Shown here in pieces: positions 1 through 64,000 of a stretch of DNA of 64,000 nucleotides. Each line of letters opens with the position of its first letter. The first letter of the stretch is position 1. Under the pieces are notes generated by a model that searched no databases, had not been told where the DNA came from, and was given only the letters and a program-made list of their open reading frames with translations. This DNA comes from an uncultured Dehalococcoidia bacterium. Its GTDB lineage: Bacteria > Chloroflexota > Dehalococcoidia > Lucifugimonadales > Australimonadaceae. The stretch covers positions 41,102 to 105,101 of the forward strand of contig CAZLKC010000005.1 in assembly GCA_964560025.1 (NCBI GenBank). The letters are read 5' to 3'. The position numbers and the translations under genes were made by a program.

Positions 1-361
1 CCGCCGCAAAGTGGAGCGTGGAGACGGTGCCGGTATGGACGACGCGCTCGACTCCGGCGGCCTGGGCTGCCTCCAATACGTTACGCGTTCCATCCACATT
101 GACGCGCCACATCGTGTCTCGGTCGGGCGACCAGAAGGTGTAGAGCGCGGCGACGTGGAACGCCGCGTCGCAGCCGGCGACCGCGCGGTCGAGCGAGGCG
201 CGGTCAGTCACGTCGCCCTCCGCCGGCGTCAGACGCGGGTGCTCGAAGCGGAGCGCGCCGCCTGGGCGCACGAGAGCGATGACCTCGTGGCCGCGCTCCA
301 GGAGCGCCCGCGCCACGTGCCCACCGACGAATCCGCTTGCGCCCGTTACGAAGGCGCGCAT
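1..361 (-). CDS. NAD-dependent epimerase/dehydratase, N-terminal part only (HpnA-like by context); the gene runs off the left edge
   Basis: Reverse-strand ATG at 361-359 gives MRAFVTGASGFVGGHVARALLERGHEVIALVRPGG..., with a GxxGxxG Rossmann motif. It forms an ATGA overlap with the stop of the hpnG-like gene. It is absent from the ORF track because the window edge truncates it. Confidence 0.65.
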   Translation of the reverse strand, partial: MRAFVTGASGFVGGHVARALLERGHEVIALVRPGGALRFEHPRLTPAEGDVTDRASLDRAVAGCDAAFHVAALYTFWSPDRDTMWRVNVDGTRNVLEAAQAAGVERVVHTGTVSTLHFAA

Positions 362-1059
362 CAACGAACCCTCGCGTGCGCGGCCAAAGCCGGAATCAGC
401 GCGCGGGCGCCTCGCCGCAGCGCCCGGGCGGCTACCCGCGAGCGCCAAGCCAGCACCGGCAGCCGGGAGGCGAGCAGAGGATCGGCGCGCAGGTTGCGCA
501 TCGTGTGCCGCAACTCCCCGCGCCCGCCGTCGGCCACGATGTCCGCGACGAACGGCGGCAGCGCGTGCTCTGCCGCGTCCAGCACGGCGCGCAGCGCGAC
601 GACGGGTACTCCGCGCTCTCCGACGAGGCGCGCGAGAGCGTAGCCTTCCATATCGACGACCGCCGCGCCGGAGGCGCCGTGGGCGGCGCGCTTCGCCTCG
701 GGCGTCAACAGCGGCGCGTCAACGGTGAGCAACGCGCCGAACGCGGCGGCTACCCCCGCGCGGCGCAGTGCTTCGGCGGTTGAGGCGAAGTCGAGATCGA
801 TGGACGGAGCGTCCTGGGCGGCTGCGGCAGTGCAGAGCGTCAACGCGCCGGTGGGAAGCGCCGGGAGCAGCCCTCCGGCAAACCCTAGGGAGAGCACGGC
901 GGAGGGGCGCTCGGCATCCAACGCGGCGGCGAATGCGGGCGCCGCCTCGTGGCCGACGCCGACGACGGCGGCGCGGCAAGCGTAATCGCCGCCGGGGCGC
1001 AAGCCGCCGAGTTCGCGCTTGGTCGGCGCGACGACCAGGAGGCGCGCTGCCGCCACCAT
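361..1059 (-). CDS. hpnG: Hopanoid-associated nucleoside phosphorylase (HpnG-like, PNP/UDP family)
   Basis: ORF 361..1158. The likely start is the ATG at 1059 (MVAAARLLVVAPTKRE...), 4 nt after the stop of the upstream ORF. It has phosphorylase-family motifs (VVDMEGYALA) and sits next to hpnH. Confidence 0.8.
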   Translation of the reverse strand: MVAAARLLVVAPTKRELGGLRPGGDYACRAAVVGVGHEAAPAFAAALDAERPSAVLSLGFAGGLLPALPTGALTLCTAAAAQDAPSIDLDFASTAEALRRAGVAAAFGALLTVDAPLLTPEAKRAAHGASGAAVVDMEGYALARLVGERGVPVVALRAVLDAAEHALPPFVADIVADGGRGELRHTMRNLRADPLLASRLPVLAWRSRVAARALRRGARALIPALAAHARVR

Positions 1060-1063
1060 GCCG

Positions 1064-1414
1064 CTAGCCTCGGCCCGCCTCGGCGGCCTTGCGGCGCTGG
1101 TAGGCTTCGTAGGAATTGCCCTTGGCCGTGTCTTTGCCGGTGAAGCGGATGTTGGCAATCTCCGCGTAGGGCAGGCGGAAGGGGCCGCGTCCCTCTAGAT
1201 CGAAGTAGTCTAGGAAGGGGCGCGCCGCGCGGGCGTCGCGGTTGGACACGTAAGCAACGACGCTAGCGCCGTCCGCGCGCTCGATGGTGACGTTGCCACG
1301 GTAGTCGAAGGCCAAGTCAACGACGGCGGGAACGTCCACAGAGCCGTCTTGCGACGGATCCCAGCCTTCGAGGGAAGATTCATCCGCGTCAGGCGGGGCG
1401 TGCTCCGTAGACAC
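1064..1414 (-). CDS. Hypothetical 116-aa protein between hpnH and hpnG
   Basis: Clean ORF packed tightly between two hpn genes (10-nt and 4-nt gaps) on the same strand. I recognise no family. Confidence 0.6.
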   Translation of the reverse strand: MSTEHAPPDADESSLEGWDPSQDGSVDVPAVVDLAFDYRGNVTIERADGASVVAYVSNRDARAARPFLDYFDLEGRGPFRLPYAEIANIRFTGKDTAKGNSYEAYQRRKAAEAGRG

Positions 1415-1424
1415 GGCGGCGGGA

Positions 1425-2447
1425 CTAGAGCTTGCCGGTGAGAGTGGACGCCGCCGCCTGCTTGAATCCGCGCCACGTGGCGAAGGTGGCGTGGACGGCG
1501 GAGGGCTCGTGGCCGGAGTGCACCATGCAGTCGCGGCAGGCGGGGTTGCCGCTCTCGAATCCGTACTCCTCCCAGGGGGTCTGCTCCATCAGCTCTTGGA
1601 AGGTGGACGCGTAGCCCTCTTGCAGCAGGTAGCACGGCTTCTGCCAGCCGAAGATGGTGTAGAGAGGATTGCCCCAGGGCGTGCACTCGAAGTGCTCCTT
1701 GCCCATCAGGAAGCGCAGGAACAGGGGCGATTGGTTGAAACGCCAGCCCTTCTTCTTGTCGGAGAGGATGTCGGTGAACAGCTGGTTCGTCTTGGCGCGG
1801 TGCAGGAAGTTCTCCTGGTCGGGCGCCTTGGCGTAGCTGTAGCCGGGCGAGACCATCATGCCCTCGACGCCGACGCGCATCATCTCGTCGAAGAAGTCGC
1901 GGACGCGCAAGGGGTCGGTGTTGTCGAACAGCGTCGTGTTCGTGGTTACGCGGAAACCGCGCCGCAGCGCCTCTTCGATCGCCTCCACGGCCACGTCGTA
2001 CACGCCGTCGCGGCAGACCGCCTCGTCGTGCTCCTCGCGCAAGCCGTCCATATGCACGCTGAAGGATAGGTATTTGCTAGGCGTGAACAACCCCGCCTCC
2101 AGCTTCTGCTTGAGGAGGATAGCGTTGGTGCAGACGTAGACGTACTTCTTGCGCTCGACTAGCGCGTCCACCAGCTCTGCGATGTGCGGGTAGAGCAACG
2201 GCTCGCCGCCGGGGATGCTAACCACCGGCGCGCCGCACTCGTCCACGGCGGCCATGGCCTGCTCAACGCTCATGTTCTTGCGCAGGATCTGCGCCGGGTA
2301 CTGAATCTTGCCGCACCCGGCGCACGCCAGATTGCAACGCAGCAGCGGCTCGAGCATTAGCACCAGGGGATAGCGCTTGCGCCCGCGCAAGCGCTGCTTG
2401 ACGACGTAAGAGGCGACAGTCCACGCCTGTGACGCCGGGACGCCCAT
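1425..2447 (-). CDS. hpnH: Adenosylhopane synthase, hopanoid biosynthesis radical SAM protein HpnH
   Basis: CNLACAGC radical-SAM CxxxCxxC motif. The full-length protein resembles HpnH (…KRYPLVLMLEPLLRCNLAC…GWQKPCYLL…CRDCMVHSG). Confidence 0.92.
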   Translation of the reverse strand: MGVPASQAWTVASYVVKQRLRGRKRYPLVLMLEPLLRCNLACAGCGKIQYPAQILRKNMSVEQAMAAVDECGAPVVSIPGGEPLLYPHIAELVDALVERKKYVYVCTNAILLKQKLEAGLFTPSKYLSFSVHMDGLREEHDEAVCRDGVYDVAVEAIEEALRRGFRVTTNTTLFDNTDPLRVRDFFDEMMRVGVEGMMVSPGYSYAKAPDQENFLHRAKTNQLFTDILSDKKKGWRFNQSPLFLRFLMGKEHFECTPWGNPLYTIFGWQKPCYLLQEGYASTFQELMEQTPWEEYGFESGNPACRDCMVHSGHEPSAVHATFATWRGFKQAAASTLTGKL

Positions 2448-2492
2448 CTAGCCGAGCCTCGTCCCACTAGCCATGACGACGCGCACTATACC

Positions 2493-3536
2493 CTACTTGT
2501 CCCGCTCGATGAAGTAGTCGGCCATCGCGCTAATGTCTGCCTTTGCCTCTGCTTCAAGCGGCAGCCCGTCGATCGCCTTCAGCGCCGCCGCCGCGTGCTC
2601 CGCCGCCGTCGACTGAACGAACTCGCGCACGCCGAGGTCCGCCAGCATCTCCAAGACACGCTCCACGTCGGCGCCCGCCACCTCATCGGCGCTGTAGGCG
2701 TTGCGCAGCCACTCGCGCCCCCGCGCGTCGGCTTGCTGGAACAGATGGACGATAGGCATGCTCTTCTTCTTGCGCCGGATGTCTGCGCCGACGGGCTTGC
2801 CCGTCGCAGCGGGATTGCCCCAAACGCCCAGCAGATCGTCGCGCACCTGGAAGGCAAGCCCTAATTCGCGCCCGCACCTGCCGAACGCCGCCGCCGTCCT
2901 CAAGTCGTTCGTGGCGACTAGCGAGCCCATGTGCATCGCGCAGTCGATGAGCGCCCCCGTCTTGCGCGACACCATGTCCAGGTACTCGCCCGTCGTAACC
3001 TCGTCCGACTCTTCGAACGACAGGTCGAGGTACTGCCCCTCGATCATCTCGAGGTAGCGGGAGGTGAGGGCCAACGCCGCCGCCGCCGCCGTCTCCGGCG
3101 AAACGCCGGCCTCCGAAAGCCCCAGCAGCGTGCGGTCGGCGACGACGCGCATGGCGTTGCCAGCGGCCAGCGCGGTGTGCACACCGAACAGCGTCCACGC
3201 CGTTGGGCGGCCGCGGCGGGTGGCGTCCTGGTCTTGGATATCGTCGTGCAGTAGGGAGAAGTTGTGGATGAGCTCCAGCGCCGCGGCGGCGGGCAGCGCC
3301 TCGCGCCACTGGCCGCCCGCCATCTCGCACGACGCAAGCACGAGCACCGACCGCAGGCCCTTGCCCGAGTCCTCGTTTGCCGGGCGGCCATCGCTGTCCT
3401 GCCAGCCCAGGTGATAGCGCATGACATCGAAGACGCCCCCCTTCGCATCGGGGACGGACACCCGCATCTGCTCCCTGACCACCGGGACGTAGCGCTCGAC
3501 GAGGGCGGAGACGCGGTGCTCGGAGGCGGCGGTCAC
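2493..3536 (-). CDS. Polyprenyl diphosphate synthase (FPP/GGPP synthase family)
   Basis: Both Asp-rich motifs are present (LLHDDIQDQD and FQVRDDLLG). The likely GTG start at 3536 forms a GTGA overlap with the stop of the upstream small ORF. The 422-aa track ORF is over-extended. Confidence 0.85.
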   Translation of the reverse strand: MTAASEHRVSALVERYVPVVREQMRVSVPDAKGGVFDVMRYHLGWQDSDGRPANEDSGKGLRSVLVLASCEMAGGQWREALPAAAALELIHNFSLLHDDIQDQDATRRGRPTAWTLFGVHTALAAGNAMRVVADRTLLGLSEAGVSPETAAAAALALTSRYLEMIEGQYLDLSFEESDEVTTGEYLDMVSRKTGALIDCAMHMGSLVATNDLRTAAAFGRCGRELGLAFQVRDDLLGVWGNPAATGKPVGADIRRKKKSMPIVHLFQQADARGREWLRNAYSADEVAGADVERVLEMLADLGVREFVQSTAAEHAAAALKAIDGLPLEAEAKADISAMADYFIERDK

Positions 3537-3757
3537 AGCTCGCCGTGGAGCCTCTTGAGCTCCGTCTCCATAGAGGTCATACGTTCCTCGATGGGCCACT
3601 TGCTCAACGCCACGACGATCAGCATGGCCAGGCTGACGAAGGGCACGGCCATGAAGAGGCAGTACCACACCGGCCAACCGATGCGATAGAAGATGCGCCA
3701 CCAGGCGAATATCCCGACCACGGAGGAGACGAAGGCCAGCAACAGGAAGAGGGGCAT
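3533..3757 (-). CDS. Small two-helix membrane protein (74 aa)
   Basis: MPLFLLLAFVSSVVGIFAWWRIFYRIGWPVWYCLFMAVPFVSLAMLIVVAL... is hydrophobic, and the ORF is coupled to the downstream polyprenyl synthase. Confidence 0.55.
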   Translation of the reverse strand: MPLFLLLAFVSSVVGIFAWWRIFYRIGWPVWYCLFMAVPFVSLAMLIVVALSKWPIEERMTSMETELKRLHGEL

Positions 3758-3777
3758 GCATTGCTCCTTGAGGCGGG

Positions 3778-5136
3778 TCAGGCGCCCCGGCCCAGCGCTT
3801 CGATGAGTTCGGCGGTGTGGAGGACGCCCAAGCGGAAGTAGTCGCGGCGGATATTCTCGTTGGGCGCGTGGATGCGGTTGCCGGGGTAGTCCACGCCGCA
3901 CGAGGCCACCGGCACGCGCAAGATCTCCTGCACCGGGTACTGCGGCCCGGTGCCCGTCATGCTCGGCTGGAGGTACGGTTCGCTGCCGTAGACCGTTCGC
4001 GCCGTATCCGCCACCACCTTCACGAACGGGTCGCCGATGGGCGTCCGCGAGGGATGCTCGCTAGTCAACACGCTGATGGATACGTCGCTGTAGCCGTGCT
4101 CGTCCAGGTGGCTGCGCAGGCTGGCGAGCACCTCTTGCGGGTCTTGGTTAGGCACCAGGCGGAAGTCCATCTTGACTCGCGCCACGGCGGGAAGGATGGT
4201 CTTGGCGCCTTGCCCGGTATAGCCCGCCACCACGCCGGCGACGTTGGCCGTCGGCTCCATAATCATCCGCCGCCGGAACTCGAACCCCGTCGCCTCGCCC
4301 AGGCTCATCTCAACGCCTAGGTCGCGACGAAACTCGTCGTCCGTGTCGGGGAGGCGGCGCAGCGCGGCCAACTCCTCGTCGAGAGCGGGACGGATGCGGT
4401 CGTAGAAGCCGCGCAGCTTGATGCGCTCGCCCGCATCCTTGAGCGACGCCAGCGCCCAGATGAGGCGCCACGCGGGGTTGGGCACCGTCGGCGCGTAGGA
4501 AGAGTGGGAATCGCGCGACGCGGCGCGACACTCCAACTCGACGTAGAGCAGCCCCTTGACGCCCAGCGTGATGAGGGGGCGTCCGTCCCAGTTCACGCCG
4601 CCGCCCTCCCAGATGCACATGTCGGACTTGAGCGTATCGGCGTGCTGGGCGACAAAGTCGTGGAAGCCGGGACTGCCGATCTCTTCGGCTCCCTCCAAGC
4701 AGAACTTAACGCGCAAAGGGATATCGCCTTTGATGGCGCGCAACGCCTTGATGGCCGCGAGGCGGGCGATGAAGGGACCTTTGTCATCCGATATGCCGCG
4801 CCCGTAGAGATGCCCGTCCTTCTCGTACGGCTCGAAGGGGGGCGAATCCCATTCGTCCAGAGGATCGGGAGGCTGCACGTCGTAGTGATTGTAGAAGAGC
4901 AGCGTCTTGGCCGAATCGTGCCCCGAGTCGGCGAAGACGACGGGGTAGCCGGGGTCGGCCGTGGGCATGATGACGGGGTCGAATCCCGCGCCGCGCAACT
5001 CCTCGGCCACCATCTCGGCGCACTCGAGAATGCCGACGCGCTGGGCGCTGATGCTGGGCTGCGCCGTGAGTCGCTTCAGGTCGTCCAGCGTCTCATCGAG
5101 GTGCGCGTCGACGTACTCCTGCGTAGCCTTGTCCAT
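3778..5136 (-). CDS. M20 family dipeptidase / metallohydrolase
   Basis: Carries M20 motifs (HYDVQP, GRGISDDKG, EGAEEIGSPG). The ATG at 5136 is preceded by CAGGAGG. Confidence 0.85.
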   Translation of the reverse strand: MDKATQEYVDAHLDETLDDLKRLTAQPSISAQRVGILECAEMVAEELRGAGFDPVIMPTADPGYPVVFADSGHDSAKTLLFYNHYDVQPPDPLDEWDSPPFEPYEKDGHLYGRGISDDKGPFIARLAAIKALRAIKGDIPLRVKFCLEGAEEIGSPGFHDFVAQHADTLKSDMCIWEGGGVNWDGRPLITLGVKGLLYVELECRAASRDSHSSYAPTVPNPAWRLIWALASLKDAGERIKLRGFYDRIRPALDEELAALRRLPDTDDEFRRDLGVEMSLGEATGFEFRRRMIMEPTANVAGVVAGYTGQGAKTILPAVARVKMDFRLVPNQDPQEVLASLRSHLDEHGYSDVSISVLTSEHPSRTPIGDPFVKVVADTARTVYGSEPYLQPSMTGTGPQYPVQEILRVPVASCGVDYPGNRIHAPNENIRRDYFRLGVLHTAELIEALGRGA

Positions 5137-5247
5137 AACGGGGCCTCCTGTCCGAATCCGGCCCGCCGCCGGGCCGCCCGAAATGGTAGGCAACCCTTCT
5201 CTTATGCGCAACGCCGCCCTCGCGCCGTTCGCCTTCGCGTCCGCCGC

Positions 5248-5907
5248 CTAGTTCTTCCCGAAATCCGGCTTCCACGACTTGCTCGACGGCCTGCGCCTCA
5301 TATAGTCGAGGATGTCGCGCAACAGCGAGCGCTCCTGCTCCAGCCGCTGCGCCGTCGCCGCCTCCAAGAGACGCTGCTGCTCCTCCTTGTCGCCGGAGAG
5401 GAAGTCTGCCAAGAAGAAGGACAGCGCAGTGGGGTCGCCGGGAAGGCGGGTGGTTCGCATCCAGCCGCCACGCCGGGCGGCGAGGCCCTGGATGAGGCGG
5501 CCTCCCATATCCCGCACCTCGTCGACAAGGCCGGGGTCGACGGCCGGCTCGTCCGGCAAATCGTCGAGGAACTGCGCCTCGGCGGAGAGGTACGGGTGGC
5601 TGTAGTCGTAGGACTCTACGCGGAAGCGTCGTTCGCCCGTAACAACCAGGCGCAGTCGATCGTCCGGCGTCTGGCGAAAGCTGGTAATGCGAGCGGTCGT
5701 GCCCACGTCGAAGGGGACGGCGCCGGGGTCGCCCGCCTCCTGTCCTTCGCGCAACAGCAGCACGCCGAAGGGTTCTCCCGCGTCCATGCACTCGCGCGTC
5801 AACTGCCGGTAGCGCTCCTCGAACACGACCAGCGGCAACTCCACGCCAGGAAAGAGCACAACCGCCTGGAGTGGAAAGAGGCGCAGCCACATAGGGGGAT
5901 AGTACAC
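5248..5907 (-). CDS. LON N-terminal (substrate-binding) domain protein
   Basis: LFPLQAVVLFPGVELPLVVFEERY is typical of the Lon N-domain. The start may instead be the ATG at 5892. Confidence 0.8.
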   Translation of the reverse strand: MYYPPMWLRLFPLQAVVLFPGVELPLVVFEERYRQLTRECMDAGEPFGVLLLREGQEAGDPGAVPFDVGTTARITSFRQTPDDRLRLVVTGERRFRVESYDYSHPYLSAEAQFLDDLPDEPAVDPGLVDEVRDMGGRLIQGLAARRGGWMRTTRLPGDPTALSFFLADFLSGDKEEQQRLLEAATAQRLEQERSLLRDILDYMRRRPSSKSWKPDFGKN

Positions 5908-5938
5908 GAGCGCGCAGGGCAGGGGAGTGCAGAGGGGG

Positions 5939-6346
5939 CTACGCTACCGTCCACACGTGCGGATAGCGAACAATCTTGCGGTCGGAAGTCACCAGCGAGG
6001 ATTGGTGCACTCTCGCGGTGGCGACGATTATCTGATCGGCCGGGTCTCGATGGAATCTGCCTGGCAGGCCGGCCGACTCCAGGGCGATATCGGGCGTCAG
6101 CTCCAAGATGGCGACGCCTGGGTATCTGAGCGCCAGGCGGAACCACTCGGGCAGATCGACCGGCAATTCCAATCGTTCGTACTCGCACAGCTTGGCGATC
6201 TCCCAGCAGGAGATGGCGCTGACGCCGATGCGATCGCCCTCGTTGGCGGCGATCGCCCGGCGCTGCGTTTCGCTCAGCCGCGCCGGGTCGATCGTCCACC
6301 AGATCCAGGCGTGAGTGTCCAGAACGATCACGGGCGCGTCTCCCAT
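5939..6346 (-). CDS. vapC: PIN-domain ribonuclease, VapC-type toxin
   Basis: VIVLDTHAWIWW…AISCWEI…HRDPADQIIVATAR…LVTSD is the PIN acidic-residue pattern. The start is either ATG 6346 (19-nt overlap with the upstream ORF) or GTG 6331 (GTGA overlap with its stop). Confidence 0.85.
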   Translation of the reverse strand: MGDAPVIVLDTHAWIWWTIDPARLSETQRRAIAANEGDRIGVSAISCWEIAKLCEYERLELPVDLPEWFRLALRYPGVAILELTPDIALESAGLPGRFHRDPADQIIVATARVHQSSLVTSDRKIVRYPHVWTVA

Positions 6347-7236
6347 TCGTCCATGGCCACCGCGTCGTACGGGCGGTCGTAGCGGTACGGCTCGCCTCGC
6401 AGCGGGTAACGGGCATCCTCCGGGGGCGCCTGCTTCACCGCCCAGGTCGGCTGAGGCTCCAGCGTGAAGTGTTGCCCGTGCTTCAGCATGTAGATGCGGG
6501 GGCTCGCTCCATTGACGTCTACGACGCGATACATAACGGCTTCCTCCTCTAGCAGCATGTCATGCGACCTGCTGCCCGACACCTGCAACTGCCCCCACGC
6601 GATGGTGGAGGCGTCCGTGCCTTGCACTTCTATCTGCTCGGTCTGTCCGTCCACCTCGACTTTGAGGTCATAACCCCCAGGCCCTTCCTCAACTTTCGCC
6701 CGGCCGGCGTGCGCGTCCGCGAGGTAGGAGCGGACGATGTGCACGGCCTTTAGCTCCGTGCTGAGGCCGTCCATAGCCTGGCGCTCCGCGTCGGTGAGGG
6801 CGACGGAAACCGACGGGTAGCGGCTCGGCCCCGCAACCGCCTGCTCCGCGCGGCTGGGCAGGTTGTAGGCCGCCATACTCTCCGAAGCAGCTTGGCCCGG
6901 CCGGTTATGGGCTAGCCGCAACTCATCGGCGCGACGCGCGGCTCGAGCCGCCTCCACCTCCTGGATCTCCGCGTCATCCTCCGGATCGGCGACGAGCCGA
7001 AACAGGCCTCGGCCCACGCGCCACGCCTTCGGCGCCGCACCCTTCTTGACGAAGTCGCCCATCCCGTCTCCGTCCCTTGAGATACTGGAGTTGAAGGGAT
7101 TGACGGTGATGGTGCTCGGCTTGAATGCTCCTGCGAGACGCCCGCGGAGGTCGCCGACCCTCCAATCGCGGGGAATCAAGCCTTGCTCCCGCAACGCGTA
7201 GACGGCCTCCCAGAACGTAGACCCTGCTCCGGTCAT
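6328..7236 (-). CDS. Uncharacterised 302-aa protein: winged-helix-like N-terminus, helical linker, PD-(D/E)xK / DUF3883-like C-terminal module (EVQ in place of EVK). It occupies the antitoxin position upstream of the PIN gene.
   Basis: Good RBS (AAAGGAGG) before the ATG at 7236. Motifs are AWRVGRGLFRL and GGYDLKVEVDGQTEQIEVQGT…VMYRVVDV. It is coupled to the downstream PIN gene. Confidence 0.75.
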   Translation of the reverse strand: MTGAGSTFWEAVYALREQGLIPRDWRVGDLRGRLAGAFKPSTITVNPFNSSISRDGDGMGDFVKKGAAPKAWRVGRGLFRLVADPEDDAEIQEVEAARAARRADELRLAHNRPGQAASESMAAYNLPSRAEQAVAGPSRYPSVSVALTDAERQAMDGLSTELKAVHIVRSYLADAHAGRAKVEEGPGGYDLKVEVDGQTEQIEVQGTDASTIAWGQLQVSGSRSHDMLLEEEAVMYRVVDVNGASPRIYMLKHGQHFTLEPQPTWAVKQAPPEDARYPLRGEPYRYDRPYDAVAMDEWETRP

Positions 7237-7276
7237 AGCAAAGCCTCCTTTGCCCAGTAAAGTTTACCTGTACAGT

Positions 7277-7304
7277 ACTATACTATACTGAATGCTCTTG
7301 TCAA
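7277..7304 (-). promoter_or_regulatory. Putative sigma-70-type promoter (TTGACA-16 nt-TATAGT) with overlapping TATAG tandem repeats
   Basis: The reverse strand reads TTGACAAGAGCATTCAGTATAGTATAGTACTGTA. It lies in an AT-rich gap about 40 nt upstream of the 302-aa ORF. Confidence 0.45.
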
Positions 7305-7412
7305 GTAGCGCTCCGTCGCTACACGAGCGGCCTGCGGGTGGCTAGCGGGGGCACGGCGCGTTGGGATGAGGACAGGGGGGATTGGGGCAGCGAAGGCGAA
7401 GGGGCGTGCTGG

Positions 7413-8282
7413 CTAAATCTTCTCGAACCAGCCCTCGTCAATCTCGATCGACTCGACCATTTCCACTTTCACCCCCAATTCCAACTCCTTCAACTTACCC
7501 ACCAGGGCCTCACCATCAATTAAGTCGATAGGAGGAGCGCCGTCCCGAGTTGCCTCCTCCTGCGCCGCTCTTGTGAAATTGCCCGTCGTTACGATGAGGC
7601 CCTTGTCCGCACGCCCCTGCATGGCTCCCCGAAAGTCGCGCACGACGCCGGCCGGCACGCTGCCGGCATAGCGCTTGCACTGGAAGAGCACGGGGAAGCT
7701 CACGAGCCCGTTCAGGCGGAGGATGGCCGTGCCGTCGATGCCGCCGTCCCCAGACCGGCCTGTGACATTCACTTGGTAGAATTCAGATTCGCGCAGCATA
7801 ACCTGGCACAGCCGCTCAAAGGCGCCATGCTCCATCTGCTTTACAATGTGTACTAGCCGCTCCCTCCACGCTTCGATCCCTTCAACATCGCCGGTGTCCG
7901 GCTCAAGGGAGTCGTCCGTTGGTGTTTCGGCCTTGCGCTGTTCTCTGCGAGCGGAGTTCCGCTCTCGGAAGAAAGCATCAACCTTCTTCGGGTCGACCTT
8001 AGCGGTGCGCCGCCCCTTTTCTGTCAATGACCACGTTCCGCGAGTGAGGTTGTCGATGACCCCGTATGTCTTTAGGCAGGTTCTCGCCCAAGCGAGTTCG
8101 TAGTCCAGTTCTGTCTGGGGACCTCCGCCGTGGAGTTGCTCGACGATTTCGTCGGAAAAGCCCTCAGCGCGGATTACCTCTCGCAAGATTTCTTCCCTGG
8201 ACGCGATGCCTCCCAAGGCATTGAGGGCATCCAGAGTCGGGTTCATCAATTGTACGCGAGTAGGGAAACCTCCTACTACCAT
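7413..8282 (-). CDS. mrr: Mrr-family type IV (modification-dependent) restriction endonuclease
   Basis: Mrr_N winged helix (…NLTRGTWSLTEKG) plus the Mrr catalytic core (GDGGIDG…VLFQCKRY…GLIVTTGNFT). GC content is visibly lower than in the flanks. Confidence 0.9.
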   Translation of the reverse strand: MVVGGFPTRVQLMNPTLDALNALGGIASREEILREVIRAEGFSDEIVEQLHGGGPQTELDYELAWARTCLKTYGVIDNLTRGTWSLTEKGRRTAKVDPKKVDAFFRERNSARREQRKAETPTDDSLEPDTGDVEGIEAWRERLVHIVKQMEHGAFERLCQVMLRESEFYQVNVTGRSGDGGIDGTAILRLNGLVSFPVLFQCKRYAGSVPAGVVRDFRGAMQGRADKGLIVTTGNFTRAAQEEATRDGAPPIDLIDGEALVGKLKELELGVKVEMVESIEIDEGWFEKI

Positions 8283-8383
8283 TACGCTCTCACCTCCATG
8301 CCTGTGCCCTCCGTGTGGCGACCACTAGGGCGTTCATAGTTTGCCCTCTCACCCCCCTCGCTACAAGCGCCAGTCGTGCACAG

Positions 8384-8460
8384 TGGCCCGCCCGGCGGGA
8401 TTCGAACCCACGACACCTGGTTCCGAAGACCAGTGCTCTGTTCCACTGAGCTACGGGCGG
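8384..8460 (-). tRNA. tRNA-Arg (anticodon TCG)
   Basis: Hand-folded 77-nt cloverleaf: CCGCCCG/TA/GCTC…GAGC/A/CTGGT-CTTCGGA-ACCAG/GTGTC/GTGGG-TTCGAAT-CCCGC/CGGGCGG-G-CCA. The CCA end is encoded. Confidence 0.85.
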
Positions 8461-8516
8461 GGATTGAGCGCTGCGCCCGTCGGCGGCGCGCTGCGAGCCT
8501 AGGAAGGGTAGGGGGA

Positions 8517-8593
8517 TGGGGTGAGCGGAGGGAATTGAACCCTCGATCTCCAGGGCCACAACCTGGCGTCTTAACCCCTCGACCACGCCCACC
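8517..8593 (-). tRNA. tRNA-His (anticodon GTG) with encoded G-1
   Basis: GGTGGGCGTGGTCGAGGGGTTAAGACGCCAGGTTGTGGCCCTGGAGATCGAGGGTTCAATTCCCTCCGCTCACCCCA. The anticodon loop is TTGTGGC, and the extra 5' G pairs with C73. Confidence 0.9.
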
Positions 8594-8644
8594 ACGCGCT
8601 GGTCATTATACCCTCACGCGCCCGCGCAGGGCAACGGCGCGGCC

Positions 8645-10168
8645 CTACCGCGCCGCGCGCTCCGACAAGTCCTCCACCAGCTGCACCAACGTCAACACCG
8701 GCACGCCCGTCGCGCCCTTGACGACATGGCCGCGGTCCTTGTCGCTCATATTGGTGCCCGCTATGTCCAGATGCGCCCACTCGGCGCCGTCCGCGAACTC
8801 CGCGATGAACAGCGCCGCCGTGATGCTCCCCGCAGGTCTGCCTCCCGTGTTCTTCACGTCGGCCCAATCGGAGTGGATGCGCTCCTTGTACTCCTCATTG
8901 ATGGGCAGCTGCCACATCTTCTCGCCCGCCTTGCGCGACGCCGCCAGCACTGCGTCGACCAACTCCTGCGAGGAGCCCATCACGCCCGTGTTGACGTTGC
9001 CCAAGGCGACCACCATCGCGCCGGTAAGCGTGGCCACGTCCACGACGCGGCGCGCGCCCTTCTCCTTGATGGCGTAGGCGATGGCGTCCGCCAGAATCAG
9101 ACGCCCTTCCGCGTCGGTGTTGTCCACCTCGATGGTCTTGCCGTTCATCGCGCGCACGATGTCGCCGGGCCGCTGCGCCGTGCCGCTGGGCATATTCTCG
9201 ACGGCGGGCACGACGCCCAGCACGTTGACGGGGGGATTGAGCATGGCGACGGCGCGCATCGCGCCGATAATGGATGCCCCGCCGGACATGTCCCCCTTCA
9301 TCGCGCCCATATTCTCGGCGCCCTTCAAGGAGATGCCGCCGGTGTCGAACGTCACCCCCTTGCCGACGATGGCCACGTTGTTGGCGGGGTTAGACGGGTC
9401 TCCCCGGTGCTCCAGCAGGATTAAGCGCGGCTCATTGGCGCTGCCCTGCGCAACGCCGAGCAGCGCGCCCATCCCGTAGGACAGCATCTCCTCCCGCCCC
9501 AGCGCCGTGTAGGAGAGGCCAGTCTCCTCTGCGACGGCCTGCGCAATCTCGGCCATGCGGACGGGGTTGACCACGTTGGCCGGCTCGTTGGCCATGTCGC
9601 GCGTCAGCATCTCGCTGTCCGCCAGCAGGCGCGCGCGGTCGACGCCCGCTTGCAGGTCGGCGAGCTTGGCCGCGTCCTGTTCAACGATGGCGATTGACTC
9701 CACTTCCTTGCCTCTGTCGCCGTTCACCGACTTGTAGGCCGTGAAGCGGTAGAGGCCAAGGATGGAGCCGAGCGCCGTCGCCTCCGCCGATTCGCGCGGC
9801 GACAGCCCGCCGACGCCCGCGCCGTGTGCCAGCGTGGCGGCGCTGGCCGCGCCCACGCGCCGCAGGCAACGGGCGGCGTTGGCGGCGGCGGCGCGGGCGG
9901 CGTGCGCGTCGAACCGCTCCTGCTTGCCCAGCCCCGCCACGACTACGCGCTTGACCGCGAGCCGCCCGAAGGTGTGAATGACCGTCGTCTCTCCGGCCTT
10001 GCCCGTCGCCTCGCCGTCCGCGATCAGCGCGGAAATCGCGCCGTCCAGCGCCGCATCCACCGCGCCCGTGCCGCCTCCCGGCGCGGTTACTCCCTCGAAC
10101 AGGTTGACGACAATGGCGTCGGCGTTGGTCTGAACGATGTCGCCTGCGGCGGCGCTGACGGTGGCCAT
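8645..10168 (-). CDS. pepA: Leucyl aminopeptidase (M17)
   Basis: Full-length M17 pattern (…VGKGVTFDTGGISLK…NTDAEGRLILADA…). Confidence 0.92.
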   Translation of the reverse strand: MATVSAAAGDIVQTNADAIVVNLFEGVTAPGGGTGAVDAALDGAISALIADGEATGKAGETTVIHTFGRLAVKRVVVAGLGKQERFDAHAARAAAANAARCLRRVGAASAATLAHGAGVGGLSPRESAEATALGSILGLYRFTAYKSVNGDRGKEVESIAIVEQDAAKLADLQAGVDRARLLADSEMLTRDMANEPANVVNPVRMAEIAQAVAEETGLSYTALGREEMLSYGMGALLGVAQGSANEPRLILLEHRGDPSNPANNVAIVGKGVTFDTGGISLKGAENMGAMKGDMSGGASIIGAMRAVAMLNPPVNVLGVVPAVENMPSGTAQRPGDIVRAMNGKTIEVDNTDAEGRLILADAIAYAIKEKGARRVVDVATLTGAMVVALGNVNTGVMGSSQELVDAVLAASRKAGEKMWQLPINEEYKERIHSDWADVKNTGGRPAGSITAALFIAEFADGAEWAHLDIAGTNMSDKDRGHVVKGATGVPVLTLVQLVEDLSERAAR

Positions 10169-10228
10169 AAGGGCAACTCCTTCGGTGTGGATAGCGCCGC
10201 GCAGTGTCGCACACCCACGCCGGAGCGC

Positions 10229-11020
10229 CTAGCCCTCCACCGGATGCGCGGCGCAGGCGACCAGCCCTGGCCCCGTGTGCGCGCCGATGACGGGCGTGAA
10301 CTCGCCCCTGATGAGTTCCACCGGGCGCAGCTCCCGCGCAAGGTGCTCGGCCAGCGCCGCGCCCGGCTCCGGGGCGCCTCCGTGGACGACGGCGAGGCGG
10401 CAGGGCGCGCCGTTCAGCCGCTGCCGCAGGAGCGCGGTCATCCGCGAGACGGCGCGGGCGCGGCTGCGGGGCCGCTCGACCATGCCGATGCGCCCCGCGC
10501 TCAGCTCCAGCAACGGCTTGACGCCCAGCAGGTTGCCCATCCACAGCGCCGCGCGCGGGATGCGCCCACCCTTCCACAGGTAGTGCAACGTCTCCAAGTA
10601 GCCGAAGAACCACACGCTCTCGACGCGCCGCTCCGCAGCCGCAAGCACGCGGGCGGCGGACGCGCCCCCCGCGGCCAAGCGCGCCGCCTCCAAGGCCGCC
10701 AGCCCCACCGCCGCGCCCGCCGTCCGCGTGTCGATGAGGTTCACCGTGAGGCAGGGCAGCTCCTCGCGCGCCTGATCGACCGCAGCGCGAGCCGCGTCGT
10801 GCGCGGCGCTGAGGCTCGCGGAGACGGTCAGGCACACGACGTGGTCGGTCGTTCGGTGCGCGGCGCGGAACGCGTCGAGAAAGGCGCCGGGCTGCGGCGC
10901 CGACGTCGTCGGCAGGGGAGGGGGCCCCGCTTGCAGCGCGTAGAACCCGGCAGGGGACAGGTCTACGCCGTCGACGTACGTCCGGCCCGCGTGATGGATG
11001 GCGAAGGGAACGATGCTCAA
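10229..11020 (-). CDS. DegV family fatty-acid-binding protein. The coordinates give the first canonical (TTG) start, but the conserved N-terminus continues upstream to about 11098.
   Basis: DegV-like sequence throughout. The in-frame upstream codons read NVPVVVADSTASLPAEITAGLPL (the DegV signature) with no ATG/GTG/TTG in front. Confidence 0.85.
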   Translation of the reverse strand: MSIVPFAIHHAGRTYVDGVDLSPAGFYALQAGPPPLPTTSAPQPGAFLDAFRAAHRTTDHVVCLTVSASLSAAHDAARAAVDQAREELPCLTVNLIDTRTAGAAVGLAALEAARLAAGGASAARVLAAAERRVESVWFFGYLETLHYLWKGGRIPRAALWMGNLLGVKPLLELSAGRIGMVERPRSRARAVSRMTALLRQRLNGAPCRLAVVHGGAPEPGAALAEHLARELRPVELIRGEFTPVIGAHTGPGLVACAAHPVEG

Positions 11021-11099
11021 CGGCAGTCCCGCTGTTATCTCGGCGGGAAGCGACGCCGTGCTGTCCGCGACGACGACGGGAACGTTGCGGTCGTTGGGA

Positions 11100-12071
11100 C
11101 TAGGGCGCAGAGGCGCGCCGCCCCCAGGGCAAGTTCGCCCGGTCGGTCGGGTCGAGCAGAATGGGGCTAAGCACCAGCGCCAGGCTCAGCACGGTTACGG
11201 AGATGATGGTCGGCAAGCCGAGCGTCGTGTGGTACTGCGTAACCGCGAGCACGATCAGCGGAGGCATCGCGCCCAGCAGGATGAACAGCCGCCGCGAACG
11301 CTTCCCCACGCTCATGAAGAGCGCCGTGAACGCGGCGAGCGCCACGAACACCGCCGCGGTCGCAGCGTCGGTCTCCAGCGCGCGCACCTGATCGGGAATC
11401 AACGCGCCGCCCCGCCAGTGCAGCAAGAACAACCACGCCGCCATAAAGGGCACCGGCAGCGCCGCCAGCGAACCTAGCAGCCAATCGTAGGAGATCGTGC
11501 GCCGCGCCACCGCGAACACTATCAACGCACACAGCGGCGTCCACGCCGCGACCGCTACGTAGACCGTCGGCGACAACGGCGCCTCCGCGCTCGTGAAGAA
11601 CGCCCACGCGCCGTAGCCGAGCGCCGCCACCGACAGCAGCAGCGTCAACACGGGCAGAATCAGCGCGTAGCCCAGCCATGGCGCGGCCCACTTCGGCAGT
11701 CCTCGGAGCCACGCAATCGCCACCGCGCCCAGCGTAACGAGCAGGGCGACGGACACCCAGAACAACTCCACCCACAGGTGGAAGCGGAAGAGGCCTGCAA
11801 TGGCCAAGTGGGGAACCACGGCCAAGGCCATGTCCCGCCCGCGTGCGATGGCGTGGACAGAGTAGAAGCTCTCGGCTATTTGCTTGGGGTTGCCGAAGTC
11901 GCGGATCGCCCGCTCTTCCGCCGCCTCCGGCGCCATCCCCTCGCTCTCCAGCTCTTCGCGGCGCTCGGCGACGTGGCTGCTCACCTCGCTCATCACGGCC
12001 AAGCGAGTCTGCGGGTCTACGTGGAGCGACCCTTCGAGCGTCTGCAAGTAGGTGTGTGCGTCGTCGGCCAT
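11100..12071 (-). CDS. Integral membrane protein with a PadR-associated N-terminal domain (DUF1700/HAAS-like)
   Basis: N-terminus is MADDAHTYLQTLEGSL…AIRDFGNPKQIAESF, followed by about 7 TM helices. It lies immediately downstream of the PadR gene. Confidence 0.75.
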   Translation of the reverse strand: MADDAHTYLQTLEGSLHVDPQTRLAVMSEVSSHVAERREELESEGMAPEAAEERAIRDFGNPKQIAESFYSVHAIARGRDMALAVVPHLAIAGLFRFHLWVELFWVSVALLVTLGAVAIAWLRGLPKWAAPWLGYALILPVLTLLLSVAALGYGAWAFFTSAEAPLSPTVYVAVAAWTPLCALIVFAVARRTISYDWLLGSLAALPVPFMAAWLFLLHWRGGALIPDQVRALETDAATAAVFVALAAFTALFMSVGKRSRRLFILLGAMPPLIVLAVTQYHTTLGLPTIISVTVLSLALVLSPILLDPTDRANLPWGRRASAP

Positions 12072-12086
12072 TGCGCGGCTCGACCT

Positions 12087-12416
12087 CTAGCGGACAGGCT
12101 GCATGACCAAGTTAACCGCGGCGGAGAAGGTCTGCCACTCGCGGAACTTGGCGGCGAGGAACTTGCTCCCCGCCTCGGTGAGGGCGTAGTAGCGGCGCGG
12201 CTGCCCGTGCTCGGAGGGCGTCCACGAGCCGCGAATCATGCCCGACTTCTCCAACCGGTGCAGGGCGGGGTAGAGCGTCCCCTCGCGGAACTGGAAGTAC
12301 CCGGACGACCTCCGGTCCATCTCCTTCACAATCTGATAGCCGTACATCGGCTCGTCGTTCAGGAGGGCCATCAGCAGGGTCTCCGTGTTCCCCTTCAGGA
12401 GTTCCTTGTCGTACAT
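12087..12416 (-). CDS. PadR family transcriptional regulator
   Basis: LLMALLNDEPMYGYQIVKEM…GTLYPALHRLEKSGMI…RRYYALTEAG. Confidence 0.9.
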   Translation of the reverse strand: MYDKELLKGNTETLLMALLNDEPMYGYQIVKEMDRRSSGYFQFREGTLYPALHRLEKSGMIRGSWTPSEHGQPRRYYALTEAGSKFLAAKFREWQTFSAAVNLVMQPVR

Positions 12417-12612
12417 AGCAGCTCCTCGCTAGGTCAAACTAGCCTATGCGCACCGTAGCGCTCCCGCTGGGGCGCGTCAAGCCTTTGGCTCCCGCGAAAC
12501 GCGCCCCTGCCGACCCGCACCCTACGTCGGGCGAGGCGCCCCGCGCCTGTCTACGGCGTCCGGGCGGTGAGAGCCGCCCTTCTCCTCGAATGCGCCGGAG
12601 CGGGCTTTGCGT

Positions 12613-12748
12613 GAACTTCCGAACTTCCGTTCCAGAACGTCCCAGATCGTCCCATTTGCGCTGGAGGGCGCCGAGTGAAACGGGACGAAATGGGACGAAA
12701 CCGGAAAGGGTTGGGACATTTTGGGACAGGAATCGGACGATTTGGGAC
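12613..12748. repeat. Iteron-like array: GAACTTCC x2, GTCCC x2 on the top strand, then six GGGAC/CGGAC copies at 10-11-bp spacing in the opposite orientation, with nested inverted repeats
   Basis: GGGAC starts at 12682, 12692, 12713, 12723, 12734 (CGGAC) and 12744. GTCCC starts at 12639 and 12649. There is a perfect 10-bp inverted repeat (12648-12657 / 12688-12697) and a 14/16 inverted repeat (12639-12654 / 12733-12748). Confidence 0.7.
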
Positions 12749-12926
12749 AGGGCCGACGGGTCAGGCGGGGTCTGCCTGCGCCGAAGGAGGGCAGACAGCG
12801 GCAGAGAGGCTGAGGGCGCGCGCGGGGGTCATTGAGAGCATCATAGCACGAGTGTTCTGTTTGAGCAATGGCCAATGTCATTCGCAACGGCGCAGGAGGC
12901 CGCCCCGGGCTCGTACGCCAGCGCCA

Positions 12927-13193
12927 TTAGAGCGCTTCGGCGATGGCGAGGCGCAGCAGCAGGATGAGGAAGAATGCGGCGAGGACGGACAGGTCGATGC
13001 CGCTTGTTTGGGGCAGCATGCGGCGGATGGGCGCGACGATAATCTCGGTCAGTCCCACGATTGCCTCGTAGACGCGCATAAAGACTTCGTTGCGCACCCC
13101 CGCGACGACAACCCACGAGAGGATGGCGCGGATGATGAGCATTACCCAGATGATGTCCAGCAGGCGCAGGATCAACACCAGCAGCGAATCCAC
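12927..13193 (-). CDS. yggT: YggT family membrane protein
   Basis: …IIRAILSWV…APIRRMLP…GIDLSVL… is typical of YggT. Its GTG start overlaps the proC stop by 1 nt. Confidence 0.85.
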   Translation of the reverse strand: MDSLLVLILRLLDIIWVMLIIRAILSWVVVAGVRNEVFMRVYEAIVGLTEIIVAPIRRMLPQTSGIDLSVLAAFFLILLLRLAIAEAL

Positions 13194-14017
13194 TACGCCT
13201 TGCCTCCCAACTCCAGCGCGCGGCGGTAGGCCGCCTGCACCGCGTCGTCCACCAGTGCGCCGAACCCTCGCGCCTCCAGCACGTTTAACGCCGCCTCCGT
13301 CGTGCCTCCCTTGGAGGTGACCATTTCGCGCAGTCTAGCGGGCGGTTCGGGCGTCTGCGCGGCCAACTGCGCCGCGCCCAGCACCGTCCGCACCGCCATG
13401 CGCTGCGCGTCAGCCGCGCCGAACCCCAACTCTCGCGCCGAGTCGGTCAGCGCCTCCACGAAGCGAAACAGGTAGGCGGGGCCGCTGCCCGACACTGCCG
13501 TCGCCTTGTCCACCATCGACTCGTCGTCGGCGTAGAGGTGCTCGCCCAGGGCGCCGAGCAGTTCGGCGGCGCGGGCGCGGGCATCCTCACCGGCGGCGGG
13601 CGCGGCGCTCCAAACGCTGAACCCGGCGCCGATGCGAGCGGGAGTGTTCGGCATAGCGCGAATCACCGCCGCGTGGCTCAGGCCGGCGGCGATGGCGGCG
13701 ATGGGCACGCCCGCCATAATTGAGAGCACGGTTTGCGCGGGGGCGAGTCGCCCGCGCAGCCCGGCGGCGACTTCGCCGAACGATTGGGGCTTGACGGCGA
13801 GCACTATGAGCTCGGCGCCCTCGACCGCCGCCGTGTTATCGGAGGTGGCGGTGACTCGGTAGGTCTCGCGCAAGTGGGCGCGCCGCTCCTCCAACGGCTC
13901 AGCGACGCGGACGCTCCGCGCGTCGAGGCTGCCGCGGGCGAGGGCGCGGCTCACCATCGCCTCCGCCATCACGCCGCCGCCGATGAAGGCGGCGCGGCCC
14001 GGGCCGCCCACGCTCAC
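13193..14017 (-). CDS. proC: Pyrroline-5-carboxylate reductase
   Basis: FIGGGVMAEAM Rossmann N-terminus and the C-terminal motif VTSKGGTTEAAL. Confidence 0.9.
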   Translation of the reverse strand: MSVGGPGRAAFIGGGVMAEAMVSRALARGSLDARSVRVAEPLEERRAHLRETYRVTATSDNTAAVEGAELIVLAVKPQSFGEVAAGLRGRLAPAQTVLSIMAGVPIAAIAAGLSHAAVIRAMPNTPARIGAGFSVWSAAPAAGEDARARAAELLGALGEHLYADDESMVDKATAVSGSGPAYLFRFVEALTDSARELGFGAADAQRMAVRTVLGAAQLAAQTPEPPARLREMVTSKGGTTEAALNVLEARGFGALVDDAVQAAYRRALELGGKA

Positions 14018-15091
14018 CTAGACGACCTCGACGCCCTGACCGGCGGCGGCGCGCGCGGCCACCCGTATGGCGCTGAGCATGCTCCGAGGGTCCGCCACGC
14101 CCTTGCCGGCGATGTCGAACGCCGTGCCGTGATCAACCGACGTGCGCAGGAAGGGCAGGCCGAGGTTCACCGTTACGCTGTCCTCCCAACCGTGCACCTT
14201 GACGGCCACGTGCCCCTGGTCGTGGTACATCGCCAGCACCGCGTCGTAGCGCCCGTCGATGGCCTGAGTGAACACGCTGTCCGCAGGCACCGGGCCGATG
14301 GCGTCGACTCCCTCCCGCCGCGCGACCTCGACGGCGGGAGCGATGTGCTCGATCTCTTCCCGTCCCAACAGACCGCCCTCGCCGCCGTGGGGGTTCAGCG
14401 CGGCGACGCCGATGCGGGGAGAGGGTTGGCCGTGCGCGCCGAAGAAGTCGTGGGTGAGCCGCAACTTGGCCAGCACGTTCTCGCGCGTAACGTAATCGCA
14501 GGCGATGCGCAATGAACGGTGGGTGGTGAGGTGGACGGCGCGCAGGCCGCGCGTGAGCAGCATCGTCGCCACCTGCGGCGCGCCCGTTAGCGACTGGAAT
14601 ATCTCCATATGGCCGATGTCCTCATATCCCGCCAGGTGCGCCGCCTCCTTGTTGATGGGCGCGGTGACGATGGCGTCCACGCTTCCCTCCAACGCCATTC
14701 GCGCCGCCGCCAACACCCACTCGACGGACGCGCCGCCGGCCTCCGCCGACAACTCGCCCATCGGCAGCGAGGCAAGCCCGGGCGCCGCCGCCGGCTCCAC
14801 CACCGGGATGGCGCCGTGGTCGACGGCGTCGGCGGGGTCGGCCACAGGCTGGGCGCGCATAGGGGAGCCGGTGAGCGATAGGGCGCGGTCGAGCGCGGGG
14901 GCGCTGCCGACGACAACGAGGCGGGCGAGGGCTCGCGTCTCGTCGGCGGCGAACGCCTTAGCGACCACCTCGGGGCCGATGCCCGTCGGGTCGCCAAGCG
15001 TGACGGCGATGGTGGGTGCAGCGTTCACGGCGCGGGCAGTATAGCCGCCGAGGGCGTTCCGCGCGCTTGGCGCGGGGCGGCGCTGCGCCAT
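14018..15091 (-). CDS. pdxA: 4-hydroxythreonine-4-phosphate dehydrogenase
   Basis: IAVTLGDPTGIGPEV, …HGGEGG…, DHGTAFDIAGKG. The start is uncertain; an alternative GTG lies at 15028. Confidence 0.9.
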   Translation of the reverse strand: MAQRRPAPSARNALGGYTARAVNAAPTIAVTLGDPTGIGPEVVAKAFAADETRALARLVVVGSAPALDRALSLTGSPMRAQPVADPADAVDHGAIPVVEPAAAPGLASLPMGELSAEAGGASVEWVLAAARMALEGSVDAIVTAPINKEAAHLAGYEDIGHMEIFQSLTGAPQVATMLLTRGLRAVHLTTHRSLRIACDYVTRENVLAKLRLTHDFFGAHGQPSPRIGVAALNPHGGEGGLLGREEIEHIAPAVEVARREGVDAIGPVPADSVFTQAIDGRYDAVLAMYHDQGHVAVKVHGWEDSVTVNLGLPFLRTSVDHGTAFDIAGKGVADPRSMLSAIRVAARAAAGQGVEVV

Positions 15092-15189
15092 CGGGGAGAG
15101 CGTTCGTGCGACAGACGCCGCTTGGACGCGGCGCGCGGCTTGCGTATGCTTGCCTCGCCGCCGCGTGCGGACGCTAGGAGGTTCGCGCC

Positions 15190-16839
15190 GTGACCGATTG
15201 GAAGAACCGGCTCTACTTCGGGGACAACCTGCCCATCCTGCGCGAGCACGTGCCGGACGAGAGCGTCGACCTCATCTACCTCGACCCGCCTTTCAACTCC
15301 AGCGCCACCTACAACGTCCTCTTCCGCGAGGCGAGCGGGGAGGCGTCGGCGGCGCAGATCCAAGCGTTCGACGACACGTGGCACTGGGACATCGGCTCGG
15401 AGTCCGCCTACCGCTAGGTGGTCACCAAAGGGCCGAGGGCGTTGGCCGACCTGCTCCAGGCGATGCGGGGGTTCCTGGGCCGCAACGACATGATGGCCTA
15501 CCTCACGATGATGGCGCAGCGGATGATCGAGCTGCATCGCGTGCTGAAGCCGACGGGCAGCATCTACCTCCACTGCGACCCGACGGCCAGCCACTACCTG
15601 AAACTGCTGATGGACGCGGTGTTCGGAGCGGACAACTTCCGCAACGAAATCACGTGGAAGAGAACCACGAATCACAATGACGCCAGGAGAAACTACGCCG
15701 ATGTCAGCGACTACATCCTCTTCTACGCCAAGAGCGATAGATTCTTGTTCAAGGCTGCCTATACGCCGTACTCGCAAGAGCACATAGACAGCACGTACAG
15801 GTACGTCGATGAGAACAATCGGCGGTACAGCGTGCGGGACTTGCGCAGCCCGCATCCCCGGCCGAACCTGACCTATGAGTACAAGGGCTACCCGCCTCAC
15901 GCTAATGGCTGGTCTATCTCCATCAAGAAGATGGAGGAGTACGACCGGCAAGGACTCCTTCACTTTCCCAAGAAAGGCGAGGGCCGCATTCGCCTCAAGC
16001 AATACCTAGACGAAATGCCCGGGGTTCCCGCAACGAACATCTGGGACGATATCAAGCCGATCAGCTCCCAGGCCCGCGAACGCCTGGGCTACCCTACGCA
16101 GAAGCCGGAGGCGCTGCTGGAACGCATCATCAAGGCGTCCAGCAACGAGGGCGACGTGGTGCTCGACCCCTTCTGCGGCTGCGGCACGGCCATCGCCGTC
16201 GCCGAGCGCCTCGGGCGGCGGTGGATAGGGATAGACGTCACCCACCTCGCCATCTCGCTGATGAAGGGGCGGCTGCGCGACACGTTCGGCAAAGACCTGC
16301 GCCCCTACGACGTTATCGGCGCGCCGCAAGACCTGGCGAGCGCCCACGCGCTCGCCACGGAGAGCGAACACGACGGGCGCTACCAGTTCGAGTACTGGGC
16401 GCTGGGCCTGGTGGAAGCACGCCCCGCGAACAGGGGGCGTAAGGGCGCGGACGCGGGCGTGGACGGCTACATCAACTTCTTCGACGACAACTCCGGCAAA
16501 GCCAAGCGCGTGCTGGTGCAAGTGAAGAGCGGCAAGGTGCAGCGGGGCGTCATCGCAACTCTCCGGGGCGATATGGAGCGCGAGGGCGCGGAGCTAGGGC
16601 TGCTGATCACATTGGAGCCGCCGACCGAGCCGATGCTGCAAGAGGCAGTGGCGGCGGGCATCTACGTGCCGAAGCACTTCGCCTACCACGAATTCCCGCG
16701 CGTGCAGATAGCGACCATCGAGGAGTTGTTGATAGGGCAGCAGCCCTATTTGCCGCACCTGGGCTTGTCGCAGGCGCCTACCTTCCGTCAGGCGCCCCGC
16801 GACCAGACGCTGCACGAGCCGGCGCCGACGATGCTCTAG
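15190..16839 (+). pseudogene. Beta-class N6-adenine/N4-cytosine DNA methyltransferase fused to a C-terminal Mrr-like PD-(D/E)xK nuclease domain, interrupted by an in-frame TAG at 15415-15417
   Basis: ORFs 15190..15417 and 15418..16839 are in the same frame. The N-terminal piece carries DPPF (motif IV). The C-terminal piece carries [18 protein letters not shown] (motif I) and [10 protein letters not shown]…VLVQVKSGK. The junction reads …AYR-TAG-GTG-VTKGP…. Confidence 0.85.
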
Positions 16840-16918
16840 CAGGCGAGAGCACCCGTCGAGTTTCATCAGCGTAAGCGGGGCAGGGGAGCGCAAACGCTCG
16901 CCGCCCCTTACTCACGTG

Positions 16919-16956
16919 CAAAAAGATGGGCCCCGAGGCCGAAGCCTTCGGGGCCC
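16919..16956 (-). terminator. Rho-independent terminator candidate downstream of nrdJ
   Basis: The reverse strand reads GGGCCCCGAAGGC-TTCG-GCCTCGGGGCCC followed by ATCTTTTTG. It lies about 180 nt after the nrdJ stop. Confidence 0.6.
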
Positions 16957-17137
16957 GGTGGCCCACTCCCGTGGCGCGGCGAGAGGGGCCTGCGGAGGAG
17001 GGAACGAGGGACATCTCTGGGGAAAAGAGAATGCCCCGGGAGCCCGGCGCGTAGGCCGGGACATGGTTGTCGTGGAGTGCGGTTGCGCGGTGTTCGCGCG
17101 GTCAGCCGGTTCGAGCGCTCGTGCTCGAGCGGGCCGC

Positions 17138-19321
17138 CTAGGCGCAGCGGTTCCAGCCGCAGGCGGGACAGGCGACGCAACCCTCTTGGCGGACAACCGG
17201 CCCGTTGCAGTCAGGGCAGCGCGGAGATGCGAGCGTCTCGGTTCCCATAGGGAGCGCCGTCTGCGCCGCGTAGGCCTGGCGGAGGCGCTGCTCCTCCTCC
17301 GTCCCGCCCTCCAGCGCGTGGAGGGCGAGGACTTGGGCTACGGCGTCGGGCGCGGAGGTGATGAGCCTGCCGCCGTCCCACACCGGCTCGCTAGTGATGC
17401 CGCGCAACTGCTCGACTATCTCGACCGCCGGGATGCCCGACCTGAGCGCTAGCGACGCCAGGCGGGAGATCGCCTCCAAGTGCGCTTGGTCGGCGCCGCC
17501 GGCCTTTCCGACAGTGGTGAACACCTCGAAAGGCAGGCCGTCGTCGTCGAAGTTGACGGTTACATAGGCGTTGCCGTGGGCGGTGCGCATGCGTTCGGTT
17601 ATGCCGCGAATCGTCTTGGGGCGCTCGCGCGTTTTGCGCTGCGCTTTGGTTCGCGGCGCGGGGTTGGCCCCCGCCTCCAACACCTGTGCAGCCTTGGAGC
17701 CGTCGCGGTAGACGGTGATGCCCGTGCAGCCGAGCCGGTAGGCGAGGCGGTACGCCTCCTCTACGTCCTCCCGCGCCGCGTCGTTGGGCATATTCACCGT
17801 CTTGGACACCGCCAAGTCGGTGTGGCGCTGGAACGCCGCCTGCATCTGCACGTGCACGTCGTAGGGAATCTCCATCGCCGTTGCGAAGAGCGCCTTCACG
17901 TCGTCCGGCACGCCGGGCGCGCCCTGCGCCGAGCCTGTGCGCGCCACCTCGTCCGCCAGTTCCGCGCTCCAGAAGCCCCGCTCCTTGGCGACCTCCTCGA
18001 AGCGCGGATTCACCTCGGTGAGGCGCTGGCCGTCGAGCACGTTCTTGACGAACGCGAGGGCGAACAGCGGCTCGATGCCGGAGGAGCACCCCGCGATGGC
18101 GCTGATGCTGCCCGTCGGGGCGATGCAGGTGCGTGTTGCGTTGCGGTAGCCGTCGCCGCGGGAGGCGGGGTAAGCGCCGCGCTCCGAGGCTAGATCGGCG
18201 GAGGCTTGCGCCGCCGCGCGGTCGATGCGCCGCATCACCCACTCCGCCAGTTCGAGCGCTCGGGGGGCGGCGTAAGGAACGCCGAGCGCGATGAGCGCGT
18301 CGTGCCATCCCATCACGCCGAGGCCGATCTTGCGGGTCTGCTCCACCGCCTCGGCAACCTCCGGCGTGGGGAAGCGGTTGGCCGTAACCACGTCGTCGAG
18401 GAAGCGCACGGCCAGCCGCGCCGCCGCGTCTAGGGCGCGCTCGTCGAAGCGAGGCTCGGCGCCGCCGGTGACGAACGCCGCAAGGTTCAGCGAGCCGAGG
18501 TTGCAGGCCTCGTAGGGCAGCAGGGGCACCTCGCCACAGGGGTTGGTGCTTTCGAGGCGGCCCAAGTGCGGCGTGGGGTTGCGGCGGTTGGCCTGGTCGA
18601 TGAAGTAGAGGCCCGGGTCGCCCGTGCTCCACGCCGCGTCCACTATCTCGCGCCACAACTCCGCAGCGGGGAGCGTCTGCGTTACGACGCCGCTGTGCGG
18701 GTCGATGAGCTCCCACGCCTCGCCGCGTTCCACCGCGTCCATGAAGGCGTCGGTAACGGCGACCGAGACGTTGAAGTTCTCCGCCGCGCCCGCCTGCCCC
18801 TTCATCCGGATGAAGTCCAAGACCTCGGGGTGGGATACGGGCAGGATGCCCATATTGGCGCCGTGGCGCTTGCCTCCCTGCGTGATCATCGCGGAGAGGT
18901 TGGAGAGCATCCTCAGCACCGCCACCGCACCGCAGGCACTGCCGTGCGTCGTGGAGATGCGGCTGCCCTTGGCGCGCAACTGCCCGAAAGAGTAGCCGAC
19001 GCCCCCGCCGAACTTCTGAATCATCGCGGAGGAGGCCGCCGCCGCCATAATCGAGTCCATGCTGTCCTGTATCGGAAGCACGAAGCAGGCGGAGAGGGTG
19101 CCCTGGCCCGTTCCCGCATTGAACAGGGTGGGGGAGTTGGGCAGGAAGCGCCCCGACGCCATCAGGTCGTAGAACAGGTCGGCCCAGGCACCCGGCTCCG
19201 GCTCCGCAGCCGCTACTGCGTCGGCGACGCGCCGGTAGAGGCGCTCGGGCGTCTCGCCCGCTTGCAGGTAGCGCGCATGGAGCACGGCCATGGCATTGGA
19301 GGAGAGTTGCGGCGTGGTCAT
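17138..19321 (-). CDS. nrdJ: Adenosylcobalamin-dependent (class II) ribonucleotide reductase
   Basis: …FLPNSPTLFNAG…LSACFVL…NPCGE… plus a C-terminal Cys-rich tail (CPDCNGPVVRQEGCVACPACG). It forms an ATGA overlap with nrdR. Confidence 0.93.
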   Translation of the reverse strand: MTTPQLSSNAMAVLHARYLQAGETPERLYRRVADAVAAAEPEPGAWADLFYDLMASGRFLPNSPTLFNAGTGQGTLSACFVLPIQDSMDSIMAAAASSAMIQKFGGGVGYSFGQLRAKGSRISTTHGSACGAVAVLRMLSNLSAMITQGGKRHGANMGILPVSHPEVLDFIRMKGQAGAAENFNVSVAVTDAFMDAVERGEAWELIDPHSGVVTQTLPAAELWREIVDAAWSTGDPGLYFIDQANRRNPTPHLGRLESTNPCGEVPLLPYEACNLGSLNLAAFVTGGAEPRFDERALDAAARLAVRFLDDVVTANRFPTPEVAEAVEQTRKIGLGVMGWHDALIALGVPYAAPRALELAEWVMRRIDRAAAQASADLASERGAYPASRGDGYRNATRTCIAPTGSISAIAGCSSGIEPLFALAFVKNVLDGQRLTEVNPRFEEVAKERGFWSAELADEVARTGSAQGAPGVPDDVKALFATAMEIPYDVHVQMQAAFQRHTDLAVSKTVNMPNDAAREDVEEAYRLAYRLGCTGITVYRDGSKAAQVLEAGANPAPRTKAQRKTRERPKTIRGITERMRTAHGNAYVTVNFDDDGLPFEVFTTVGKAGGADQAHLEAISRLASLALRSGIPAVEIVEQLRGITSEPVWDGGRLITSAPDAVAQVLALHALEGGTEEEQRLRQAYAAQTALPMGTETLASPRCPDCNGPVVRQEGCVACPACGWNRCA

Positions 19322-19935
19322 TGCTTGGCGTCGCCTGCGCCGTTAGCGCCGGAGAGGGCGGGTTCGCCCCGGTTCGGCAGCGCGATGCCGGGCCTCCTGC
19401 CGCGCCTGGCTCGGGGCCTCGGTGGCGCGGCCGATTCGTTCGGTATCAGCGTCAACTGCTCGTCCGCGTCGGTCGCGGCAGCGGCCTGCTCGGGCGACTC
19501 AATCGCCTGTATCTCACGCATAAAGGCGCCGAGGTCGGCGAAGTCGCGGTAGACGCTGGCGTACCGAATGTAGGCCACTGGGTCGAGGGCGCGCAAGCGC
19601 TCGATGGCAATCTCGCCCACCCGCGCCGCCTTCACCTCAGCGCGCCCGATGCGCCGAACGTCCTCCTCGATCTCTTCGACGAGGCGGTCGAGCGCGCCGG
19701 TGGGGAGAGGGCGCTTCACGCAGGCGAGGCGGATGCTACGCAGGAGTTTGTCGCGGTTGAACTCCTCGCGCCGCCCGTCGCGCTTCTCGATGGTGAGCGT
19801 CGTCTGCTGGACGCGCTCGTAGGTGGTGAAGCGCGCGCCGCAGTCGGCGCACTCGCGGCGGCGGCGCGTCTCGGGCCCGGTGTCGCGCGAGTCGGTTACG
19901 CGGGATTCGGCGTGGCCGCAGTTGGGGCAAAGCAT
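19318..19935 (-). CDS. nrdR: Transcriptional repressor NrdR, with a roughly 50-aa Pro/Arg/Ala-rich C-terminal extension
   Basis: MLCPNCGHAESRVTDSRD…CADCGARFTTYERV zinc ribbon plus an ATP-cone. The ATG at 19935 is chosen over the over-extended start at 20007. Confidence 0.92.
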   Translation of the reverse strand: MLCPNCGHAESRVTDSRDTGPETRRRRECADCGARFTTYERVQQTTLTIEKRDGRREEFNRDKLLRSIRLACVKRPLPTGALDRLVEEIEEDVRRIGRAEVKAARVGEIAIERLRALDPVAYIRYASVYRDFADLGAFMREIQAIESPEQAAAATDADEQLTLIPNESAAPPRPRARRGRRPGIALPNRGEPALSGANGAGDAKQ

Positions 19936-20001
19936 GACAACCTCGAGGGCGGCCCCCGCGGGGCATCCGCGGGGGCCGCCGCGTATTCGTGGCGGCAACT
20001 G

Positions 20002-20017
20002 CGTCAATATATTGTAT
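20002..20017. promoter_or_regulatory. NrdR-box-like palindrome (core CAATATATTG)
   Basis: The 10-bp core matches positions 4-13 of the NrdR-box consensus acaCwAtATaTwGtgt as I remember it. It lies about 70 nt upstream of nrdR. Confidence 0.5.
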
Positions 20018-20127
20018 TGGTAAGGTGCGCGGCCACTAGATACGCTATCCGGTGGCCGCCTCTTTCGAGGCAGAAGCAGTTATCACAGGCGCCGCATTGG
20101 TTTGTCAAGAGGCGATTCACTGGATTT

Positions 20128-20173
20128 GCCCGATATCTTGGGGCAATCCATCTTTTGCTACCATATCTTGCGC
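20128..20173. promoter_or_regulatory. Two further NrdR-box-like half-degenerate sites (CAAGATATCG and CAAGATATGG on the reverse strand), exactly 30 bp apart
   Basis: The cores lie at 20131-20140 and 20161-20170. Each matches the consensus core at 8/10 positions. Confidence 0.35.
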
Positions 20174-20193
20174 ATAATGGGCAGGAGCAAGCG

Positions 20194-20685
20194 ATGACCG
20201 ACAACAGCGAATCCGCCGTCCGCGAGGCGCTCTCCCGCCTCGGCGCGGCGCATGACCTCATCCACATCGACCCCGCCTACGCGGACACGGACGCCTTCTG
20301 CGAGCGCTACGGCTATCCGCGAGAAAAGTCGGGCAACACCATCATCGTGGCGTCGCGGCGGGAGCCGCGCGTGTTCGCCGCGTGCCTCACCACCGCCGAC
20401 CGCAAGCTCGACGTGAACCACAAGGTGCGCGAACTGATGGGCGTGCGCCGCCTCTCGTTCGCCTCCGCCGAGGACACGCGCGAGCTGACCGGGATGATGA
20501 TCGGCGGCGTAACGGCGTTCGGCCTGCCCGACGGCCTGCCGCTCTACGTGGACGCGGCCATCATGACGTTGGACTACCTCATCGTCGGCGGGGGCGGGCG
20601 CTCGGTGAAGGTGAAGTTAGCGCCGGAGGAGTTGCGCAAGATACCGGGGGCGGTGGTCGTGGAGGGACTCGGGACAGCGGGGTAG
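20194..20685 (+). CDS. YbaK/ProX-type aminoacyl-tRNA editing (deacylase) domain protein
   Basis: MTDNSESAVREAL…NTIIVASRREPRVFAACL…LTGMMIGGVTAFGLP…. The ATG at 20194 is preceded by GGCAGGAG. The 454-aa track ORF is over-extended. Confidence 0.8.
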   Translation: MTDNSESAVREALSRLGAAHDLIHIDPAYADTDAFCERYGYPREKSGNTIIVASRREPRVFAACLTTADRKLDVNHKVRELMGVRRLSFASAEDTRELTGMMIGGVTAFGLPDGLPLYVDAAIMTLDYLIVGGGGRSVKVKLAPEELRKIPGAVVVEGLGTAG

Positions 20686-20700
20686 GGGGTATTCTCCTAC

Positions 20701-20728
20701 CGTCATTCCCGCTTTCGCGGGAATGACG
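20701..20728. repeat. REP-like perfect palindrome CGTCATTCCCGC-TTTC-GCGGGAATGACG
   Basis: 12-bp perfect arms. It is preceded by a second small hairpin (GTAGG…CCTAC, 20682-20700) straight after the ybaK-like stop. A degenerate second copy lies at 44167-44190. Confidence 0.6.
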
Positions 20729-20798
20729 CGATGGTTCCTGCGCTACAATCCCGCCGCGTTGCTGCGCAGCCGCGCCAGGCGCGCCACGAGGAGGAGCT

Positions 20799-22250
20799 AT
20801 GAGCGAGCGACAGGCGGACACCATCATCAAGGGCGGCTTGGTGGCTACGGGGGAGGGCGTGCGCCGCGCCGATCTCGTCATCGAGGGAGGCGTCATCGCC
20901 GCCGTCGTGCCCGACGCATCGGGCGCGCACGCCGCGCGCGTCACCGACGCGGCGGGGCGCTACGTGCTGCCCGGCACCGTGGACGCGCACTGCCACCCCG
21001 TCAACTCCGACCGCATCGACAGTATGAGCATGACGGCGGCGTTCGGGGGCATCACCACCGTCATCCCCTTTATGGGCAACGTGCGCGCGTGGGGCTGGAC
21101 CGGCAACACCGTGGACATCATGCACCGCTTCATCGACGAGGCGGAGCGCACCAGCTACCTCGATTTCGCCATCCACGGCGTGTTCACGCCGTCGGACAAG
21201 GAGAGTTACCGCGCCGCCGTCGGCGAGCTCGTCCGTATGGGCGTAACCTCGTTCAAGATGTTCATGGCCTACTCGCGGCGGGGGATGATGACGCCTGACG
21301 ACATGCTGCTGGACATCATGTCCTTGGCAGCGCACGACGGCGGGTTGGCGCAGGTGCACGCCGAGACGGGCTGCTGCATCGACTTCCTCATCGACCGCTT
21401 CACGGAGGCGGGGCAGACCTCGCCCGACTTCTTCGGCCCGTCCCAGCCGAATATGCTGGAGGTGGAGGCGCTGACGCGGGCGGCGACCTTCTCCGCCGTT
21501 GCGGGAGCGCCGCTGTACCCTGTACACCTGAGCGCGCGGGAGACGCCCGCCGCGCTGCGTCGCTTCCGCGAGATGGACAAGGCGCCGCTCTACGCGGAGA
21601 CCTGCCCGCACTATCTGACGCTGACCAACGACGAGATACTGACCAAAGGCGCGCTCGCCAAGTGCGGCCCGCCGCTGCGCGAGGCGGAGGACAACGAGGC
21701 GATGTGGCAGGCCGTGGCGGACGGGACGATCAACGTCATCGCGTCCGATTCCTGCGGCCTCGCCTCGGGGCAGAAGTTGACGGGCGGGATGAGCGAGCAG
21801 GCGGCCGGAGAGGCGGCGCCGGAGGGGCCGGTCAGCATCTTCGAGGGCTCGTTCGGCCTGAACACCATCGAGTTCATGGTGCCCGTCGTGTGGACGCATG
21901 GGGTGAACGCGGGGCGCATCACGCTGCCGCGCCTCGTGCAGACGCTGTGCGAGAACCCGGCCAAGATATTCGGCCTGTGGCCGCGCAAGGGCGCGCTGCT
22001 GCCCGGGTCGGACGCGGACGTGGCCATCTGGGACCCTGCCAAGACGCACGTGGTGGACAAGCAGCACGGCAACACCGACTTCTCCTCGTTCGAGGGGTTC
22101 GAGTTGCTGGGGATGCCGGAGGTGGTGATGCAGCGCGGCGAAGTCGTCGTGCAGCACGGAACGCTGGTCGGCGGGCAGGGCAGGGCGCGCTTCCTGAAGG
22201 GCGACGCCAACGCTGCCTCCTACGCGCCTCGCGGCCCGGTAGTGGTCTAG
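20799..22250 (+). CDS. Dihydropyrimidinase / D-hydantoinase-type cyclic amidohydrolase
   Basis: PGTVDAHCHP metal site and GVTSFKMFMAY (the carboxylated-Lys motif of hydantoinases). Confidence 0.85.
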   Translation: MSERQADTIIKGGLVATGEGVRRADLVIEGGVIAAVVPDASGAHAARVTDAAGRYVLPGTVDAHCHPVNSDRIDSMSMTAAFGGITTVIPFMGNVRAWGWTGNTVDIMHRFIDEAERTSYLDFAIHGVFTPSDKESYRAAVGELVRMGVTSFKMFMAYSRRGMMTPDDMLLDIMSLAAHDGGLAQVHAETGCCIDFLIDRFTEAGQTSPDFFGPSQPNMLEVEALTRAATFSAVAGAPLYPVHLSARETPAALRRFREMDKAPLYAETCPHYLTLTNDEILTKGALAKCGPPLREAEDNEAMWQAVADGTINVIASDSCGLASGQKLTGGMSEQAAGEAAPEGPVSIFEGSFGLNTIEFMVPVVWTHGVNAGRITLPRLVQTLCENPAKIFGLWPRKGALLPGSDADVAIWDPAKTHVVDKQHGNTDFSSFEGFELLGMPEVVMQRGEVVVQHGTLVGGQGRARFLKGDANAASYAPRGPVVV

Positions 22251-22264
22251 GGAGGCGAGGCGAT

Positions 22265-23983
22265 ATGGCCGCAATGCGCGAGAACCGGCCTACGCGGGCG
22301 CGCCTCGTCAAGGACGAAGCGACGGCGCCCCGCGCGATGGTGGCGACGAAGCACCGCATCGCCACGGAGGCGGGGTTGGCGATGCTGGAGGCGGGCGGCA
22401 ACGCCGTCGACGCAGCCGTCGCCGCATGCCTCGCCGTCGGCGTGGTCGAGCCGGAGTCTTCCGGAATCGGCGGCGGCGGCTACCTCGTCTACCAGGTGGA
22501 AGGCAAGGGCGGCGTGATCGGCTTCCCGATGCGCGCTCCTGCCGCCGCCTCGCCCGATATGTACCGCCTCACCGGCGCGGCGACGGCGGGCGTGTTCGGC
22601 TGGCCCGGCGTGGAGGGCGACGCCAACATCGAGGGCGGCGCGGCGGTGGCCGTGCCGGGGACGGTCGCGGGGCTGTGCGAGGCGCACCGCCGGTTCGGGC
22701 GCTTGCCGCTCGCGGAGGTCGCCGCGCCTGCGGTTGCGGTTGCCCGCGACGGATTCACGCTCGACTGGCACGAGCGCTACGTGCTCGGCCTCCAGGCGGG
22801 CAAACTGCACCGCTACGACGAACTGCGCCGAACCTTCACCGTCAACGGTGAACTGCCCGGCGGCCCCGCCTCCGAACCCGTGCGCCTGCGCCAACCCGAC
22901 CTGGCCGCCGTGCTGGAGCGCATCGGACGCGAGGGCGCGGACGGATTCCACAAAGGCGAGGTGGCCGCCGCCATAGCCGAGGGAGTGCGGGCGCAGGGCG
23001 GCGTGCTGTCGGAGGCCGACCTGGCGGCCTACCAGCCGCGCGTCTGGGAGCAAGGATTGGAGGTCGGCTACCGGGGCTTGACGGTGCGCGTGCCGCCCTA
23101 CGCCTGCGCCGGAATCACCAGCGCGATGACGCTGCGCCTGCTGGAGGGATTCGACGTGGGCGCGTTGGGGCATGGCTCGCTCGAAGCCGTCCACGCCTAC
23201 GTCTGCGCCGCGCGCCTCGCCTACGCCGACCGCTTCGCCTACCTGTCCGACCCCGACTTCGTGGACGCGCCCTGGAACGGCCTGGTCAGCGACGGCTACA
23301 TCGCCAAGCGGCGCGCCCTCATCAACGACCGCGCGCAAGAGTTCGCGCCGGGCGACCCGTGGGAGTTCGAGGGCCGCCGCCCGACGGAGCAGCTGCCGGA
23401 GAGCCGCCCCGCGTGGGAGACGGGGACGACGCACCTGTGCGTCATCGACGCCGACGGCAACGCGGTCTCGCTCACGAACACCATCATGTCGGGGTTCGGC
23501 TCCGGCGTCGTCCCGCCGGGCACGGGCGTGGTGATGAACAACGGGATGATGTGGTTCGACCCCGTCCCCGGCCGCGTGAACTCCATCGCCCCCGGCAAAG
23601 GAGCGCTGAACAATATGACGCCGGCGCTCGTGCTGAACGGCGGCAAAGTCGTGCTGGCGCTGGGGGCGTCGGGGGGCAGGCTCATCACGAACTGCGTAAC
23701 GCAGGCGCTTTCCAACGTCGTAGACCACGGCATGGGGCCGCAAGAGGCGGTGGACGCGCCGCGCGTGGACGCGAGCACGCCGTGGACGAGCGTCGACCAC
23801 CGCCTGGGCGCCGAGGTGATCGCGGGGTTGGAGGCCAAGGGGCACCGTCTCAAGGTCATCCCGCACGGCGTCCTCGATTCGGGCTACGCCACGTTCGCCA
23901 GTCCGCTGGTGATTCAGCGCGACGCGCAAGGGCTGCGCGCGGGAGCGGACGCGTTCCACACCGCCTACGCGGCGGGGCTGTAG
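22265..23983 (+). CDS. ggt: Gamma-glutamyltransferase
   Basis: …ESSGIGGGGY…, the autoprocessing site TGTTHLCVIDADGNAVSLTNTI, and GSGVVPPGTGVVMNN. The ATG at 22265 follows GGGAGG. Confidence 0.92.
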   Translation: MAAMRENRPTRARLVKDEATAPRAMVATKHRIATEAGLAMLEAGGNAVDAAVAACLAVGVVEPESSGIGGGGYLVYQVEGKGGVIGFPMRAPAAASPDMYRLTGAATAGVFGWPGVEGDANIEGGAAVAVPGTVAGLCEAHRRFGRLPLAEVAAPAVAVARDGFTLDWHERYVLGLQAGKLHRYDELRRTFTVNGELPGGPASEPVRLRQPDLAAVLERIGREGADGFHKGEVAAAIAEGVRAQGGVLSEADLAAYQPRVWEQGLEVGYRGLTVRVPPYACAGITSAMTLRLLEGFDVGALGHGSLEAVHAYVCAARLAYADRFAYLSDPDFVDAPWNGLVSDGYIAKRRALINDRAQEFAPGDPWEFEGRRPTEQLPESRPAWETGTTHLCVIDADGNAVSLTNTIMSGFGSGVVPPGTGVVMNNGMMWFDPVPGRVNSIAPGKGALNNMTPALVLNGGKVVLALGASGGRLITNCVTQALSNVVDHGMGPQEAVDAPRVDASTPWTSVDHRLGAEVIAGLEAKGHRLKVIPHGVLDSGYATFASPLVIQRDAQGLRAGADAFHTAYAAGL

Positions 23984-24129
23984 CGGGGCGAGCGGCGCCC
24001 GCAACTTGACGGAGAGCGGGCGGGGCCATATCGTCCCGCGATACTTTCGGTCCGCTTGGGCCATGTCTGCGAGTTGGCGCGGGACGACGCCAGGTTGGGC
24101 GCCGTCCAAACTCGCACGGAGGGGAGGCC

Positions 24130-24834
24130 ATGAAGGGCGTAATCATCGCCGCCGGCGACGGCGGTCGGCTACAGCCGTTGACGTTCACTTCGCCCAAGGT
24201 GCTGCTGCCTATGTGGGACAGCCCCTTGATCTCGTACCCGCTGCAATCCATGTCCGCCGCGGGCATCAGGGAGGTGGTCATCGTCGTGGGCTACCGGGCG
24301 CGGCAAGTGATCGAGGGCGTGCGCAAACTGCTGCCGCCCTGGATGAGCGCCGAGTTCGCCCATAACCCGCACTTCAACGGCGGCAACGCCATATCGCTCG
24401 CCGCAGCGGAGGCCTACGTCGGCGATTCGCCCTTCATCTTGAGTATGGGAGACCACATCATCGAGCCCGGGGTTGCCCCCGCTTTGGCGGAGAACCCCTT
24501 CGATGGCCCGGTGCTGGCGGTGGACAGTCAGCCGACGCTGGACAGCCAGGTGAACGACGCGACGCGGGTGCTGCGAGACGGGCAGGGGCGGATCCGCCGT
24601 ATCGGCAAACATCTGACGCAGTGGAACGCGGTGGACATCGGCGTGTTCCGCTTTCCGCCCTCCGTCTTCGAGACGATCCGGCGCTTGCAGCGCACGCGCG
24701 GCGTCGCCCTCGAGATGAACGAGGTGATGCAGAGCATGGCGGACGATCTGATGGTCGGCACGCACGACGTGGCGGGGTTGTTCTGGAGCGACATCGACAC
24801 GCTGGAGGACTACCGTAGCGTCGCCGCCCAGTAG
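24130..24834 (+). CDS. Sugar/alcohol-phosphate nucleotidyltransferase (NTP_transferase family)
   Basis: MKGVIIAAGDGGRLQPLT…PKVLLP signature. Confidence 0.8.
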   Translation: MKGVIIAAGDGGRLQPLTFTSPKVLLPMWDSPLISYPLQSMSAAGIREVVIVVGYRARQVIEGVRKLLPPWMSAEFAHNPHFNGGNAISLAAAEAYVGDSPFILSMGDHIIEPGVAPALAENPFDGPVLAVDSQPTLDSQVNDATRVLRDGQGRIRRIGKHLTQWNAVDIGVFRFPPSVFETIRRLQRTRGVALEMNEVMQSMADDLMVGTHDVAGLFWSDIDTLEDYRSVAAQ

Positions 24835-24964
24835 CGGCGGCGCGGCGGCCGCCTACGACGGGCTAGTCTCCCGCCATATCAACCGCCGCTTCTCGCGCCC
24901 CATAGCGCGCGTCCTCGCCAAAACGCCCGCCACGCCCAACCAGGTCTCGGCGGCGAGTTTCCTG

Positions 24965-25450
24965 ATGGCCGGCGGCGTGCTCTACCTCTTCGCGGCAGGG
25001 GCGCCGATATGGGCGGGGCTGCTGGCGCAGGCGTGCTCCATCGTGGACGGCGTCGACGGCGACCTAGCGCGCGCCAAGGGCATGGCGTCGCGCTTCGGCG
25101 GCTTCCTCGACGCGGTGCTCGACCGCTACACCGACGCGATCATCCTATTGGGGCTGACCATCTGGGCCGCGAGCGGCACGGAGGGCGTGCTGCCCTGGGC
25201 GGCGGGGTTTGCGGCGCTGTCGGGCAGCTTCGCCGTTACGTACACCCGCGCGCGCATCGAAGAGTCGCGGCGGACGATGTTCGACCGCGGCCTCTCGTCC
25301 CTCGCCTCGCGCGACGTGCGGCTGCTGGTGGTGATGATCGGCGCGCTGGCGGGGCAGGGGACGGCGACGCTGCTGGCGCTGGCGGCGCTGACGAACGCCA
25401 TCGTAGTGGTGCGGCTATTCGCGGCGCGCTCGGCGCTGCGGGACGGCTAG
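24965..25450 (+). CDS. CDP-alcohol phosphatidyltransferase. The coordinates give the first ATG, but the conserved N-terminal region continues upstream in frame to at least 24842 with no canonical start.
   Basis: DGVDGDLARAKGMASRFGGFLDAVLDRYTD matches D-G-x2-A-R-x8-G-x3-D-x3-D. The upstream in-frame codons read AAAAYDGLVSRHINRRFSRPIARVLAKTPATPNQVSAASFL. Confidence 0.85.
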   Translation: MAGGVLYLFAAGAPIWAGLLAQACSIVDGVDGDLARAKGMASRFGGFLDAVLDRYTDAIILLGLTIWAASGTEGVLPWAAGFAALSGSFAVTYTRARIEESRRTMFDRGLSSLASRDVRLLVVMIGALAGQGTATLLALAALTNAIVVVRLFAARSALRDG

Positions 25451-26580
25451 CGCGCCTGCGCCGCCTCCCACTCGCGGACGCCCTCCAATCCGTAGGCGAG
25501 GCCCGCCTCCTCGTAGGCGCGGCGGGCGGCGGGGTGGTAGGCGTCTTGGCGCAGCCAAGCGTGGCCTACCCGGTCCAGCCGCGCCCACTGAGAGAAGGGC
25601 AGCGCCGCGGTCAGGACGCCTAGATCGTCCAGCAGGCCGCGCATAAGGGCGTACACGAATTCGTCGTCCGCGTTGGGGCTTGCGGCGTAGACGACGGAGG
25701 CGCCGCCGAGGCAACCCGCCCCTTCGCGGAAGAGGTCGTAGCCGGCGCGGGCGTACTCGCGGACGGCGTCTGCGGGCAGCGCGACGGCCTCCACCATGCC
25801 CGCCTCCGCCCACGCAGGCCGCAGCGCCGCCGCCTCGCGCACGACGGACTCCGGGATGCTCACGCCGTAGAGGTTCGCCTCGTCGGGAAGGCTCTGGAGG
25901 GTTACGGCCAGCAGCGCGGCCTCGGTAGTGGTGATGCGCTGGAACAGCACGCCGCCCACCGAGGCGTCCACCTCGCCGTCGAACAGCCATTGCAGCCCCT
26001 CGTCGGCGCCGCGCGCCTCCTCCACCTGCTCCCACACTCCGGCGGCCTGGAGCGCCAGTTCGCCCTTGGCGCGCCACGCCGTGCCCTCAGCGCCGAGGAA
26101 CACGCGCTTGCCCGCCAGGTCGTACACCGTCTCGATGGACGGGTCGCGCGTCCAGAAGGTTACGCAGGCGGCGGGAAAGGGCGCGAACAGCGCGGCGGGG
26201 CGCGGCGACATCAGCGGCTCGCCCGACAGCGTCTCGCCGTCGAACTCCAACGCCGCCTCCTCTTCCGTCAAGTGGAAGAGGGCGTAGTCGTAGCGCTCCG
26301 GCGCCGTGCGATAGAAGGCGCTGGCGGGCGTGGAGGCGACGGCCTGCACGCGCGGCTCACCAGGCGCCGACCGCGCATGTTCCGTGACCACGAGCGCGAC
26401 CCATTGGAGCGCCGGTTCGTAGTAGACGGCGTAGACCGGGCCCGGAGGCGCGGCGGGAGCGGGCGGGGAGGGGAGCGGGGTCGCGGGGTCGCTCGGGGCG
26501 CACGCAGCCGCGAGCAAAAGGAGAAGAGAGACGACCGGGACGACGGCGGGTTTCACGAGGGCGCGGCGGACGCGGCTCAC
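25447..26580 (-). CDS. Lipoprotein, TAXI-like (TRAP-associated) periplasmic solute-binding protein
   Basis: Lipobox LLLLAAAC and the C-terminal motif …AYHPAARRAYEEAGL, typical of TAXI receptors. The GTG start at 26580 forms a GTGA overlap with the amidase stop. Confidence 0.6.
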   Translation of the reverse strand: MSRVRRALVKPAVVPVVSLLLLLAAACAPSDPATPLPSPPAPAAPPGPVYAVYYEPALQWVALVVTEHARSAPGEPRVQAVASTPASAFYRTAPERYDYALFHLTEEEAALEFDGETLSGEPLMSPRPAALFAPFPAACVTFWTRDPSIETVYDLAGKRVFLGAEGTAWRAKGELALQAAGVWEQVEEARGADEGLQWLFDGEVDASVGGVLFQRITTTEAALLAVTLQSLPDEANLYGVSIPESVVREAAALRPAWAEAGMVEAVALPADAVREYARAGYDLFREGAGCLGGASVVYAASPNADDEFVYALMRGLLDDLGVLTAALPFSQWARLDRVGHAWLRQDAYHPAARRAYEEAGLAYGLEGVREWEAAQAR

Positions 26581-27956
26581 TCGATCGGGGGGCGGCGCGT
26601 GTGCCAGTCGGTTACTTGCTGATAGGCGTGGGCCAGGGCGAGGAGCGCGGCGTCGCTGCCCGGCGGGGCGGCGAGCTGGACGCCGATGGGCTCGCCGTGG
26701 TCGGAGAAGCCGCCAGGGATGGAGACGGCGGCCCAACCGATGACATTCCACGCCATATTGAAGAGGCCGCGCGCCGCGGCAGCGTCCACGCGCTTGCCGC
26801 CGATCACTACTTCCTCCTGGCCGAAGGCGGGCGCGGTCATAGGCTGCGTGGGCAGCAGCAGCGCGTCGAACCCCTGCGCCGCAGCGTCAGCCTCGCGCCG
26901 CAGATCGGCGGCGGTATCGAGGGCTGCAGCGTACTCGGCGGGAGTGGTGGCGGCGCCGTCGTCGAGGCGCTTGCGGGGATTGGGGCCGTAAGGCTTATCG
27001 GGATACCACCCCTGCGCGCGGTGGGTGAGCATCCCTTCGTGAAAGGCGATCGCGCCGTAGGGACGCGCGACGTGCCCGAAGTGCAAGTTCACTTCGGCCA
27101 CCTCTGCGCCTGCCGCGGCGAAGTCTTCCGCCGCCTTCTCGATGGCCGCCGCCACCTCGGGCGTGGTCTGCTCCGCCGTCCAGCGCCAAGGCACGCCGAC
27201 GCGCTTGCCCGCGAGCGTAGCGCCGCGCAGCGCCGCCGCAAACGCGCCGCCGCCCGTGATTGCGTCCAGCATCAGCGCGTTGTCCTCCACCGTGCGCGTC
27301 ATAGGCCCGACGGTGTCGAGGGTGGGGGAGAGGGGAAATACGCCCTCCAGGGGCAGTAGGCCCGGCGTAGGCTTGATGCCGACGAGGTTGCAGTAGGAGG
27401 CGGGCTGACGGACGGAGCCGCCGGTGTCGGTGCCGAGCGCCCCGGCGCACAGCCCGGCGGCCACCGCCGCGCCCGATCCGGTGCTGCTGCCGCCGGAGAA
27501 GTGGCCTGGCGCCCACGGATTGGCGCAGTAGCCGAACGTCTGGTTCCTGTCCGTGCCGCCCATAGCGAACTCGAGCATGTGCGTCTTGCCCAGCAGCACC
27601 GCGCCCGCCTCGCGTAGATTCGCCCATACCGTCGCGTCCTGCTCCGCCACGTTGTCCCGCAGGAAGGAGGCGCCGCAGGTCGTCGCCACGCCCTCCGCGT
27701 CGATGATGTCCTTCAGCGCAAGGGGGACGCCGTGCAGCGGGCCGCGGAGCGTGCCGTAGGACATCTCCGCCTCCGCCTCGCGCGCCTGCGCCAAGGCAAC
27801 CTCGGCGGTTACGGCGATGAAGGCGTTGAGGCGGGGATTCAGCCGCTCGATGCGCTCGAGGTAAGCGCGCGTCAACTCCACGGGCGAGACGGAGTGGTCG
27901 AGGATGGCGCGGGCCAACTCGGCGATGGTGCGGTAGTGAAGGGGCGCGTCGGACAT
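26577..27956 (-). CDS. Amidase (amidase-signature family, GatA-like)
   Basis: GGSSTGSGAAVAAG…GTDTGGSVRQPAS, with N-terminus MSDAPLHYRTIAELA…. The 677-aa track ORF is over-extended. Confidence 0.9.
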   Translation of the reverse strand: MSDAPLHYRTIAELARAILDHSVSPVELTRAYLERIERLNPRLNAFIAVTAEVALAQAREAEAEMSYGTLRGPLHGVPLALKDIIDAEGVATTCGASFLRDNVAEQDATVWANLREAGAVLLGKTHMLEFAMGGTDRNQTFGYCANPWAPGHFSGGSSTGSGAAVAAGLCAGALGTDTGGSVRQPASYCNLVGIKPTPGLLPLEGVFPLSPTLDTVGPMTRTVEDNALMLDAITGGGAFAAALRGATLAGKRVGVPWRWTAEQTTPEVAAAIEKAAEDFAAAGAEVAEVNLHFGHVARPYGAIAFHEGMLTHRAQGWYPDKPYGPNPRKRLDDGAATTPAEYAAALDTAADLRREADAAAQGFDALLLPTQPMTAPAFGQEEVVIGGKRVDAAAARGLFNMAWNVIGWAAVSIPGGFSDHGEPIGVQLAAPPGSDAALLALAHAYQQVTDWHTRRPPIE

Positions 27957-28040
27957 AGCGAGGGGAGTTTGGACGGAGGAGAGGTTAGCACGCGGGGCGG
28001 CGGTAGGCCAAAGCCCCGGCGCGTGTATACTGCGCGCGCT

Positions 28041-29273
28041 ATGGAGCCGCTGCGCGTCAACGCCCAACGCCTGTGGGACGCCCTGATGGAATTGGGGTCG
28101 ATCGGCGAGACGCCGTTGGGCGGCAACAACCGCCTCGCCCTGACCGACCTCGACCGCCAGGCGCGCGACCTGGTGATCCGCTGGTGCCGCGAGGCGGGCT
28201 GCGAGGTCGCCGTCGACCGCATCGGCAACATCTTCGCGCGGCGGCCGGGGAAGGACAACTCGCTCGCCCCCATCGCCACGGGCAGCCACGTGGACACACA
28301 GCCGACGGGCGGCAAGTTCGACGGCGGCCTCGGCGTGGTGTGCGGCGTGGAGGTGCTGCGGACGCTGGCCGACCGCGACGTGGAGACACTGCGCCCCATC
28401 GAAGTGACGGTGTGGACGAACGAGGAGGGCGCGCGCTTCGCCCCGGCGACCATCGGCTCCGGCGTGTACGCGGGCGTCTACGACCTCGACTACGCGATGA
28501 GCCGCGAGGACCCGGACGGCGTAACCATCGGCGAGGCGCTGCTCGCCATCGGCTACGATGGCGAGCAAGAGGTGGGCGACCACGATTTCGGCGCCTTCCT
28601 CGAAGTCCACATCGAGCAGGGGCCGATCCTCGAGGCCAACGGCAAGACCATCGGTGTCGTATCAGGCGCGCAGTCGAGACGCTGGTTCGAGGTAACGGTC
28701 ACCGGCCAGGACGCGCACGCGGGAACGACGCCGATGGAGCGGCGGCGCGACGCGCTGTTGGGGGCATCGCGCATCGTCGCCGAGGTGAACCGCATCGGCG
28801 CGTCCATCCCGGACGGCAGATCTACGGTGGGGATGATGCAGGTGCACCCGAACTCGCGGAACACCATCCCCGGGCGCGTCTTCTTCACCATCGACCTGCG
28901 CCACCCGGACGAGGCGCTGCTGGCGGATATGGTTGCGGAGATGCGCGAGTACGCCGCCGGCATCGCCCGCGAGACGGGGCTGGAGATGGTGGTGGACGAG
29001 GTATGGACGGCGCCCGCGCTGCGGTTCGACGAGCGCGCCAAGGCGGCTATCGCCGCCCAAGCCGAGGCGCTAGGCTACGGCACGATGCCCATCGTCTCCG
29101 GCGCGGGGCACGACGCTTGCAACATCGCCGTCATCGCGCCCGCCGCGATGATCTTCATCCCCTGCGCGGACGGCATCTCCCACAACGAAACGGAGAGCGC
29201 GACGCCCGAAGACTCCGCCGCCGGATGCGACGTGCTGCTGAACGCAATGCTCCAGTTGGCGAACGAGCGCTAG
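28041..29273 (+). CDS. N-carbamoyl-L-amino-acid / beta-ureidopropionate-type amidohydrolase (M20, AmaB/AllC-like)
   Basis: …IATGSHVDTQPTGGKFDGGLGV…WTNEEGARF…SGAGHDA…CADGISHNE…. Confidence 0.88.
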   Translation: MEPLRVNAQRLWDALMELGSIGETPLGGNNRLALTDLDRQARDLVIRWCREAGCEVAVDRIGNIFARRPGKDNSLAPIATGSHVDTQPTGGKFDGGLGVVCGVEVLRTLADRDVETLRPIEVTVWTNEEGARFAPATIGSGVYAGVYDLDYAMSREDPDGVTIGEALLAIGYDGEQEVGDHDFGAFLEVHIEQGPILEANGKTIGVVSGAQSRRWFEVTVTGQDAHAGTTPMERRRDALLGASRIVAEVNRIGASIPDGRSTVGMMQVHPNSRNTIPGRVFFTIDLRHPDEALLADMVAEMREYAAGIARETGLEMVVDEVWTAPALRFDERAKAAIAAQAEALGYGTMPIVSGAGHDACNIAVIAPAAMIFIPCADGISHNETESATPEDSAAGCDVLLNAMLQLANER

Positions 29274-29291
29274 CACCCGCAGAGCACCTAC

Positions 29292-29807
29292 TTACTCGCT
29301 CGGCGGGAAGGGGTCTTCCACGCTAATCGACGCCTGGTGTTCGCTGATGGACATCTCGCGCCTGGTCTTGTCCGCCCAGAGACTCTTGATGTACGTGAGC
29401 ACCGCGACTATCTCGTCACGGGTGAGGCGCTCGCCGAACGCGGGCATAGCGCTCTTGAACGACGGGTAGGCGGGGTCTTCCAATATCTTGCCGCCCCCAC
29501 TGACAATCCTGTACAGCAGGCCGTCCGCGTGGTGCCACGTGTGCCCGTCGCCATTCAGCGGAGGAGCGGGCAGCGTGCCGTCGGGCTTCCGGATATGCCA
29601 ATTGGGTTGACCTTCGCCGCCTGCGCCATGGCATACGGCGCAATTCGCGGCGAATAGCTCCGCGCCCGTCGGAACCGTCTGTGCGCCACCGGGATTAGGG
29701 GCCTCGCTGCCGCTAGAAGATGAGCACGCGGCTAGCAGCACCGAGGCGAGCACGAGCGCGGCGGCGGCGCGAATCAGGGCGTATCGCCGCGCCCTGCTCA
29801 CGCTCAC
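29292..29807 (-). CDS. Membrane-anchored (lipoprotein-type) mono-haem cytochrome c
   Basis: CAVCHG haem-binding motif and lipobox LLAACSS. The GTG start at 29807 forms a GTGA overlap with the stop of the Ldh_2 gene. Confidence 0.8.
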   Translation of the reverse strand: MSVSRARRYALIRAAAALVLASVLLAACSSSSGSEAPNPGGAQTVPTGAELFAANCAVCHGAGGEGQPNWHIRKPDGTLPAPPLNGDGHTWHHADGLLYRIVSGGGKILEDPAYPSFKSAMPAFGERLTRDEIVAVLTYIKSLWADKTRREMSISEHQASISVEDPFPPSE

Positions 29808-30874
29808 AATTCGCAGGGGAGGCCCCACTCCGCGCACATCGTGCGGATGTACTCCACCGCTTCGTAGTGGAGCGGGATGCCGTGCTCGGCGCGCTCCAAC
29901 GCCTCCTCCGCCTCGTAGAGGCCGGGGTAGAGGACGCGCTCGTGGCCGGGGGCGGGCGGCGTGTCGCGCAGCGTCCGCAGGAACTCGTCCATCGTGTCCT
30001 TGAAGCCGTCAACGTCGGTGAAGGCGTCGATGGCGTAGGCGGCGACCATATGGTGATAGGGCCCGTCGCGGTAGACGAATCCCGCGCCCGACAGCACCGC
30101 GCAGAGCACCTCCACCACCGCCGCCAGGCCATAGCCCTTGTGGGAGCCCATCTCGCGCGTGCTGCCGAGAGGCAGCGGCAGGTAGAAGTCGGGAACGACG
30201 GACGGCTCCATAACGGGCGTGCCGTCGATGGTGGCGAGCATGCCGGGCGGAATCTCGGCGCCGAGGCGCTTAGCGTTGCGGAACTTGTTGATGGCGATGG
30301 TGCTTGTCGCCGCGTCGAAGACGAAAGGCGACTCGTTGCGGGCGGGCGCGGCGACGGCGATGGGGTTCGTGCCCAGGCGCGGCTTCGCGCCGAACGTCGG
30401 CGGCACGGTTACGGTCGCCGCCGTCATACAGACGCCGATCATGTCGTGCGGCAGCGCCAGCATCGCGTGGTAGGCGCACATCCCCACGTGTCCGCCGCGA
30501 GCCATCGTAACCATGCCCATGCCCGTCTGCTTTGCCTTCTCGATGGCGATCTCCATCGCTTTGGGCGCAATGGCGATGCCCAGCCCTCGGTCGCAGTCGA
30601 TGGTGGCGGTGGAAGGGCGTTCGCGGATGACGCGCCAGTCGGGCGTGGGGTTGATGGTCCCCTTGGCGAAGCCGTCCATGTAGTAGCGGAGCATGTTCGT
30701 CACGCCGTGGCTGTCGACGGCGCGGTCGTCCGCGCTCACCAGAACGTCGGTGGCCAACGCCGCGTCCTCCGGCGGCATCCCGCAATGCTCCAGCATCGCC
30801 TGGACGGAAACGCGCAGGTCGGCGCTGGAGACGCGGAGGGCGTCCTCCTCGCGGACATGGAAGGCTTCGAGCAT
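29804..30874 (-). CDS. Ldh_2 family oxidoreductase (malate/L-lactate/ureidoglycolate dehydrogenase type 2)
   Basis: …DSHGV…GGHVGM…GTNPIAVAAP…SHKGYGLA…. The start is at 30874 (MLEAFHV) or 30907. Confidence 0.85.
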   Translation of the reverse strand: MLEAFHVREEDALRVSSADLRVSVQAMLEHCGMPPEDAALATDVLVSADDRAVDSHGVTNMLRYYMDGFAKGTINPTPDWRVIRERPSTATIDCDRGLGIAIAPKAMEIAIEKAKQTGMGMVTMARGGHVGMCAYHAMLALPHDMIGVCMTAATVTVPPTFGAKPRLGTNPIAVAAPARNESPFVFDAATSTIAINKFRNAKRLGAEIPPGMLATIDGTPVMEPSVVPDFYLPLPLGSTREMGSHKGYGLAAVVEVLCAVLSGAGFVYRDGPYHHMVAAYAIDAFTDVDGFKDTMDEFLRTLRDTPPAPGHERVLYPGLYEAEEALERAEHGIPLHYEAVEYIRTMCAEWGLPCEL

Positions 30875-31065
30875 AGGGCGGCTCCTTACGGGGCGGGTTA
30901 GGGGCAAGAGGCTACCGGGGCGGCGGCCTGCTCACAAGTGGCGGGCCCATTCGCTCCGTAGGCGCCCGCCATCCTCCCTAAAGACTAAAGACGCCTCGCC
31001 CATTCGCACTGGAAACACCCCATCTGTTCGCCCTTCGAGTTCCCTCAGGGCGAACGGCCGGGCGT

Positions 31066-32370
31066 CTACCGCGCTTCGCCGCTGACGGCGGCTACACCCG
31101 CCTCGAACGCCGCCAGCGTCTGCTCAACGTCCGCGTCCGTGTGGCACATGCCTACGTAGACCTTGCCCGCGGGCTTGAAGACGCCTCGGTCGAGCAGCGT
31201 CTGATTGAAGACGGCGTTCAGGCGCTTGTCGGCGGTGAGGGTGGAGCGGTAGTCGGTGATGGGCTGCGGCGTGAAGAAGACATCGAACAGCACGTCGTCG
31301 CCCGACACCGTGGCGTCCACGCCCGCGTCGTCCAGCATCGTTTGGAGCGAGCGGCGCAGCCTGGCGCCCGTCGCGTTGTAGGCGTCGTAGATGCCCGGCG
31401 CCTGCAGCTCCTTGAGCGTGGCCAAGCCCGCCGCCGCCGCGACGGGACTGCCGTTCATCGTGCCTATCTGGCTTACGTGGCCGTCGGCGGGGACGGCGGA
31501 GGCGTCGTAGGCGGCGAGGTAGTCGCGCTTGCCCGCAACGGCGCCCAAGGGCATGCCGCCGCCGACCACCTTGCCGAACGCCGCCATATCGGGAACGACG
31601 CCGTAGCGCTCTTGCGCGCCGCCGTAGGCAAGGCGGAAGCCGGTCACCACTTCGTCGAAGATGAGGGCGACGCCGTTGCGCTCGGTCACCTCGCGCAGAC
31701 CCTGGAGGAAGCCTGGGCGCGGCTCGATGATACGCTGCAACGGCTCCACGATGACGGCGGCGAGGTCGTTGCGGTTGCGCTCGATGATGTCCGCCGTCGT
31801 CTCAACGTCGTTGAAGGGCGCGATAAGCACGGTGTCGGCCACGGCCTGAGGGATGCCCGCGCTCCCTGGCACGGGGGCAGGATAGGGGGGCGGCTGGTCG
31901 GGCGTTACGCTCATCTGCGCGTAGTCGTGCGTCCCGTGGAAGCCGCCCTCGAACTTCAGCACCTTGTCGCGGCCGGTGCGGGCGCGGGCGAGGCGCAGGC
32001 ACTGGAACGTCGCGTCAGTGCCGCTGGTGGTGAAGCGCACCATCTCGGCGCACGGCACGGCGTCGATAATCGCCTCCGCCAACTCAATGGCATAGGCGTT
32101 CTGCGTGAAGAAGGTGGTTCCCTTGCGGGCGGCCTCTTCGACGGCGGCGATGACCGCCGGGTGCGCGTGGCCGAGAATCATCGGGCCGGAGCCGAGCAGG
32201 TAGTCGACGTACTCGTTGCCGCTCATGTCCCAGACGCGGGAGCCGCGCCCCTCGCGCACGATGAAGGCGTACTCCTCGTCGAGGCGCATGTTGCCCAGGC
32301 TGCCCTGGGGCAGCGCGCGGTCGGCGCGCCTGAGGAGGTCGCGCTCAGCGTCGGTGCGTTGGATGCTCAT
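31066..32370 (-). CDS. Class III PLP-dependent aminotransferase (HemL/GSA-aminomutase-like)
   Basis: …YVDYLLGSGPMILGHAHP…FTTSGTDATF…FDEVVTGFR…. Confidence 0.9.
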   Translation of the reverse strand: MSIQRTDAERDLLRRADRALPQGSLGNMRLDEEYAFIVREGRGSRVWDMSGNEYVDYLLGSGPMILGHAHPAVIAAVEEAARKGTTFFTQNAYAIELAEAIIDAVPCAEMVRFTTSGTDATFQCLRLARARTGRDKVLKFEGGFHGTHDYAQMSVTPDQPPPYPAPVPGSAGIPQAVADTVLIAPFNDVETTADIIERNRNDLAAVIVEPLQRIIEPRPGFLQGLREVTERNGVALIFDEVVTGFRLAYGGAQERYGVVPDMAAFGKVVGGGMPLGAVAGKRDYLAAYDASAVPADGHVSQIGTMNGSPVAAAAGLATLKELQAPGIYDAYNATGARLRRSLQTMLDDAGVDATVSGDDVLFDVFFTPQPITDYRSTLTADKRLNAVFNQTLLDRGVFKPAGKVYVGMCHTDADVEQTLAAFEAGVAAVSGEAR

Positions 32371-32385
32371 GGTCGGGTATTGCTC

Positions 32386-33750
32386 CTAGAGGGTCTCGGC
32401 GCGCGTGCGCGTGCAGGTGTCGATGGCGGCGTAAACGATCTTCTTGGCCGCGAGCGCCAGGTCGGGGATATGCGCCACGCCCATGCCGCCGAATCCGCGC
32501 CATTCCTCCGGAATAGTCGGCACAGGGCCGGGCCCCATCTTGGCGGTGGGGATGCCCATGCGCCGGATGGCGGAGCCGTCGTGCTGCCCTGATACGGGGT
32601 TGACGCCCGCGTGGTGCTCCTTCCCCTCCACCTCCTCCCACCCGCGCATAGCGGACTGGACGATCCAGTTGTCCGGGTCGGTGGCGACGGCGGGGTAGGA
32701 GGCAGTCATCTCCCATTCGACGCGCAACTCCGGATGCTGCGCCGTGATGGAGGCGACGGCGGCGGCGAACTCCGCCTTCACCTTGGCGGTGGTCTGGCGC
32801 GGAGTGAGGCGAACGTCTATGTAGACCTCGGTGGCCGCGCTGGGGAAGGCGGGCTTGTGCGGCCAGCCCCCGCGCACGGCGGCGACGCAGCCCTGGGGCG
32901 CGACCGTTCCGGAGGCGTTGCGCGCCTGGTAGTCGATGAGCCATTCGTCGATGGCGTGGATGAAGGTCGCCGCGTGCAGGACGGAGTTGCGGAAGCCGGG
33001 GATGGTGCGCGTCAGCCCCGCGTAGCCCATCTGGCCGCGCACGGTTACCTTGAACCAGCACAGTCCCGCCTCCTCCCACGCCACCGAGCCGCCCGGCTTG
33101 ATGATGATGGCGTAGCCGGGCGAGACACCGTGATTGAGCATATAGGTTACGCCGGAGCCGAGGCCGTGTCCCTGCCGTGCGTCGTCCGCCGGCATGCGCG
33201 CGGGCATCCCGCCGCCCGCGAACGCCGCGATCAGGTCGCCCTTCAGCGGCACGCCCGCTTCCTTGACCGCTTGCGCGGCGGTGAGCGCGACGGTCGCGAA
33301 TCCCTTGGGGTTAAAGGCGCACAGGCCGATGACGTCGCCATTCTCCGCAACGTAGGCGTCCGTCTTCATCTCGGCGGTGAGCTCGGGCGCTGCCCAGGGC
33401 GCGTCGAGGGCGGGGTCGCCGTCGAGGTGCGCGTCGATGGGCGCGTACACCATCAGCGAAGGTCCTTCGCCGGAGCCGCGCACGTAGCCGTAGGCGTTGC
33501 CGGAGTTCTCGTCCATCGGCTGGTAGGCCGCCTCGAGGCCCGCGTCGGCCATGATCTGCGCAAGGCGCTCGCTGACGGCGCGTTCGTAGCCCGTCGGGCT
33601 GGGGATGCGCGTCAACTCGAGGTCGATCCGGCGGATGCGCTCCTCGTCGATCAGCGCCCACGCGCGCTCGACCCACTGGCGTTGCTCCGCCGACAAGGGC
33701 GCGGTCTTCACCGCAACGTCCAAAGGCGCGTCTACGCTCACGGTCGCCAT
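32386..33750 (-). CDS. M20/ArgE/DapE-family metallohydrolase
   Basis: Its size and pattern fit the M20 fold (…RIPSPTGYE…VYAPIDAH…). It lies 16 nt upstream of the aminotransferase on the same strand. Confidence 0.75.
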   Translation of the reverse strand: MATVSVDAPLDVAVKTAPLSAEQRQWVERAWALIDEERIRRIDLELTRIPSPTGYERAVSERLAQIMADAGLEAAYQPMDENSGNAYGYVRGSGEGPSLMVYAPIDAHLDGDPALDAPWAAPELTAEMKTDAYVAENGDVIGLCAFNPKGFATVALTAAQAVKEAGVPLKGDLIAAFAGGGMPARMPADDARQGHGLGSGVTYMLNHGVSPGYAIIIKPGGSVAWEEAGLCWFKVTVRGQMGYAGLTRTIPGFRNSVLHAATFIHAIDEWLIDYQARNASGTVAPQGCVAAVRGGWPHKPAFPSAATEVYIDVRLTPRQTTAKVKAEFAAAVASITAQHPELRVEWEMTASYPAVATDPDNWIVQSAMRGWEEVEGKEHHAGVNPVSGQHDGSAIRRMGIPTAKMGPGPVPTIPEEWRGFGGMGVAHIPDLALAAKKIVYAAIDTCTRTRAETL

Positions 33751-33776
33751 GTCATTCCTCCTGGTCTACGCCCGGG

Positions 33777-35030
33777 CTACGTCTGCGGCTCGTCGTCGGA
33801 GCCGCCCGCGACGGAGGGCAGCTCCTCGAGGGCGCGGGCGGCGCGGCGCTCGGCCTCCGCCTCCTGCCACGCGGAGCCTTCGCCGCGCGCGTTGCTATTC
33901 ACGTGCTCGATGATGGCGAGGTTGAACTCGTCGGGGCGGTAGAGACGGGTGGGCGGATTCGCGCCGTGGCGTTTCCAGTAGCGCCACTGCGCGGCGACGG
34001 GCTTGCGGTCTTGGTTGTTGAAGCGAATCTTGCGCATAGGCCGCCCCCACAGGTAGTACCAAACCTGCGTGTAGAGCCACGAGAGCGGGTTGCGGGGGAA
34101 GTGGCAGGTGAGCTGGAAGTAGGTGTAGTGGTCGGCATCCTCCGCTACGTACCACTCATACAGCATCCCCGCCTTGAAGGGGAAGTTGATGACGCGGAGG
34201 ATGCCGGGCAGGCGGAACGCGCCGCCGCGCGCGTCAACGCCCTTCAGTGGCACCGTCCCGCCGCCGCGCGGCATCTTGCGCCACAGGCGCTTGGGCGGCC
34301 ACACGCCCAGACCGGGGTACTCCGCCTGCATGATGGGCTGGTGGCTCGAGTTGCGCTGGACGAGCCACACCGCGCCGTCGTAGGGGTCGCGCACGTAGTC
34401 CGGCTCGCGGGCGACGGCGTAGCCCTGTATCTGCGAGAAGAGCAGGCCGATGGCGTCGCGGTGGAGGGTCGGGAAGTGTCCCGCGTCCTGCGTCGCGTGG
34501 TTACGCCAGTTGCCCTCGACGGTGCGGAAGCGGAACTTCACCAACGTGTCGTCCTGGAGCACCAGGCCGGGCACGTCCTCCTCCAACGGCGCGGGCGCGC
34601 CGCGCCCGAACCAGACCCACACGACACCCTTGCGCTCCTCGGTCGGGAAGGTGCGGAGGCGGAACTTGCCGACCGCCGGGCTGTCGGGGCCGTCGGTGAG
34701 GACGGCGACGCAGTTGCCGCGGTCGGCAAGGTCGAAGGTCATCCCGTGAAGGCGGCAGGTGATGGTGTCGGAGCCGGGGAATTCGTACTTGCCGTCGCTG
34801 AGCGTGTAGCCTCGATGGGGGCACTCGTCGAGGAAGGCGTAGGGCTTGCCGTTGCGCCGCACGATAGCGATCTCGTAGCCCAGGCGCGTGAAGCGCGACG
34901 GCCATCGCGTCTTCACGTCGCGCGAGCCGCAGACCGGGTACCAGTAGTTGCGCAGCCCGGTCGCGGCGCGCTCCCACACGTCCGCGCCCGGCTGCTCCAG
35001 CAGGTCGAGGTCTTCTCGTTCGTTCGCCAT
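33777..35030 (-). CDS. Rieske [2Fe-2S] non-haem-iron oxygenase, paralogue 1
   Basis: CPHRG…CRLHG Rieske motif, NWRNHATQDAGHFPTLH (D-x2-H-x4-H iron site) and an …NNQD… motif. Confidence 0.88.
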   Translation of the reverse strand: MANEREDLDLLEQPGADVWERAATGLRNYWYPVCGSRDVKTRWPSRFTRLGYEIAIVRRNGKPYAFLDECPHRGYTLSDGKYEFPGSDTITCRLHGMTFDLADRGNCVAVLTDGPDSPAVGKFRLRTFPTEERKGVVWVWFGRGAPAPLEEDVPGLVLQDDTLVKFRFRTVEGNWRNHATQDAGHFPTLHRDAIGLLFSQIQGYAVAREPDYVRDPYDGAVWLVQRNSSHQPIMQAEYPGLGVWPPKRLWRKMPRGGGTVPLKGVDARGGAFRLPGILRVINFPFKAGMLYEWYVAEDADHYTYFQLTCHFPRNPLSWLYTQVWYYLWGRPMRKIRFNNQDRKPVAAQWRYWKRHGANPPTRLYRPDEFNLAIIEHVNSNARGEGSAWQEAEAERRAARALEELPSVAGGSDDEPQT

Positions 35031-35040
35031 ACGCGCCTTC

Positions 35041-35310
35041 CTAGAAGTCGATGACGCTGCCGCGCTTGACGCGGTAGGCCACCAGCCATACCGCCGGGCC
35101 GACGGTCAGCCACAGGCCGAGCGTCGCTATCAGCGCCGTCTCGTAGCCTATCGTGCCCACTCCCGCGCGGCTTGCCACGATGCCCCAGAACACCATGCAG
35201 CACCACGACGCGAACGCGTAGAAGCCGACGAACAACAGCACGCGGAACAGCACCGTCCCGATAACGTCCCACGCGATGACGTCCCACGCCGTCTGCGCTC
35301 TGCTCTGCAT
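35041..35310 (-). CDS. Small membrane protein (89 aa)
   Basis: The ATG at 35310 is preceded by GGAGG. There are three hydrophobic segments. It lies 10 nt upstream of Rieske paralogue 1. Confidence 0.5.
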   Translation of the reverse strand: MQSRAQTAWDVIAWDVIGTVLFRVLLFVGFYAFASWCCMVFWGIVASRAGVGTIGYETALIATLGLWLTVGPAVWLVAYRVKRGSVIDF

Positions 35311-35379
35311 GCCGCCTCCGTTGGCCGCAATTGTTGACGGGTAGGGTAGGGCAGCGTCGCGCCGTGTCAAGTGCGCCCG

Positions 35380-36036
35380 CTACGCCGCGTAGTCCGTCTT
35401 GTCCTCCACGCCCGCTTGGGCGAAGGCGGCGCGGCGTTCGTGGCACTTGTTGCAGACGCCGCAGTGTTGGCCGTCTCGGGGCGCGTTGCACGTGAGGGTG
35501 AGGTGCAGCGGAAAATCCGCCGAGCGGGCGATGAGTTCATGCTTGCGCATCTCGCGGTAGGGCGTTACCACCGCGATTGGGTGGCTCATCGCCGTCGTGA
35601 GCAGACGAGCGTAGTCGTCGAAGAATTCCCGCGTCGCGTCGGGGAACGGGTTGCCGCCGAGCGTGCCCATAGCGACGCGGTGCACGCCGTTGACAGCGCA
35701 CCACACGCCCGCCGCCGCCAGCAGCAGCACGTTGCGCCCGGGCAGATACACCTTTTCGTCCGGGGCGGCGGCGTCCGGCACGCCCTCGCCGGTAACGCTC
35801 CAATGTTGGCCGTACATCGCCTCGACGGGCATAGGCAGCGTAACGAGGGGACGCAGGTTAGGCGAGTCGAGCGCGCCGATGAACCGCTCCAACGCCGCCC
35901 GCTCCGCCTCTTCCCACGCCAGCCCTTGCCGCACGTAGAGGGGGAGCACCTCGTGCGTCCGCGTGAGGTCGGCGAGGAGCGCGCAGCTGTCGAGGCCGCC
36001 GCTAGCGAGCACGGCGATGGCGTTCTCGCGCGTCAT
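35380..36036 (-). CDS. queC: QueC-like PP-loop ATPase (7-cyano-7-deazaguanine synthase family, divergent)
   Basis: SGGLDS PP-loop, LPGRN, and the C-terminal Zn cluster CNAPRDGQHCGVCNKCHERR. Confidence 0.78.
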   Translation of the reverse strand: MTRENAIAVLASGGLDSCALLADLTRTHEVLPLYVRQGLAWEEAERAALERFIGALDSPNLRPLVTLPMPVEAMYGQHWSVTGEGVPDAAAPDEKVYLPGRNVLLLAAAGVWCAVNGVHRVAMGTLGGNPFPDATREFFDDYARLLTTAMSHPIAVVTPYREMRKHELIARSADFPLHLTLTCNAPRDGQHCGVCNKCHERRAAFAQAGVEDKTDYAA

Positions 36037-36103
36037 AGCGGCGCGACGCCCCGCGAGCCGGGCGGGATAGGGACTGCGTGGGTCGGCATAGGGGGCGTTT
36101 GGG

Positions 36104-36868
36104 CTAGCGCGCCGCGCCGTTGCCCGCGACGTGCAGGCCGGAGTCGACGTGGATGAGTTCGCCGGTGATAGTTTCGCTTCTCAGCAGCGTTGCGACTACC
36201 TCCGCGATCTCGTCGGCGGACGATTCGCGGCCTAGGGGCACGTCCCGCGACAGCCGCGCGTCCCACTCCTCGGGCGTGATGTCGGGCGGGCGCATCGTCG
36301 GCCCGGGCAGTACGGCGTTAACCAGGATGCCCGAGGGGGCCAGCTCGACGGCGAAGGCGCGCGTCATAAAGTGGATGGCCGCCTTGGCCGTCAGGTAGGG
36401 CAAGTAGTCGCGGTAAGGCGTCTGCGCGGCAGCCCAGTCGCCGAACTGGACGATGTGCCCGCGCGTCGGCCCCGGATTGCGCGCCATCGCGCGCGAGGCA
36501 TGGACGCTGAGCAGAAACGCGGCGCGGGCGGCCTCCATCGCCCGCTCCCATGCGCCCGCGTCCAGCGCGTCGAGCGGATCGCGCGGGTAGCCGGACGCCA
36601 GATTCACGAGGAAATCCACGCGGCCTAGGGCGGCGGACGCCTCTTCCACCGCGCGCTGCACGTCCGCCTCCGATACGGCGTCGGATTGCACTACGGCGAC
36701 GCGCTCCGTTTTGGGCGCGATCTCCGCCGCCAGAGCGTCCGCCTCCATGCGAGAGGCGCGATAGACGATGGCCTGGTCCACGCCCTCGTCGGCAAGCCTG
36801 TGGGCGACGACCGCGCCGATTCGCCTCGCGCCCACGATGATCGCCCCTGTGCCTCGGAGTGTCCGCAC
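36104..36868 (-). CDS. Short-chain dehydrogenase/reductase (SDR)
   Basis: GAIIVGARRIG nucleotide motif, YxxxK (YLTAKAA) and …LPGPT…. The GTG at 36868 follows GGAGCGAGAAGA. Confidence 0.85.
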   Translation of the reverse strand: MRTLRGTGAIIVGARRIGAVVAHRLADEGVDQAIVYRASRMEADALAAEIAPKTERVAVVQSDAVSEADVQRAVEEASAALGRVDFLVNLASGYPRDPLDALDAGAWERAMEAARAAFLLSVHASRAMARNPGPTRGHIVQFGDWAAAQTPYRDYLPYLTAKAAIHFMTRAFAVELAPSGILVNAVLPGPTMRPPDITPEEWDARLSRDVPLGRESSADEIAEVVATLLRSETITGELIHVDSGLHVAGNGAAR

Positions 36869-36940
36869 TCTTCTCGCTCCTCGCCGCCCGCTTACCGCGC
36901 GCGGCGCCTCGATTCTATCCCGTTTGCTACCATCCGCCCT

Positions 36941-37705
36941 ATGATTGGCTCGTCCGCGCCCTGGTACGTGGAGTTCTTTGGCGATGACTACCTTCACGTT
37001 TACGCCGACCGCCTCACTGACGAGCACACGGAGGCGGAAGTCGCGTTCGTCGAGCGCGCCCTCGGCCTGAAGCGGGGCGACGCGGTGCTCGACCTGTGCT
37101 GCGGTCAGGGGCGCCACGCCATTCTTTTGGCTAAACACGGCATCCGCGCGACCGGCCAAGACTTGAGCGAGCGCTACATAGCCGACGCGCGCCGCCAAGC
37201 CGCCGAGCAGCGCGTCGACGCGGCGTTCGTAGCGGGCGATATGCGCCGCATCGGCGGCGTGGAGCGATACGATGCCGTCATCAATATGTTCACCGCATTC
37301 GGCTACTTGGAGGCGGACGCGGACAACGCGCAGGTGCTCCGAGGAGTGCGCCGCGCCCTGAAACCCGGCGGTCGCATCCTGATCGACGCGCTCAACCGCG
37401 AGTGGGTGCTGGCAAACCAAACGCCCGAAGAGCGCCACGACCGAGCGGACGGCGCGGCCATCGTCGAGCGCCGCGCGTTCGACGCGGCGGAAGGGCGCAA
37501 CCACGTAACGTTCGAGGTCGTGGAGGCGGACGGAACGCGGCGGCAGGCGGGCGGCCACCACATCCGCCTCTACTCGCTAAGCGAGATGCGAGCGCTGCTG
37601 GAGGAGGCGGGCTTGGCCTACGAGCGCGCCTACGGCGGCTACGACGCGGCGCCCTACACATCGGCGAGCCGCCGGATGATCGTAGTAGCGCGCAAAGCGG
37701 GCTAA
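36941..37705 (+). CDS. Class I SAM-dependent methyltransferase
   Basis: VLDLCCGQGRH (motif I), …DAVINMFTAFGY…, LKPGGRILID. Confidence 0.85.
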   Translation: MIGSSAPWYVEFFGDDYLHVYADRLTDEHTEAEVAFVERALGLKRGDAVLDLCCGQGRHAILLAKHGIRATGQDLSERYIADARRQAAEQRVDAAFVAGDMRRIGGVERYDAVINMFTAFGYLEADADNAQVLRGVRRALKPGGRILIDALNREWVLANQTPEERHDRADGAAIVERRAFDAAEGRNHVTFEVVEADGTRRQAGGHHIRLYSLSEMRALLEEAGLAYERAYGGYDAAPYTSASRRMIVVARKAG

Positions 37706-38901
37706 CGCTCGCCCGCCTCCACTAGGCGCAACTCCACCGGGCCGCCGCGGCCCTGCTGCGCTGCGTCTTCCAGTCCTTCGCCCCGGGCGTAGCGGTTGCA
37801 CATCTCGCGGAAGGCGAGCGGGAAGGCGTCGGGGCGGTACAGGGGCGTCGGCGCGTGAGGGCCGCTGCGCTTTGCGCGGTCGGTGCCGTCGCGCACCATC
37901 GCCTTGTCCTGATCGTTGAATCTCCCCTTGCGCACCGGGCGCGCCCACAGGTGGTAGAGCGCGTTGACCCACGCCCGCTCGATAGGGTTGCGCGGCCAAT
38001 GGCACGAGACCTGGAAGTATTGGTAATGGTCGGCGTCGATGGCGGTATACCACTCGAAGTAGATCGCGTCGGGCAGCGGGAAGTTGCGCACGCGCAGGTA
38101 GCCGGGCAGCCGCATAGCGGTGATGGTCTCCACGCCGTGCTGGAAGCGCTTGGGGTCGGGCAGCGCCTGCTCCATATTCGGACGGAAGAGGCGCCAGGGG
38201 CGCTTCGGCGGCCACGCGCCCAGACCGGGGAATTCGCCGCGTAGAACGGGCGGGCCGACGCGCTCGATAAGGTACTCGCCGTCCGGTCCCTCCTGCCCCC
38301 AGTAGGGGTCGGCGCCCTGGTTGGCGGCGAACAACTCCACCATCAGCAGCGCGAGCGAATCCTTGTGCAGCATCTGAAAGTGGCCGCCGCCGCTGCCCTC
38401 GGCGTGGAAGCGCCAGTTGCCGTACACCGTCCGCCGGCGGTGTTTCACCATCGCATCGTCGCGCAGCAGCAGGTAGGGAACGTCCTCCTCCAGCGGGGCG
38501 GGCACGCCGCGCCCCATCCACACCCACACGATGCCCTTGCGCTGCTCCGTCGGAAACGTGCGGATACGCACCTTGCCCACCACCGGGCTATCCGGCCCAT
38601 CCGTCAGCGCCGCCACGCACGCGCCGCTGCGCAGGTCGAACGTCCAGCCGTGGAAGCGGCAAGCGAGCGTGTCTGTGCCCGGGAATTCGTCCTTACCCAG
38701 GGACATCCGCGCGCCCCGGTGCGGGCATTCGTCCTGCACCGCGTAGACCTTGCCGCTGCGCTTGACGAACGCGATCGGCTCGCCCAGCAGGATCATGCGC
38801 TTGGGATGGCGGCCAACCTCGCGCTCGCCGAGCGCCGGGTGCCAGTAGTTCTTGAACCCGGTTACGGCGCGGTCGTAGGGCAGGGGAGCGTCGGCGATCA
38901 T
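37702..38901 (-). CDS. Rieske [2Fe-2S] oxygenase, paralogue 2
   Basis: CPHRG…CRFHG. The ATG at 38901 forms an ATGA overlap with the stop of paralogue 3. The iron-site region reads AEGSGGGHFQMLH. Confidence 0.88.
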   Translation of the reverse strand: MIADAPLPYDRAVTGFKNYWHPALGEREVGRHPKRMILLGEPIAFVKRSGKVYAVQDECPHRGARMSLGKDEFPGTDTLACRFHGWTFDLRSGACVAALTDGPDSPVVGKVRIRTFPTEQRKGIVWVWMGRGVPAPLEEDVPYLLLRDDAMVKHRRRTVYGNWRFHAEGSGGGHFQMLHKDSLALLMVELFAANQGADPYWGQEGPDGEYLIERVGPPVLRGEFPGLGAWPPKRPWRLFRPNMEQALPDPKRFQHGVETITAMRLPGYLRVRNFPLPDAIYFEWYTAIDADHYQYFQVSCHWPRNPIERAWVNALYHLWARPVRKGRFNDQDKAMVRDGTDRAKRSGPHAPTPLYRPDAFPLAFREMCNRYARGEGLEDAAQQGRGGPVELRLVEAGER

Positions 38902-40064
38902 CAACCCTCCCGCGTGGCGCCTCTGGCGCGCTCGTTGGCGTAGGCGATCCAGTCGAGGGGGTAGCGGTCGGGGCGGTAGAGGGGCGTGGGGGAGTGGTGG
39001 CCGCTGCGCTTGGCCCGGTCGGTCGAATCGCGCACCATCGCCTTGTCCTGATCGTTGAAGCGCCCCATCTTCATCGGCCCCCAATAGGCATGCCACTTCA
39101 GGTGGGTGATGAGGCGCGAGAGCGGGTTGCGCGGCCAGTGGCAGGAGACCTGGAAGTAGACGTAGGCGTCGTGGCGGATGGGCACGTACCACTCGTAGTA
39201 GAGCGCGCCGACTACCGGGAAGTGGTTGATGCGCAGCAGACCGGGCAAGCGCACGGCGGCGATGGTGCTCACGCCGTGGACGGAGCGTCCGTAGGGCTGG
39301 CTGGCGAAGCGCCACGGGCGCTTGGGCGGCCACTCGCCCAAGCCGGGGTAGGCGGCCTGGCGCGCGAGGCCGCCCGTGCGTTCCACTAGGTAGGGCGGGC
39401 CGTCGTCGCCTTCTTCGTCCGTCAGCACCGGCGCGTAGTCCTTCAGGTGCGCGAAGAAGCGGTTGGTGAGCTGGACGAACGAATCGCGGTGGAGCATCTG
39501 GAAGTGGCCGCCGTCGCCGCTCTCCGCGTGATAGCGCCAGTTGCCGTACACCACGCGCCGGCGGTGCTTGACCAACGTGTCCTCGCGCAGCATCAGCTTA
39601 GGCGCGTCCTCCTCCAACGGGACGGGCGCGCCGCGCCCCATCCACACCCACACAATCCCCTTGCGCTGCTCCGTCGGGAACGTGCGGATGCGCACCTTGC
39701 CCACGACCGGGCTATCCGGCCCGTCCGTCAGCGCCGCCACGCACGCGCCGTTGCGCAGGTCGAACGTCCAGCCGTGGAAGCGGCAAGCCAGCGTATCCGT
39801 GCCCGGGAACTCGTCCTTGCCGAGCGACATCCGCGCGCCGCGATGCGGGCATTCGTCCTGGACGGCATAGACCTTGCCGCCGCGCCGCACGAACGCGATT
39901 GGCTCGCCCAGCAGGATCATGCGCTTGGGATGGCGTCGAATCTCGCGTTCGCCGAGCGCGGGGTACCAGTAGTCCTTGAACCCGGTTACGGCGCGGTCGT
40001 AGGGAGTAGAGGCGCGCTCCTGCGTCTCTGCCGCTTCGTTGCCCTTGTCCGCCGCGCCGTCCAT
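38901..40064 (-). CDS. Rieske [2Fe-2S] oxygenase, paralogue 3
   Basis: CPHRG…CRFHG and ESGDGGHFQMLH. It is very similar to paralogue 2. The start at 40064 (MDGAADKG…) is uncertain. Confidence 0.85.
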   Translation of the reverse strand: MDGAADKGNEAAETQERASTPYDRAVTGFKDYWYPALGEREIRRHPKRMILLGEPIAFVRRGGKVYAVQDECPHRGARMSLGKDEFPGTDTLACRFHGWTFDLRNGACVAALTDGPDSPVVGKVRIRTFPTEQRKGIVWVWMGRGAPVPLEEDAPKLMLREDTLVKHRRRVVYGNWRYHAESGDGGHFQMLHRDSFVQLTNRFFAHLKDYAPVLTDEEGDDGPPYLVERTGGLARQAAYPGLGEWPPKRPWRFASQPYGRSVHGVSTIAAVRLPGLLRINHFPVVGALYYEWYVPIRHDAYVYFQVSCHWPRNPLSRLITHLKWHAYWGPMKMGRFNDQDKAMVRDSTDRAKRSGHHSPTPLYRPDRYPLDWIAYANERARGATREG

Positions 40065-40167
40065 AGGCGGGGTTGTAGCACAAGCGCGGCAGCGCCGCCA
40101 CCGGGAGGGCGCCGCCGTGCCGCGCAACGCCTTGCCGATTCGCACCTTTAGGTGCGATAATGGGTTC

Positions 40168-40374
40168 GTGACTAGCCGCGAGTTCTTCACGCGAGCGAGG
40201 GAGTATGCCCGTTAGACAGGACAAGCCTTCCGCTTCGACCCTGCCCACGGCAAAGGCAGCGACGGCAGGCTCTACGTCGGCGCGCGGTTCACTACGATGA
40301 AACGCGGCGAACTGACCAAAGGCCTGCTGGCCGCGATGCTGCGGCAGTTGAACATCGACCCAAGGGAGTTCTGA
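40168..40374 (+). pseudogene. hicA: Decayed HicA-like toxin gene (in-frame TAG at 40213-40215; the GSH His is replaced, giving GKGSDG)
   Basis: The frame reads VTSREFFTRAREYAR*TGQAFRFDPAHGKGSDGRLYVGARFTTMKRGELTKGLLAAMLRQLNIDPREF and ends 3 nt before the hicB ATG. Confidence 0.5.
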
Positions 40375-40377
40375 CCG

Positions 40378-40806
40378 ATGCTCTACGCCTACCCGTGCGA
40401 ACTGGCTGTCGACGAAGATGGCGGATTCGTCGCCACGTTTCCCGACGTGCCGGAGGCCATCACCGGCGGGAGCGACCGCGCCGAGGCGCTGGCGCTGGCG
40501 GAGGACGCCCTAGCCGCTGCGCTGGCCGGGTACGCCCACGCCAAGTGGGACATCCCCGTCCCCAGCGAGGCAGTCGACGGTCAGGCGCTAGTGGCGCCGC
40601 CGCCCGTCGTAGCCGCGAAGCTCGCTCTCTACACGGCGATGAAGGCGCAGGGCGTAACCAAGGTAGAGCTCGCCGAACGGCTCGGCGTCAGCGAGTCCGC
40701 CGTCCGCAAGCTGACCAACCCCGACCACCGCTCGCACATCAGCCAGGTGCAACGAGCACTCAAGGCCGTAGGGCGCAACCTCGCCGTAGAGGTAACCGCC
40801 GCCTGA
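40378..40806 (+). CDS. hicB: HicB-family antitoxin with a C-terminal HTH
   Basis: YPCELAVDEDGGFVATFPDVPEAITGGSDRAEALALAEDAL… (HicB fold) plus …VTKVELAERLGVSESAVRKL… (HTH). Confidence 0.85.
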   Translation: MLYAYPCELAVDEDGGFVATFPDVPEAITGGSDRAEALALAEDALAAALAGYAHAKWDIPVPSEAVDGQALVAPPPVVAAKLALYTAMKAQGVTKVELAERLGVSESAVRKLTNPDHRSHISQVQRALKAVGRNLAVEVTAA

Positions 40807-40848
40807 ACACGGCGATAGCGCGCTCGGCTTGCCCTGCCGGACTAGCGG

Positions 40849-41853
40849 CTAGGAAGCGGCGCTGCCGACGGTGTCGAGGATGAGGCGCGTCACCACGTAC
40901 GGGTCCATATTGGCGTTGGGGCGCCTGTCCTCGAGGTAGCCCTTCTGCTCGCGCTCCACCTGCCAGGGGATGCGGATGGACGCGCCCCGGTCGGAGACGC
41001 CGTACTTGAAGGTCTTGTAGGAAGCCGTCTCGTGGAGGCCGGTCAGGCGCTCCTCGATGCCCGCGCCGTAGTTGGCGATGTGGAGGTCGTGCTTGCCCTT
41101 CAGCGCCTCGATAGCGGCCAAGATGGGCGGGTAGGACTCGCGCATCGCCTTGGTCGAGAAGTTGGTGTGCGCCCCCGCGCCGTTCCAGTCGCCGCGCGCA
41201 GGCTTGGGGTCGAGCGTCGCGCTGATTTCGAAGTCTTCGCCGACGCGGTAGAGCAGCCAGCGTGCGAGCCACAACTCGTCCCCGATGCGCGGCGCGGCGA
41301 GCGGGCCGACCTGGAATTCCCATTGGCCCGGCATCACCTCGGCGTTGATGCCGGAGATGAGCAGCCCCGCCTCGAGGCAGACGCTCAGGTGCTCCTCGAC
41401 CACCTCGCGGCCGAACACCTCGTCGTCGCCCACGCCGCAGTAGTAGCCGCCCTGGGGCGCCGGGTAGCCGCCCTGAGCGGGAAAGCCGAGCGGCCGGGCG
41501 CCCTTGAAGAAGGTGTACTCCTGCTCGATGCCGAAGATCATCTCCAGCCCGGCGAAGCGCTCGCCGACCTCGGCGCAAGCGCGGCGCGTGTTCGTCGGGT
41601 GCGGCGACATGTCCGACAGCAGCACCTCGCACATCACCAGTTTGTCGCCCTCGTCGCGCAGCGGGTCGTCGATGGAGTGAACGGGCTGCAGCACGCAGTC
41701 GGAGGAGTCGCCCGCGGCCTGGTTGGTGCTGGAGCCGTCGAAGCCCCAGATGGGGGGCTCTTCGCCGACGGGCACGATCTTCGTCTTGGAGCGCAACTTC
41801 GCCGTCGGCTGCGTGCCGTCAACCCAGATGTACTCGGCCTTGTAGTGGTCCAT
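40849..41853 (-). CDS. glnII: Glutamine synthetase type II (eukaryote-like GSII)
   Basis: AEYIWVDG…GFDGSSTNQA…EVMPGQWEFQVGP…NGAGAHTNFS…. Confidence 0.92.
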   Translation of the reverse strand: MDHYKAEYIWVDGTQPTAKLRSKTKIVPVGEEPPIWGFDGSSTNQAAGDSSDCVLQPVHSIDDPLRDEGDKLVMCEVLLSDMSPHPTNTRRACAEVGERFAGLEMIFGIEQEYTFFKGARPLGFPAQGGYPAPQGGYYCGVGDDEVFGREVVEEHLSVCLEAGLLISGINAEVMPGQWEFQVGPLAAPRIGDELWLARWLLYRVGEDFEISATLDPKPARGDWNGAGAHTNFSTKAMRESYPPILAAIEALKGKHDLHIANYGAGIEERLTGLHETASYKTFKYGVSDRGASIRIPWQVEREQKGYLEDRRPNANMDPYVVTRLILDTVGSAAS

Positions 41854-41948
41854 CCGTCTTCTCTCCCTCTACGTCGCGTCGGAGGGCGGAGTCCGCCCCT
41901 ATGCTTCGCCGCAAGTATAGACGCAAGCGCTCCACCAACGGGCACCGG

Positions 41949-41970
41949 GTTGTTACGAGTGTGTAACAAC
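41949..41970. promoter_or_regulatory. Perfect palindrome GTTGTTAC-N6-GTAACAAC about 100 nt upstream of glnII
   Basis: 8-bp perfect arms in the glnII 5' region. It contains TGTTA-N8-TAACA, reminiscent of nitrogen-regulator operators but not identical to them. Confidence 0.35.
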
Positions 41971-41989
41971 ACCATCGTTCTGCCGCCCC

Positions 41990-44113
41990 TCATCCCCCCG
42001 CCTCGGCCAGCGCTTGACGGAAGTGGACGGCTCGGACGGTGAGAGGAGCGCCGTCAGTGGCGGGGGCGGCGTCTACGCGCTCGCGGATGGCCAAGAAGGC
42101 GGCGCGGCGGCAGAGAGCGGCTAGGGCGGAGCCGGGCATTTCCTCTGAAGCGTCGGCGACGGCGTCCAGGTCTACGTCGGGGGCGAGAGGCATGCCGCGC
42201 GTGTGGACGGCAAGAATCTCGCGGCGCGAGGCGCGATCGGGTAGGGCGAGGTCAACGCGCTGTTCGAGGCGTCCGGCGCGCAGCAGGGCGGGGTCGAGCG
42301 CGGCGGGGCGGTTGGTGGCGGCGAGCACGACAACGCCGGGCGCCGCCTCGATGCCGTCCAGTTCGGCGAGGAGTTGGCTGAGGGCGGCGTCGCCCCCCGC
42401 CGACGCGCCCGCGTCGCGCCGGGAGGCGAGCGAGTCCAGCTCGTCGATGAAGACGATGCACGGGCTGGCCTGCTTCGCCTTGCGGAACACCTCGCGCACC
42501 TTGCGCGCCGATTCGCCCACCCACGGAGAGAGCAACTCCGGCCCTTTGACCGCGATGAAGTTGGCATTCGATTGGCTGGCGACGGCTTTGGCGAGCAGCG
42601 TCTTGCCGGAGCCCGGCGGGCCGGAGAGCAGTACGCCCTTGGGCGGCGCGGCGCGGGCGGCCTCGAACAGGCCGCGATGGCGCAACGGCCATTCGATCGC
42701 CTCGCGCAGCGCGCGCTTGGCGTCGCCCAGCCCGCCCACGTCGTCCCAGCGCACGTCGGGAATCTCGGTGAATACCTCGCGGATGGCGGACGGCTCCACC
42801 TCCTTGAGCGCGTCGAGGAAGTGCTCCTCGCGCACCTCGATGCCCGCGAGCAGGTCGTCGGGCAGGAACTCCGCCTCGCCGCGGATGCGGGGCATCAACT
42901 CGCGGAGCGTAACCATCGCCGCCTCGCGGCAGAGGGCGGCCAGGTCGGCGCCCACGAATCCGTGCGTCAACTCGGCCAGCCGCTCCAGGTCGACGTCGTC
43001 TGCCAGCGGCATCCCGCGCGTGTGCACTTGCAGCACCTCGAGGCGTCCGTTGCGGTCGGGCACGCCGATGGTGAGTTCGCGGTCGAGGCGGCCGGGGCGC
43101 CGCAGGGCGGGGTCGAGCGTGTTGGGCACGTTCGTCGCGCCGATGACGACCACCTGGCCGCGCGCCTGGAGGCCGTCCATCAGCGAGAGGAGTTGCGCGA
43201 CGACGCGGCGCTCCACCTGCTGGAACGCGCCCACCTCCTCGCGCTTGGGGGCGATGGCGTCGATCTCGTCGATGAAGATGATGGCAGGCGCGCGGGCGGC
43301 GGCCTCCTCGAACACCGCGCGCAGGCGCTCCTCCGATTCGCCGTAGAACTTGCCGATGATTTCCGGCCCGCCGATGCTGACGAAGTGCGCCGAGGTCTCG
43401 TTGGCGACCGCCTTGGCGATGAGCGTCTTGCCCGTCCCCGGCGGCCCGTAGAGCAGCACGCCGCGCGGCGGCTCGATGCCCAAGCGCAGGAAGAGTTCGG
43501 GGTAGCGCAGCGGCAACTCGATCATCTCGCGGATGCGCTGTATCTCCCTGCGCAGGCCGCCGATGTCCTCGTAGGTCACGCCTGCGCCTTCGCGCTGCTC
43601 GGCGCGCTCGACGCTCTCGCCGCGCACCTTCAGGTCGGTGGCGGCGGTAACCACCACCGCGCCTTTGGGGCGCGTCTCGACCACGGTGAACTCGCGGTAG
43701 ACGCCGCCCAAGAAGGTGGCGCGCACCTTGTCGTCGGGCTGCACGGCCATCCCCAGCAGCACGTTGGCGACGTGGCGGCGCTCCGATTCGCCGTGCTCGC
43801 GCTGCGGCGCCCCCATAGGCGCGAGCACGACGGCGCGCGCGTCGGGCGCCGTCAGCCGCTCGACCTCCACCCATTCGTCGATGGTCGCGTCGGCGTTCTC
43901 GCGCACGATGCCGTCCATACGCACGAGCGCCTTGCCGCGCTGTTCGGCGTAGGCGGGCAGCGCCTTGGCGACCGTCCCGCGCTTGCCGCTGACGCGCACC
44001 ACGTCGCCCGACTGGAGGCCGAGGCGGGGCATATCGGCGCGGTCGACACGGACGACGCCGCGCCCCACGTCGCGCGCCTCCGCCTCCGCCACCTTCAACC
44101 TGATGCTCGCCAT
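41990..44113 (-). CDS. CDC48/VCP-like double-AAA+ ATPase
   Basis: N-terminal double-psi barrel-like region plus two Walker A sites (GPPGTGKT, GPPGSGKT) and two Walker B sites (IIFIDEID, IVFIDELD). Confidence 0.92.
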   Translation of the reverse strand: MASIRLKVAEAEARDVGRGVVRVDRADMPRLGLQSGDVVRVSGKRGTVAKALPAYAEQRGKALVRMDGIVRENADATIDEWVEVERLTAPDARAVVLAPMGAPQREHGESERRHVANVLLGMAVQPDDKVRATFLGGVYREFTVVETRPKGAVVVTAATDLKVRGESVERAEQREGAGVTYEDIGGLRREIQRIREMIELPLRYPELFLRLGIEPPRGVLLYGPPGTGKTLIAKAVANETSAHFVSIGGPEIIGKFYGESEERLRAVFEEAAARAPAIIFIDEIDAIAPKREEVGAFQQVERRVVAQLLSLMDGLQARGQVVVIGATNVPNTLDPALRRPGRLDRELTIGVPDRNGRLEVLQVHTRGMPLADDVDLERLAELTHGFVGADLAALCREAAMVTLRELMPRIRGEAEFLPDDLLAGIEVREEHFLDALKEVEPSAIREVFTEIPDVRWDDVGGLGDAKRALREAIEWPLRHRGLFEAARAAPPKGVLLSGPPGSGKTLLAKAVASQSNANFIAVKGPELLSPWVGESARKVREVFRKAKQASPCIVFIDELDSLASRRDAGASAGGDAALSQLLAELDGIEAAPGVVVLAATNRPAALDPALLRAGRLEQRVDLALPDRASRREILAVHTRGMPLAPDVDLDAVADASEEMPGSALAALCRRAAFLAIRERVDAAPATDGAPLTVRAVHFRQALAEAGG

Positions 44114-44149
44114 AGCCTGCCGTCCCGCAAGGAGGAGACTGTTACGGAA

Positions 44150-44202
44150 CCTCGATTCCCCCCTGCGTCATTCACGCGAAAACGGGAATCTCGCCTCGAT
44201 TC
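44150..44202. repeat. Degenerate copy of the GTCATTC(C)CGC…GGGAATC palindrome, flanked by 9-bp direct repeats (CCTCGATTC)
   Basis: CCTCGATTC occurs at 44150-44158 and 44194-44202, bracketing 35 bp that contain GTCATTCACGCGAAAACGGGAATC. Confidence 0.45.
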
Positions 44203-44229
44203 GGGCGGGACAAGGAGCGTCCCTTGCCC

Positions 44230-44526
44230 CTAACACCCCTGCGTTGACCAGTCCTCGGTAACCACCTCTTCGGCGGGGCGCTGCCAGACGCGGTTCAGCG
44301 CCATGTGCGCCTTGGCCGTGTCGCTCTCCATCTCCCAGTCGAGCGCCATAGCGAGGTAGCCGAGGTTGGATTGGACGAGGCGGAGCGTGTCGATGGCCTT
44401 GCGCTCGCCGCGGTGCTTCCGGCACCACTTGAGCGTGTCGATGGCGTCATCCAGACCCTTGCGGATCTGGCTCTCCAACTCCTTGTGCAGTTCGTCGGTG
44501 GTGGGGGCGACGTTCGTCCAGGTCAT
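44230..44526 (-). CDS. Hypothetical 98-aa protein
   Basis: The ATG at 44526 is preceded by GGAGACG. The composition is non-repetitive (MTWTNVAPTTDELHKELESQIRKG…). I recognise no family. Confidence 0.5.
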   Translation of the reverse strand: MTWTNVAPTTDELHKELESQIRKGLDDAIDTLKWCRKHRGERKAIDTLRLVQSNLGYLAMALDWEMESDTAKAHMALNRVWQRPAEEVVTEDWSTQGC

Positions 44527-44575
44527 AAGCGTCTCCGTAGTGGCGGGCGCTCGTATTCTACTACGGGGCGCGCCC

Positions 44576-45667
44576 CTAGCTGGGCGTGATGACGCCGCGC
44601 CCGACCGCGCCACGCTCGAGCTCGTCGTAGGCCTCGTTGATCTCGTCGAGGCGGTAGCGGCGGGTGATGAGGCCGCCCACGTCGATCTTGCCCGCGTTGG
44701 TCAACTCGACCATCCGATGCATGTCGTTGGCGGGGATAGCGGAGCCGTAGTAGCTGCCTTTGATCACCTTCTCCTGCCGCACCAACTGGACGGCGTCGAC
44801 GCCGAACTGCTCTCCCACCGGGGCGAGGCCGGCGATGACGACCGTGCCGCGCTTGCGGGCGGCGTCGAACGCCGCCGTCGACGTCTCCGTCGAGCCGAAC
44901 GCCTCGAAGGTGAAATCCGCGCCGCCGTCCGTCAACTCGCGGACGCGCTTCACCGGGTCCACGTCGCGCGGGTTGACTACGTCGGTCGCGCCGAAGCGGC
45001 CCGCGAACTCCAGCGCCGCGTCGTTCACGTCCACGGCGATGATCTTGCCCGCGCCCGACAGCCGCGCGCCCTGGACGATGTTCAGCCCCACGCCGCCGAC
45101 GCCGAAGACGGCGACGGACGTGCCGGGGCGCACCTCGCCGCAGAAGAGCGCCGCGCCCACGCCGGTGGTTACGCTGCATCCGATGAGCGCCGCCTGCTCC
45201 AGCGGGAAGTCGTCGGCGATGGGAATGCAGCCAGTCTCGGGGACGACGGCTTGCTCGGCGAAGCAGGCGACCTTGCCCATATGGGCGAGGTCTTCGCCGC
45301 CTGCGTGGAGGCGGACGGTGCGGTCGAACAGCGTGCCCGCCGTGGCCATATGCAGGTCGCACAGGTTGGCGTGTCCGCTCAGGCAGGAGAGGCATTGGCC
45401 GCAGTGAGGCGCGAAGGAGAGGATGACGTGGTCGCCGGGCTTGACGCGGCTGACGTGGCCGCCGACCTCCTCGACCACGGCGGAGCCCTCGTGCCCCAGG
45501 ACGGCGGGCGTGCGGATGGCGGCGGCGCCGTGCATGAAGTGCAGGTCGCTGCGGCACACTCCGGCTGCGGCGATTCGCACACGCACCTCGTGCTCCTTGG
45601 GCGGGTCGAGCTCCACCTCCTCGATCGAGAGGGGCTTGTTGACCTCGCGCAGAACCGCTGCCTTCAT
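44576..45667 (-). CDS. Zinc-dependent alcohol dehydrogenase (class III / thiol-formaldehyde-DH-like)
   Basis: GVCRSDLH, GHEGSAVVEEVG, CGQCLSCLSG, GVGGVG. Confidence 0.92.
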   Translation of the reverse strand: MKAAVLREVNKPLSIEEVELDPPKEHEVRVRIAAAGVCRSDLHFMHGAAAIRTPAVLGHEGSAVVEEVGGHVSRVKPGDHVILSFAPHCGQCLSCLSGHANLCDLHMATAGTLFDRTVRLHAGGEDLAHMGKVACFAEQAVVPETGCIPIADDFPLEQAALIGCSVTTGVGAALFCGEVRPGTSVAVFGVGGVGLNIVQGARLSGAGKIIAVDVNDAALEFAGRFGATDVVNPRDVDPVKRVRELTDGGADFTFEAFGSTETSTAAFDAARKRGTVVIAGLAPVGEQFGVDAVQLVRQEKVIKGSYYGSAIPANDMHRMVELTNAGKIDVGGLITRRYRLDEINEAYDELERGAVGRGVITPS

Positions 45668-45732
45668 CTCTACCTCCTGAGCAGCGCGCCCACCCGGCTA
45701 GCGCGGCGCGAGGCACAAGCCGCCATGCGGGC

Positions 45733-46137
45733 CTACGCCTTCGCCTTGGGCCGCAGCCAGAACATCACGGCGACGATGAGGCCGACCGCGAGCATCGCCA
45801 GGCCGGTTAGCCAATGGAATTCGTACACCATCGCGGCCATCGCAACCGCCGCGCCCAAGATCAGCACGAGCACCACGCCCAGACCTTCCGTCGGCGCCTT
45901 GGGGACGTAGCGCGCACGAAACTCGGCGCGGCGGCGCGCTTCTTCGGCCAGCGCCTCGGGCGAACCGTAGAGAGGCTGCGAGGCGTCCGGCTGCGGCCTG
46001 CCCCAGAACATCAGCGCGACGGCCACGCCTATGAGCGCCATCACTAGTCCCGACGCCCACGGCATCTCGTAGACGAGGGCGGCGGTGAGCGCCGCGCCCG
46101 CAAGGACGATCAGCGTAACGGCGGCGAACTCGCGCAT
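45733..46137 (-). CDS. Four-helix membrane protein built from an internal duplication
   Basis: VYEMPWASGLVMALIGVAVALMFWGRPQP and VYEFHWLTGLAMLAVGLIVAVMFWLRPKA are repeats. Confidence 0.6.
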   Translation of the reverse strand: MREFAAVTLIVLAGAALTAALVYEMPWASGLVMALIGVAVALMFWGRPQPDASQPLYGSPEALAEEARRRAEFRARYVPKAPTEGLGVVLVLILGAAVAMAAMVYEFHWLTGLAMLAVGLIVAVMFWLRPKAKA

Positions 46138-46172
46138 CGTGCCTCCTAGCGCCGGGCTGCGCGCATCATAGC

Positions 46173-47369
46173 CTATCGCGCGACGCCGAACGCTATCGCC
46201 CGCTCGCCCGGGTCTTCCGACGCGTTCATGCGGGCGGCGACGGCGGCGACTAGGCGGCCTCCCTCCGTCTGCTCCCAGAACCAGCGATGCAAGTCGGCGC
46301 GGTCTACGCCCGGGCGCTGGGCCATCCGCGCCTCGTAGTAGAACGCCTTGAGGTCGTCAACGGCGTAGCGGACGAACTGAGCCAGACGCAGGTCGGACGG
46401 CCGCTCGTCAGTGTCGGCCTCCCCTTCCATACGCTCGTAGTCGTAGAGGAAGCGCACGAGGGCGCGGAAGCGGCGCGCGGACACGCGGCTCAGGCCTACG
46501 GCGGTGCGTCCGCCGTTGTCCGCCACCCACCGCTCGTGGTAGGGGCGGAGGCGCGCAACTTCGTCCGTCGCGTTTTCGTCCGGCGGCGCCTCCGGCGTGG
46601 CCCGCGAGGCTTGGAGCAATTCGACGGAGCCCGTCTCCTCCTCCGGCCACACAGCCAAGACCGGCGTCTCATCCATCGGAAGCAACGCAAGGGCGGAGCG
46701 CAGCACGCGGAGCTGCAAGTCGGCGTCCTTAGGCCACCCGAACGCCATGCCGAACGGAAAAGGGACGGCCAAAACGCGCGGAGGCTTGACGCGTTCCGCG
46801 TGCTCCCTCACCAGCGCCACGCCGACCGTCGGCAGGCCCGCCTCCTCGAACACGCGCGCAATCACACACAACGTGTGCGTGCAAAGCGGTCAAGTGGGGG
46901 TCAGCAGCACCGCGTCGGCACCGTCGTCGATGAGGCGGCGCGCTACCTCCGGCGCGGATTCCTCCGCCGTGCGGCGCGGGTCGCGCTGCGCGCCGAGGAA
47001 GGAGTAGACGCGGGGCGCGAGCGCCCCAACCTCGCCGACGGCAACCAACTCGCGGACGCGGTCGAGGGGCAGCGTTACGTTCAGGTCGGTGTAGATGGCG
47101 GTGCGGTCGAACCCGATGCTGGTGTGGCTCTGCAACACGTCGGCGGGATTCGCGTCGGCGGGGAAGACGCGGTAGGTGTGGTCGGGCGGCGTGGTGTGGC
47201 GGAAGGGCGCGTCGTCCCGCAGGTGCAGCCCCGCCGTGGTTACGACGACGAGCGTGGATTCGGCAAGCGGCTTGCGCAGCGGCGCGGAGGGCGCGTCGTC
47301 GTGCTCCAACGCCGGAAAGTTCAGTAGCGTGGTTCGTTCGACTTCGCTGAGGCGTTCGAGGAGGGGCAT
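46173..47369 (-). CDS. GrdB-family (glycine/sarcosine/betaine/D-proline reductase component B-like) protein with an in-frame TGA at 46890-46892, a probable selenocysteine
   Basis: Track ORFs 46890..47369 and 46173..46871 are in the same frame, 7 codons apart. Reading through gives …[33 protein letters not shown]…, matching the GrdB T-U-x-x-C…AG(I/L)P(T/V)V region. There is a strong SD before 47369 and none before the TTG at 46871. Confidence 0.75.
46863..46879 (-). other. Candidate bacterial SECIS hairpin
   Basis: The mRNA reads UGA-CCGCUUUGCA-CGCACAC-GUU-GUGUGUG. This is a 17-nt hairpin (7 bp including one G-U) starting 11 nt after the UGA, with GU in the apical loop. Confidence 0.5.
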
Positions 47370-47409
47370 TCGTTTCTCCTTCCAGGCGAGATAGCCAAGG
47401 CCGGGAGCG

Positions 47410-51593
<4,184 letters not shown>

Positions 51594-51594
<1 letters not shown>

Positions 51595-52199
51595 TGTGGG
51601 CGCGCTTGCGCCAGCGCCGCGCGGCGCATCGCGCAGAGCGCGCGGAGCGCTGGGTGGTCATCGGCCTCGGCAACCCGGGCGCGCAGTATGAGGGCTCGCG
51701 CCACAACGTCGGCTTCCGCTGCGTAGACCTGCTGGCCGAGCAGTGCGGCGTAGCCCTCAACGAGCGCCGCAGGCTGGTGGTGCTCGGGCAGGGGCGTGTC
51801 GAGGGCAGCGAGGCGGCGCTCGCCAAGCCGCGCACCTACGTCAACCGCAGCGGCGAGGCGGCGGCCTATCTGCGTCAGCGCTTCGGCGCGCCGCTCTCGC
51901 GCATGCTCGTCGTGCTGGACGATATGGACCTGCCCCTCGGACGCATCCGCATCCGCCCGTCGGGCGGCTCCGGCGGCCACAACGGGCTGAACTCCATCAA
52001 CGAATCGCTCGGCAGCCAGGATTACCCGCGCCTGCGCGTCGGCGTAGGCCGCCCCGAGTCGGGCGCGATAGCCCACGTGCTGGGCGGCTTCAACTCAGGT
52101 GAGCAGGAGGCGGCGGACGCGGCGCTCACACGGGCGGTGGAGGCGGTGAAGGCCATCATCGCCTCCGACATCGACGCCGCGATGAACGAATACAATTGA
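51594..52199 (+). CDS. pth: Peptidyl-tRNA hydrolase
   Basis: VIGLGNPG…YEGSRHNVGF…GGHNGL…. Its start forms a TGATG overlap with the ligA stop. Confidence 0.9.
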
Positions 52200-54070
52200 T
52201 GGCCGCCCGCCGCCGCGCGCTCTTGGCGTCCGCCGCCGCGCTCGCCCTGGCGCTCGCCTCCGCGTGCCATTCCGGCGCGCCGCCAACGCCAACCGTAACC
52301 ACCGCGCCCGCTCCGTCTCCCAGCGCCACGCATCCGGCGCTCGCCGCCGCGCTCCCCAAGCCCCCGGACGCCGACCGCTTCGACCTCGCCCAGCGCTACC
52401 TGGGCGTCGAGAGCACGCCGCTGCCGCCGGAGCGTCTCTACCGCGACGAGGCTGCCGGACAGCGCGAGACCTTCACGCTGCTCGACGTGGTCGCCCAGGA
52501 GCCTTACCAGGTCGCGGCGACGCTGCAGCGCGTGAGCGAGCACGCGCTTTGGTACGTTGAGGATGGGTTGGACGTGGAAGACGACGCCCTTGCGGAGGCG
52601 GCCAAGCGCTACGACGAGACGATTCATCCCGGCGTCTTCCGCCTGACCGCGCCGGGGCAGTCGTTCCCCGGCCGCCTCACCATTGTGGTTGCGCGTCTGC
52701 GCGGGGGGGTGGCCGGCTACGTAACCGAGTTGGACACGCTGCCCAAGGCGGTCTATCCCCACAGCAACGAGCGCGCCGCGCTGATGATGCACCTCGGCGC
52801 GCCCATCGACAGCCCCGCCTTCACCGGCACGCTGGCGCACGAACTCCAGCACGCCGTCCACCGCCTCGCCGACGACGCGGAGGAAGGATGGCTGAACGAG
52901 GGGCTGTCGGAGTACGCGGTGCGCGCGCTGGGTCTCCACGCCTTCCCCTTCTTCCCCTACCTGAACTACCCCGAAGCCTCCCTGACCGATTGGCCGTTGG
53001 CGCTGTCGGGCGCCGCGCCTAACTACGCCGCCGCGTCGCTCTTCCTCACCTACCTCGCGTCGCGCGTCGGCGGCGCAGCGCCCCTAGCCGAACTCTCCGC
53101 CGAGCAGCGCGACGGCGTGGAGGCGGTCGACGCGCTCGTCCGCCGCGAACTCCCCGGCGCCGACTTCGAGGGCGTATTCGGCGACTGGCTCGCGTCCAAC
53201 GTAGCCGACGCCGCCGAGGGCAGGTTCGCCAACCCCTTCGCCGCGCGCAAAGCCTCCGTAGCGCGGTGGGTCAAACACCCGGGCGAACTGACGGGGCGCG
53301 CGCCGCAGTTCGGCGCGTGGTACTTGGGCGTGGACGCGCCCCAGCCGCTCCACGCCGTCTTCGAGGGACGGGCAAGCACGGCCGTCATCCCCGAGCCGCC
53401 GCTGGAAGGCGATTCCTGCTGGTGGGGCAACGCCGCCGACGGCGCGAACGCGCGCCTCACGCGCGAATTCGACCTGACCGGCGCGGCAAGCGCGACGCTC
53501 CGCTTCTCGCACTGGCACAAGATTGAGGAGGGATGGGACTACGCCTACGTGTCCGCCTCGCGGGACGGCGAGCGGTGGGAGGCGCTCCCCGCAACGGGGA
53601 CGACCTCCGAGAACCTGCTCGGCATCGCCTTAGGCCCGGCGTACACGGGCGCGTCGGGCGGCTGGACGAACGCCGAGGCGTCCCTTGACGATTACGCGGG
53701 CGGCGTGGCGCACGTGCGTTTCGAGTACGTAACCGACGAGGCCACCCACGGCGCGGGCTGGTGCATCGACGCCATCGAGTTGGCGGAGGCGGGATTCATG
53801 GACGGAGCAGAGGACGACCTCGGTGGTTGGACGGCGGAGGGGTTCGTGCGCTTGCCCAGGGGCGGCGTGGCGCAGCCCTACGCGCTCCGCGTAGTAACAG
53901 GGGAGGGCGCCGACCTAGAAGTGCGCGCGATCGACGTGGACGCAGATGGGCGCGCCGTCTTCCCCATCGAGGGGCGGACGATCATCGCCGTCTCCGGCCT
54001 CGCCCCCGCCACGCGCCAACCCGCCGAGTTCACGCTGCGGCTGACGGCGGCGCCCGATTCGCCCGCGTAG
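52196..54070 (+). CDS. Secreted/lipoprotein zinc metallopeptidase (MA clan; HELQH…WLNEGLSEY)
   Basis: Signal/lipobox-like N-terminus (LALALASAC) and an HExxH plus downstream NEG gluzincin pattern. The ATG at 52199 is an equally likely start. Confidence 0.75.
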   Translation: MMAARRRALLASAAALALALASACHSGAPPTPTVTTAPAPSPSATHPALAAALPKPPDADRFDLAQRYLGVESTPLPPERLYRDEAAGQRETFTLLDVVAQEPYQVAATLQRVSEHALWYVEDGLDVEDDALAEAAKRYDETIHPGVFRLTAPGQSFPGRLTIVVARLRGGVAGYVTELDTLPKAVYPHSNERAALMMHLGAPIDSPAFTGTLAHELQHAVHRLADDAEEGWLNEGLSEYAVRALGLHAFPFFPYLNYPEASLTDWPLALSGAAPNYAAASLFLTYLASRVGGAAPLAELSAEQRDGVEAVDALVRRELPGADFEGVFGDWLASNVADAAEGRFANPFAARKASVARWVKHPGELTGRAPQFGAWYLGVDAPQPLHAVFEGRASTAVIPEPPLEGDSCWWGNAADGANARLTREFDLTGAASATLRFSHWHKIEEGWDYAYVSASRDGERWEALPATGTTSENLLGIALGPAYTGASGGWTNAEASLDDYAGGVAHVRFEYVTDEATHGAGWCIDAIELAEAGFMDGAEDDLGGWTAEGFVRLPRGGVAQPYALRVVTGEGADLEVRAIDVDADGRAVFPIEGRTIIAVSGLAPATRQPAEFTLRLTAAPDSPA

Positions 54071-54115
54071 TTCCTCCGCCTCGACGGCATAGCGGGTGCG
54101 GCGCCCCTTCTTGTA

Positions 54116-54136
54116 GGGGCGACCTGCCGGTCGCCC
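54116..54136. repeat. REP-like hairpin GGGGCGACC-TGCC-GGTCGCCC (possible terminator after the peptidase gene)
   Basis: 8-bp GC stem 45 nt after the stop, followed by TCTTCC. Confidence 0.5.
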
Positions 54137-54285
54137 TCTTCCGCGCCTCCTGATCACGTTATGCCTAGGACAAGGGAGGACGTGACCCAAACGGGGCAGG
54201 GCGGCGCTAGTAGAATGCGCGCGCGGCTAGTCTAGGCTGCGGAGCAGGGGAGGGCGCCATCGACCGCGTTACGCCGAACCGATGG

Positions 54286-54780
54286 TTGTGGGGCGCGGGC
54301 GTCGGCGTCGTGGCGCTGGCGCTCGCCGCGGTCATCGTCGCGCTCACCGTCGACCGGGGCGTGGACGCGCTCGACCCCGGCACGCCGGAGGGAGTGGTGC
54401 AGCGCTACCTCCAAGCCATCACGGAGAGCGATCACGACGCCGCCTACGCGCTCCTCGGCGAAGAGGCGCAGGCCGACTGCGCCCTCGATAGCTTCATCGA
54501 CGCGCTCGATCGGCGCGACGTCTACCGCGAGACGAGCTTCAGCGCGCGGTTGACGGACGTACGCGTGCGCGGCGATTCGGCGACCGTGTGGGTGTGGATC
54601 GAGGAGCGGTACGCGCCGCGCCGGGGGCTGGCCTACGCGCCGCTTTACGAGCCACGCTCCGGCTACGAAGAGCCGTACCGCCTAGACTGGACGGACGCGG
54701 GCTGGCGGCTCGCCGAACTCGGCTATCCCGCATGGTCGTGCCCCTCGCCGCGCCCGCGCACCCTAGAGCCTGCCTCGTAG
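54286..54780 (+). CDS. Hypothetical N-terminally anchored protein (164 aa)
   Basis: Single N-terminal TM helix (GVGVVALALAAVIVALTV) followed by a soluble domain. I recognise no family. Confidence 0.55.
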   Translation: MWGAGVGVVALALAAVIVALTVDRGVDALDPGTPEGVVQRYLQAITESDHDAAYALLGEEAQADCALDSFIDALDRRDVYRETSFSARLTDVRVRGDSATVWVWIEERYAPRRGLAYAPLYEPRSGYEEPYRLDWTDAGWRLAELGYPAWSCPSPRPRTLEPAS

Positions 54781-54793
54781 GAGATAGGAGATC

Positions 54794-56566
54794 ATGGAGC
54801 AAGTCTTCTTCGCGCTGGCGAGCCTGCTGCCTACGCTGGTGCTGGTGGGCATCGTCGTCGGGCTGATCGCGCTCGTGCGGCGGCGCGAGGGAGGCGAGGG
54901 ACTCAGCGCCGCCGCCGTGCGCCAATTCTTCCTCTACGTCGTCGCCTTCGTCGCCCTGTTCGTCGCAAGCGGCGGCGTCCACGCCTTGCTGGCGGCGCTC
55001 TTGCCCGGCAGCGACCTGCTCGTGGACGACCCTGCGCCCGCCGCCTTCGCCCTGGCCGCCGTCATCACCGGCGCGCCCGTCTGGCTCCTCTTCTTGCGGC
55101 TAGGAGCGCGCAGCGCCGGAGAGCAGCCCGGCGACGTGTGGTCGTCCAGCCTCTATCTGTACGGCGTCCTGGCCGTCAGCGCCGCCCTCTTCGCCGGGTT
55201 CGCCATCGCACTCTTGGGGGGGCTGCTCGACCTCGACGCTCGCCCCGAGGTTATCGGCGGCGTAGTCGCGTGGGGCGCGGTCTGGGGTTACCACTGGCGA
55301 CTCCACGCCGCGCAAGGCGCGCCCGACGAGCGCGACGAATGGTCGATGGCGCTGCGCCGCCTCTACTTCTATGCCACCTCCGCCCTCAGCTTCGCGGTGA
55401 TGCTCGCGGGCGCGGGAGTGCTGCTTGCGACCGTCCTCGACGCGGCGTACGGCGCGCTCTTCACGACGTCCATCGTCGGGAGTGCGGGCGCCTTCAACGC
55501 CGAGAGCCTGCGCATCGGCGCGTCCCTCGCCCTCGTCGGCGCGCCTGCGTGGTGGTGGCACTGGCTGCGCGCCTCCAGCGGCGACGAGCGCTCGTGGATA
55601 CGCCAATGGCTGGTGTACGGCCTCGGCGTGTTCGGAGGCACGGCGACGGCGGTCGCCTTCGGGGCCATGCTGCTTGGCCGCGCGCTCTACTGGGCGTTGG
55701 AGCCGCAATCGCGCGGTGTCGCGCAGGAATTGGAAGTTGCGCCCGTGGCCGTCGCGGGTCTGACGGCGAGCATGGCCGCGTGGGGCTATCACGCGTGGAT
55801 CGCCCGCAAGGAGGAGGGACTCGGCCCCGGCACGCAGGGCATGCGCGCCTACCGCCACTTGATGGCCGCCGTCGGGCTAGGGACGCTGAGCGTCGGAACG
55901 ATCTCTCTGATAGCGGTGCTGATTGGGCTGGCCTCTCCCTCGGTCCGCGTGCTCGTTGACCAGAGCCGCTGGTGGTCCGCCGAACTCTCCGTGGCGCTCA
56001 CCGCGTTGAGCGTCGGCGCGCCGCTGTGGGCCTACCAGTGGAGGCGCTTGCAGCGCGAGGCGGAAACGGACGAGGAGCGCCACTCGCTGCCGCGCCGCTT
56101 GACCATCTTCACCGTTTTCGGCGCGTCGGCGCTCAGCGCGATGGGCGCGTTCATCGCCTTGCTCTCTACCCTGCTGCTGCGCCTCTTCGAGAACGATCTC
56201 ACCGCCGACGTCTTCTATGACGCGCGCTTGGCGATCGCCGTGCTGCTGACGGCGGGCGCCGTGGGCGCCTACTACGCCCTCGTGCTGCGCGAAGACCGCG
56301 CCGCCGCGCCGGAGCGCCCCGCGAGCGTCGAGCGCCCGCGCAAGCGCGTCCTGTTGGCGGCGGGTGCGGACGCGCGCGCCCTGGCGGACGAACTGCGCCG
56401 CGTCCCCGGCTGGCGCGTTACGATGCTCGAACGCGCCGACGCTCCGCCCGCGCGTGAGGTGGACGCCGCCGCACTGATAGAGCGCGTAGCCGCCGCGCCG
56501 ACGCCCGACGTGCTCGTGGTCTTGGACGAATCGAGCGCGGACGTCATCGCCTACCGCCAGGCGTGA
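54794..56566 (+). CDS. Multi-pass integral membrane protein (about 12 or more TM helices, Trp-rich repeats, cytoplasmic C-terminal domain)
   Basis: Long hydrophobic ORF with recurring …WWxWxR… segments. Function unknown. Confidence 0.7.
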   Translation: MEQVFFALASLLPTLVLVGIVVGLIALVRRREGGEGLSAAAVRQFFLYVVAFVALFVASGGVHALLAALLPGSDLLVDDPAPAAFALAAVITGAPVWLLFLRLGARSAGEQPGDVWSSSLYLYGVLAVSAALFAGFAIALLGGLLDLDARPEVIGGVVAWGAVWGYHWRLHAAQGAPDERDEWSMALRRLYFYATSALSFAVMLAGAGVLLATVLDAAYGALFTTSIVGSAGAFNAESLRIGASLALVGAPAWWWHWLRASSGDERSWIRQWLVYGLGVFGGTATAVAFGAMLLGRALYWALEPQSRGVAQELEVAPVAVAGLTASMAAWGYHAWIARKEEGLGPGTQGMRAYRHLMAAVGLGTLSVGTISLIAVLIGLASPSVRVLVDQSRWWSAELSVALTALSVGAPLWAYQWRRLQREAETDEERHSLPRRLTIFTVFGASALSAMGAFIALLSTLLLRLFENDLTADVFYDARLAIAVLLTAGAVGAYYALVLREDRAAAPERPASVERPRKRVLLAAGADARALADELRRVPGWRVTMLERADAPPAREVDAAALIERVAAAPTPDVLVVLDESSADVIAYRQA

Positions 56567-56678
56567 CGCGCCGCAGCGCAGAGGCAATTGGGCGCGAATC
56601 CGCCGCCATCGGGCGCTTGCAGGGCGGGTTGCGCGCGCCTAACATTACTAGGTAGGGGGCTCCCCTCACCACGCTCCT

Positions 56679-57638
56679 ATGGTCTTCCGCCTATTCCGCA
56701 AGAAAGAGACGACGCACCGAGCATTAGCGCGCACGCGCCAAGGCTGGAGCGGCGGCATCCGCTCCCTGTTCGAGGGTGCGGCGCTGAACGACGAGGCGCT
56801 GTGGGAAGGGCTAGAGGAGGCGCTGATCGCGGCGGACGTGGGCGTGGGCGCGTCGCTTGGACTGGTGAACGCGGTGCGGGCGCGCGTTAGGGCGGAGGGC
56901 GCGGCGGACGCGGACGCGGTGGCGGAGCTGTTCAAGGAGGAGATGGCGCTGCTGCTGGACCCGGCCGACCCGTCGATATGGGACTGGTACGACCAGCCGG
57001 AACTGCCGGCCAAGCCATTCGTGCTGCTGGTGGTGGGCGTGAACGGCACAGGCAAGACGACGAGCGTGGCGAAGTTGGCGCATCACTACGGGCGGATGGG
57101 CAAGCGGGTGGCCGTGGGGGCGTGCGACACCTTCCGCGCGGCGGCCATCGAGCAGATGAAGACGTGGGGCAAGCGCCTGCAGGTGGACGTCGTGGCGCAT
57201 CAGCAAGGCTCCGACCCGGCGGCGGTGGCGTTCGACGCCTACCAAGCCGCGTCGGCGCGCGGCGCCGACCTGCTCATCCTCGACACGGCGGGGCGCCTCC
57301 ACAACAAGGCGCACCTGCTGGAGGAATTGCGCAAGATCAAGCGCGTGCTGGAGCGTCAAGACGCCGCCGCGCCGCACCAGACGCTCCTCGTGCTGGACGC
57401 CACGACGGGGCACAATGGGTTGGAGCAGGCGCGCGCGTTCAAAGACGCGCCGGGACTGGACGCGGTGTTCCTGACCAAACTGGACGGCTCCGCGAAAGGG
57501 GGCATCGTCGTCGCCATCGCGCAGGAGCTGCGGTTGCCCATCGTCTTCATCGGCACGGGAGAGGGGTTGGACGACGTGGCGCTGTTCGACACGGACGAAT
57601 TCGTGGACGCGCTCTTGGAAGAGCGGCAACCCGCCTAG
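56679..57638 (+). CDS. ftsY: Signal recognition particle receptor FtsY
   Basis: VVGVNGTGKTTS, DTAGRLHNK, TKLDGSAKGG. Confidence 0.93.
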   Translation: MVFRLFRKKETTHRALARTRQGWSGGIRSLFEGAALNDEALWEGLEEALIAADVGVGASLGLVNAVRARVRAEGAADADAVAELFKEEMALLLDPADPSIWDWYDQPELPAKPFVLLVVGVNGTGKTTSVAKLAHHYGRMGKRVAVGACDTFRAAAIEQMKTWGKRLQVDVVAHQQGSDPAAVAFDAYQAASARGADLLILDTAGRLHNKAHLLEELRKIKRVLERQDAAAPHQTLLVLDATTGHNGLEQARAFKDAPGLDAVFLTKLDGSAKGGIVVAIAQELRLPIVFIGTGEGLDDVALFDTDEFVDALLEERQPA

Positions 57639-57641
57639 CCT

Positions 57642-60215
57642 ATGTACGCCGCCATCCTGCTATGGCTGGTGCTGCTGGAGGCGCTGAGCCTCGTCGTCTT
57701 TCCTCTGGCCTACCGCGCCTTCGGCTCGCTGCCCGGCCGCGGCTATGCGTTCGCCAAGCCGTTGTCGCTATTGCTCGTCGCGTTCGTGGCGTGGCTCGCC
57801 GCGTTCTCCACTTTCATCCCTAATTCACGATGGTCGGTGCTGCTTGCGATCGTCGTGGCGGCTGCGCTGTCGTGGCTGGCGGCGCGGCGCTTGGGCGGCG
57901 AGATGCTGGCGTTCTTCCGCAAGGAGCGCTGGCTCGTGCTCACGACGGAGGCGGTGTTCATCGGCGTCTTCTTGGCGTTCGCCTTCTACCGCGCGACGAC
58001 GCCGGAGATATCGCACACCGAGCAGCCGATGGACTTTATGTTCCTCAACGCCGTCGTCACCAGCCCTTCCTTCCCGCCGAGCGACCCGTGGTTGGCGGGC
58101 GAGGCGGTGTCTTACTACTACTTCGGTTACTGGATGGTCGGCGCGTTGACGCTGCTGTCCGGCCTGGCCACGCCCGTTGCCTACAACCTCGGCTTGGCGA
58201 CGGCGGCGGCGATGGCGGCGGCGGCGGTCTACGGCGTGGTGGTTGCGCTCGTGCTGCGCGGGGGAGGTTCGCGAGCGGCGGCGGCGGCGGCCGGGCTTGG
58301 GGGCGTCTTCCTGCTTTTGTTCGCGAGCAACCTGGGCGGGGCGCTGCACCTCGCGCAGGCGGCGGGCGGAGGGTCGGCCTCATTCTGGACGTGGCTCGGC
58401 GTCGAGAGCCTGCCGCCGGGGGTGGAGGCGAGCGCCGATTGGCGCCCGTCGCGCTTCTGGTGGTGGTTCGGCGCGAGCCGCATCGTGCCGAACGCCATCA
58501 ACGAGTTCCCCGCCTTCAGCTTCGTCCTGGGCGACCTCCATCCGCACGTTATGTCCATCGGCTTCCTGCTGCTTGCGCTGGCGGCGGCGCTGGGCCTGTA
58601 CGCGACGCCCGACCTGCTCGGCGGCCGCGAGGCGCTGCGGCGGCAGTGGCCGTTGCTGCTCGCGGCGGCGCTCTCGCTCGGCGCGTTGGCGGCGGTGAAC
58701 CTGTGGGACTTGCCGACGGGCGTGGCGCTGATAGCCGGGGCGGCGCTGCTGAACGCGGCGCGCCACGGGCGCCGCCACCGCTTGCGTCTGTCGCGCGCCG
58801 TCGCCCTCGCCGTCGGATTGACCGCCGGAGCGCTGCTGTGCTTCACGCTCTTCTTCGTCTGGTTCGAATCGACGGCGGACGGCGTGCTGCCGCTGCGCCA
58901 ACTGCTGACGCGTCCGCCGCACCTGGTGTTGCTGTGGGGCGCCGCGGGTCTCTTGTTCCTGCTGCTGCTTCTATCGGCGGCGCCGCACGCGATGAGCGCG
59001 CCGGGCGCCCGCGCGATACGCTACGGCGTAACGGCCTACGTAGGGCTTGCGCCGGTGATTCTGTGGTTCCAGCCCGTCTGGGGGCCGTTGGTCTACGTCG
59101 CCATCGCCATATTAGGCACGCTCCTCGGCCTGTTCGTGCTGCGCCGGGCAGGGGTGAGGATACTTGCGCCGGACGAGACGAACACGACGGGCACGGGCAC
59201 GGGCTTGACCTTCTACATCGGCGTCGCGGCCTTGCTGGGGCTCCTCATCTACGACGGCGTAGTGAACGGGGCGCGCGACGCGGAAGGCAACATCATCGTC
59301 GTCGACCGGCTGATGATCACGCTGCCGATGGCCGCCGTGGTCGTCTTCGCTATGTTCGCCGCGTGGTCGCTGGCGCACCGCGACGGCATAACGTGGCAAC
59401 CGCGCTGGGAGGGCGTCGTCCCGGCGCTGGCCGTCGGCGCGATAGCCGTGGCGCTCATTATGGGCGCGGAGCTGTTCCACGTCGTGGACTTCTTCGGCGG
59501 CGACCTCCGCCGTATGAACACGATGTTCAAGCTCCACTACCAGGCGTGGACGCTGCTTGCGGTCGTCGGCGGATTCGCCTTGTGGCACGTAACCACGCGC
59601 CTCGACCTGACCCGCCTGCGCGGACGCGCGGGTATGGCGTGCTGGGCGGCGGCGCTGATGCTCGGTCTGGGCGCGCTCGCCTACTATCCTCTAGCCGCTA
59701 TGACCGACCGCGCCAGCCCCGATTCGCCGATGCGCCTCGATGGACAGGCCGGCCTCGCCCAATCGTCGCCGGAGGAGTGGGCGGCCATCCAATGGGTGCG
59801 CGAGAACCTGCCGCGCGACGCCGTGCTCCTCGAGGCCGCCGAGATCCCCTGCGCCGATGCCTCGGGCGGATGCAGCGACTGGACGCCCGTCGGCAGGGTG
59901 GCGGGCAGCACGGGGCGGGCGACGCTCCTCGGCTGGGAGCAGCACGAACTCCAATGGCGCGCGTCGGGCGCGTCCGTCTCAGGGCGGCGCGGCGACGTGC
60001 GTGCCATCTACGAGGCGCAAGACTCGGCGGAGGCCGGGGCGCTGCTCGCGCGCTACGGCGTGGACTACGTGTACGTCGGCCAGCGCGAGCGTCGCGCCTA
60101 CGGCGAGGGCGGCTCGGCCAAGTTCGCGCAGTTGGGCAACGCCGTCTACACGACGGGCGACGGCAGCCGCGCGGTAACCATCTACCGCGTCGGCGCGGGG
60201 GCCGGCGCGCGATGA
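57642..60215 (+). CDS. Chlor_Arch_YYY / DUF2298 family large membrane protein
   Basis: SYYYFGYW (the YYYxG motif) and about 850 aa of strongly hydrophobic sequence. Confidence 0.85.
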   Translation: MYAAILLWLVLLEALSLVVFPLAYRAFGSLPGRGYAFAKPLSLLLVAFVAWLAAFSTFIPNSRWSVLLAIVVAAALSWLAARRLGGEMLAFFRKERWLVLTTEAVFIGVFLAFAFYRATTPEISHTEQPMDFMFLNAVVTSPSFPPSDPWLAGEAVSYYYFGYWMVGALTLLSGLATPVAYNLGLATAAAMAAAAVYGVVVALVLRGGGSRAAAAAAGLGGVFLLLFASNLGGALHLAQAAGGGSASFWTWLGVESLPPGVEASADWRPSRFWWWFGASRIVPNAINEFPAFSFVLGDLHPHVMSIGFLLLALAAALGLYATPDLLGGREALRRQWPLLLAAALSLGALAAVNLWDLPTGVALIAGAALLNAARHGRRHRLRLSRAVALAVGLTAGALLCFTLFFVWFESTADGVLPLRQLLTRPPHLVLLWGAAGLLFLLLLLSAAPHAMSAPGARAIRYGVTAYVGLAPVILWFQPVWGPLVYVAIAILGTLLGLFVLRRAGVRILAPDETNTTGTGTGLTFYIGVAALLGLLIYDGVVNGARDAEGNIIVVDRLMITLPMAAVVVFAMFAAWSLAHRDGITWQPRWEGVVPALAVGAIAVALIMGAELFHVVDFFGGDLRRMNTMFKLHYQAWTLLAVVGGFALWHVTTRLDLTRLRGRAGMACWAAALMLGLGALAYYPLAAMTDRASPDSPMRLDGQAGLAQSSPEEWAAIQWVRENLPRDAVLLEAAEIPCADASGGCSDWTPVGRVAGSTGRATLLGWEQHELQWRASGASVSGRRGDVRAIYEAQDSAEAGALLARYGVDYVYVGQRERRAYGEGGSAKFAQLGNAVYTTGDGSRAVTIYRVGAGAGAR

Positions 60216-62452
60216 GCGGCGGCGCAACAGCGCGAGGCCGGGCCGGGCGGACGTGGGCGGCTCTGCGCGCGCAGGTCGCTGCGTTGAGCGCGTGGGCGCG
60301 CGCCAATCGCACGGACGCGGCCTTGCTCGCCCTGCTTGCGGCGCTGGCGCTCGGGACGCGCTTGTGGGACGTGGGCGGGCGCACGCTGCACTACGACGAA
60401 ATCCTGCACGCGTGGTACGCGTGGATCTTCAGCGAGGGCGGCGGCTACTCCCACACGCCGCTGACGCACGGGCCGTTCCTGTTCCACGCGGCGGCGGCGA
60501 CCTACTGGGTTATCGGAACGAGCGACGTCGCCGCGCGGCTGCTCCCCGCCCTCTTCGGCGCGGCGCTGGTGCCGATGCCCTACCTGCTGCGCAACGAACT
60601 GGGGCGCGTGGGCGCGCTCGCCGCCTCGGCGCTGCTGCTCATCTCGCCGACGATGCTCTACTTCGGCCGGTTCGTCCGCAACGACGTCTATATGGCGGTA
60701 TGGGCGCTGGCCATCGTCATCCTGATCTACCGCTACGCCGAGCGCCCGCGCCCGTGGATGCTCTTCGCGTGGGCGGCGCTGTGGGCGTTCGCCTTCACCA
60801 CCAAGGAGACGACCTACTTCCTCGCGGGCATCGTGGGGCTGGCGCTGTTTGCGATGTCGTGGCGCGGCTTCTGGGCGTGGGCCAAGGGCGAGCGCAAGCT
60901 CGCCGCGCTGCCCCCGGCGGGGACGCTGCTGCTGGTGCTGGCGACGCTGTCGGCGCCGCTGTTCGCTCCGGCAGCGGGGCTGGCGCAGGATTGGGCGGGC
61001 ATCGTGTTGGTCAATCCCGATCCGAACCACCCCGGCGTGATAGGCGGCAGCGTCGTCCGCGCCGACGCGGAGACGGGCGCGCCGGTGAGCGGGGCGCTCT
61101 ACATCGCGGTGGTCTTAGTGGCGATGCTCGCCGCGCTGTCCATAACGCTCGGCTTGCTGTGGAACCGGCGGCTATGGCCGCGGCTGGCGCTCACCTTCGG
61201 CGGCTTGTGGCTCGTGCTCTTCACGAGCGTCTTCACCAACTGGCAAGGCTTCTTCACCGGGCTCTGGGGCTCGCTCGGCTACTGGATGGCGCAGCAGCCC
61301 GTGGGTAGGGCAGGGCAGCCGTGGCACTACTACTTCCTCGGCCTCTCCACCTACGAGTTCCTGATCGCCGCGCTTGCCCTGGCGGGCGGCGCGTACCTGC
61401 TCTTCCGGGGCAAGCCGTTCGACCGATTCATCCTCTTCTGGGCGGCGGCGACGCTCGGCGCGGGCATCTACGCGGGCGAGAAGATGCCCTGGCTGCTGAT
61501 GGGCATAACGCTGCCGTTGGCCATCATCGCCGGGCGCGCCGTCGGCCTGCTTCTCGGAGCGGCGCTGCGCCACCCTGCGCTCGAGGCGGAGGGCGGCGAG
61601 CGCCTCCTAGCGCGACTAGCCAGGCGGTTGAAGGGCGACGCCGCACGAACGGTATGGGCGGGCGTCGGCGGACTGGCGATAGCGAGTATGGGCGCCTACG
61701 CCGTCGTGCGCGTTGCGCGCGACGAGGCGTTCGCGTCGAGCGAGCGATTCTGGGTTCCCGTCGTCCTCGCGCTGCTTGGCGCGGTCGTTCTGGCGCTGAC
61801 GTCGCGCAAGGAGTGGCGCAAGCCCGCCTTGGCGGCGGCGGCGCTGGGCGTGGTCGTCTGCCTTACGGGGATGACCGTGCTGGTGAGCGCGCGCGCCGCC
61901 TACTCCTACGCGGGCTACGAGCGCCCGACGGAATTGCTGGTCTACTCGCAGACGGGGCAGGAGACGACCTACGCCGCCGAGTGCATCGCCAAACTGGCCG
62001 AGCGCAGCGGGTTGGGACGCGAAGGGCTGCGGGTGGTGAGCGGCGAGTCGGACAACTTCGCGTGGCAGTGGCGCTGGTACCTGCGCGACTACCACAACGT
62101 GACCTACCGCAACCTGGGCGCCGACCCGCCCGACGCGCCGCTCGAAGCCGACGTGGTGCTGGCGAGCCGGGGCGTCGCCTCCGCCGCGTCGCCGTTCCTT
62201 GCGGGATTCACGGAGGTCGGGAGGCTCAACCACCTGTGGTGGTTCCCGAACGCCTCCTACCGCGACCTGACGCTCGGCGGGATGGCGCGCGGGATAACGG
62301 AGCGGGAGGGTTGGCGGGTGAGCGTTGACTACTTCTTCGCGCGGGGGTTCGACAGCGCGATGCAGCGCTCGCAGGGGGCGGTGTACGTAGCGGACGGCCT
62401 CGCGCATATGGCCCAAGCCTGCACGCGGCTGCGGGCGGCTAGCGAGGGCTAG
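60212..62452 (+). CDS. TIGR03663-family membrane protein (GT39/PMT-like glycosyltransferase fold)
   Basis: LHYDEILHAW (DE) and THGPFLFH (HGP), the family hallmarks as I recall them. It forms an ATGA overlap with the YYY gene. The 1540-aa track ORF is over-extended. Confidence 0.85.
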   Translation: MSGGATARGRAGRTWAALRAQVAALSAWARANRTDAALLALLAALALGTRLWDVGGRTLHYDEILHAWYAWIFSEGGGYSHTPLTHGPFLFHAAAATYWVIGTSDVAARLLPALFGAALVPMPYLLRNELGRVGALAASALLLISPTMLYFGRFVRNDVYMAVWALAIVILIYRYAERPRPWMLFAWAALWAFAFTTKETTYFLAGIVGLALFAMSWRGFWAWAKGERKLAALPPAGTLLLVLATLSAPLFAPAAGLAQDWAGIVLVNPDPNHPGVIGGSVVRADAETGAPVSGALYIAVVLVAMLAALSITLGLLWNRRLWPRLALTFGGLWLVLFTSVFTNWQGFFTGLWGSLGYWMAQQPVGRAGQPWHYYFLGLSTYEFLIAALALAGGAYLLFRGKPFDRFILFWAAATLGAGIYAGEKMPWLLMGITLPLAIIAGRAVGLLLGAALRHPALEAEGGERLLARLARRLKGDAARTVWAGVGGLAIASMGAYAVVRVARDEAFASSERFWVPVVLALLGAVVLALTSRKEWRKPALAAAALGVVVCLTGMTVLVSARAAYSYAGYERPTELLVYSQTGQETTYAAECIAKLAERSGLGREGLRVVSGESDNFAWQWRWYLRDYHNVTYRNLGADPPDAPLEADVVLASRGVASAASPFLAGFTEVGRLNHLWWFPNASYRDLTLGGMARGITEREGWRVSVDYFFARGFDSAMQRSQGAVYVADGLAHMAQACTRLRAASEG

Positions 62453-62472
62453 GCGGCTATACTTGCTCCTCC

Positions 62473-63573
62473 ATGACGGCCACGCGCAGCAGAGGCTTGA
62501 TGGCGACGCCGCGCTTCTGGCTCGGCGTGGCGGTCACCGCCGTCTTCGTCGGGTTGCTGCTCGCGCAGTTGGACTACGGGGAGATGGTGGACGCGCTGGC
62601 GCGCGCCAACTACGTCTTCCTGATTCCCGCCGTCGTCGTCTACTTCTTCTCCTTCGCGCTGCGCTCCTTGCGGTGGCGCTTCCTGCTGCGCCCCTTCCAC
62701 CCTGCGGCGCGCGCAACGCGCCTCTACCCCGTCATCCTCATCGGCTACATGGCGAACAACCTGCTGCCGATGCGGTTGGGCGAACTGGTGCGCAGCTACT
62801 TCCTCTCCACCCGTGAACCAGTGCGCGGCTCGACCGCGTTCGCCACCATCGTCGCCGAGCGCGTGTTCGACGGCTTCACGCTGCTGATTCTGCTTGCCGT
62901 AGCGGTGGCCTACCTCTCCGTCGGTGACTTGCTGGCTTTCGCGTCCGACGCGCTGAGGTTGCCCAAAGCGCTCATCGCCGTAACCTTCACCATCCCTTAC
63001 TTAGTGAGCATCGGCTTGATCGTGCTGGTCTCGCTGGCGCCGGACAAGGCCAAGCGGCTGGCGCGCTCCGCAACGAATCTCCTCCCCGCGCGCGTCTCCG
63101 AGCGCGCCTACGACCTGATCGAGCGCTTCATCAACGGGTTCGAGGGGTTGCACCGCCCCACGCGGTTGCTGGGGCTGCTGCTGCTGTCGCTGCCCGTCTG
63201 GTTCGCAGAGTTGGCGGTGTACTACATCGTCGCGCTGGGATTCGGCCTGCAAGACCACTTCGACTCGCTGGCGGCGATGTTCGCGGCGCTCGCGCTGATG
63301 GCCGCGATGTCCAACCTCGCCACTGCGCTGCCGTCGTCGCAAGGCGCGGTCGGCCCGTTCGAGTTCTTCGCCGTGCTTTCGTTGGAGGCGCTCGGCGTCG
63401 GCGTGGGACTTGCGACGGCCTACGCCGTCGTGCTGCACTTCGCCGTGCTGCTGCCGCCCATCGCCGTCGGCCTCGGCTACCTGGCCATGCACGGCATCGC
63501 GTTCGGCCAACTGACCGGGCGGCGCCGGGCAGTGGAGGAGAGCGCGGCTGCGGAGGAGGAACGAACGCGATGA
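62473..63573 (+). CDS. UPF0104 / lysylphosphatidylglycerol-synthase-TM-region family membrane protein (flippase-like)
   Basis: …ALRSLRWRFLL…GYMANNLLPMRLGELVRSY…. Confidence 0.85.
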   Translation: MTATRSRGLMATPRFWLGVAVTAVFVGLLLAQLDYGEMVDALARANYVFLIPAVVVYFFSFALRSLRWRFLLRPFHPAARATRLYPVILIGYMANNLLPMRLGELVRSYFLSTREPVRGSTAFATIVAERVFDGFTLLILLAVAVAYLSVGDLLAFASDALRLPKALIAVTFTIPYLVSIGLIVLVSLAPDKAKRLARSATNLLPARVSERAYDLIERFINGFEGLHRPTRLLGLLLLSLPVWFAELAVYYIVALGFGLQDHFDSLAAMFAALALMAAMSNLATALPSSQGAVGPFEFFAVLSLEALGVGVGLATAYAVVLHFAVLLPPIAVGLGYLAMHGIAFGQLTGRRRAVEESAAAEEERTR

Positions 63574-64000
63574 AGGTCGGCGTCATCGGCGCGGGCGCGG
63601 CGGGCCTGGCGGCCGCCTACGAACTCGGCCTCCACGGCCACGAGTGCGACGTGTTCGAGGCCGCGCCCTTCCTCGGCGGCCAGGCGTCCACCTTCAAGGT
63701 CGGCGGCACTCCCATCGAGCGCGGCTACCACCACCTTTTCCGCAGCGACACGTCGATGGTGCAGTTGATGGAAGAGTTGGGCATCGGCGACCGCTTGAAG
63801 TGGATCGACTCCAACGTTGGCTACTTCGCCGAGGGGCGCGTCTGGCGCTTCACCAGCCCGTTCGACCTGCTGCGCTTCGGGCCGCTCAATCCGCTCGACC
63901 GCGTGCGGCTGGGCCTGCTCACGCTCTCGCTCCAACGGCGCAAGGAGTGGCGCTCGCTCGAACGCCAAACGGCGGCGGAGTGGCTCCTCGAGCATGCGGG
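63570..64000 (+). CDS. FAD/NAD(P)-binding amine-oxidase/phytoene-desaturase-like oxidoreductase, N-terminal part (runs off the right edge)
   Basis: MKVGVIGAGAAGLAAAYEL…FEAAPFLGG dinucleotide-binding motif. It forms an ATGA overlap with the upstream gene. Confidence 0.8.
   Translation, partial: MKVGVIGAGAAGLAAAYELGLHGHECDVFEAAPFLGGQASTFKVGGTPIERGYHHLFRSDTSMVQLMEELGIGDRLKWIDSNVGYFAEGRVWRFTSPFDLLRFGPLNPLDRVRLGLLTLSLQRRKEWRSLERQTAAEWLLEHA

Follow-up and report, generated by a model that had tools for sequence, protein, structure and literature searches.

The locus raises the question of why a 302-aa protein occupies the antitoxin position of a VapC-type PIN toxin. The two genes form a cassette on the minus strand of the window, the whole 64,000-nucleotide stretch of DNA that was analysed, in which the 302-aa ORF precedes an overlapping PIN ORF, and both were found as an earlier preliminary description had them (Table 1). 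The cassette is best explained, with a probability of about 0.7, as a VapBC-type type II toxin-antitoxin system with a chimeric three-module antitoxin, which most likely kept the toxin-binding tail while two globular modules replaced the usual small DNA-binding head. VapB-type antitoxin heads are usually of the AbrB/SpoVT, RHH, Phd/YefM or HTH type. None of these was found in the 302-aa protein by Pfam, NCBIfam and PDB fold searches, and because its N-terminus lacks such a head the module would represent a variant of VapBC.

Table 1. Coordinates of the features of the cassette within the window.
Feature	Position	Strand	Remarks
Sigma-70-like promoter TTGACA-16-TATAGT of the bicistronic operon	7277..7304	-	11/12 consensus positions
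Candidate operator, palindrome pair	7257..7283	-	putative function
Shine-Dalgarno AAGGAGG of the 302-aa gene	7250-7244	-	
Putative 302-aa chimeric antitoxin gene	6328..7236	-	ATG 7236, stop TGA 6330-6328
N-domain, aa 8-111	6904..7215	-	AlphaFold model pLDDT 93.2
Ala/Arg/Glu/Pro-rich linker, aa 112-138, disordered	6823..6903	-	pLDDT 27-41 in full model
Probable NOV_C/DUF3883-type PD-(D/E)xK-fold domain, aa ~139-270	6427..6822	-	
NOV_C motif residues D190, E203, Q205	6669-6667, 6630-6628, 6624-6622	-	Q205 at catalytic Lys position
C-terminal tail, aa 271-302, ...RYPLRGEPYRYDRPYDAVAMDEWETRP	6331..6426	-	putative PIN-binding element; pLDDT ~50 in isolation
Internal Shine-Dalgarno GGGAG for the PIN gene	6340..6344	-	built from conserved Trp-Glu tail codons
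VapC-type PIN toxin gene	5939..6331	-	130 aa from probable start GTG 6331; GTGA overlap with antitoxin stop

The promoter is the only sigma-70-like match between 5700 and 7500, where 0.2 would be expected by chance, confirming the near-consensus element previously placed upstream of the 302-aa ORF, and 10 of 21 non-redundant orthologous loci have its TTGACA word in their upstream region. Two starts had been proposed for the PIN gene, ATG 6346 and GTG 6331, and both are present. The start is likely GTG 6331, since an (A/G/T)TGA overlap of 4 nt with the antitoxin stop is kept in 37 of 40 related loci and the start at -16 is often missing from them; on this conservation of the junction ATG 6346 is less likely and was rejected. 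In nearly all loci the hexamer TGGGAG, formed by the conserved Trp-Glu codons, precedes the NTGA junction by 8-13 nt.

The candidate operator comprises a 14-nt near-palindrome, GTATAGTACTGTAC (7283-7270), which is 90% complementary and extends over the -10 box and predicted start site; a second palindrome, GTAAA-C-TTTAC, comes next at 7267-7257. GTA/TAC words are enriched in this region of the window (z = 4.0), and TGTAC is found in 33% of orthologous upstream regions compared with 4% of AT-rich control windows. A GTA/TAC-repeat operator common to all loci was also considered and is weakly supported, as the enrichment averaged across loci is modest and partly compositional (mean z = 1.2).

The downstream ORF is matched by Pfam PIN (E = 6.9e-18), and its acidic residues D5, E44, D96 and D117, numbered from the GTG start, are invariant across 22 orthologues, suggesting an ordinary VapC-type PIN RNase with an intact acidic site. 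A single-sequence search with the PIN protein gave no matches. The nearest relatives with an annotation bear the name 'type II toxin-antitoxin system VapC family toxin', and the proposal that this VapC subgroup is usually paired with Phd/YefM antitoxins of ~80 aa holds for the proteobacterial relatives. Were the cassette not a toxin-antitoxin system at all, the PIN protein could be a housekeeping RNase and the 302-aa protein its substrate-targeting or regulatory partner, which would agree with the chromosomal location of the cassette, its synteny with tRNA-Arg and the LonN gene in the closest relative, and its GC content, which equals that of the host. This reading is nevertheless highly improbable, the least probable of those considered, as the surroundings of the cassette in other genomes are unrelated, plasmids widely carry homologous PIN genes, annotated there as VapC beside Phd/YefM antitoxins, and decayed and orphan copies, which are typical of selfish toxin-antitoxin cassettes, exist among the loci. 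In 28 other loci, covered by a crude survey of 112 neighbouring ORFs, the genes flanking the cassette differ and for the most part have housekeeping functions, as expected for an autonomous toxin-antitoxin cassette.

The part of the 302-aa protein that connects it to recognised antitoxins is its C-terminal tail of ~30 aa, which has the motif YPLRGxPYRYDxPYxxVAxxEWE with an invariant Arg within LRG. A tail-only profile scores 54 bits against the window protein, 58 bits against a short antitoxin from Nostoc and 38 bits against the Phd/YefM antitoxin of Sulfuricella, the last with a profile built without that sequence, and the segment is homologous to the C-termini of both these antitoxin types. 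The same profile retrieves at least 2,131 clusters, the best 120 of which are nearly all ~70 aa long; unannotated proteins of this length make up most of the tail-bearing clusters and are the commonest tail architecture. Neither the tail nor the ~70-aa family has a Pfam or NCBIfam model or a solved structure.

A PIN gene lies directly downstream of the tail protein in 62 of 72 informative loci, spanning all architectures and several phyla, so that the linkage to PIN expected of homologues of the 302-aa protein was borne out. Because the tail co-occurs with the same PIN subfamily across differing antitoxin heads, it is most likely the toxin-neutralising element, and its low confidence in the monomer model fits a segment that folds on binding. 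The antitoxin function would accordingly map to the 'acidic/aromatic tail', a point that the preliminary description missed.

Homologues of the 302-aa protein form 111 clusters, mostly from Chloroflexota/Dehalococcoidia, and related loci contain several reduced or rearranged forms. A variant consisting of the N-domain and tail (L044), NOV_C and tail variants of ~170 aa (L035, L038, L040-42) and a tandem N-domain variant (P0111) all precede a PIN gene, and one locus with NOV_C but no tail (L048) also has no PIN. At least five heads are found in front of the tail, namely Phd/YefM, beta-rich, helical, N-domain and NOV_C.

The module preceding the tail had been described as of DUF3883/restriction-endonuclease type with Gln at the Lys position, and this is supported at the family level, PF13020 (NOV_C) matching 39 of 61 full-length family members (best E = 8.8e-8). 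The window protein itself is not matched by PF13020 at E <= 1, so its membership rests on homology to the members that are; scans of the 302-aa protein against Pfam, NCBIfam and PADLOC gave nothing significant, and a PDB sequence search with it returned noise only. Residues 142-269 are modelled confidently with the element order alpha-beta-beta-beta-alpha-beta, and the top Foldseek matches in the PDB are PD-(D/E)xK nucleases, namely MGME1, Hjc, RecU/PrfA, I-Ssp6803I and a splicing endonuclease (best E 0.018, none reaching 1e-3).

The family consensus of the NOV_C motif is D...E-V-K and the window copy reads D190...E203-V-Q205, leaving the catalytic D...(D/E)-x-K triad incomplete, and its closest relatives also have Gln for the catalytic Lys. 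The D-E-K triad is complete in 44 of the 61 fused members (72%), whereas standalone NOV_C relatives show no variation at D or K and hardly any at E (at least 90% conserved), a sign that catalytic constraint was relaxed after fusion to the antitoxin. Degenerate motifs occur in several lineages, including five of the ~170-aa NOV_C and tail forms, with domain, tail and PIN retained. Nuclease activity may still matter in much of the family, given the 44 members in which D-E-K is kept.

These observations bear on the proposal of a two-nuclease effector pair, in which the 302-aa protein would be an active DNase beside the PIN RNase and not primarily an antitoxin. The prevalence of complete D...ExK motifs, standalone relatives that look catalytically competent and top fold matches that are real nucleases all point in this direction. 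Such a pair is very improbable, however, considering the Gln substitution in the window copy and its closest relatives, the degenerate lineages that keep the domain, the tail and the PIN, and a triad that is under looser constraint in the fused family than in standalone relatives, where it is fixed. The tail is moreover found on genuine small antitoxins lacking any nuclease domain, and both the order of the genes and their 4-nt coupling match an antitoxin-toxin pair. The data agree with the other possibility raised at the outset, the fusion of a nuclease-fold domain to an antitoxin function.

The N-domain consists, in the AlphaFold model, of a helix, an HTH-like helix pair (27-34, 40-49), a beta-hairpin (71-81) and a long helix (89-111). 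The sequence AWRVGRGLFRL, previously taken for the wing of a winged helix, corresponds to this conserved hairpin (strands 71-75 and 78-81), which follows two helices, and an order of three helices and a hairpin is compatible with a winged helix. That assignment is nonetheless without statistical support, as Foldseek found no significant neighbour of the N-domain in the PDB (best E = 2.8); Zalpha and FOXN3 appear among the non-significant matches only, and matches to the haemagglutinin stem are driven by the long helix. A suggested likeness to the Mrr_N domain of the neighbouring gene was rejected, hhalign giving a probability of 0.1% and no profile similarity. Other unannotated proteins also carry the N-domain as an independent unit, at one terminus or the other, and its confident model, absence of structural neighbours and promiscuous fusion in Chloroflexota make it a candidate new domain family. 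The linker that joins it to NOV_C varies in length and sequence across the family.

A further possibility is that the globular modules act as sensors, NOV_C and/or the N-domain detecting a trigger, for example a phage protein or nucleic acid that is foreign, modified or damaged, upon which the tail would be released or destabilised and the PIN toxin would act in an abortive-infection response. It has been proposed that globular accessory domains of multidomain antitoxins serve as sensors (PMC10440598), and DUF3883 forms the catalytic part of modification-dependent restriction enzymes and occurs in defence contexts (PMC6765204). This theory agrees with the retention of D-E-K by most family members, with a weak match to the C-terminus of TmtA (Tiamat; E = 0.021), the sole PADLOC match of the 302-aa and PIN proteins, and with the Mrr gene that adjoins the cassette in the window.

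The Mrr gene, however, is absent from 75 of 75 other loci, is missing from the interval that separates tRNA-Arg from the antitoxin gene in the closest relative, and is lower in GC; it was rejected as a component of the system for these reasons and is, by the same comparisons, a separate insertion. No conserved defence neighbours were found in the 28 other loci surveyed and no relatives on viral contigs, neither protein has a PADLOC match at a meaningful E-value, and the catalytic Lys is gone from the window copy. These results speak against the new defence architecture that had been suggested and against an enrichment of homologues in defence islands. It is therefore doubtful, though less so than the other alternatives, that NOV_C, and perhaps the N-domain, senses a ligand or nucleic acid and gates VapC release, with D-E-K antitoxins possibly also being DNases. 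If true, the cassette would be a switch of Dehalococcoidia for immunity or stress, derived from a toxin-antitoxin system, with a recruited restriction-enzyme domain as its trigger receptor.

In the favoured VapBC-type reading, a single promoter gives a bicistronic mRNA and translation of the PIN gene is coupled through the GTGA overlap, as the sequence and its comparison with related loci show. The C-terminal ~30 residues of the antitoxin, judging from their co-occurrence with the toxin, would bind and block the PIN RNase. The N-domain and NOV_C would hold the position of the small dimerising DNA-binding head of classic antitoxins, and may dimerise and bind the operator palindromes overlapping the promoter, resulting in autoregulation. 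The lack of a significant Foldseek neighbour for the N-domain counts against this DNA-binding role, and a pure 'DNA-binding head' model leaves the retention of D-E-K unexplained, as most fused members keep the triad. The nuclease chemistry of NOV_C would be dispensable in the antitoxin setting, as suggested by the Gln of the window copy. Upon degradation or displacement of the antitoxin, PIN would cleave RNA and arrest growth, by analogy with characterised VapC toxins.

The family provides a natural dissection of an antitoxin into modules, with a single tail of ~30 aa accompanying a single VapC subfamily and at least five heads swapped in front of it. Since the tail and the ~70-aa family have no models in Pfam or NCBIfam, many VapC antitoxins are probably missed by genome annotation. 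The NOV_C antitoxin domain, in which catalytic constraint appears to have been relaxed after fusion, thereby offers an accessible example of how a nuclease is exapted for binding or regulation. No description linking DUF3883 to an antitoxin or PIN was found in the literature searched, nor was one of a restriction-endonuclease-fold domain inside an antitoxin in the searchable literature.

Among known systems, VapBC of the Sulfuricella denitrificans plasmid pSCD (WP_009207776/WP_009207777) has a toxin of the same PIN/VapC subfamily, ~45% identical, the same gene order and 4-nt start/stop overlap, and an antitoxin tail, LRGxxxRYxxPxxPVxxxDWE, homologous to that of the window. The window protein lacks the Phd/YefM head of ~40 aa found in the Sulfuricella antitoxin and instead has an uncharacterised domain of ~105 aa, a disordered linker and a NOV_C/PD-(D/E)xK domain of ~130 aa, making it ~4x longer than the Phd/YefM type. 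The ~70-aa antitoxin of Nostoc edaphicum pNe_1 (WP_181927037; a family of at least 2,100 clusters) shares the tail, the PIN partner and the 4-nt overlap, but carries a beta-rich head of ~35 aa without a Pfam or NCBIfam match and no nuclease-fold domain.

In the multidomain PanA (Panacea) antitoxins of NetFlax, neutralisation of the toxin falls to a short added segment, Phd-C, PAD1 or ZBD (PMC10440598). The window protein resembles these in concept only, as an appended neutraliser joined to a globular domain that would do something else, perhaps sensing or regulation. Neither its sequence nor its fold is related to Panacea/DUF4065, and its globular parts are NOV_C and the new N-domain. DUF3883 has been described as a REase catalytic domain (PMC3710099), and YenY4I/McaZI-type enzymes, SNF2-DUF3883 fusions and the C-terminus of Tiamat TmtA share the NOV_C family and the D...ExK layout with most members of the present family. 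The window domain differs from these restriction and defence proteins in having no helicase, ATPase or modification-reader partner and Gln in place of Lys; it is joined instead to an antitoxin tail, and its gene is coupled to that of a PIN toxin.

The 302-aa protein had no significant match in sequence searches of Pfam, NCBIfam, PADLOC or PDB, and it belongs to a real, conserved family of three-module proteins. Its 111 homologous clusters were mostly full-length (coverage 97–100%, identity 44–90%), with all named members from Chloroflexota and further Dehalococcoidia genomes contributed by the genome scan. An alignment of 61 sequences served as input for the AlphaFold model, which comprised a confident N-domain (residues 8–111), a disordered linker (113–137), a confident C-domain (142–269) and a low-confidence tail (270–302).

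Features of the toxin–antitoxin region in window coordinates
Feature	Position	Strand	Remark
LON_substr_bdg-only protein, 219 aa	5248-5907	minus	immediately downstream of PIN gene
PIN ORF	ends 5939, directly after 302-aa ORF	minus	Pfam PIN E = 6.9e-18
302-aa ORF	7236 (ATG) to 6328 (TGA)	minus	Shine-Dalgarno AAGGAGG precedes ATG 7236
Palindrome GTAAA-C-TTTAC	7267-7257	minus	among palindromes overlapping promoter
Palindrome GTATAGTACTGTAC	7283-7270	minus	spans -10 box and predicted start site
Promoter TTGACA-16-TATAGT	7304-7277	minus	sigma-70-like
Mrr gene (Mrr_N + Mrr_cat; PADLOC mREase_IV)	7413-8282	minus	complete type IV restriction enzyme
tRNA-Arg(TCG), tRNA-His(GTG)	8384-8460, 8517-8592	minus	just upstream of Mrr

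The promoter proposed in the preliminary description was confirmed, matching the consensus at 11 of 12 positions and being the sole sigma-70-like match between 5700 and 7500 (chance expectation 0.2). The four acidic residues of the PIN protein were invariant in the 22 orthologues compared. Two starts had been left open for the PIN gene, and comparison of related loci decided between them: GTG 6331, predicting 130 aa, is the most likely, because in 37 of 40 related loci the PIN start overlaps the antitoxin stop as ATGA, GTGA or TTGA, and the alternative start at -16 was often absent. At 8–13 nt 5' of the PIN start, these related loci have the antitoxin's conserved Trp-Glu codons (TGGGAG), which double as the ribosome-binding site of the PIN gene.

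In the genome scan, most or part of the 302-aa protein was matched at about 45 loci, and at about 25 more, from other phyla, the match was confined to the last ~30 residues; the latter included Acidobacteriota, Planctomycetota, Cyanobacteria, Anaerolineae and Deltaproteobacteria-like MAGs. Of the 72 loci having enough downstream sequence, 62 carry a PIN gene of the same subfamily as the window's immediately downstream; the others were decayed or orphaned copies and L048, a locus in which a protein of the C-domain type (NOV_C) ends exactly where the tail would begin and no PIN is present.

Domain arrangements found with the tail
Arrangement	Length	Loci
Short beta-rich head + tail	~70 aa	L054, L058, L061, L063-66, L068, L074, L075
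Other short head + tail	~70-87 aa	L062, L071, L067, L070
NOV_C + tail	~170 aa	L035, L037, L038, L040-42
N-domain + tail	142 aa	L044
N-domain + truncated NOV_C + tail	241 aa	L047
N-domain + NOV_C + tail	~300 aa	window and its family

A further homologue, P0111, carries two tandem N-domains and a diverged tail, and precedes a PIN 49% identical to that of the window. With a profile of the tail region, at least 2,131 clusters were retrieved; almost all of the 120 top-ranking ones were ~70-aa 'hypothetical proteins' without a Pfam domain. On annotated plasmids, relatives of the window PIN were present in 416 records; among the matches listed, the annotated ones were named VapC family toxins, and those from Proteobacteria adjoin annotated Phd/YefM antitoxins. 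The Phd/YefM antitoxin of Sulfuricella pSCD has a Phd head at residues 6–38 (Pfam E = 3.6e-6) and a C-terminus (...LRGSVIRYEKPTDPVGENDWEAAQ) that scored 38 bits with a tail profile from which this sequence had been left out. The 'hypothetical protein' upstream of VapC on Nostoc pNe_1 belongs to the short beta-rich type and carries this tail as well.

The tail is thus the constant element travelling with the window's VapC subfamily, joined to an interchangeable head. As it stays constant with this subfamily while heads swap, the simplest reading of this co-occurrence gives the tail the role of binding and neutralising the toxin, for which other VapB and Phd antitoxins also have a segment. The low pLDDT of the isolated tail fits a segment that folds on binding. 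The preliminary description is retained in part, in its proposal of a nuclease-fold domain fused to an antitoxin, with the antitoxin element itself now placed, from its co-occurrence with the PIN subfamily, in the tail.

Several loci depart from this arrangement. In a Caldilineaceae locus (L053:5713-6989), a 307-aa unannotated ORF takes the place that PIN has in other loci, coming after a short antitoxin that bears the same tail and overlapping the antitoxin stop by 19 nt; this may represent a toxin swap on the same tail. The tail motif (...YPLRGQPYRYDKPFDSVAEKDWNALK) also closes a Nudix-like ORF (L059:5407-6081) that no PIN follows, and this ORF is probably what is left of a decayed cassette after in-frame fusion. 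Some antitoxin orthologues are interrupted or frameshifted with the PIN frame still open (L021, L034, L046), the open frame being 97 aa in L021 and the tail being lost through a frameshift in L034; either cassette decay or errors of assembly may account for them.

For the C-domain, the restriction-endonuclease-like DUF3883 layout was supported at the level of the family: PF13020 (NOV_C, formerly DUF3883) matched 39 of 61 family members (best E = 8.8e-8), the family alignment has a D...E-x-K layout (GADL...IEVKGT) on successive strands, and the Foldseek matches were mostly PD-(D/E)xK nucleases (MGME1, Hjc, RecU/PrfA, I-Ssp6803I, splicing endonuclease), none at E <= 1e-3. Gln does replace the catalytic Lys in the window (D190-E203-Q205), a D-E-Q motif found in 4/61 members, all of the window's lineage; D-E-K is present in 44/61 and several others are degenerate. 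This retention of D-E-K by most members makes a sensor or effector role for the nuclease-fold module possible.

When 1.84 billion representatives were searched exhaustively with profiles, both globular modules proved to exist independently. The NOV_C-like domain occurs as standalone ~135–150-aa proteins and in DUF7662 fusions; in these relatives the motif D, K, G and T are invariant and E is at least 90% conserved, whereas antitoxin-fused NOV_C keeps D-E-K in only 72%, with clearly degenerate motifs (IRVNGT, IQVSGT) in five ~170-aa NOV_C + tail forms. From this difference, catalytic constraint was relaxed after fusion to the antitoxin. The domain itself stays well conserved, and the two findings together favour a function here other than catalysis, for example in binding or dimerisation. 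The relaxed motif, and D-E-Q in the window, leave the suggested two-nuclease effector pair unsupported. The closest standalone relatives (P0270, P0296, P0300, P0304, P0315, P0356 and P0250-P0254), often with DUF7662 at either end, represent an uncharacterised small nuclease family.

The N-domain modelled alone had a pLDDT of 93, and in it a helix-turn-helix-like pair precedes the beta-hairpin of the conserved AWRVGRGxFxL, an arrangement that a winged helix could have. Its best Foldseek match in the PDB had E = 2.8 and hhalign gave a probability of 0.1% against the neighbouring Mrr_N, so the winged-helix reading is unproven and the analogy to Mrr_N was not sustained. The N-domain also lies at either end of other 300–360-aa proteins, the remainder of which is unannotated. 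In P0253/P0262 and P0259/P0266 it is joined, N- or C-terminally, to two different unannotated helical domains, the order being permuted between members; these two partners and permuted orders suggest a promiscuous adaptor or DNA-binding module in Chloroflexota.

Dimerisation and operator binding are tasks of the head in classic antitoxins. With N-domain and NOV_C in the head position, autoregulation would act at the promoter-overlapping palindromes. Upstream regions of orthologues were enriched in TTGACA, TGTAC and TGTAAT words (TGTAC in 33%, compared with 4% of AT-rich controls); this enrichment was modest (mean z = 1.2), so autoregulation through these modules is offered as a hypothesis. The NOV_C + tail loci share a GGTAAT(A/G)TTACC palindrome about 60–80 nt upstream of their ~170-aa genes, a candidate operator for the form without N-domain, although its conservation may be phylogenetic since these loci are related. 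That NOV_C and the orphan N-domain act as a sensor gating the toxin is considered unlikely.

The Mrr gene, located between tRNA-Arg and the cassette in the window, was missing from 75/75 other loci. L001, the closest relative (66% identity), has its antitoxin gene directly downstream of tRNA-Arg(TCG), without Mrr between the two, and the GC content of the Mrr segment is 0.58–0.61 vs 0.65–0.69 in its surroundings. Mrr was rejected as part of the cassette on these grounds, and appears to have inserted separately at the tRNA. In 28 other genomes, the genes nearest to the cassette were mixed housekeeping genes with sporadic defence-model matches only, and no relatives were found on IMG/VR viral contigs. 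With Mrr absent from the other loci, neighbours varied and viral contigs without relatives, the conserved unit is the two-gene cassette, behaving as an ordinary mobile TA module, and the suggested defence role is not supported. Orphaned and frameshifted copies exist among related loci. The LON_substr_bdg protein is syntenic in L001 and in no other locus; a link to antitoxin turnover is pure speculation. Beside a tandem-N-domain antitoxin/PIN pair, an AAA_15/AAA_21 ATPase gene is followed by a DUF4276 gene (L077:913-2672), an arrangement resembling ATPase-nuclease defence pairs.

Functionally, and by homology of PIN and tail, the cassette is probably a VapBC-type type II TA system, with Phd/YefM-VapC pairs as its nearest annotated relatives. 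The PIN subfamily has no solved structure, the closest being VapC 7by2 (partial match, E = 7e-4), and none was found for the tail. Unlike the customary VapBC antitoxin, that of the window is without a recognised small DNA-binding head, and it therefore counts as an architectural variant. In proteins of restriction and defence, DUF3883 has been described as an REase catalytic domain (PMC3710099; PMC6765204), and the literature search found no paper linking it to an antitoxin or PIN toxin. What is new here is the architecture, a nuclease-fold domain in an antitoxin, the VapBC-type system being already known. The nearest conceptual precedent for the tail-plus-globular-domain layout, by analogy, is provided by the multidomain PanA antitoxins, in which neutralisation of the toxin falls to a small appended element and a sensor role is proposed for the globular Panacea domain (PMC10440598).

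Follow-up and report, generated by a model that had tools for sequence, protein, structure and literature searches.

The phased GGGAC array between padR and yggT belongs to an interspersed element whose copy here, at ~12600–12890 on the minus strand of the window (the whole 64-kb stretch of DNA that was analyzed), has no gene of its own (a "solo" copy); the ends of the element are approximate. We consider it somewhat better than an even bet that the array represents a TerS-type recognition and leader region copied without its gene and that it serves as a protein-docking array. Because the element stems from a phage-type small-terminase-like (terS-like) gene, whose promoter, leader and initial codons it reproduces, the array is most likely a docking array for the protein of that gene rather than a PadR operator or a replication origin.

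A phased repeat array in the padR–yggT spacer

The spacer of 510 bp is bounded by padR (12087–12416, minus strand) and yggT (12927–13193, minus strand), and the host assembly comprises 1.93 Mb in 58 contigs (69% GC, 94% complete). By domain content, the neighboring genes encode PadR (PF03551), a HAAS-domain membrane protein, YggT and ProC. The first-pass annotation had described phased repeats with nested inverted repeats at this site, and every one of these features was recovered in the present analysis. The sequence GAACTTCC occurs twice at 12613–12628, GTCCC is found at 12639 and 12649, and GGGAC/CGGAC at 12682, 12692, 12713, 12723, 12734 and 12744; position 12702 has the degenerate version CGGAA. 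A repeat finder and Tandem Repeats Finder detected the GAACTTCC doublet, the 10-bp repeats of GTCCC and GGGAC, and the nested inverted repeats. The stretch TCGTCCCATTT (12647–12657) is 100% complementary to AAATGGGACGA (12688–12698), and the arms at 12639–12656 and 12731–12748 are 89% complementary over 18 nt. The pattern TGGGACN5GGGAC, with one mismatch or fewer, has six matches in the 64-kb window against ~1.5 expected window-wide, and five of the six lie inside 12629–12748. The helical phasing proposed for the repeats also holds: the steps between the seven direct units are 10, 11, 10, 11, 10 and 10 bp (mean step 10.4 bp), and the A/T-versus-G/C periodicity of the window array peaks at 10.6 bp (z = 6.4 versus shuffles). 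The parts of the window copy, together with two landmarks of the spacer, are as follows.

12840..12880, minus strand: promoter-like box, with TGACAT at 12880–12875, a −35 TTGCTC at 12868–12863, the 17-nt spacer AAACAGAACACTCGTGC, and TG plus a −10 TATGAT at 12845–12840
12750..12839, minus strand: C-rich leader with a variable GC hairpin, in which GTCTGCC (12770–12776) pairs with GGCAGAC (12790–12796)
12682..12748, minus strand: seven direct 10–11 bp units, each a GGGAC/CGGAC/CGGAA core plus A/T spacer on the plus strand (sense GTCCC)
12658..12681, minus strand: loop leading from the direct to the inverted units, from sequence
12629..12657, minus strand: three inverted units, sense AAATGGGACG ATCTGGGACG TTCTGGAAC, homologous to the start-codon units of the master copies (alignment with C30 and C3)
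12613..12628, minus strand: element tail, a tandem doublet of GAACTTCC that takes the place of the first codons (GAAAACGCGAAC-type tail) in other copies
12583..12863, no strand assigned: segment missing from the orthologous spacer of genome G002, by pairwise alignment, exact ends uncertain
12452–12480, minus strand: the promoter of padR itself (TTGACG-N17-TACGGT), outside the element and kept in genomes G002, G005, G006, G008, G010 and G019

The gene order proC-yggT-padR-HAAS is kept across the family. In G002, a genome of the same genus with proteins that are 88–95% identical, the orthologous spacer measures 222 bp versus 510 bp; it aligns to 12417–~12580 and to the last ~60 bp, with ~12583–12863 missing, and nhmmer found no element either in G002 or at six other syntenic padR loci. 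Since padR has its own promoter in all relatives, the element represents an addition upstream of that promoter. The ORFs overlapping the spacer (129, 121 and 184 aa) all fall within the segment missing from the congener. The earlier view of the array as probably non-coding holds up. An Rfam scan of 11800–13500 at E <= 10 returned spurious snoRNA and lncRNA matches alone, and a scan for intrinsic terminators found none at the window element. A palindrome, GCTAGGTCAAACTAGC, is located at 12428–12443 after the padR promoter, and both are kept in the congener G002. This palindrome is a better candidate for a PadR autoregulatory site than the GGGAC array.

A dispersed family sharing a promoter-like box

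The complete element is ~260–280 bp long and, read on the minus strand of the window, consists of a sigma-70-like box, a C-rich leader, six to eight direct units, a loop, and two or three inverted units. A genome-wide search for GGGAC clusters detected four further loci of the same layout, and an nhmmer profile made from these loci returned full-length copies as well as ~10 matches to one end alone; the window copy is itself a full-length match (E 9.3e-64). The one-end "partial" matches proved to be further members of the family, having the same box and other unit types. When the box alone was modeled, it was found 31–32 times in the genome under study, 16 times in G002 and 6 times in G001, these two congeners being incomplete (72–76% complete); most other genera of the family have none, and weaker relatives occur in a few genomes of the order. 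The first-pass annotation had named a common dispersed repeat in advance as one of the findings that would speak against its reading, and a common dispersed repeat is what the array turned out to be, given 13 full-length nhmmer copies in addition to the copies of the box. The ~31 elements of the genome fall into three subfamilies. Their layout is kept across copies, the unit cores differ from copy to copy, and the C-rich leader varies in both length and sequence. No published description of the element was found in the literature, and on the search made the family is therefore undescribed.

On the plus strand of the window the shared box reads CCATAG...GCAT.TATCGCAC....GTTCTG.TTTTGGCAAC....ATGTCA, and on the minus strand TGACAT...TTGCCA-N17-GATAAT, often with a TG extension; the consensus used for membership is TGACAT...TTGCC-N17-TAnnAT...CTATGG. 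The box model (R1) and nhmmer give a minus-strand match to the window at 12814–12882 (E 1e-12 to 1.6e-13), and the window box aligns with 23 other boxes. In a promoter scan, sister copies came out at 9/12 and 11/12 with ~0 expected, and the window copy (TTGCTC-N17-TATGAT) fell below the −35 threshold of the scan. The window copy has the layout of the element, namely six to eight direct units followed by two or three inverted units with the same core. On the plus strand, no promoter conserved across copies was found. Over the ~200 nt past the box, the sense strand of all three families contains 42–50% C and 16–25% G in a genome of 69% GC, and Rho is encoded at C3:3321–4574 (C numbers denote contigs and L numbers loci), so these C-rich, G-poor leaders would be good Rho substrates.

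Several additional observations were made on the boxes and their surroundings. Family-III elements (C20:12282–12361, C6:31535–31617, C2:168034–168115 and ~10 more) share the box and have GAAACC in the −10 slot; their conserved 3' part, ...CGCGTAAATGGTGCACTTTGGTGCACTTTTCCGCGAAATTCACGCAGGAGGCGGG.ATGCC, resembles an SD plus ATG. A REP-type hairpin, CGTTCGCCCTGAGGGAACTCGAAGGGCG, lies directly upstream of the box in many copies (C1:239400–239560, C15:8590–8670 and others, as well as L057, L060 and L062 in relatives) and is included in three of four insertions of relatives. One possibility is that the REP and the element move as a unit; another is that the REP shields the box from transcription arriving from upstream. 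In G036, which belongs to another family of the order, ~33 box matches were found; there a related box precedes ~150 nt of conserved and apparently structured sequence, and arrays of 10–11 nt units come next (GTAACGGCTC, GTCCCGGCTCC; L030, L044 and L052). The conserved spacer GAAC-N4-GTGC was considered for its resemblance to a LexA box. The idea of a G-quadruplex was dropped because G3 runs are missing from most copies.

Comparison of orthologous loci shows that the family turns over. At four loci, relatives hold the element and the genome under study has only 30–75 bp between the same genes, with the REP hairpin often preceding the element. Neither target-site duplications nor terminal inverted repeats were seen at these four filled-versus-empty junctions, the boundaries of which are blurred by divergence; in this the element is unlike transposable repeats of the MITE/Correia type. 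Orthologous copies of the element are 73–85% identical and their flanks 85–93%. Such copies often have different cores, and a change in the direct units is then matched by one in the inverted units, as in GTAAC/GTTAC here versus GTCGC/GCGAC in G002. When pairings were compared across 47 elements, arrays paired better with their own tail (−43.6 kcal/mol) than with those of other copies (−40.5 kcal/mol; p < 1e-4 by permutation), but the ranking is broad. In 19 of the 27 callable cases the gene downstream has the orientation of the element, and for co-directional gene pairs the element points the way the genes do 10 to 1, the gene calls around the copies having been made with ORF and codon-position GC heuristics.

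Master copies at a small-terminase-like gene

Two places in the genome retain an intact gene for a 132-aa HTH protein (C3:124137–124532 and C30:3883–4254), each followed by a conserved ORF of ~125 aa (orf2) that matches no Pfam or PHROG family. In these complete ("master") copies the promoter box, leader and units of the element lead into the gene, and the inverted units enter the coding sequence and overlap the start codon; arrays run into the start codon in G018 and G022 as well. The start codon at C30 is the ATG of GAAATGGGACGC and sits within a family-I array, and the SD and ATG at C3 lie within GTAGGAGTTACACAATGGTGCAC, which corresponds to the tail GTAAATGTTACACATTGGTGCAC found in solo copies of family III. 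Solo copies, the one in the window included, end inside the first ~10–20 codons and share a consistent 3' end; their SD and ATG are often degraded, for example from GTAGGAG to GTAAAT. No terS-like gene adjoins the window copy, and a position at the 5' end of a terS gene is a property of the master copies (C30, C3, G018 and G022) but not of this one. An origin of the element in the leader of the terS-like gene appears clear.

The gene pair is found in other genera as well (G018 and G022), with two or three tandem 10-nt units across the start codon. The seven G022 copies (L088–L094) are 65–75% identical from about −130 to +950, and their tandem start-codon units are, copy by copy, AATGGCACAC, ATGCAGCAG, AATGAGACC, ATGATGCC, ATGTCTCAC, AATGAGCC and AATGAGCAG. 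The gene is multi-copy in several genera (5–8 per genome); the cassette is present 5–8 times per genome in one sister genus, 6 times in G018 and twice in the genome under study. So many diverged copies in one genome, as the sister genera have them, are unusual for a terminase.

The assignment of the protein draws on profiles and on its predicted fold, by both of which the family appears small-terminase-like. It has 2193 representative members at E < 1e-3. All 54 aligned relatives match the phrog_2538 "terminase small subunit" profile (best E 8.7e-15), and 46 of the 54 match PF13022; the homologous-protein search returned four near-identical relatives only. The AlphaFold2 model of the 132-aa protein (pLDDT 94) consists of an HTH followed by a long helical hairpin. 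Its best fold match in the PDB is 2ao9, a nonameric phage protein with a TerS-like ring, Sf6 gp1 is placed lower in the list, and those matches in a viral structure library that carry a name are small terminases. When small terminases of solved structure are compared, the similarity is modest to marginal, with TM values of 0.3–0.4 and sequence E values of 0.1–0.4. An HTH combined with a coiled coil is the layout of IS3-type OrfA proteins as well.

Other packaging genes are scattered among the relatives. TerL, portal (PF04860) and HK97-type capsid (PF05065) were found in relatives (G001, G018 and G022 were compared); TerL adjoins portal on one contig of G001, and one of the seven cassettes of G022 is followed by a TerL gene (phrog_2, E 8e-35). 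A search of the 94% complete genome under study detected none of TerL, portal and capsid, and two terS-like cassettes and ~31 arrays are retained there. Packaging would thus be impossible with the resident genes alone. The TerL gene of G022 (G022:C1:2663574–2665160; L079/L092) contains an in-frame insert encoding VVPAEAGTS..., which looks like a translated genomic repeat, and orf2 and TerL are separated there by a small gene pair, one member of which encodes a PIN-like protein.

Possible function of the array

The A/T-G/C periodicity amounts to 10.5–10.6 bp across 47 elements, the pattern being one of 5-bp GC cores that alternate with A/T spacers, and ~10.5 bp is the helical repeat of B-DNA. 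Such a period points to DNA as the level at which the array would act; a hairpin has no need of it. Computed from sequence, the periodicity would fit the ~70–110 bp of phased, intrinsically bendable DNA expected for a small-terminase (pac/cos-type) recognition region. The phased array is predicted to form a recognition platform for the terS-like protein, in which intrinsically bendable DNA presenting its cores on one face every 10.5 bp would wrap around an oligomeric ring of weak HTH domains. Wrapping of this kind, as proposed for the pac region of SPP1/SF6, would also explain how unit cores drift or are swapped with phasing kept. As just two protein paralogues face at least five unit types, the protein is unlikely to recognize its sites strictly by sequence. 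In the master copies, the direct units of the transcript would pair with the AUG-bearing inverted units and thereby mask the start codon. The solo copy of the window, which lies upstream of the padR promoter and faces padR, may add regulated read-through or titrate the protein, and it has no specific link to PadR. The weak −35 of the window copy (TTGCTC) and the poor −10 of one subfamily (GAAACC) count against protein docking. We would rank the docking array first, an RNA-level leader second as a compatible layer, and a functionless relic third.

The RNA-level alternative holds that the element is a portable promoter with a structured leader or ncRNA and that a DNA-binding protein is unnecessary; it is possible, though we hold it clearly less probable than docking. 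Such a device would exert translational control in the master copies, and in solo copies the neighboring gene would be preceded by a 5' hairpin of high stability or by a C-rich leader sensitive to Rho. The promoter box is directed into the array, as this reading would have it, and the hairpin predicted for the window sense RNA, formed by the inverted units with the last direct units, has an energy of −43.6 kcal/mol (z = −4.5) and buries AAAUGGGACG. The arms co-vary inside copies and at orthologous loci, the orientation of the element tracks that of the genes, and the sense strand is C-rich and G-poor over ~200 nt in an organism that encodes Rho. However, a hairpin needs neither a 10.5-bp period nor six to eight units against two or three, and the hairpin of the C30 master copy is no better than shuffles (z = −0.3 to −0.9). 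RNAalifold applied to 20 family-I 3' parts gave no register-conserved consensus hairpin, because the pairing register differs between copies. Nor could a strand be assigned: fold z-scores are similar for both strands, counts of G:U versus A:C mismatches are without signal, and the greater fold stability of the plus strand is due to its being G-rich. The element also has no Rfam match and no intrinsic terminator. That solo copies are functionless here, as decaying remains of duplicated or recombined terS-like cassettes or as selfish MITE-like repeats, seems to us doubtful. Presence does vary among congeners, the SD and ATG of solo copies are often degraded, the −35 of the window copy is weakened, padR keeps its own conserved promoter, and REP repeats cluster next to the elements. 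On the other hand, the box, the phasing, the arm complementarity and the 3' framework persist in ~50 copies despite 15–27% divergence of orthologous copies; the shared 3' end in the first codons does not look like random deletion ends, and the 10-to-1 orientation bias in co-directional gene pairs also speaks against a relic.

One of the suggestions of the first-pass annotation was a cooperative operator for a regulator, PadR or another protein. The idea comes close, since the protein most likely to bind the array is of the small-terminase-like HTH type and is encoded elsewhere in the genome. It is very improbable that the array is an operator through which PadR, or an OmpR/PhoB-type response regulator, controls padR. 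The array does lie upstream of padR, and 10–11 bp direct repeats are like response-regulator sites, but the array is missing upstream of padR in G002 and in five other genera that keep both padR and its promoter, arrays of the same type adjoin unrelated genes at ~31 loci, the array is downstream of its own promoter box instead of upstream of a −35, and the conserved palindrome at 12428–12443 makes the better candidate PadR site. The two remaining earlier suggestions, iterons for replication or partition of a plasmid or phage type and a GGA-rich protein sponge, fared worst and are scarcely credible. Phased direct repeats with an inverted set do resemble iteron and parC layouts, but the copies are dispersed on the chromosome with a Rep or Par gene never adjacent, and their units are 10–11 bp rather than 17–22 bp. 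Many GGA motifs are indeed present on the plus strand, as a CsrA-sponge sRNA would require, but CsrA (PF02599) is absent from the genome, Rfam gave no match, and there is no conserved plus-strand promoter, the promoter of the element facing the opposite way.

Comparison with known systems helps to place the docking array. In P1 pac, clusters of hexamer repeats (4 + 3) flank the cleavage site within the small-terminase gene; these repeats are Dam-methylation sites in coding sequence, present in single copy and without a promoter module. Like P1 pac, the element has its short repeats in two clusters (6–7 + 2–3) toward the 5' side of a terminase gene, but it differs in its promoter module and its many copies. 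Theta plasmid iterons combine direct repeats with an inverted set at the rep promoter, by the gene of the presumed binder. Here too the repeats adjoin or overlap the control region of the presumed binder's gene and have a paralogue-specific sequence, but they differ in unit size and spacing, have no origin function, are scattered over the chromosome and go with a protein of another family. For the pac of SPP1/SF6, which is recognized by the small terminase G1P and spans promoters and the start of the terminase gene, TerS has been proposed to select intrinsically bent, nucleosome-like DNA via a ring whose HTH domains are weak and mostly independent of sequence (PMC4737164). The element has in common with this region its sets of short direct repeats, its presumably bendable DNA with AT runs alternating with GC, and its span over promoters and a gene start. 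Unlike this region, it is copied ~30 times without the gene, has a regular 10–11 bp period with an inverted complementary set and variable cores, and occurs in a genome where TerL, portal and capsid went undetected. BOX elements of Streptococcus pneumoniae (boxA, a variable number of boxB, and boxC; PMC3049150) are likewise modular, intergenic, multi-copy and strain-variable, with a variable number of internal units and mutually complementary ends, and are transcribed with neighbor genes. Their units are ~45 nt and they have no promoter of their own and no known parent gene, whereas the element has 10–11 bp units, a promoter box and a terS-like leader origin. Reuse of promoters before unrelated genes, with copy number and position varying among relatives, is shared with Correia, ERIC and REPIN sequences and "putative mobile promoters" (PMC3575422), but the element carries a phased array and gene-start remnants and had no terminal inverted repeats or target duplications at four sites.

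A broader proposal is that the ~30 solo arrays per genome may be working sites, family-I arrays for the C30 protein and family-III arrays for the C3 protein, spread over the chromosome as packaging-initiation sites or TerS-controlled promoters of a domesticated head-and-terminase system of Dehalococcoidia that resembles a gene-transfer agent (GTA). We regard this as a long shot; relatives may hold the scattered parts of such a system in their TerL, portal and capsid genes. If true, the choice of chromosomal regions for transfer would be steered by an evolved "distributed pac site" system. For annotation, arrays of this type are not to be taken as local operators of the adjoining gene. If the docking reading is right, an orphan "iteron array" opens onto an undescribed system in which a terS-like control region has been copied dozens of times with its promoter in small Dehalococcoidia genomes. 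It would then bear on how transcription is rewired in these uncultured bacteria, on the recognition of DNA by small terminases through shape and phasing and not sequence, and on whether host-encoded sites serve a phage packaging machine that has been domesticated.

Follow-up and report, generated by a model that had tools for sequence, protein, structure and literature searches.

Two adjacent open reading frames (ORFs) on the minus strand of the window, the whole 64-kb stretch of DNA from an uncultured Dehalococcoidia bacterium analysed here, very probably form one gene of 398 codons which codes for a selenoprotein of the PrdB/GrdB superfamily, with an internal UGA codon most likely decoded as selenocysteine (Sec). 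Direct reading places the ORFs at 47369-46890 (159 aa) and 46871-46173 (232 aa) in one common frame, separated by a TGA (46892-46890) and the six sense codons CCG CTT TGC ACG CAC ACG, while the TTG at 46871 forms the first codon of the 232-aa ORF. Taken as a single gene (46173..47369, minus strand), the locus comprises 398 sense codons, including UGA as Sec at codon 160, and terminates at a TAG stop codon (46175-46173). The UGA (46890..46892, minus strand), the inferred codon of U160, supplies the first residue of the motif U-P-L-C, in which Cys163 is encoded at 46883-46881. The ATG start codon (47369-47367) is preceded, with a 6-nt spacer, by the Shine-Dalgarno-like sequence GGAAGGAG (47376..47383, minus strand; AAGGAG), while no such motif could be read before the TTG at 46871 or before the GTG that gene callers use as start of the second half. 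This layout agrees with the original prediction, which had described two same-frame ORFs split by TGA plus six sense codons, a ribosome binding site before the upstream half only and a junction peptide that is likewise obtained here on reading across the TGA.

As gene callers stop at the UGA, the gene is publicly annotated as two coding sequences. In the NCBI record of the same contig these are P0121 and P0395, with a 159-aa 'selenoprotein B family' fragment and a 230-aa 'hypothetical protein' as the public products, and the public protein databases similarly show hundreds of homologue clusters as fragments of ~156-160 and ~230 aa only. The splitting represents a systematic mis-annotation, by which the active-site residue is lost and the whole domain architecture is hidden. 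The genetic code is not reassigned, since ten of the 34 window genes with Pfam support end at UGA as an ordinary stop codon. A second recoded gene was also sought in the window, where the sole candidate, a HicA stop codon that shares its frame with the HicB start codon at 40372, is not a selenoprotein.

Orthologous loci were fetched from 80 GTDB species representatives belonging to the Dehalococcoidia/SAR202, Ca. Entotheonella and one member of the Terriglobia, giving 81 sequences with that of the window. TGA occupies the identical codon in all 81 and is never replaced by TAA, TAG or a sense codon. The frame carrying it is continuous in 80/80 orthologous loci, with a gap of 0-6 codons between the halves in all 81 sequences, and the match extends over residues 1-398 in 79 of the 80 loci (1-396 in L077). 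The local motif across the 80 loci is LTPT-U-P[LAF]C, the Cys of the UxxC being invariant in the complete set (81/81), and the sequence downstream of the TGA is under purifying selection (52-97% amino acid identity). Rather than ending at this position or being encoded by two genes, the Cys-type homologues span the site as single proteins of 393-419 aa with CPxC at the UGA position. The TGA lies within the U/C column of the alignment, as it is aligned with the first Cys of the CPxC in P0005-7 and P0241-P0344, and U160 with C151 of the CGTC in P0314, a protein which passes the PrdB equivalog cut-off. The strict retention of Sec implies a function where selenium matters, and the gene adds to the evidence that UGA encodes Sec in Dehalococcoidia/SAR202 and Ca. 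Entotheonella.

A SECIS-like hairpin is located within the coding sequence at 46858..46882 (minus strand). Its conserved core consists of a G-C and a C-G pair (46882-46881 with 46859-46858), a 3x3 internal loop and the 5-bp stem CACAC/GUGUG (46877-46873 with 46867-46863), which is closed by the loop GUUGU. The conserved stem starts 13 nt after the UGA and the apical loop starts at the 18th nucleotide, leaving 17 nt in between. The hairpin originally predicted, CGCACAC-GUU-GUGUGUG starting 11 nt after the UGA, is present at 46879-46863, but this register of 7 bp with a 3-nt loop is an alternative specific to the window, where a (GU)n run permits it, and the register of the family is the 5-bp stem with 5-nt loop. 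The local minimum free energy (MFE) of the 27-nt element in the window is -10.8 kcal/mol, while a 76-nt fold of the window sequence is no more stable than chance (z = -0.36 against shuffles). The gene has a GC content of 69%, which renders the single-sequence fold uninformative, and the significance of the hairpin rests instead on comparative data. Pairing is observed in 99.3% of cells, compared to 9-57% in slid controls, and exceeds that in all slid and shuffled controls; in the 5-bp stem every cell is paired (100%). Pair 25-33, in which the first base of a Thr/Ala codon is matched with a synonymous third base in a Ser/Cys/Gly codon, occurs as AU 39 times, as GC 39 times and as GU twice and is never broken, having undergone at least five state changes on the tree with G-U intermediates included.

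Published criteria for bacterial SECIS (bSECIS) elements are an apical loop of 3-9 nt, an upper stem of at least 4 bp, a G among the first two loop nucleotides, a distance of 16-37 nt between the UGA and the loop and an MFE of -7.5 kcal/mol or lower (PMC13188914). The element described here has a loop of 5 nt, a stem of 5 bp (with two further lower bp) and a spacing of 17 nt, with such a G in 81/81 sequences and an MFE at or below -7.5 kcal/mol in 80 of them. The hairpin is not present in two Cys-type homologues, its conservation being confined to the TGA forms. The stem codons encode conserved residues (His-Thr/Ala ... Ser-Val), so part of the hairpin conservation is at the protein level. The loop 'GU' overlaps a Val codon and is lost within the window's own clade, where loops of GUUGU, GGGGU and CGGGU occur. 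Conservation of a longer lower SECIS helix (columns 12-15 with 43-46 and 21 with 37) is partial, and this extension is consequently not claimed as part of the element. An Rfam scan at E<=10 yielded only two chance matches, to a miRNA and a flavivirus frameshift element, although Rfam may hold no bacterial-SECIS model. Together, the conservation of the UGA, its alignment with Cys and the covariation of the hairpin bear out the proposal that a probable selenoprotein gene has been split by ORF calling.

The comparative evidence suggests that the ribosome would read UGA codon 160 as Sec. As with other selenoprotein genes of bacteria, SelB-GTP-Sec-tRNA(Sec) would be recruited by the short hairpin, which lies in the ~40 nt of mRNA that follow the UGA. 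Hairpins located 3' of stop codons can also stimulate read-through, and the UGA could be translated without Sec by a near-cognate Trp, Cys or Arg tRNA or by a suppressor tRNA, with the hairpin only slowing the ribosome or stimulating read-through. The 64-kb window speaks for such Sec-free decoding, as it contains none of selA, selB, selD and tRNA-Sec, and no tRNA-Sec was found in the 60 related loci that were scanned (L001-L060). The recoded site is, however, the column of the catalytic Cys/Sec, in a family of which the characterised members are selenoproteins (PMC13188914), and the TGA is retained in every sequence across three phyla, where drift to TGC or TGT would be expected were Cys equally good. 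The hairpin moreover obeys the spacing and loop rules for bSECIS elements, and Sec machinery is reported to be common in sponge-symbiont bins, with SelA and SelB co-occurring in most of them (PMC5649159). Read-through without Sec is accordingly considered improbable.

Residues ~1-230 of the protein (46680..47369, minus strand) constitute a PrdB/GrdB-like alpha/beta domain with the UxxC motif, as delineated by Pfam GRDB, TIGR04483, the alignment with P0314 and the structural model of the homologue P0006. The Pfam GRDB (PF07355) cut-off is passed (44.3 bits vs 22; E 1.9e-11), with residues 3-159 matching profile positions 193-347 of 347. This match ends just before U160, exactly where GrdB sequences are truncated at Sec. 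The match to the PrdB model TIGR04483 (E 1e-40; residues 29-230 to profile positions 21-218) instead crosses the TGA uninterrupted and reaches 139.6 bits, compared to an equivalog cut-off of 300 bits set over the full ~238-position model and to 453.2 bits over positions 1-238 for the control P0314, a bona fide Cys-type PrdB. The window protein shares 30% identity with P0314 over 197 residues (E 9e-36), and U160-P-L-C163 conforms to the U-x-x-C active-site motif of PrdB. The best match on the GrdB side has an E-value of 1.8e-10, and scores fall below the cut-offs of TIGR01918 (52.6 vs 65.45), TIGR01917 (40.4 vs 602) and GrdH (59 vs 775). Only profile positions ~191-431 of the GrdB models (TIGR01917, TIGR01918 and NF040794/5) are matched, and not their full-length architecture. 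The original assignment to the GrdB family is corrected in that the protein is closer to PrdB than to GrdB and, on its profile scores, is a distant relative of both and a full member of neither.

In common with PrdB of the D-proline reductase of Clostridium sticklandii and C. difficile, the window protein has the homologous alpha/beta domain with Sec in the same U-x-x-C column, and an in-frame UGA followed by a hairpin in the coding region. It differs from PrdB in its score on TIGR04483 and in an added helical C-terminal domain of ~150-170 residues, in the lack of prdA (coding for the pyruvoyl proprotein), prdC, prdD/E and prdF near its gene and in its host, a member of the Chloroflexota (SAR202 and sponge-associated relatives) rather than a Stickland-fermenting clostridium. 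With GrdB, GrdF and GrdH (PF07355, TIGR01917/01918) it shares the GRDB domain and the UxxC. Unlike these proteins, it matches only ~240 C-terminal profile positions, lacks the N-terminal ~190 residues and does not conserve the second Cys of the GrdB UxxCxxC, while its scores lie under the TIGR01918 subfamily cut-off and far under the GrdB equivalog cut-off. It could still be the true PrdB of a D-proline reductase or GrdB of a glycine, sarcosine or betaine reductase with its partners encoded elsewhere in the genome, as its best family matches are to PrdB and to GrdH, GrdF and GrdB, and JGI names its homologues 'D-proline reductase (dithiol) PrdB'. Besides the scores far below the equivalog cut-offs and the differences in domain architecture, this is countered by the gene neighbourhoods. 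Among the ~63 ORFs scanned across the 64-kb window no homologue of grdA/C/D/E or prdA/C/D/E/F was found, in line with the original claim that grd partners are not nearby. The 16 commonest neighbour clusters of the 80 loci, read by eye, likewise contain no prd or grd partner, and the neighbours vary between clades. A role as genuine PrdB or GrdB is likewise considered improbable.

Marine metagenomes are rich in PrdB-type UxxC selenoproteins, with 42 genes counted in the Sargasso Sea (2005) and 235 in the GOS dataset (2008), alongside one and 110 Cys homologues, respectively (Zhang and Gladyshev; PMC1088965, PMC2398784). The window gene would have fallen within the same counting category (pfam07355, UxxC, uncultured marine bacteria). 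The two-domain architecture, the hosts (Dehalococcoidia/SAR202 and Entotheonella) and the SECIS covariation are not described in those surveys. The gene is a further, largely ordinary member of the known PrdB/GrdB 'protein B' selenoprotein family, and given these marine counts of 2005-2008 would be expected, rather than surprising, to the specialist.

The additional C-terminal domain (46176..46622, minus strand; residues ~250-398) is all-helical, without a Pfam or NCBIfam family, and absent from both PrdB and GrdB. Conserved sequence motifs are evident in it in the homologue alignment. This domain had gone unmentioned in the original prediction. In the AlphaFold model of the Cys homologue P0006 (46% identical to the window protein; pLDDT 90.5), seven helices of at least four residues occur with high pLDDT within residues 260-395, while in the alpha/beta domain a beta-strand (150-154) is followed by a helix from residue 158, placing Cys157, the equivalent of U160, at the helix N-terminus. 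A PDB sequence search at E<=10 produced no match, and no structure in the PDB was matched by Foldseek with the P0006 model at E<=0.001, the best hit being the photocobilin B12-binding protein (E 5e-3, TM ~0.25). With no solved representative of the fold family, the structure gave no functional lead. The predicted Sec/Cys pair at the N-terminus of a helix in the P0006 geometry resembles that of thioredoxin-fold UxxC/CxxC oxidoreductases (Trx-like, Prx-like and DsbA-like), with which selenenylsulfide cycling may by analogy be shared, but the fold is unrelated to theirs.

The model also bears on the suggestion that the locus comprises two genuine genes, one for a truncated GRDB-domain protein of 159 aa and the other for an independent protein of ~230 aa. 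Gene callers and the NCBI record list the halves separately, and a TTG or GTG start codon is available just past the TGA. The junction between the ORFs, however, falls in the middle of a single alpha/beta domain in the P0006 model and is bridged by the PrdB homology (residues 29-230). The short same-frame gap in all 81 loci, the lack of a Shine-Dalgarno motif before the second half and the existence of the Cys-type homologues as single polypeptides similarly argue against two genes, an arrangement which is very unlikely. A pseudogene or a sequencing or assembly error, with a nonsense mutation in a Cys-type gene, would take a single TGC-to-TGA change and MAG assemblies contain errors, but this reading appears effectively refuted by the conservation of the TGA in orthologues from 80 independent assemblies of different samples and phyla, long-read complete chromosomes included, as well as by a GC3 which is high both before and after the UGA (0.84-0.91) and by the purifying selection downstream.

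As a single Sec-decoding gene, the locus (47369-46173, minus strand) would give rise to a selenoprotein that belongs to the GrdB/PrdB superfamily, is cytoplasmic and has two domains. In its PrdB-like alpha/beta domain, Sec160 and Cys163 would lie at the N-terminal end of a helix which is preceded by a beta-strand. The selenol may, by analogy with PrdB, serve as nucleophilic, redox-active centre, and homology suggests that it could form a selenenylsulfide with Cys163, to be re-reduced by an external dithiol or redox protein. The lack of a pyruvoyl PrdA/GrdE or of GrdA/C/D in the window, together with the extra helical domain, suggests that the protein is a stand-alone oxidoreductase or reductase and neither a D-proline reductase nor a glycine reductase. 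More speculatively, and with a rather low likelihood, it may be a stand-alone selenoenzyme of Chloroflexota and Entotheonella from marine and sponge-associated settings, with a chemistry as yet undescribed in the GrdB/PrdB family, either as a partner in aldehyde detoxification or as a reductase that depends on a lipoyl carrier for its re-reduction. Under either version, substrate binding would fall to the C-terminal helical domain in place of the pyruvoyl subunit.

The first version, in which a protein-bound selenol/thiol could partner detoxifying enzymes of the thiol-adduct type, fits the recurrence of class-III-like alcohol dehydrogenases (ADH; 36/81 loci) and of glyoxalase-I-like VOC and glyoxalase-II-like MBL proteins (about 20 other loci) as neighbours. 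Synteny was assessed by tblastn with GC3-aware ORF choice, as GC-rich DNA yields antisense shadow ORFs. In the window, a class-III-like Zn-dependent ADH (44576..45667, minus strand; ADH_N/ADH_zinc_N) is encoded two genes downstream, with uncertain linkage; its best NCBIfam match is to NDMA-dependent ADH (358 bits, under the 440 cut-off). In 33 other loci a relative of this ADH (56-59% identical) precedes the selenoprotein gene on the same strand, as its immediate neighbour in 22 of those by ORF calling, and in L001 a relative lies downstream. For the orphan PrdB-like selenoproteins, known from counts since the Sargasso Sea survey of 2005, starting points on the substrate come from the covarying SECIS and from the recurrent ADH and VOC neighbours. 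The second version, in which a lipoyl carrier could re-reduce the enzyme, derives from a GcvH-like gene located directly downstream of two Cys-type relatives. No GcvH-like gene was found in the window, the Sec-type loci or two other Cys-type contexts, and the GcvH-like protein was therefore rejected as a general partner. A 518-aa fusion of a PrdB-like protein and GcvH (P0399) was also considered as a recurrent fusion, and proved to be a single variant with an in-frame deletion. The window gene located between those of the selenoprotein and the ADH codes for a small membrane protein of 134 aa (45733..46137, minus strand), which has no family, displays an internal duplication and finds its only conserved counterpart in L001, the closest locus.

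The probable selenoprotein gene (46173-47369, minus strand) starts with an ATG at 47369, preceded by GGAAGGAG at a 6-nt spacer, and reaches an in-frame TGA (46892-46890) after 159 codons, beyond which the frame extends to a TAG stop (46175-46173), giving a read-through product of 398 residues. The codons CCG CTT TGC ACG CAC ACG separate the TGA from a same-frame TTG at 46871, which ORF callers use as the start of a 232-aa ORF. The ORFs, frame, TGA, SD sequence and hairpin of the original prediction are all present on direct reading of the sequence. Third-position GC is high in both halves of the gene (0.91 and 0.84), as is typical of coding sequence in a window of 69% GC. A 346-aa antisense ORF (46287-47327, plus strand), a GC-rich shadow ORF, spans most of the gene. 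A naive ORF chooser selected comparable antisense ORFs at 42 related loci, and these represent a trap for the automated annotation of such GC-rich genomes.

A search of 5.8 billion proteins identified 382 relatives of the read-through product (E<=0.001). Among the best 120 of these, 117 are fragments of ~224-238 aa starting right after the TGA position, and three (P0005-P0007) are full-length Cys-type proteins of 393-399 aa with 45-48% identity and the motif LLTP[TS]-C-P[LV]-C. The N-terminal part as query yielded 669 relatives; all 120 listed are fragments, nearly all of 152-165 aa, and almost all stop at the TGA position. These are labelled 'glycine/sarcosine/betaine reductase selenoprotein B family protein' by NCBI and 'D-proline reductase PrdB' by JGI. 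The exact halves of the window gene are deposited as separate CDSs (P0121 and P0395) from a 126,945-bp NCBI contig. The PrdB profile match crosses the TGA (residues 29-230), and an AlphaFold model built for P0006, one of the Cys homologues (mean pLDDT 90.5, pTM 0.89), places the two-ORF junction mid-way in a single alpha/beta domain. That this locus is one gene, not two, is thus strongly supported, and the full-length Cys homologues and the profile match spanning the TGA bear out the proposal that ORF calling had split it.

One genome per GTDB species was scanned, giving 209 loci with relatives, and the best 80 were fetched. Most derive from Dehalococcoidia, among them SAR202 and Chloroflexota bins from sponges; Ca. 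Entotheonella/Tectimicrobiota and one Terriglobia are also represented. The match covers residues 1-398 in 79 loci and residues 1-396 in L077. TGA occupies the identical codon in 80/80, with TAA, TAG or a sense codon in none, and is embedded in the motif LTPT-U-P[LAF]-C-[TS]-H-[TA]-V. In distant relatives, recovered in an exhaustive profile search (2241 matches, E<=0.001), CPxC and rarely SPxC is found at the UGA position. Alignment with P0314, which scores 453 bits against the NCBIfam PrdB equivalog model (cut-off 300) and shares 30% identity with the window protein over 197 residues (E 9e-36), pairs U160 with C151 and C163 with C154 in its C-G-T-C motif, so that U falls in the U/C column as predicted. 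The Pfam GRDB match stops at residue 159, the last position of that profile. UGA serves as a normal stop in 10 of the 34 Pfam-supported genes of the window, and the genetic code is therefore not reassigned. Both the conservation of the UGA and its location in the Cys/Sec column are strongly supported.

For the window sequence by itself, the fold of the 76 nt downstream of the UGA is not more stable than that of shuffled controls (z = -0.36), and Rfam returned no match for the hairpin region. A gapless alignment of 81 sequences (UGA-6 to UGA+68) gave a consensus structure in which two base pairs (G17-C41, C18-G40) are separated by a 3x3 internal loop from a 5-bp stem (columns 22-26 paired to 32-36) that ends in a 5-nt loop. 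Paired cells make up 99.3% of the whole structure and 100% of the stem, compared to 9-57% in controls with the 3' partner slid by 1-3 columns. A reservation is that the stem codons specify conserved residues. At pair 25-33, A-U and G-C each occur in 39 sequences and G-U in two, and the pair is broken in none. Since column 33 is a synonymous third base (Ser/Cys/Gly codon) and column 25 a first base (Thr/Ala codon), this coupling goes beyond protein constraint. A neighbour-joining protein tree shows at least five state changes for this pair, with G-U intermediates in L031 and L079 and one reversal in L035. Measured against bSECIS constraints (PMC13188914), the hairpin combines a loop of 5 nt with an upper stem of 5 bp, and 17 nt separate UGA and loop; the minimum free energy is <= -7.5 kcal/mol in 80/81 sequences. 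G occurs within loop positions 1-2 in 81/81. A second reservation is that the loop 'GU' overlaps a Val codon and is not retained in the clade to which the window belongs (GUUGU, GGGGU, CGGGU). The longer lower helix is conserved in part only, and the stem cannot form in two Cys-type homologues (L082, L083). A covarying hairpin at SECIS distance is thus strongly supported. The predicted 7-bp, 3-nt-loop register (46879-46863, -10.8 kcal/mol) lies in the same place, but is an alternative of the window, made possible by its (GU)n run, while the family conserves the 5-bp stem and 5-nt loop.

The assignment to the GrdB family holds at the level of Pfam GRDB (44.3 bits, cut-off 22), but NCBIfam PrdB (TIGR04483; 139.6 bits, cut-off 300) scores higher than GrdB (TIGR01917; 40.4 bits, cut-off 602), with TIGR01918 at 52.6 bits (cut-off 65.45). 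The protein is therefore a superfamily member and a full member of neither PrdB nor GrdB; it is nearer to PrdB than to GrdB, and the N-terminal ~190 residues of GrdB are absent. Residues ~250-398 match no family and correspond to an all-helical domain in the P0006 model, with seven helices of at least four residues between 260 and 395. Neither a PDB sequence match for the protein nor a PDB fold match for the model was found. The Cys equivalent to U160 lies at a helix N-terminus after a beta-strand (E150-154, H158-173), the usual geometry for a redox-active CxxC/UxxC pair. Sec would be inserted at the UGA in a SelB-dependent manner, and its selenol may act as a nucleophile, forming a selenenylsulfide with Cys163 which, as in PrdB, an external dithiol would reduce again. 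As there is no pyruvoyl partner, C-N cleavage of the PrdA/PrdB type cannot simply be assumed. In the distant relatives P0320 and P0344, a PrdB-like CPxC domain follows an N-terminal XRE-type helix-turn-helix region and the C-terminal helical tail differs, which suggests regulatory or sensor uses.

A Pfam scan of ~63 ORFs across the whole 64-kb window identified no SelA, SelB or SelD, and no PrdA or GrdA/C/D/E, in agreement with the stated lack of grd partners nearby; the window tRNAs are Arg and His only. The gene is flanked by a transketolase (47410-49443) and by a 134-aa membrane protein (45733-46137, minus strand) without family, conserved only in L001 and comprising two similar halves with two hydrophobic segments each (…LIVLAGAALTAALVYEMPW… and …LVLILGAAVAMAAMVYEFHW…), followed by a class-III-like Zn alcohol dehydrogenase (ADH; 44576-45667). 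ADH relatives (56-59% identical) are encoded upstream on the same strand in 33 other loci, as the nearest upstream gene in 22 (GC3-aware ORF calling; gaps down to ~20 nt), and downstream in L001. Another clade has, in ~20 loci, a gene for a glyoxalase-I-like VOC protein directly downstream and one for a glyoxalase-II-like MBL hydrolase nearby, and the Entotheonella loci have other neighbours. The recurrent ADH and VOC neighbours provide a functional lead rather than a result. A GcvH-like lipoyl carrier is encoded 3' of two Cys-type relatives, but is absent from the Sec-type loci and from another two contexts of the Cys type; no neighbour is therefore a universal partner. P0399 (518 aa; 14,259-bp JGI contig) is a Cys-type PrdB-like protein fused to the downstream GcvH-like carrier by a short in-frame deletion (join ...DDPAMKI|TSILYSDLH...; compare L082 8001-9600), a single occurrence that may reflect strain variation or an error of assembly.

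The gene belongs to a known category, the PrdB-type UxxC selenoproteins (pfam07355), of which 42 genes were found in the Sargasso Sea, where they ranked third in abundance among known selenoprotein families (PMC1088965), and 235, with 110 Cys homologues, in GOS, again among the top families (PMC2398784). Bacteria outside the Stickland fermenters, for example Anaeromyxobacter and Geobacter, are also listed with 'proline reductase' selenoproteins, and three selenoproteins of three families were reported for Chloroflexi (PMC1794560). SelA and SelB occur together in most sponge-symbiont bins (PMC5649159). No description of the two-domain architecture, hosts, strict Sec retention or SECIS covariation was found in the literature compared.

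Elsewhere in the window, a HicA-like short ORF ends in a TGA (40372-40374, plus strand) in frame with the start (40378) of a HicB-like antitoxin/HTH gene (region 40214-40806); considered as a second split selenoprotein, this proved an ordinary toxin-antitoxin pair. The 34 Pfam-supported genes end in TAG (22), TGA (10) and TAA (2); TGA is expected to dominate in a genome of 69% GC, and the TAG preference thus looks unexpected. Three paralogous Rieske/homotrimeric ring-hydroxylase genes are clustered within 7 kb (33777-35105, ~37705-38850 and 38901-40190, all minus strand). Nearby genes encode an amidase, a gamma-glutamyltranspeptidase, two M20 peptidases, an Ldh_2 dehydrogenase and a class-III aminotransferase, and a catabolic gene set of this kind is typical for SAR202-like Chloroflexota. 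A 1540-aa ORF (57830-62452, plus strand), with a PMT_2 glycosyltransferase domain in its 3' part (60200-62449), overlaps a DUF2298 gene (57642-60215) in a different frame; the region 57642-62452 is either a fusion disrupted by a frameshift or a pair of neighbouring genes with a long shadow extension. A type II glutamine synthetase (40849-41853, minus strand; GlnII equivalog 597 bits, cut-off 500), adjoined by a CDC48-type double AAA ATPase (41990-44113), has a Chloroflexota-like context.
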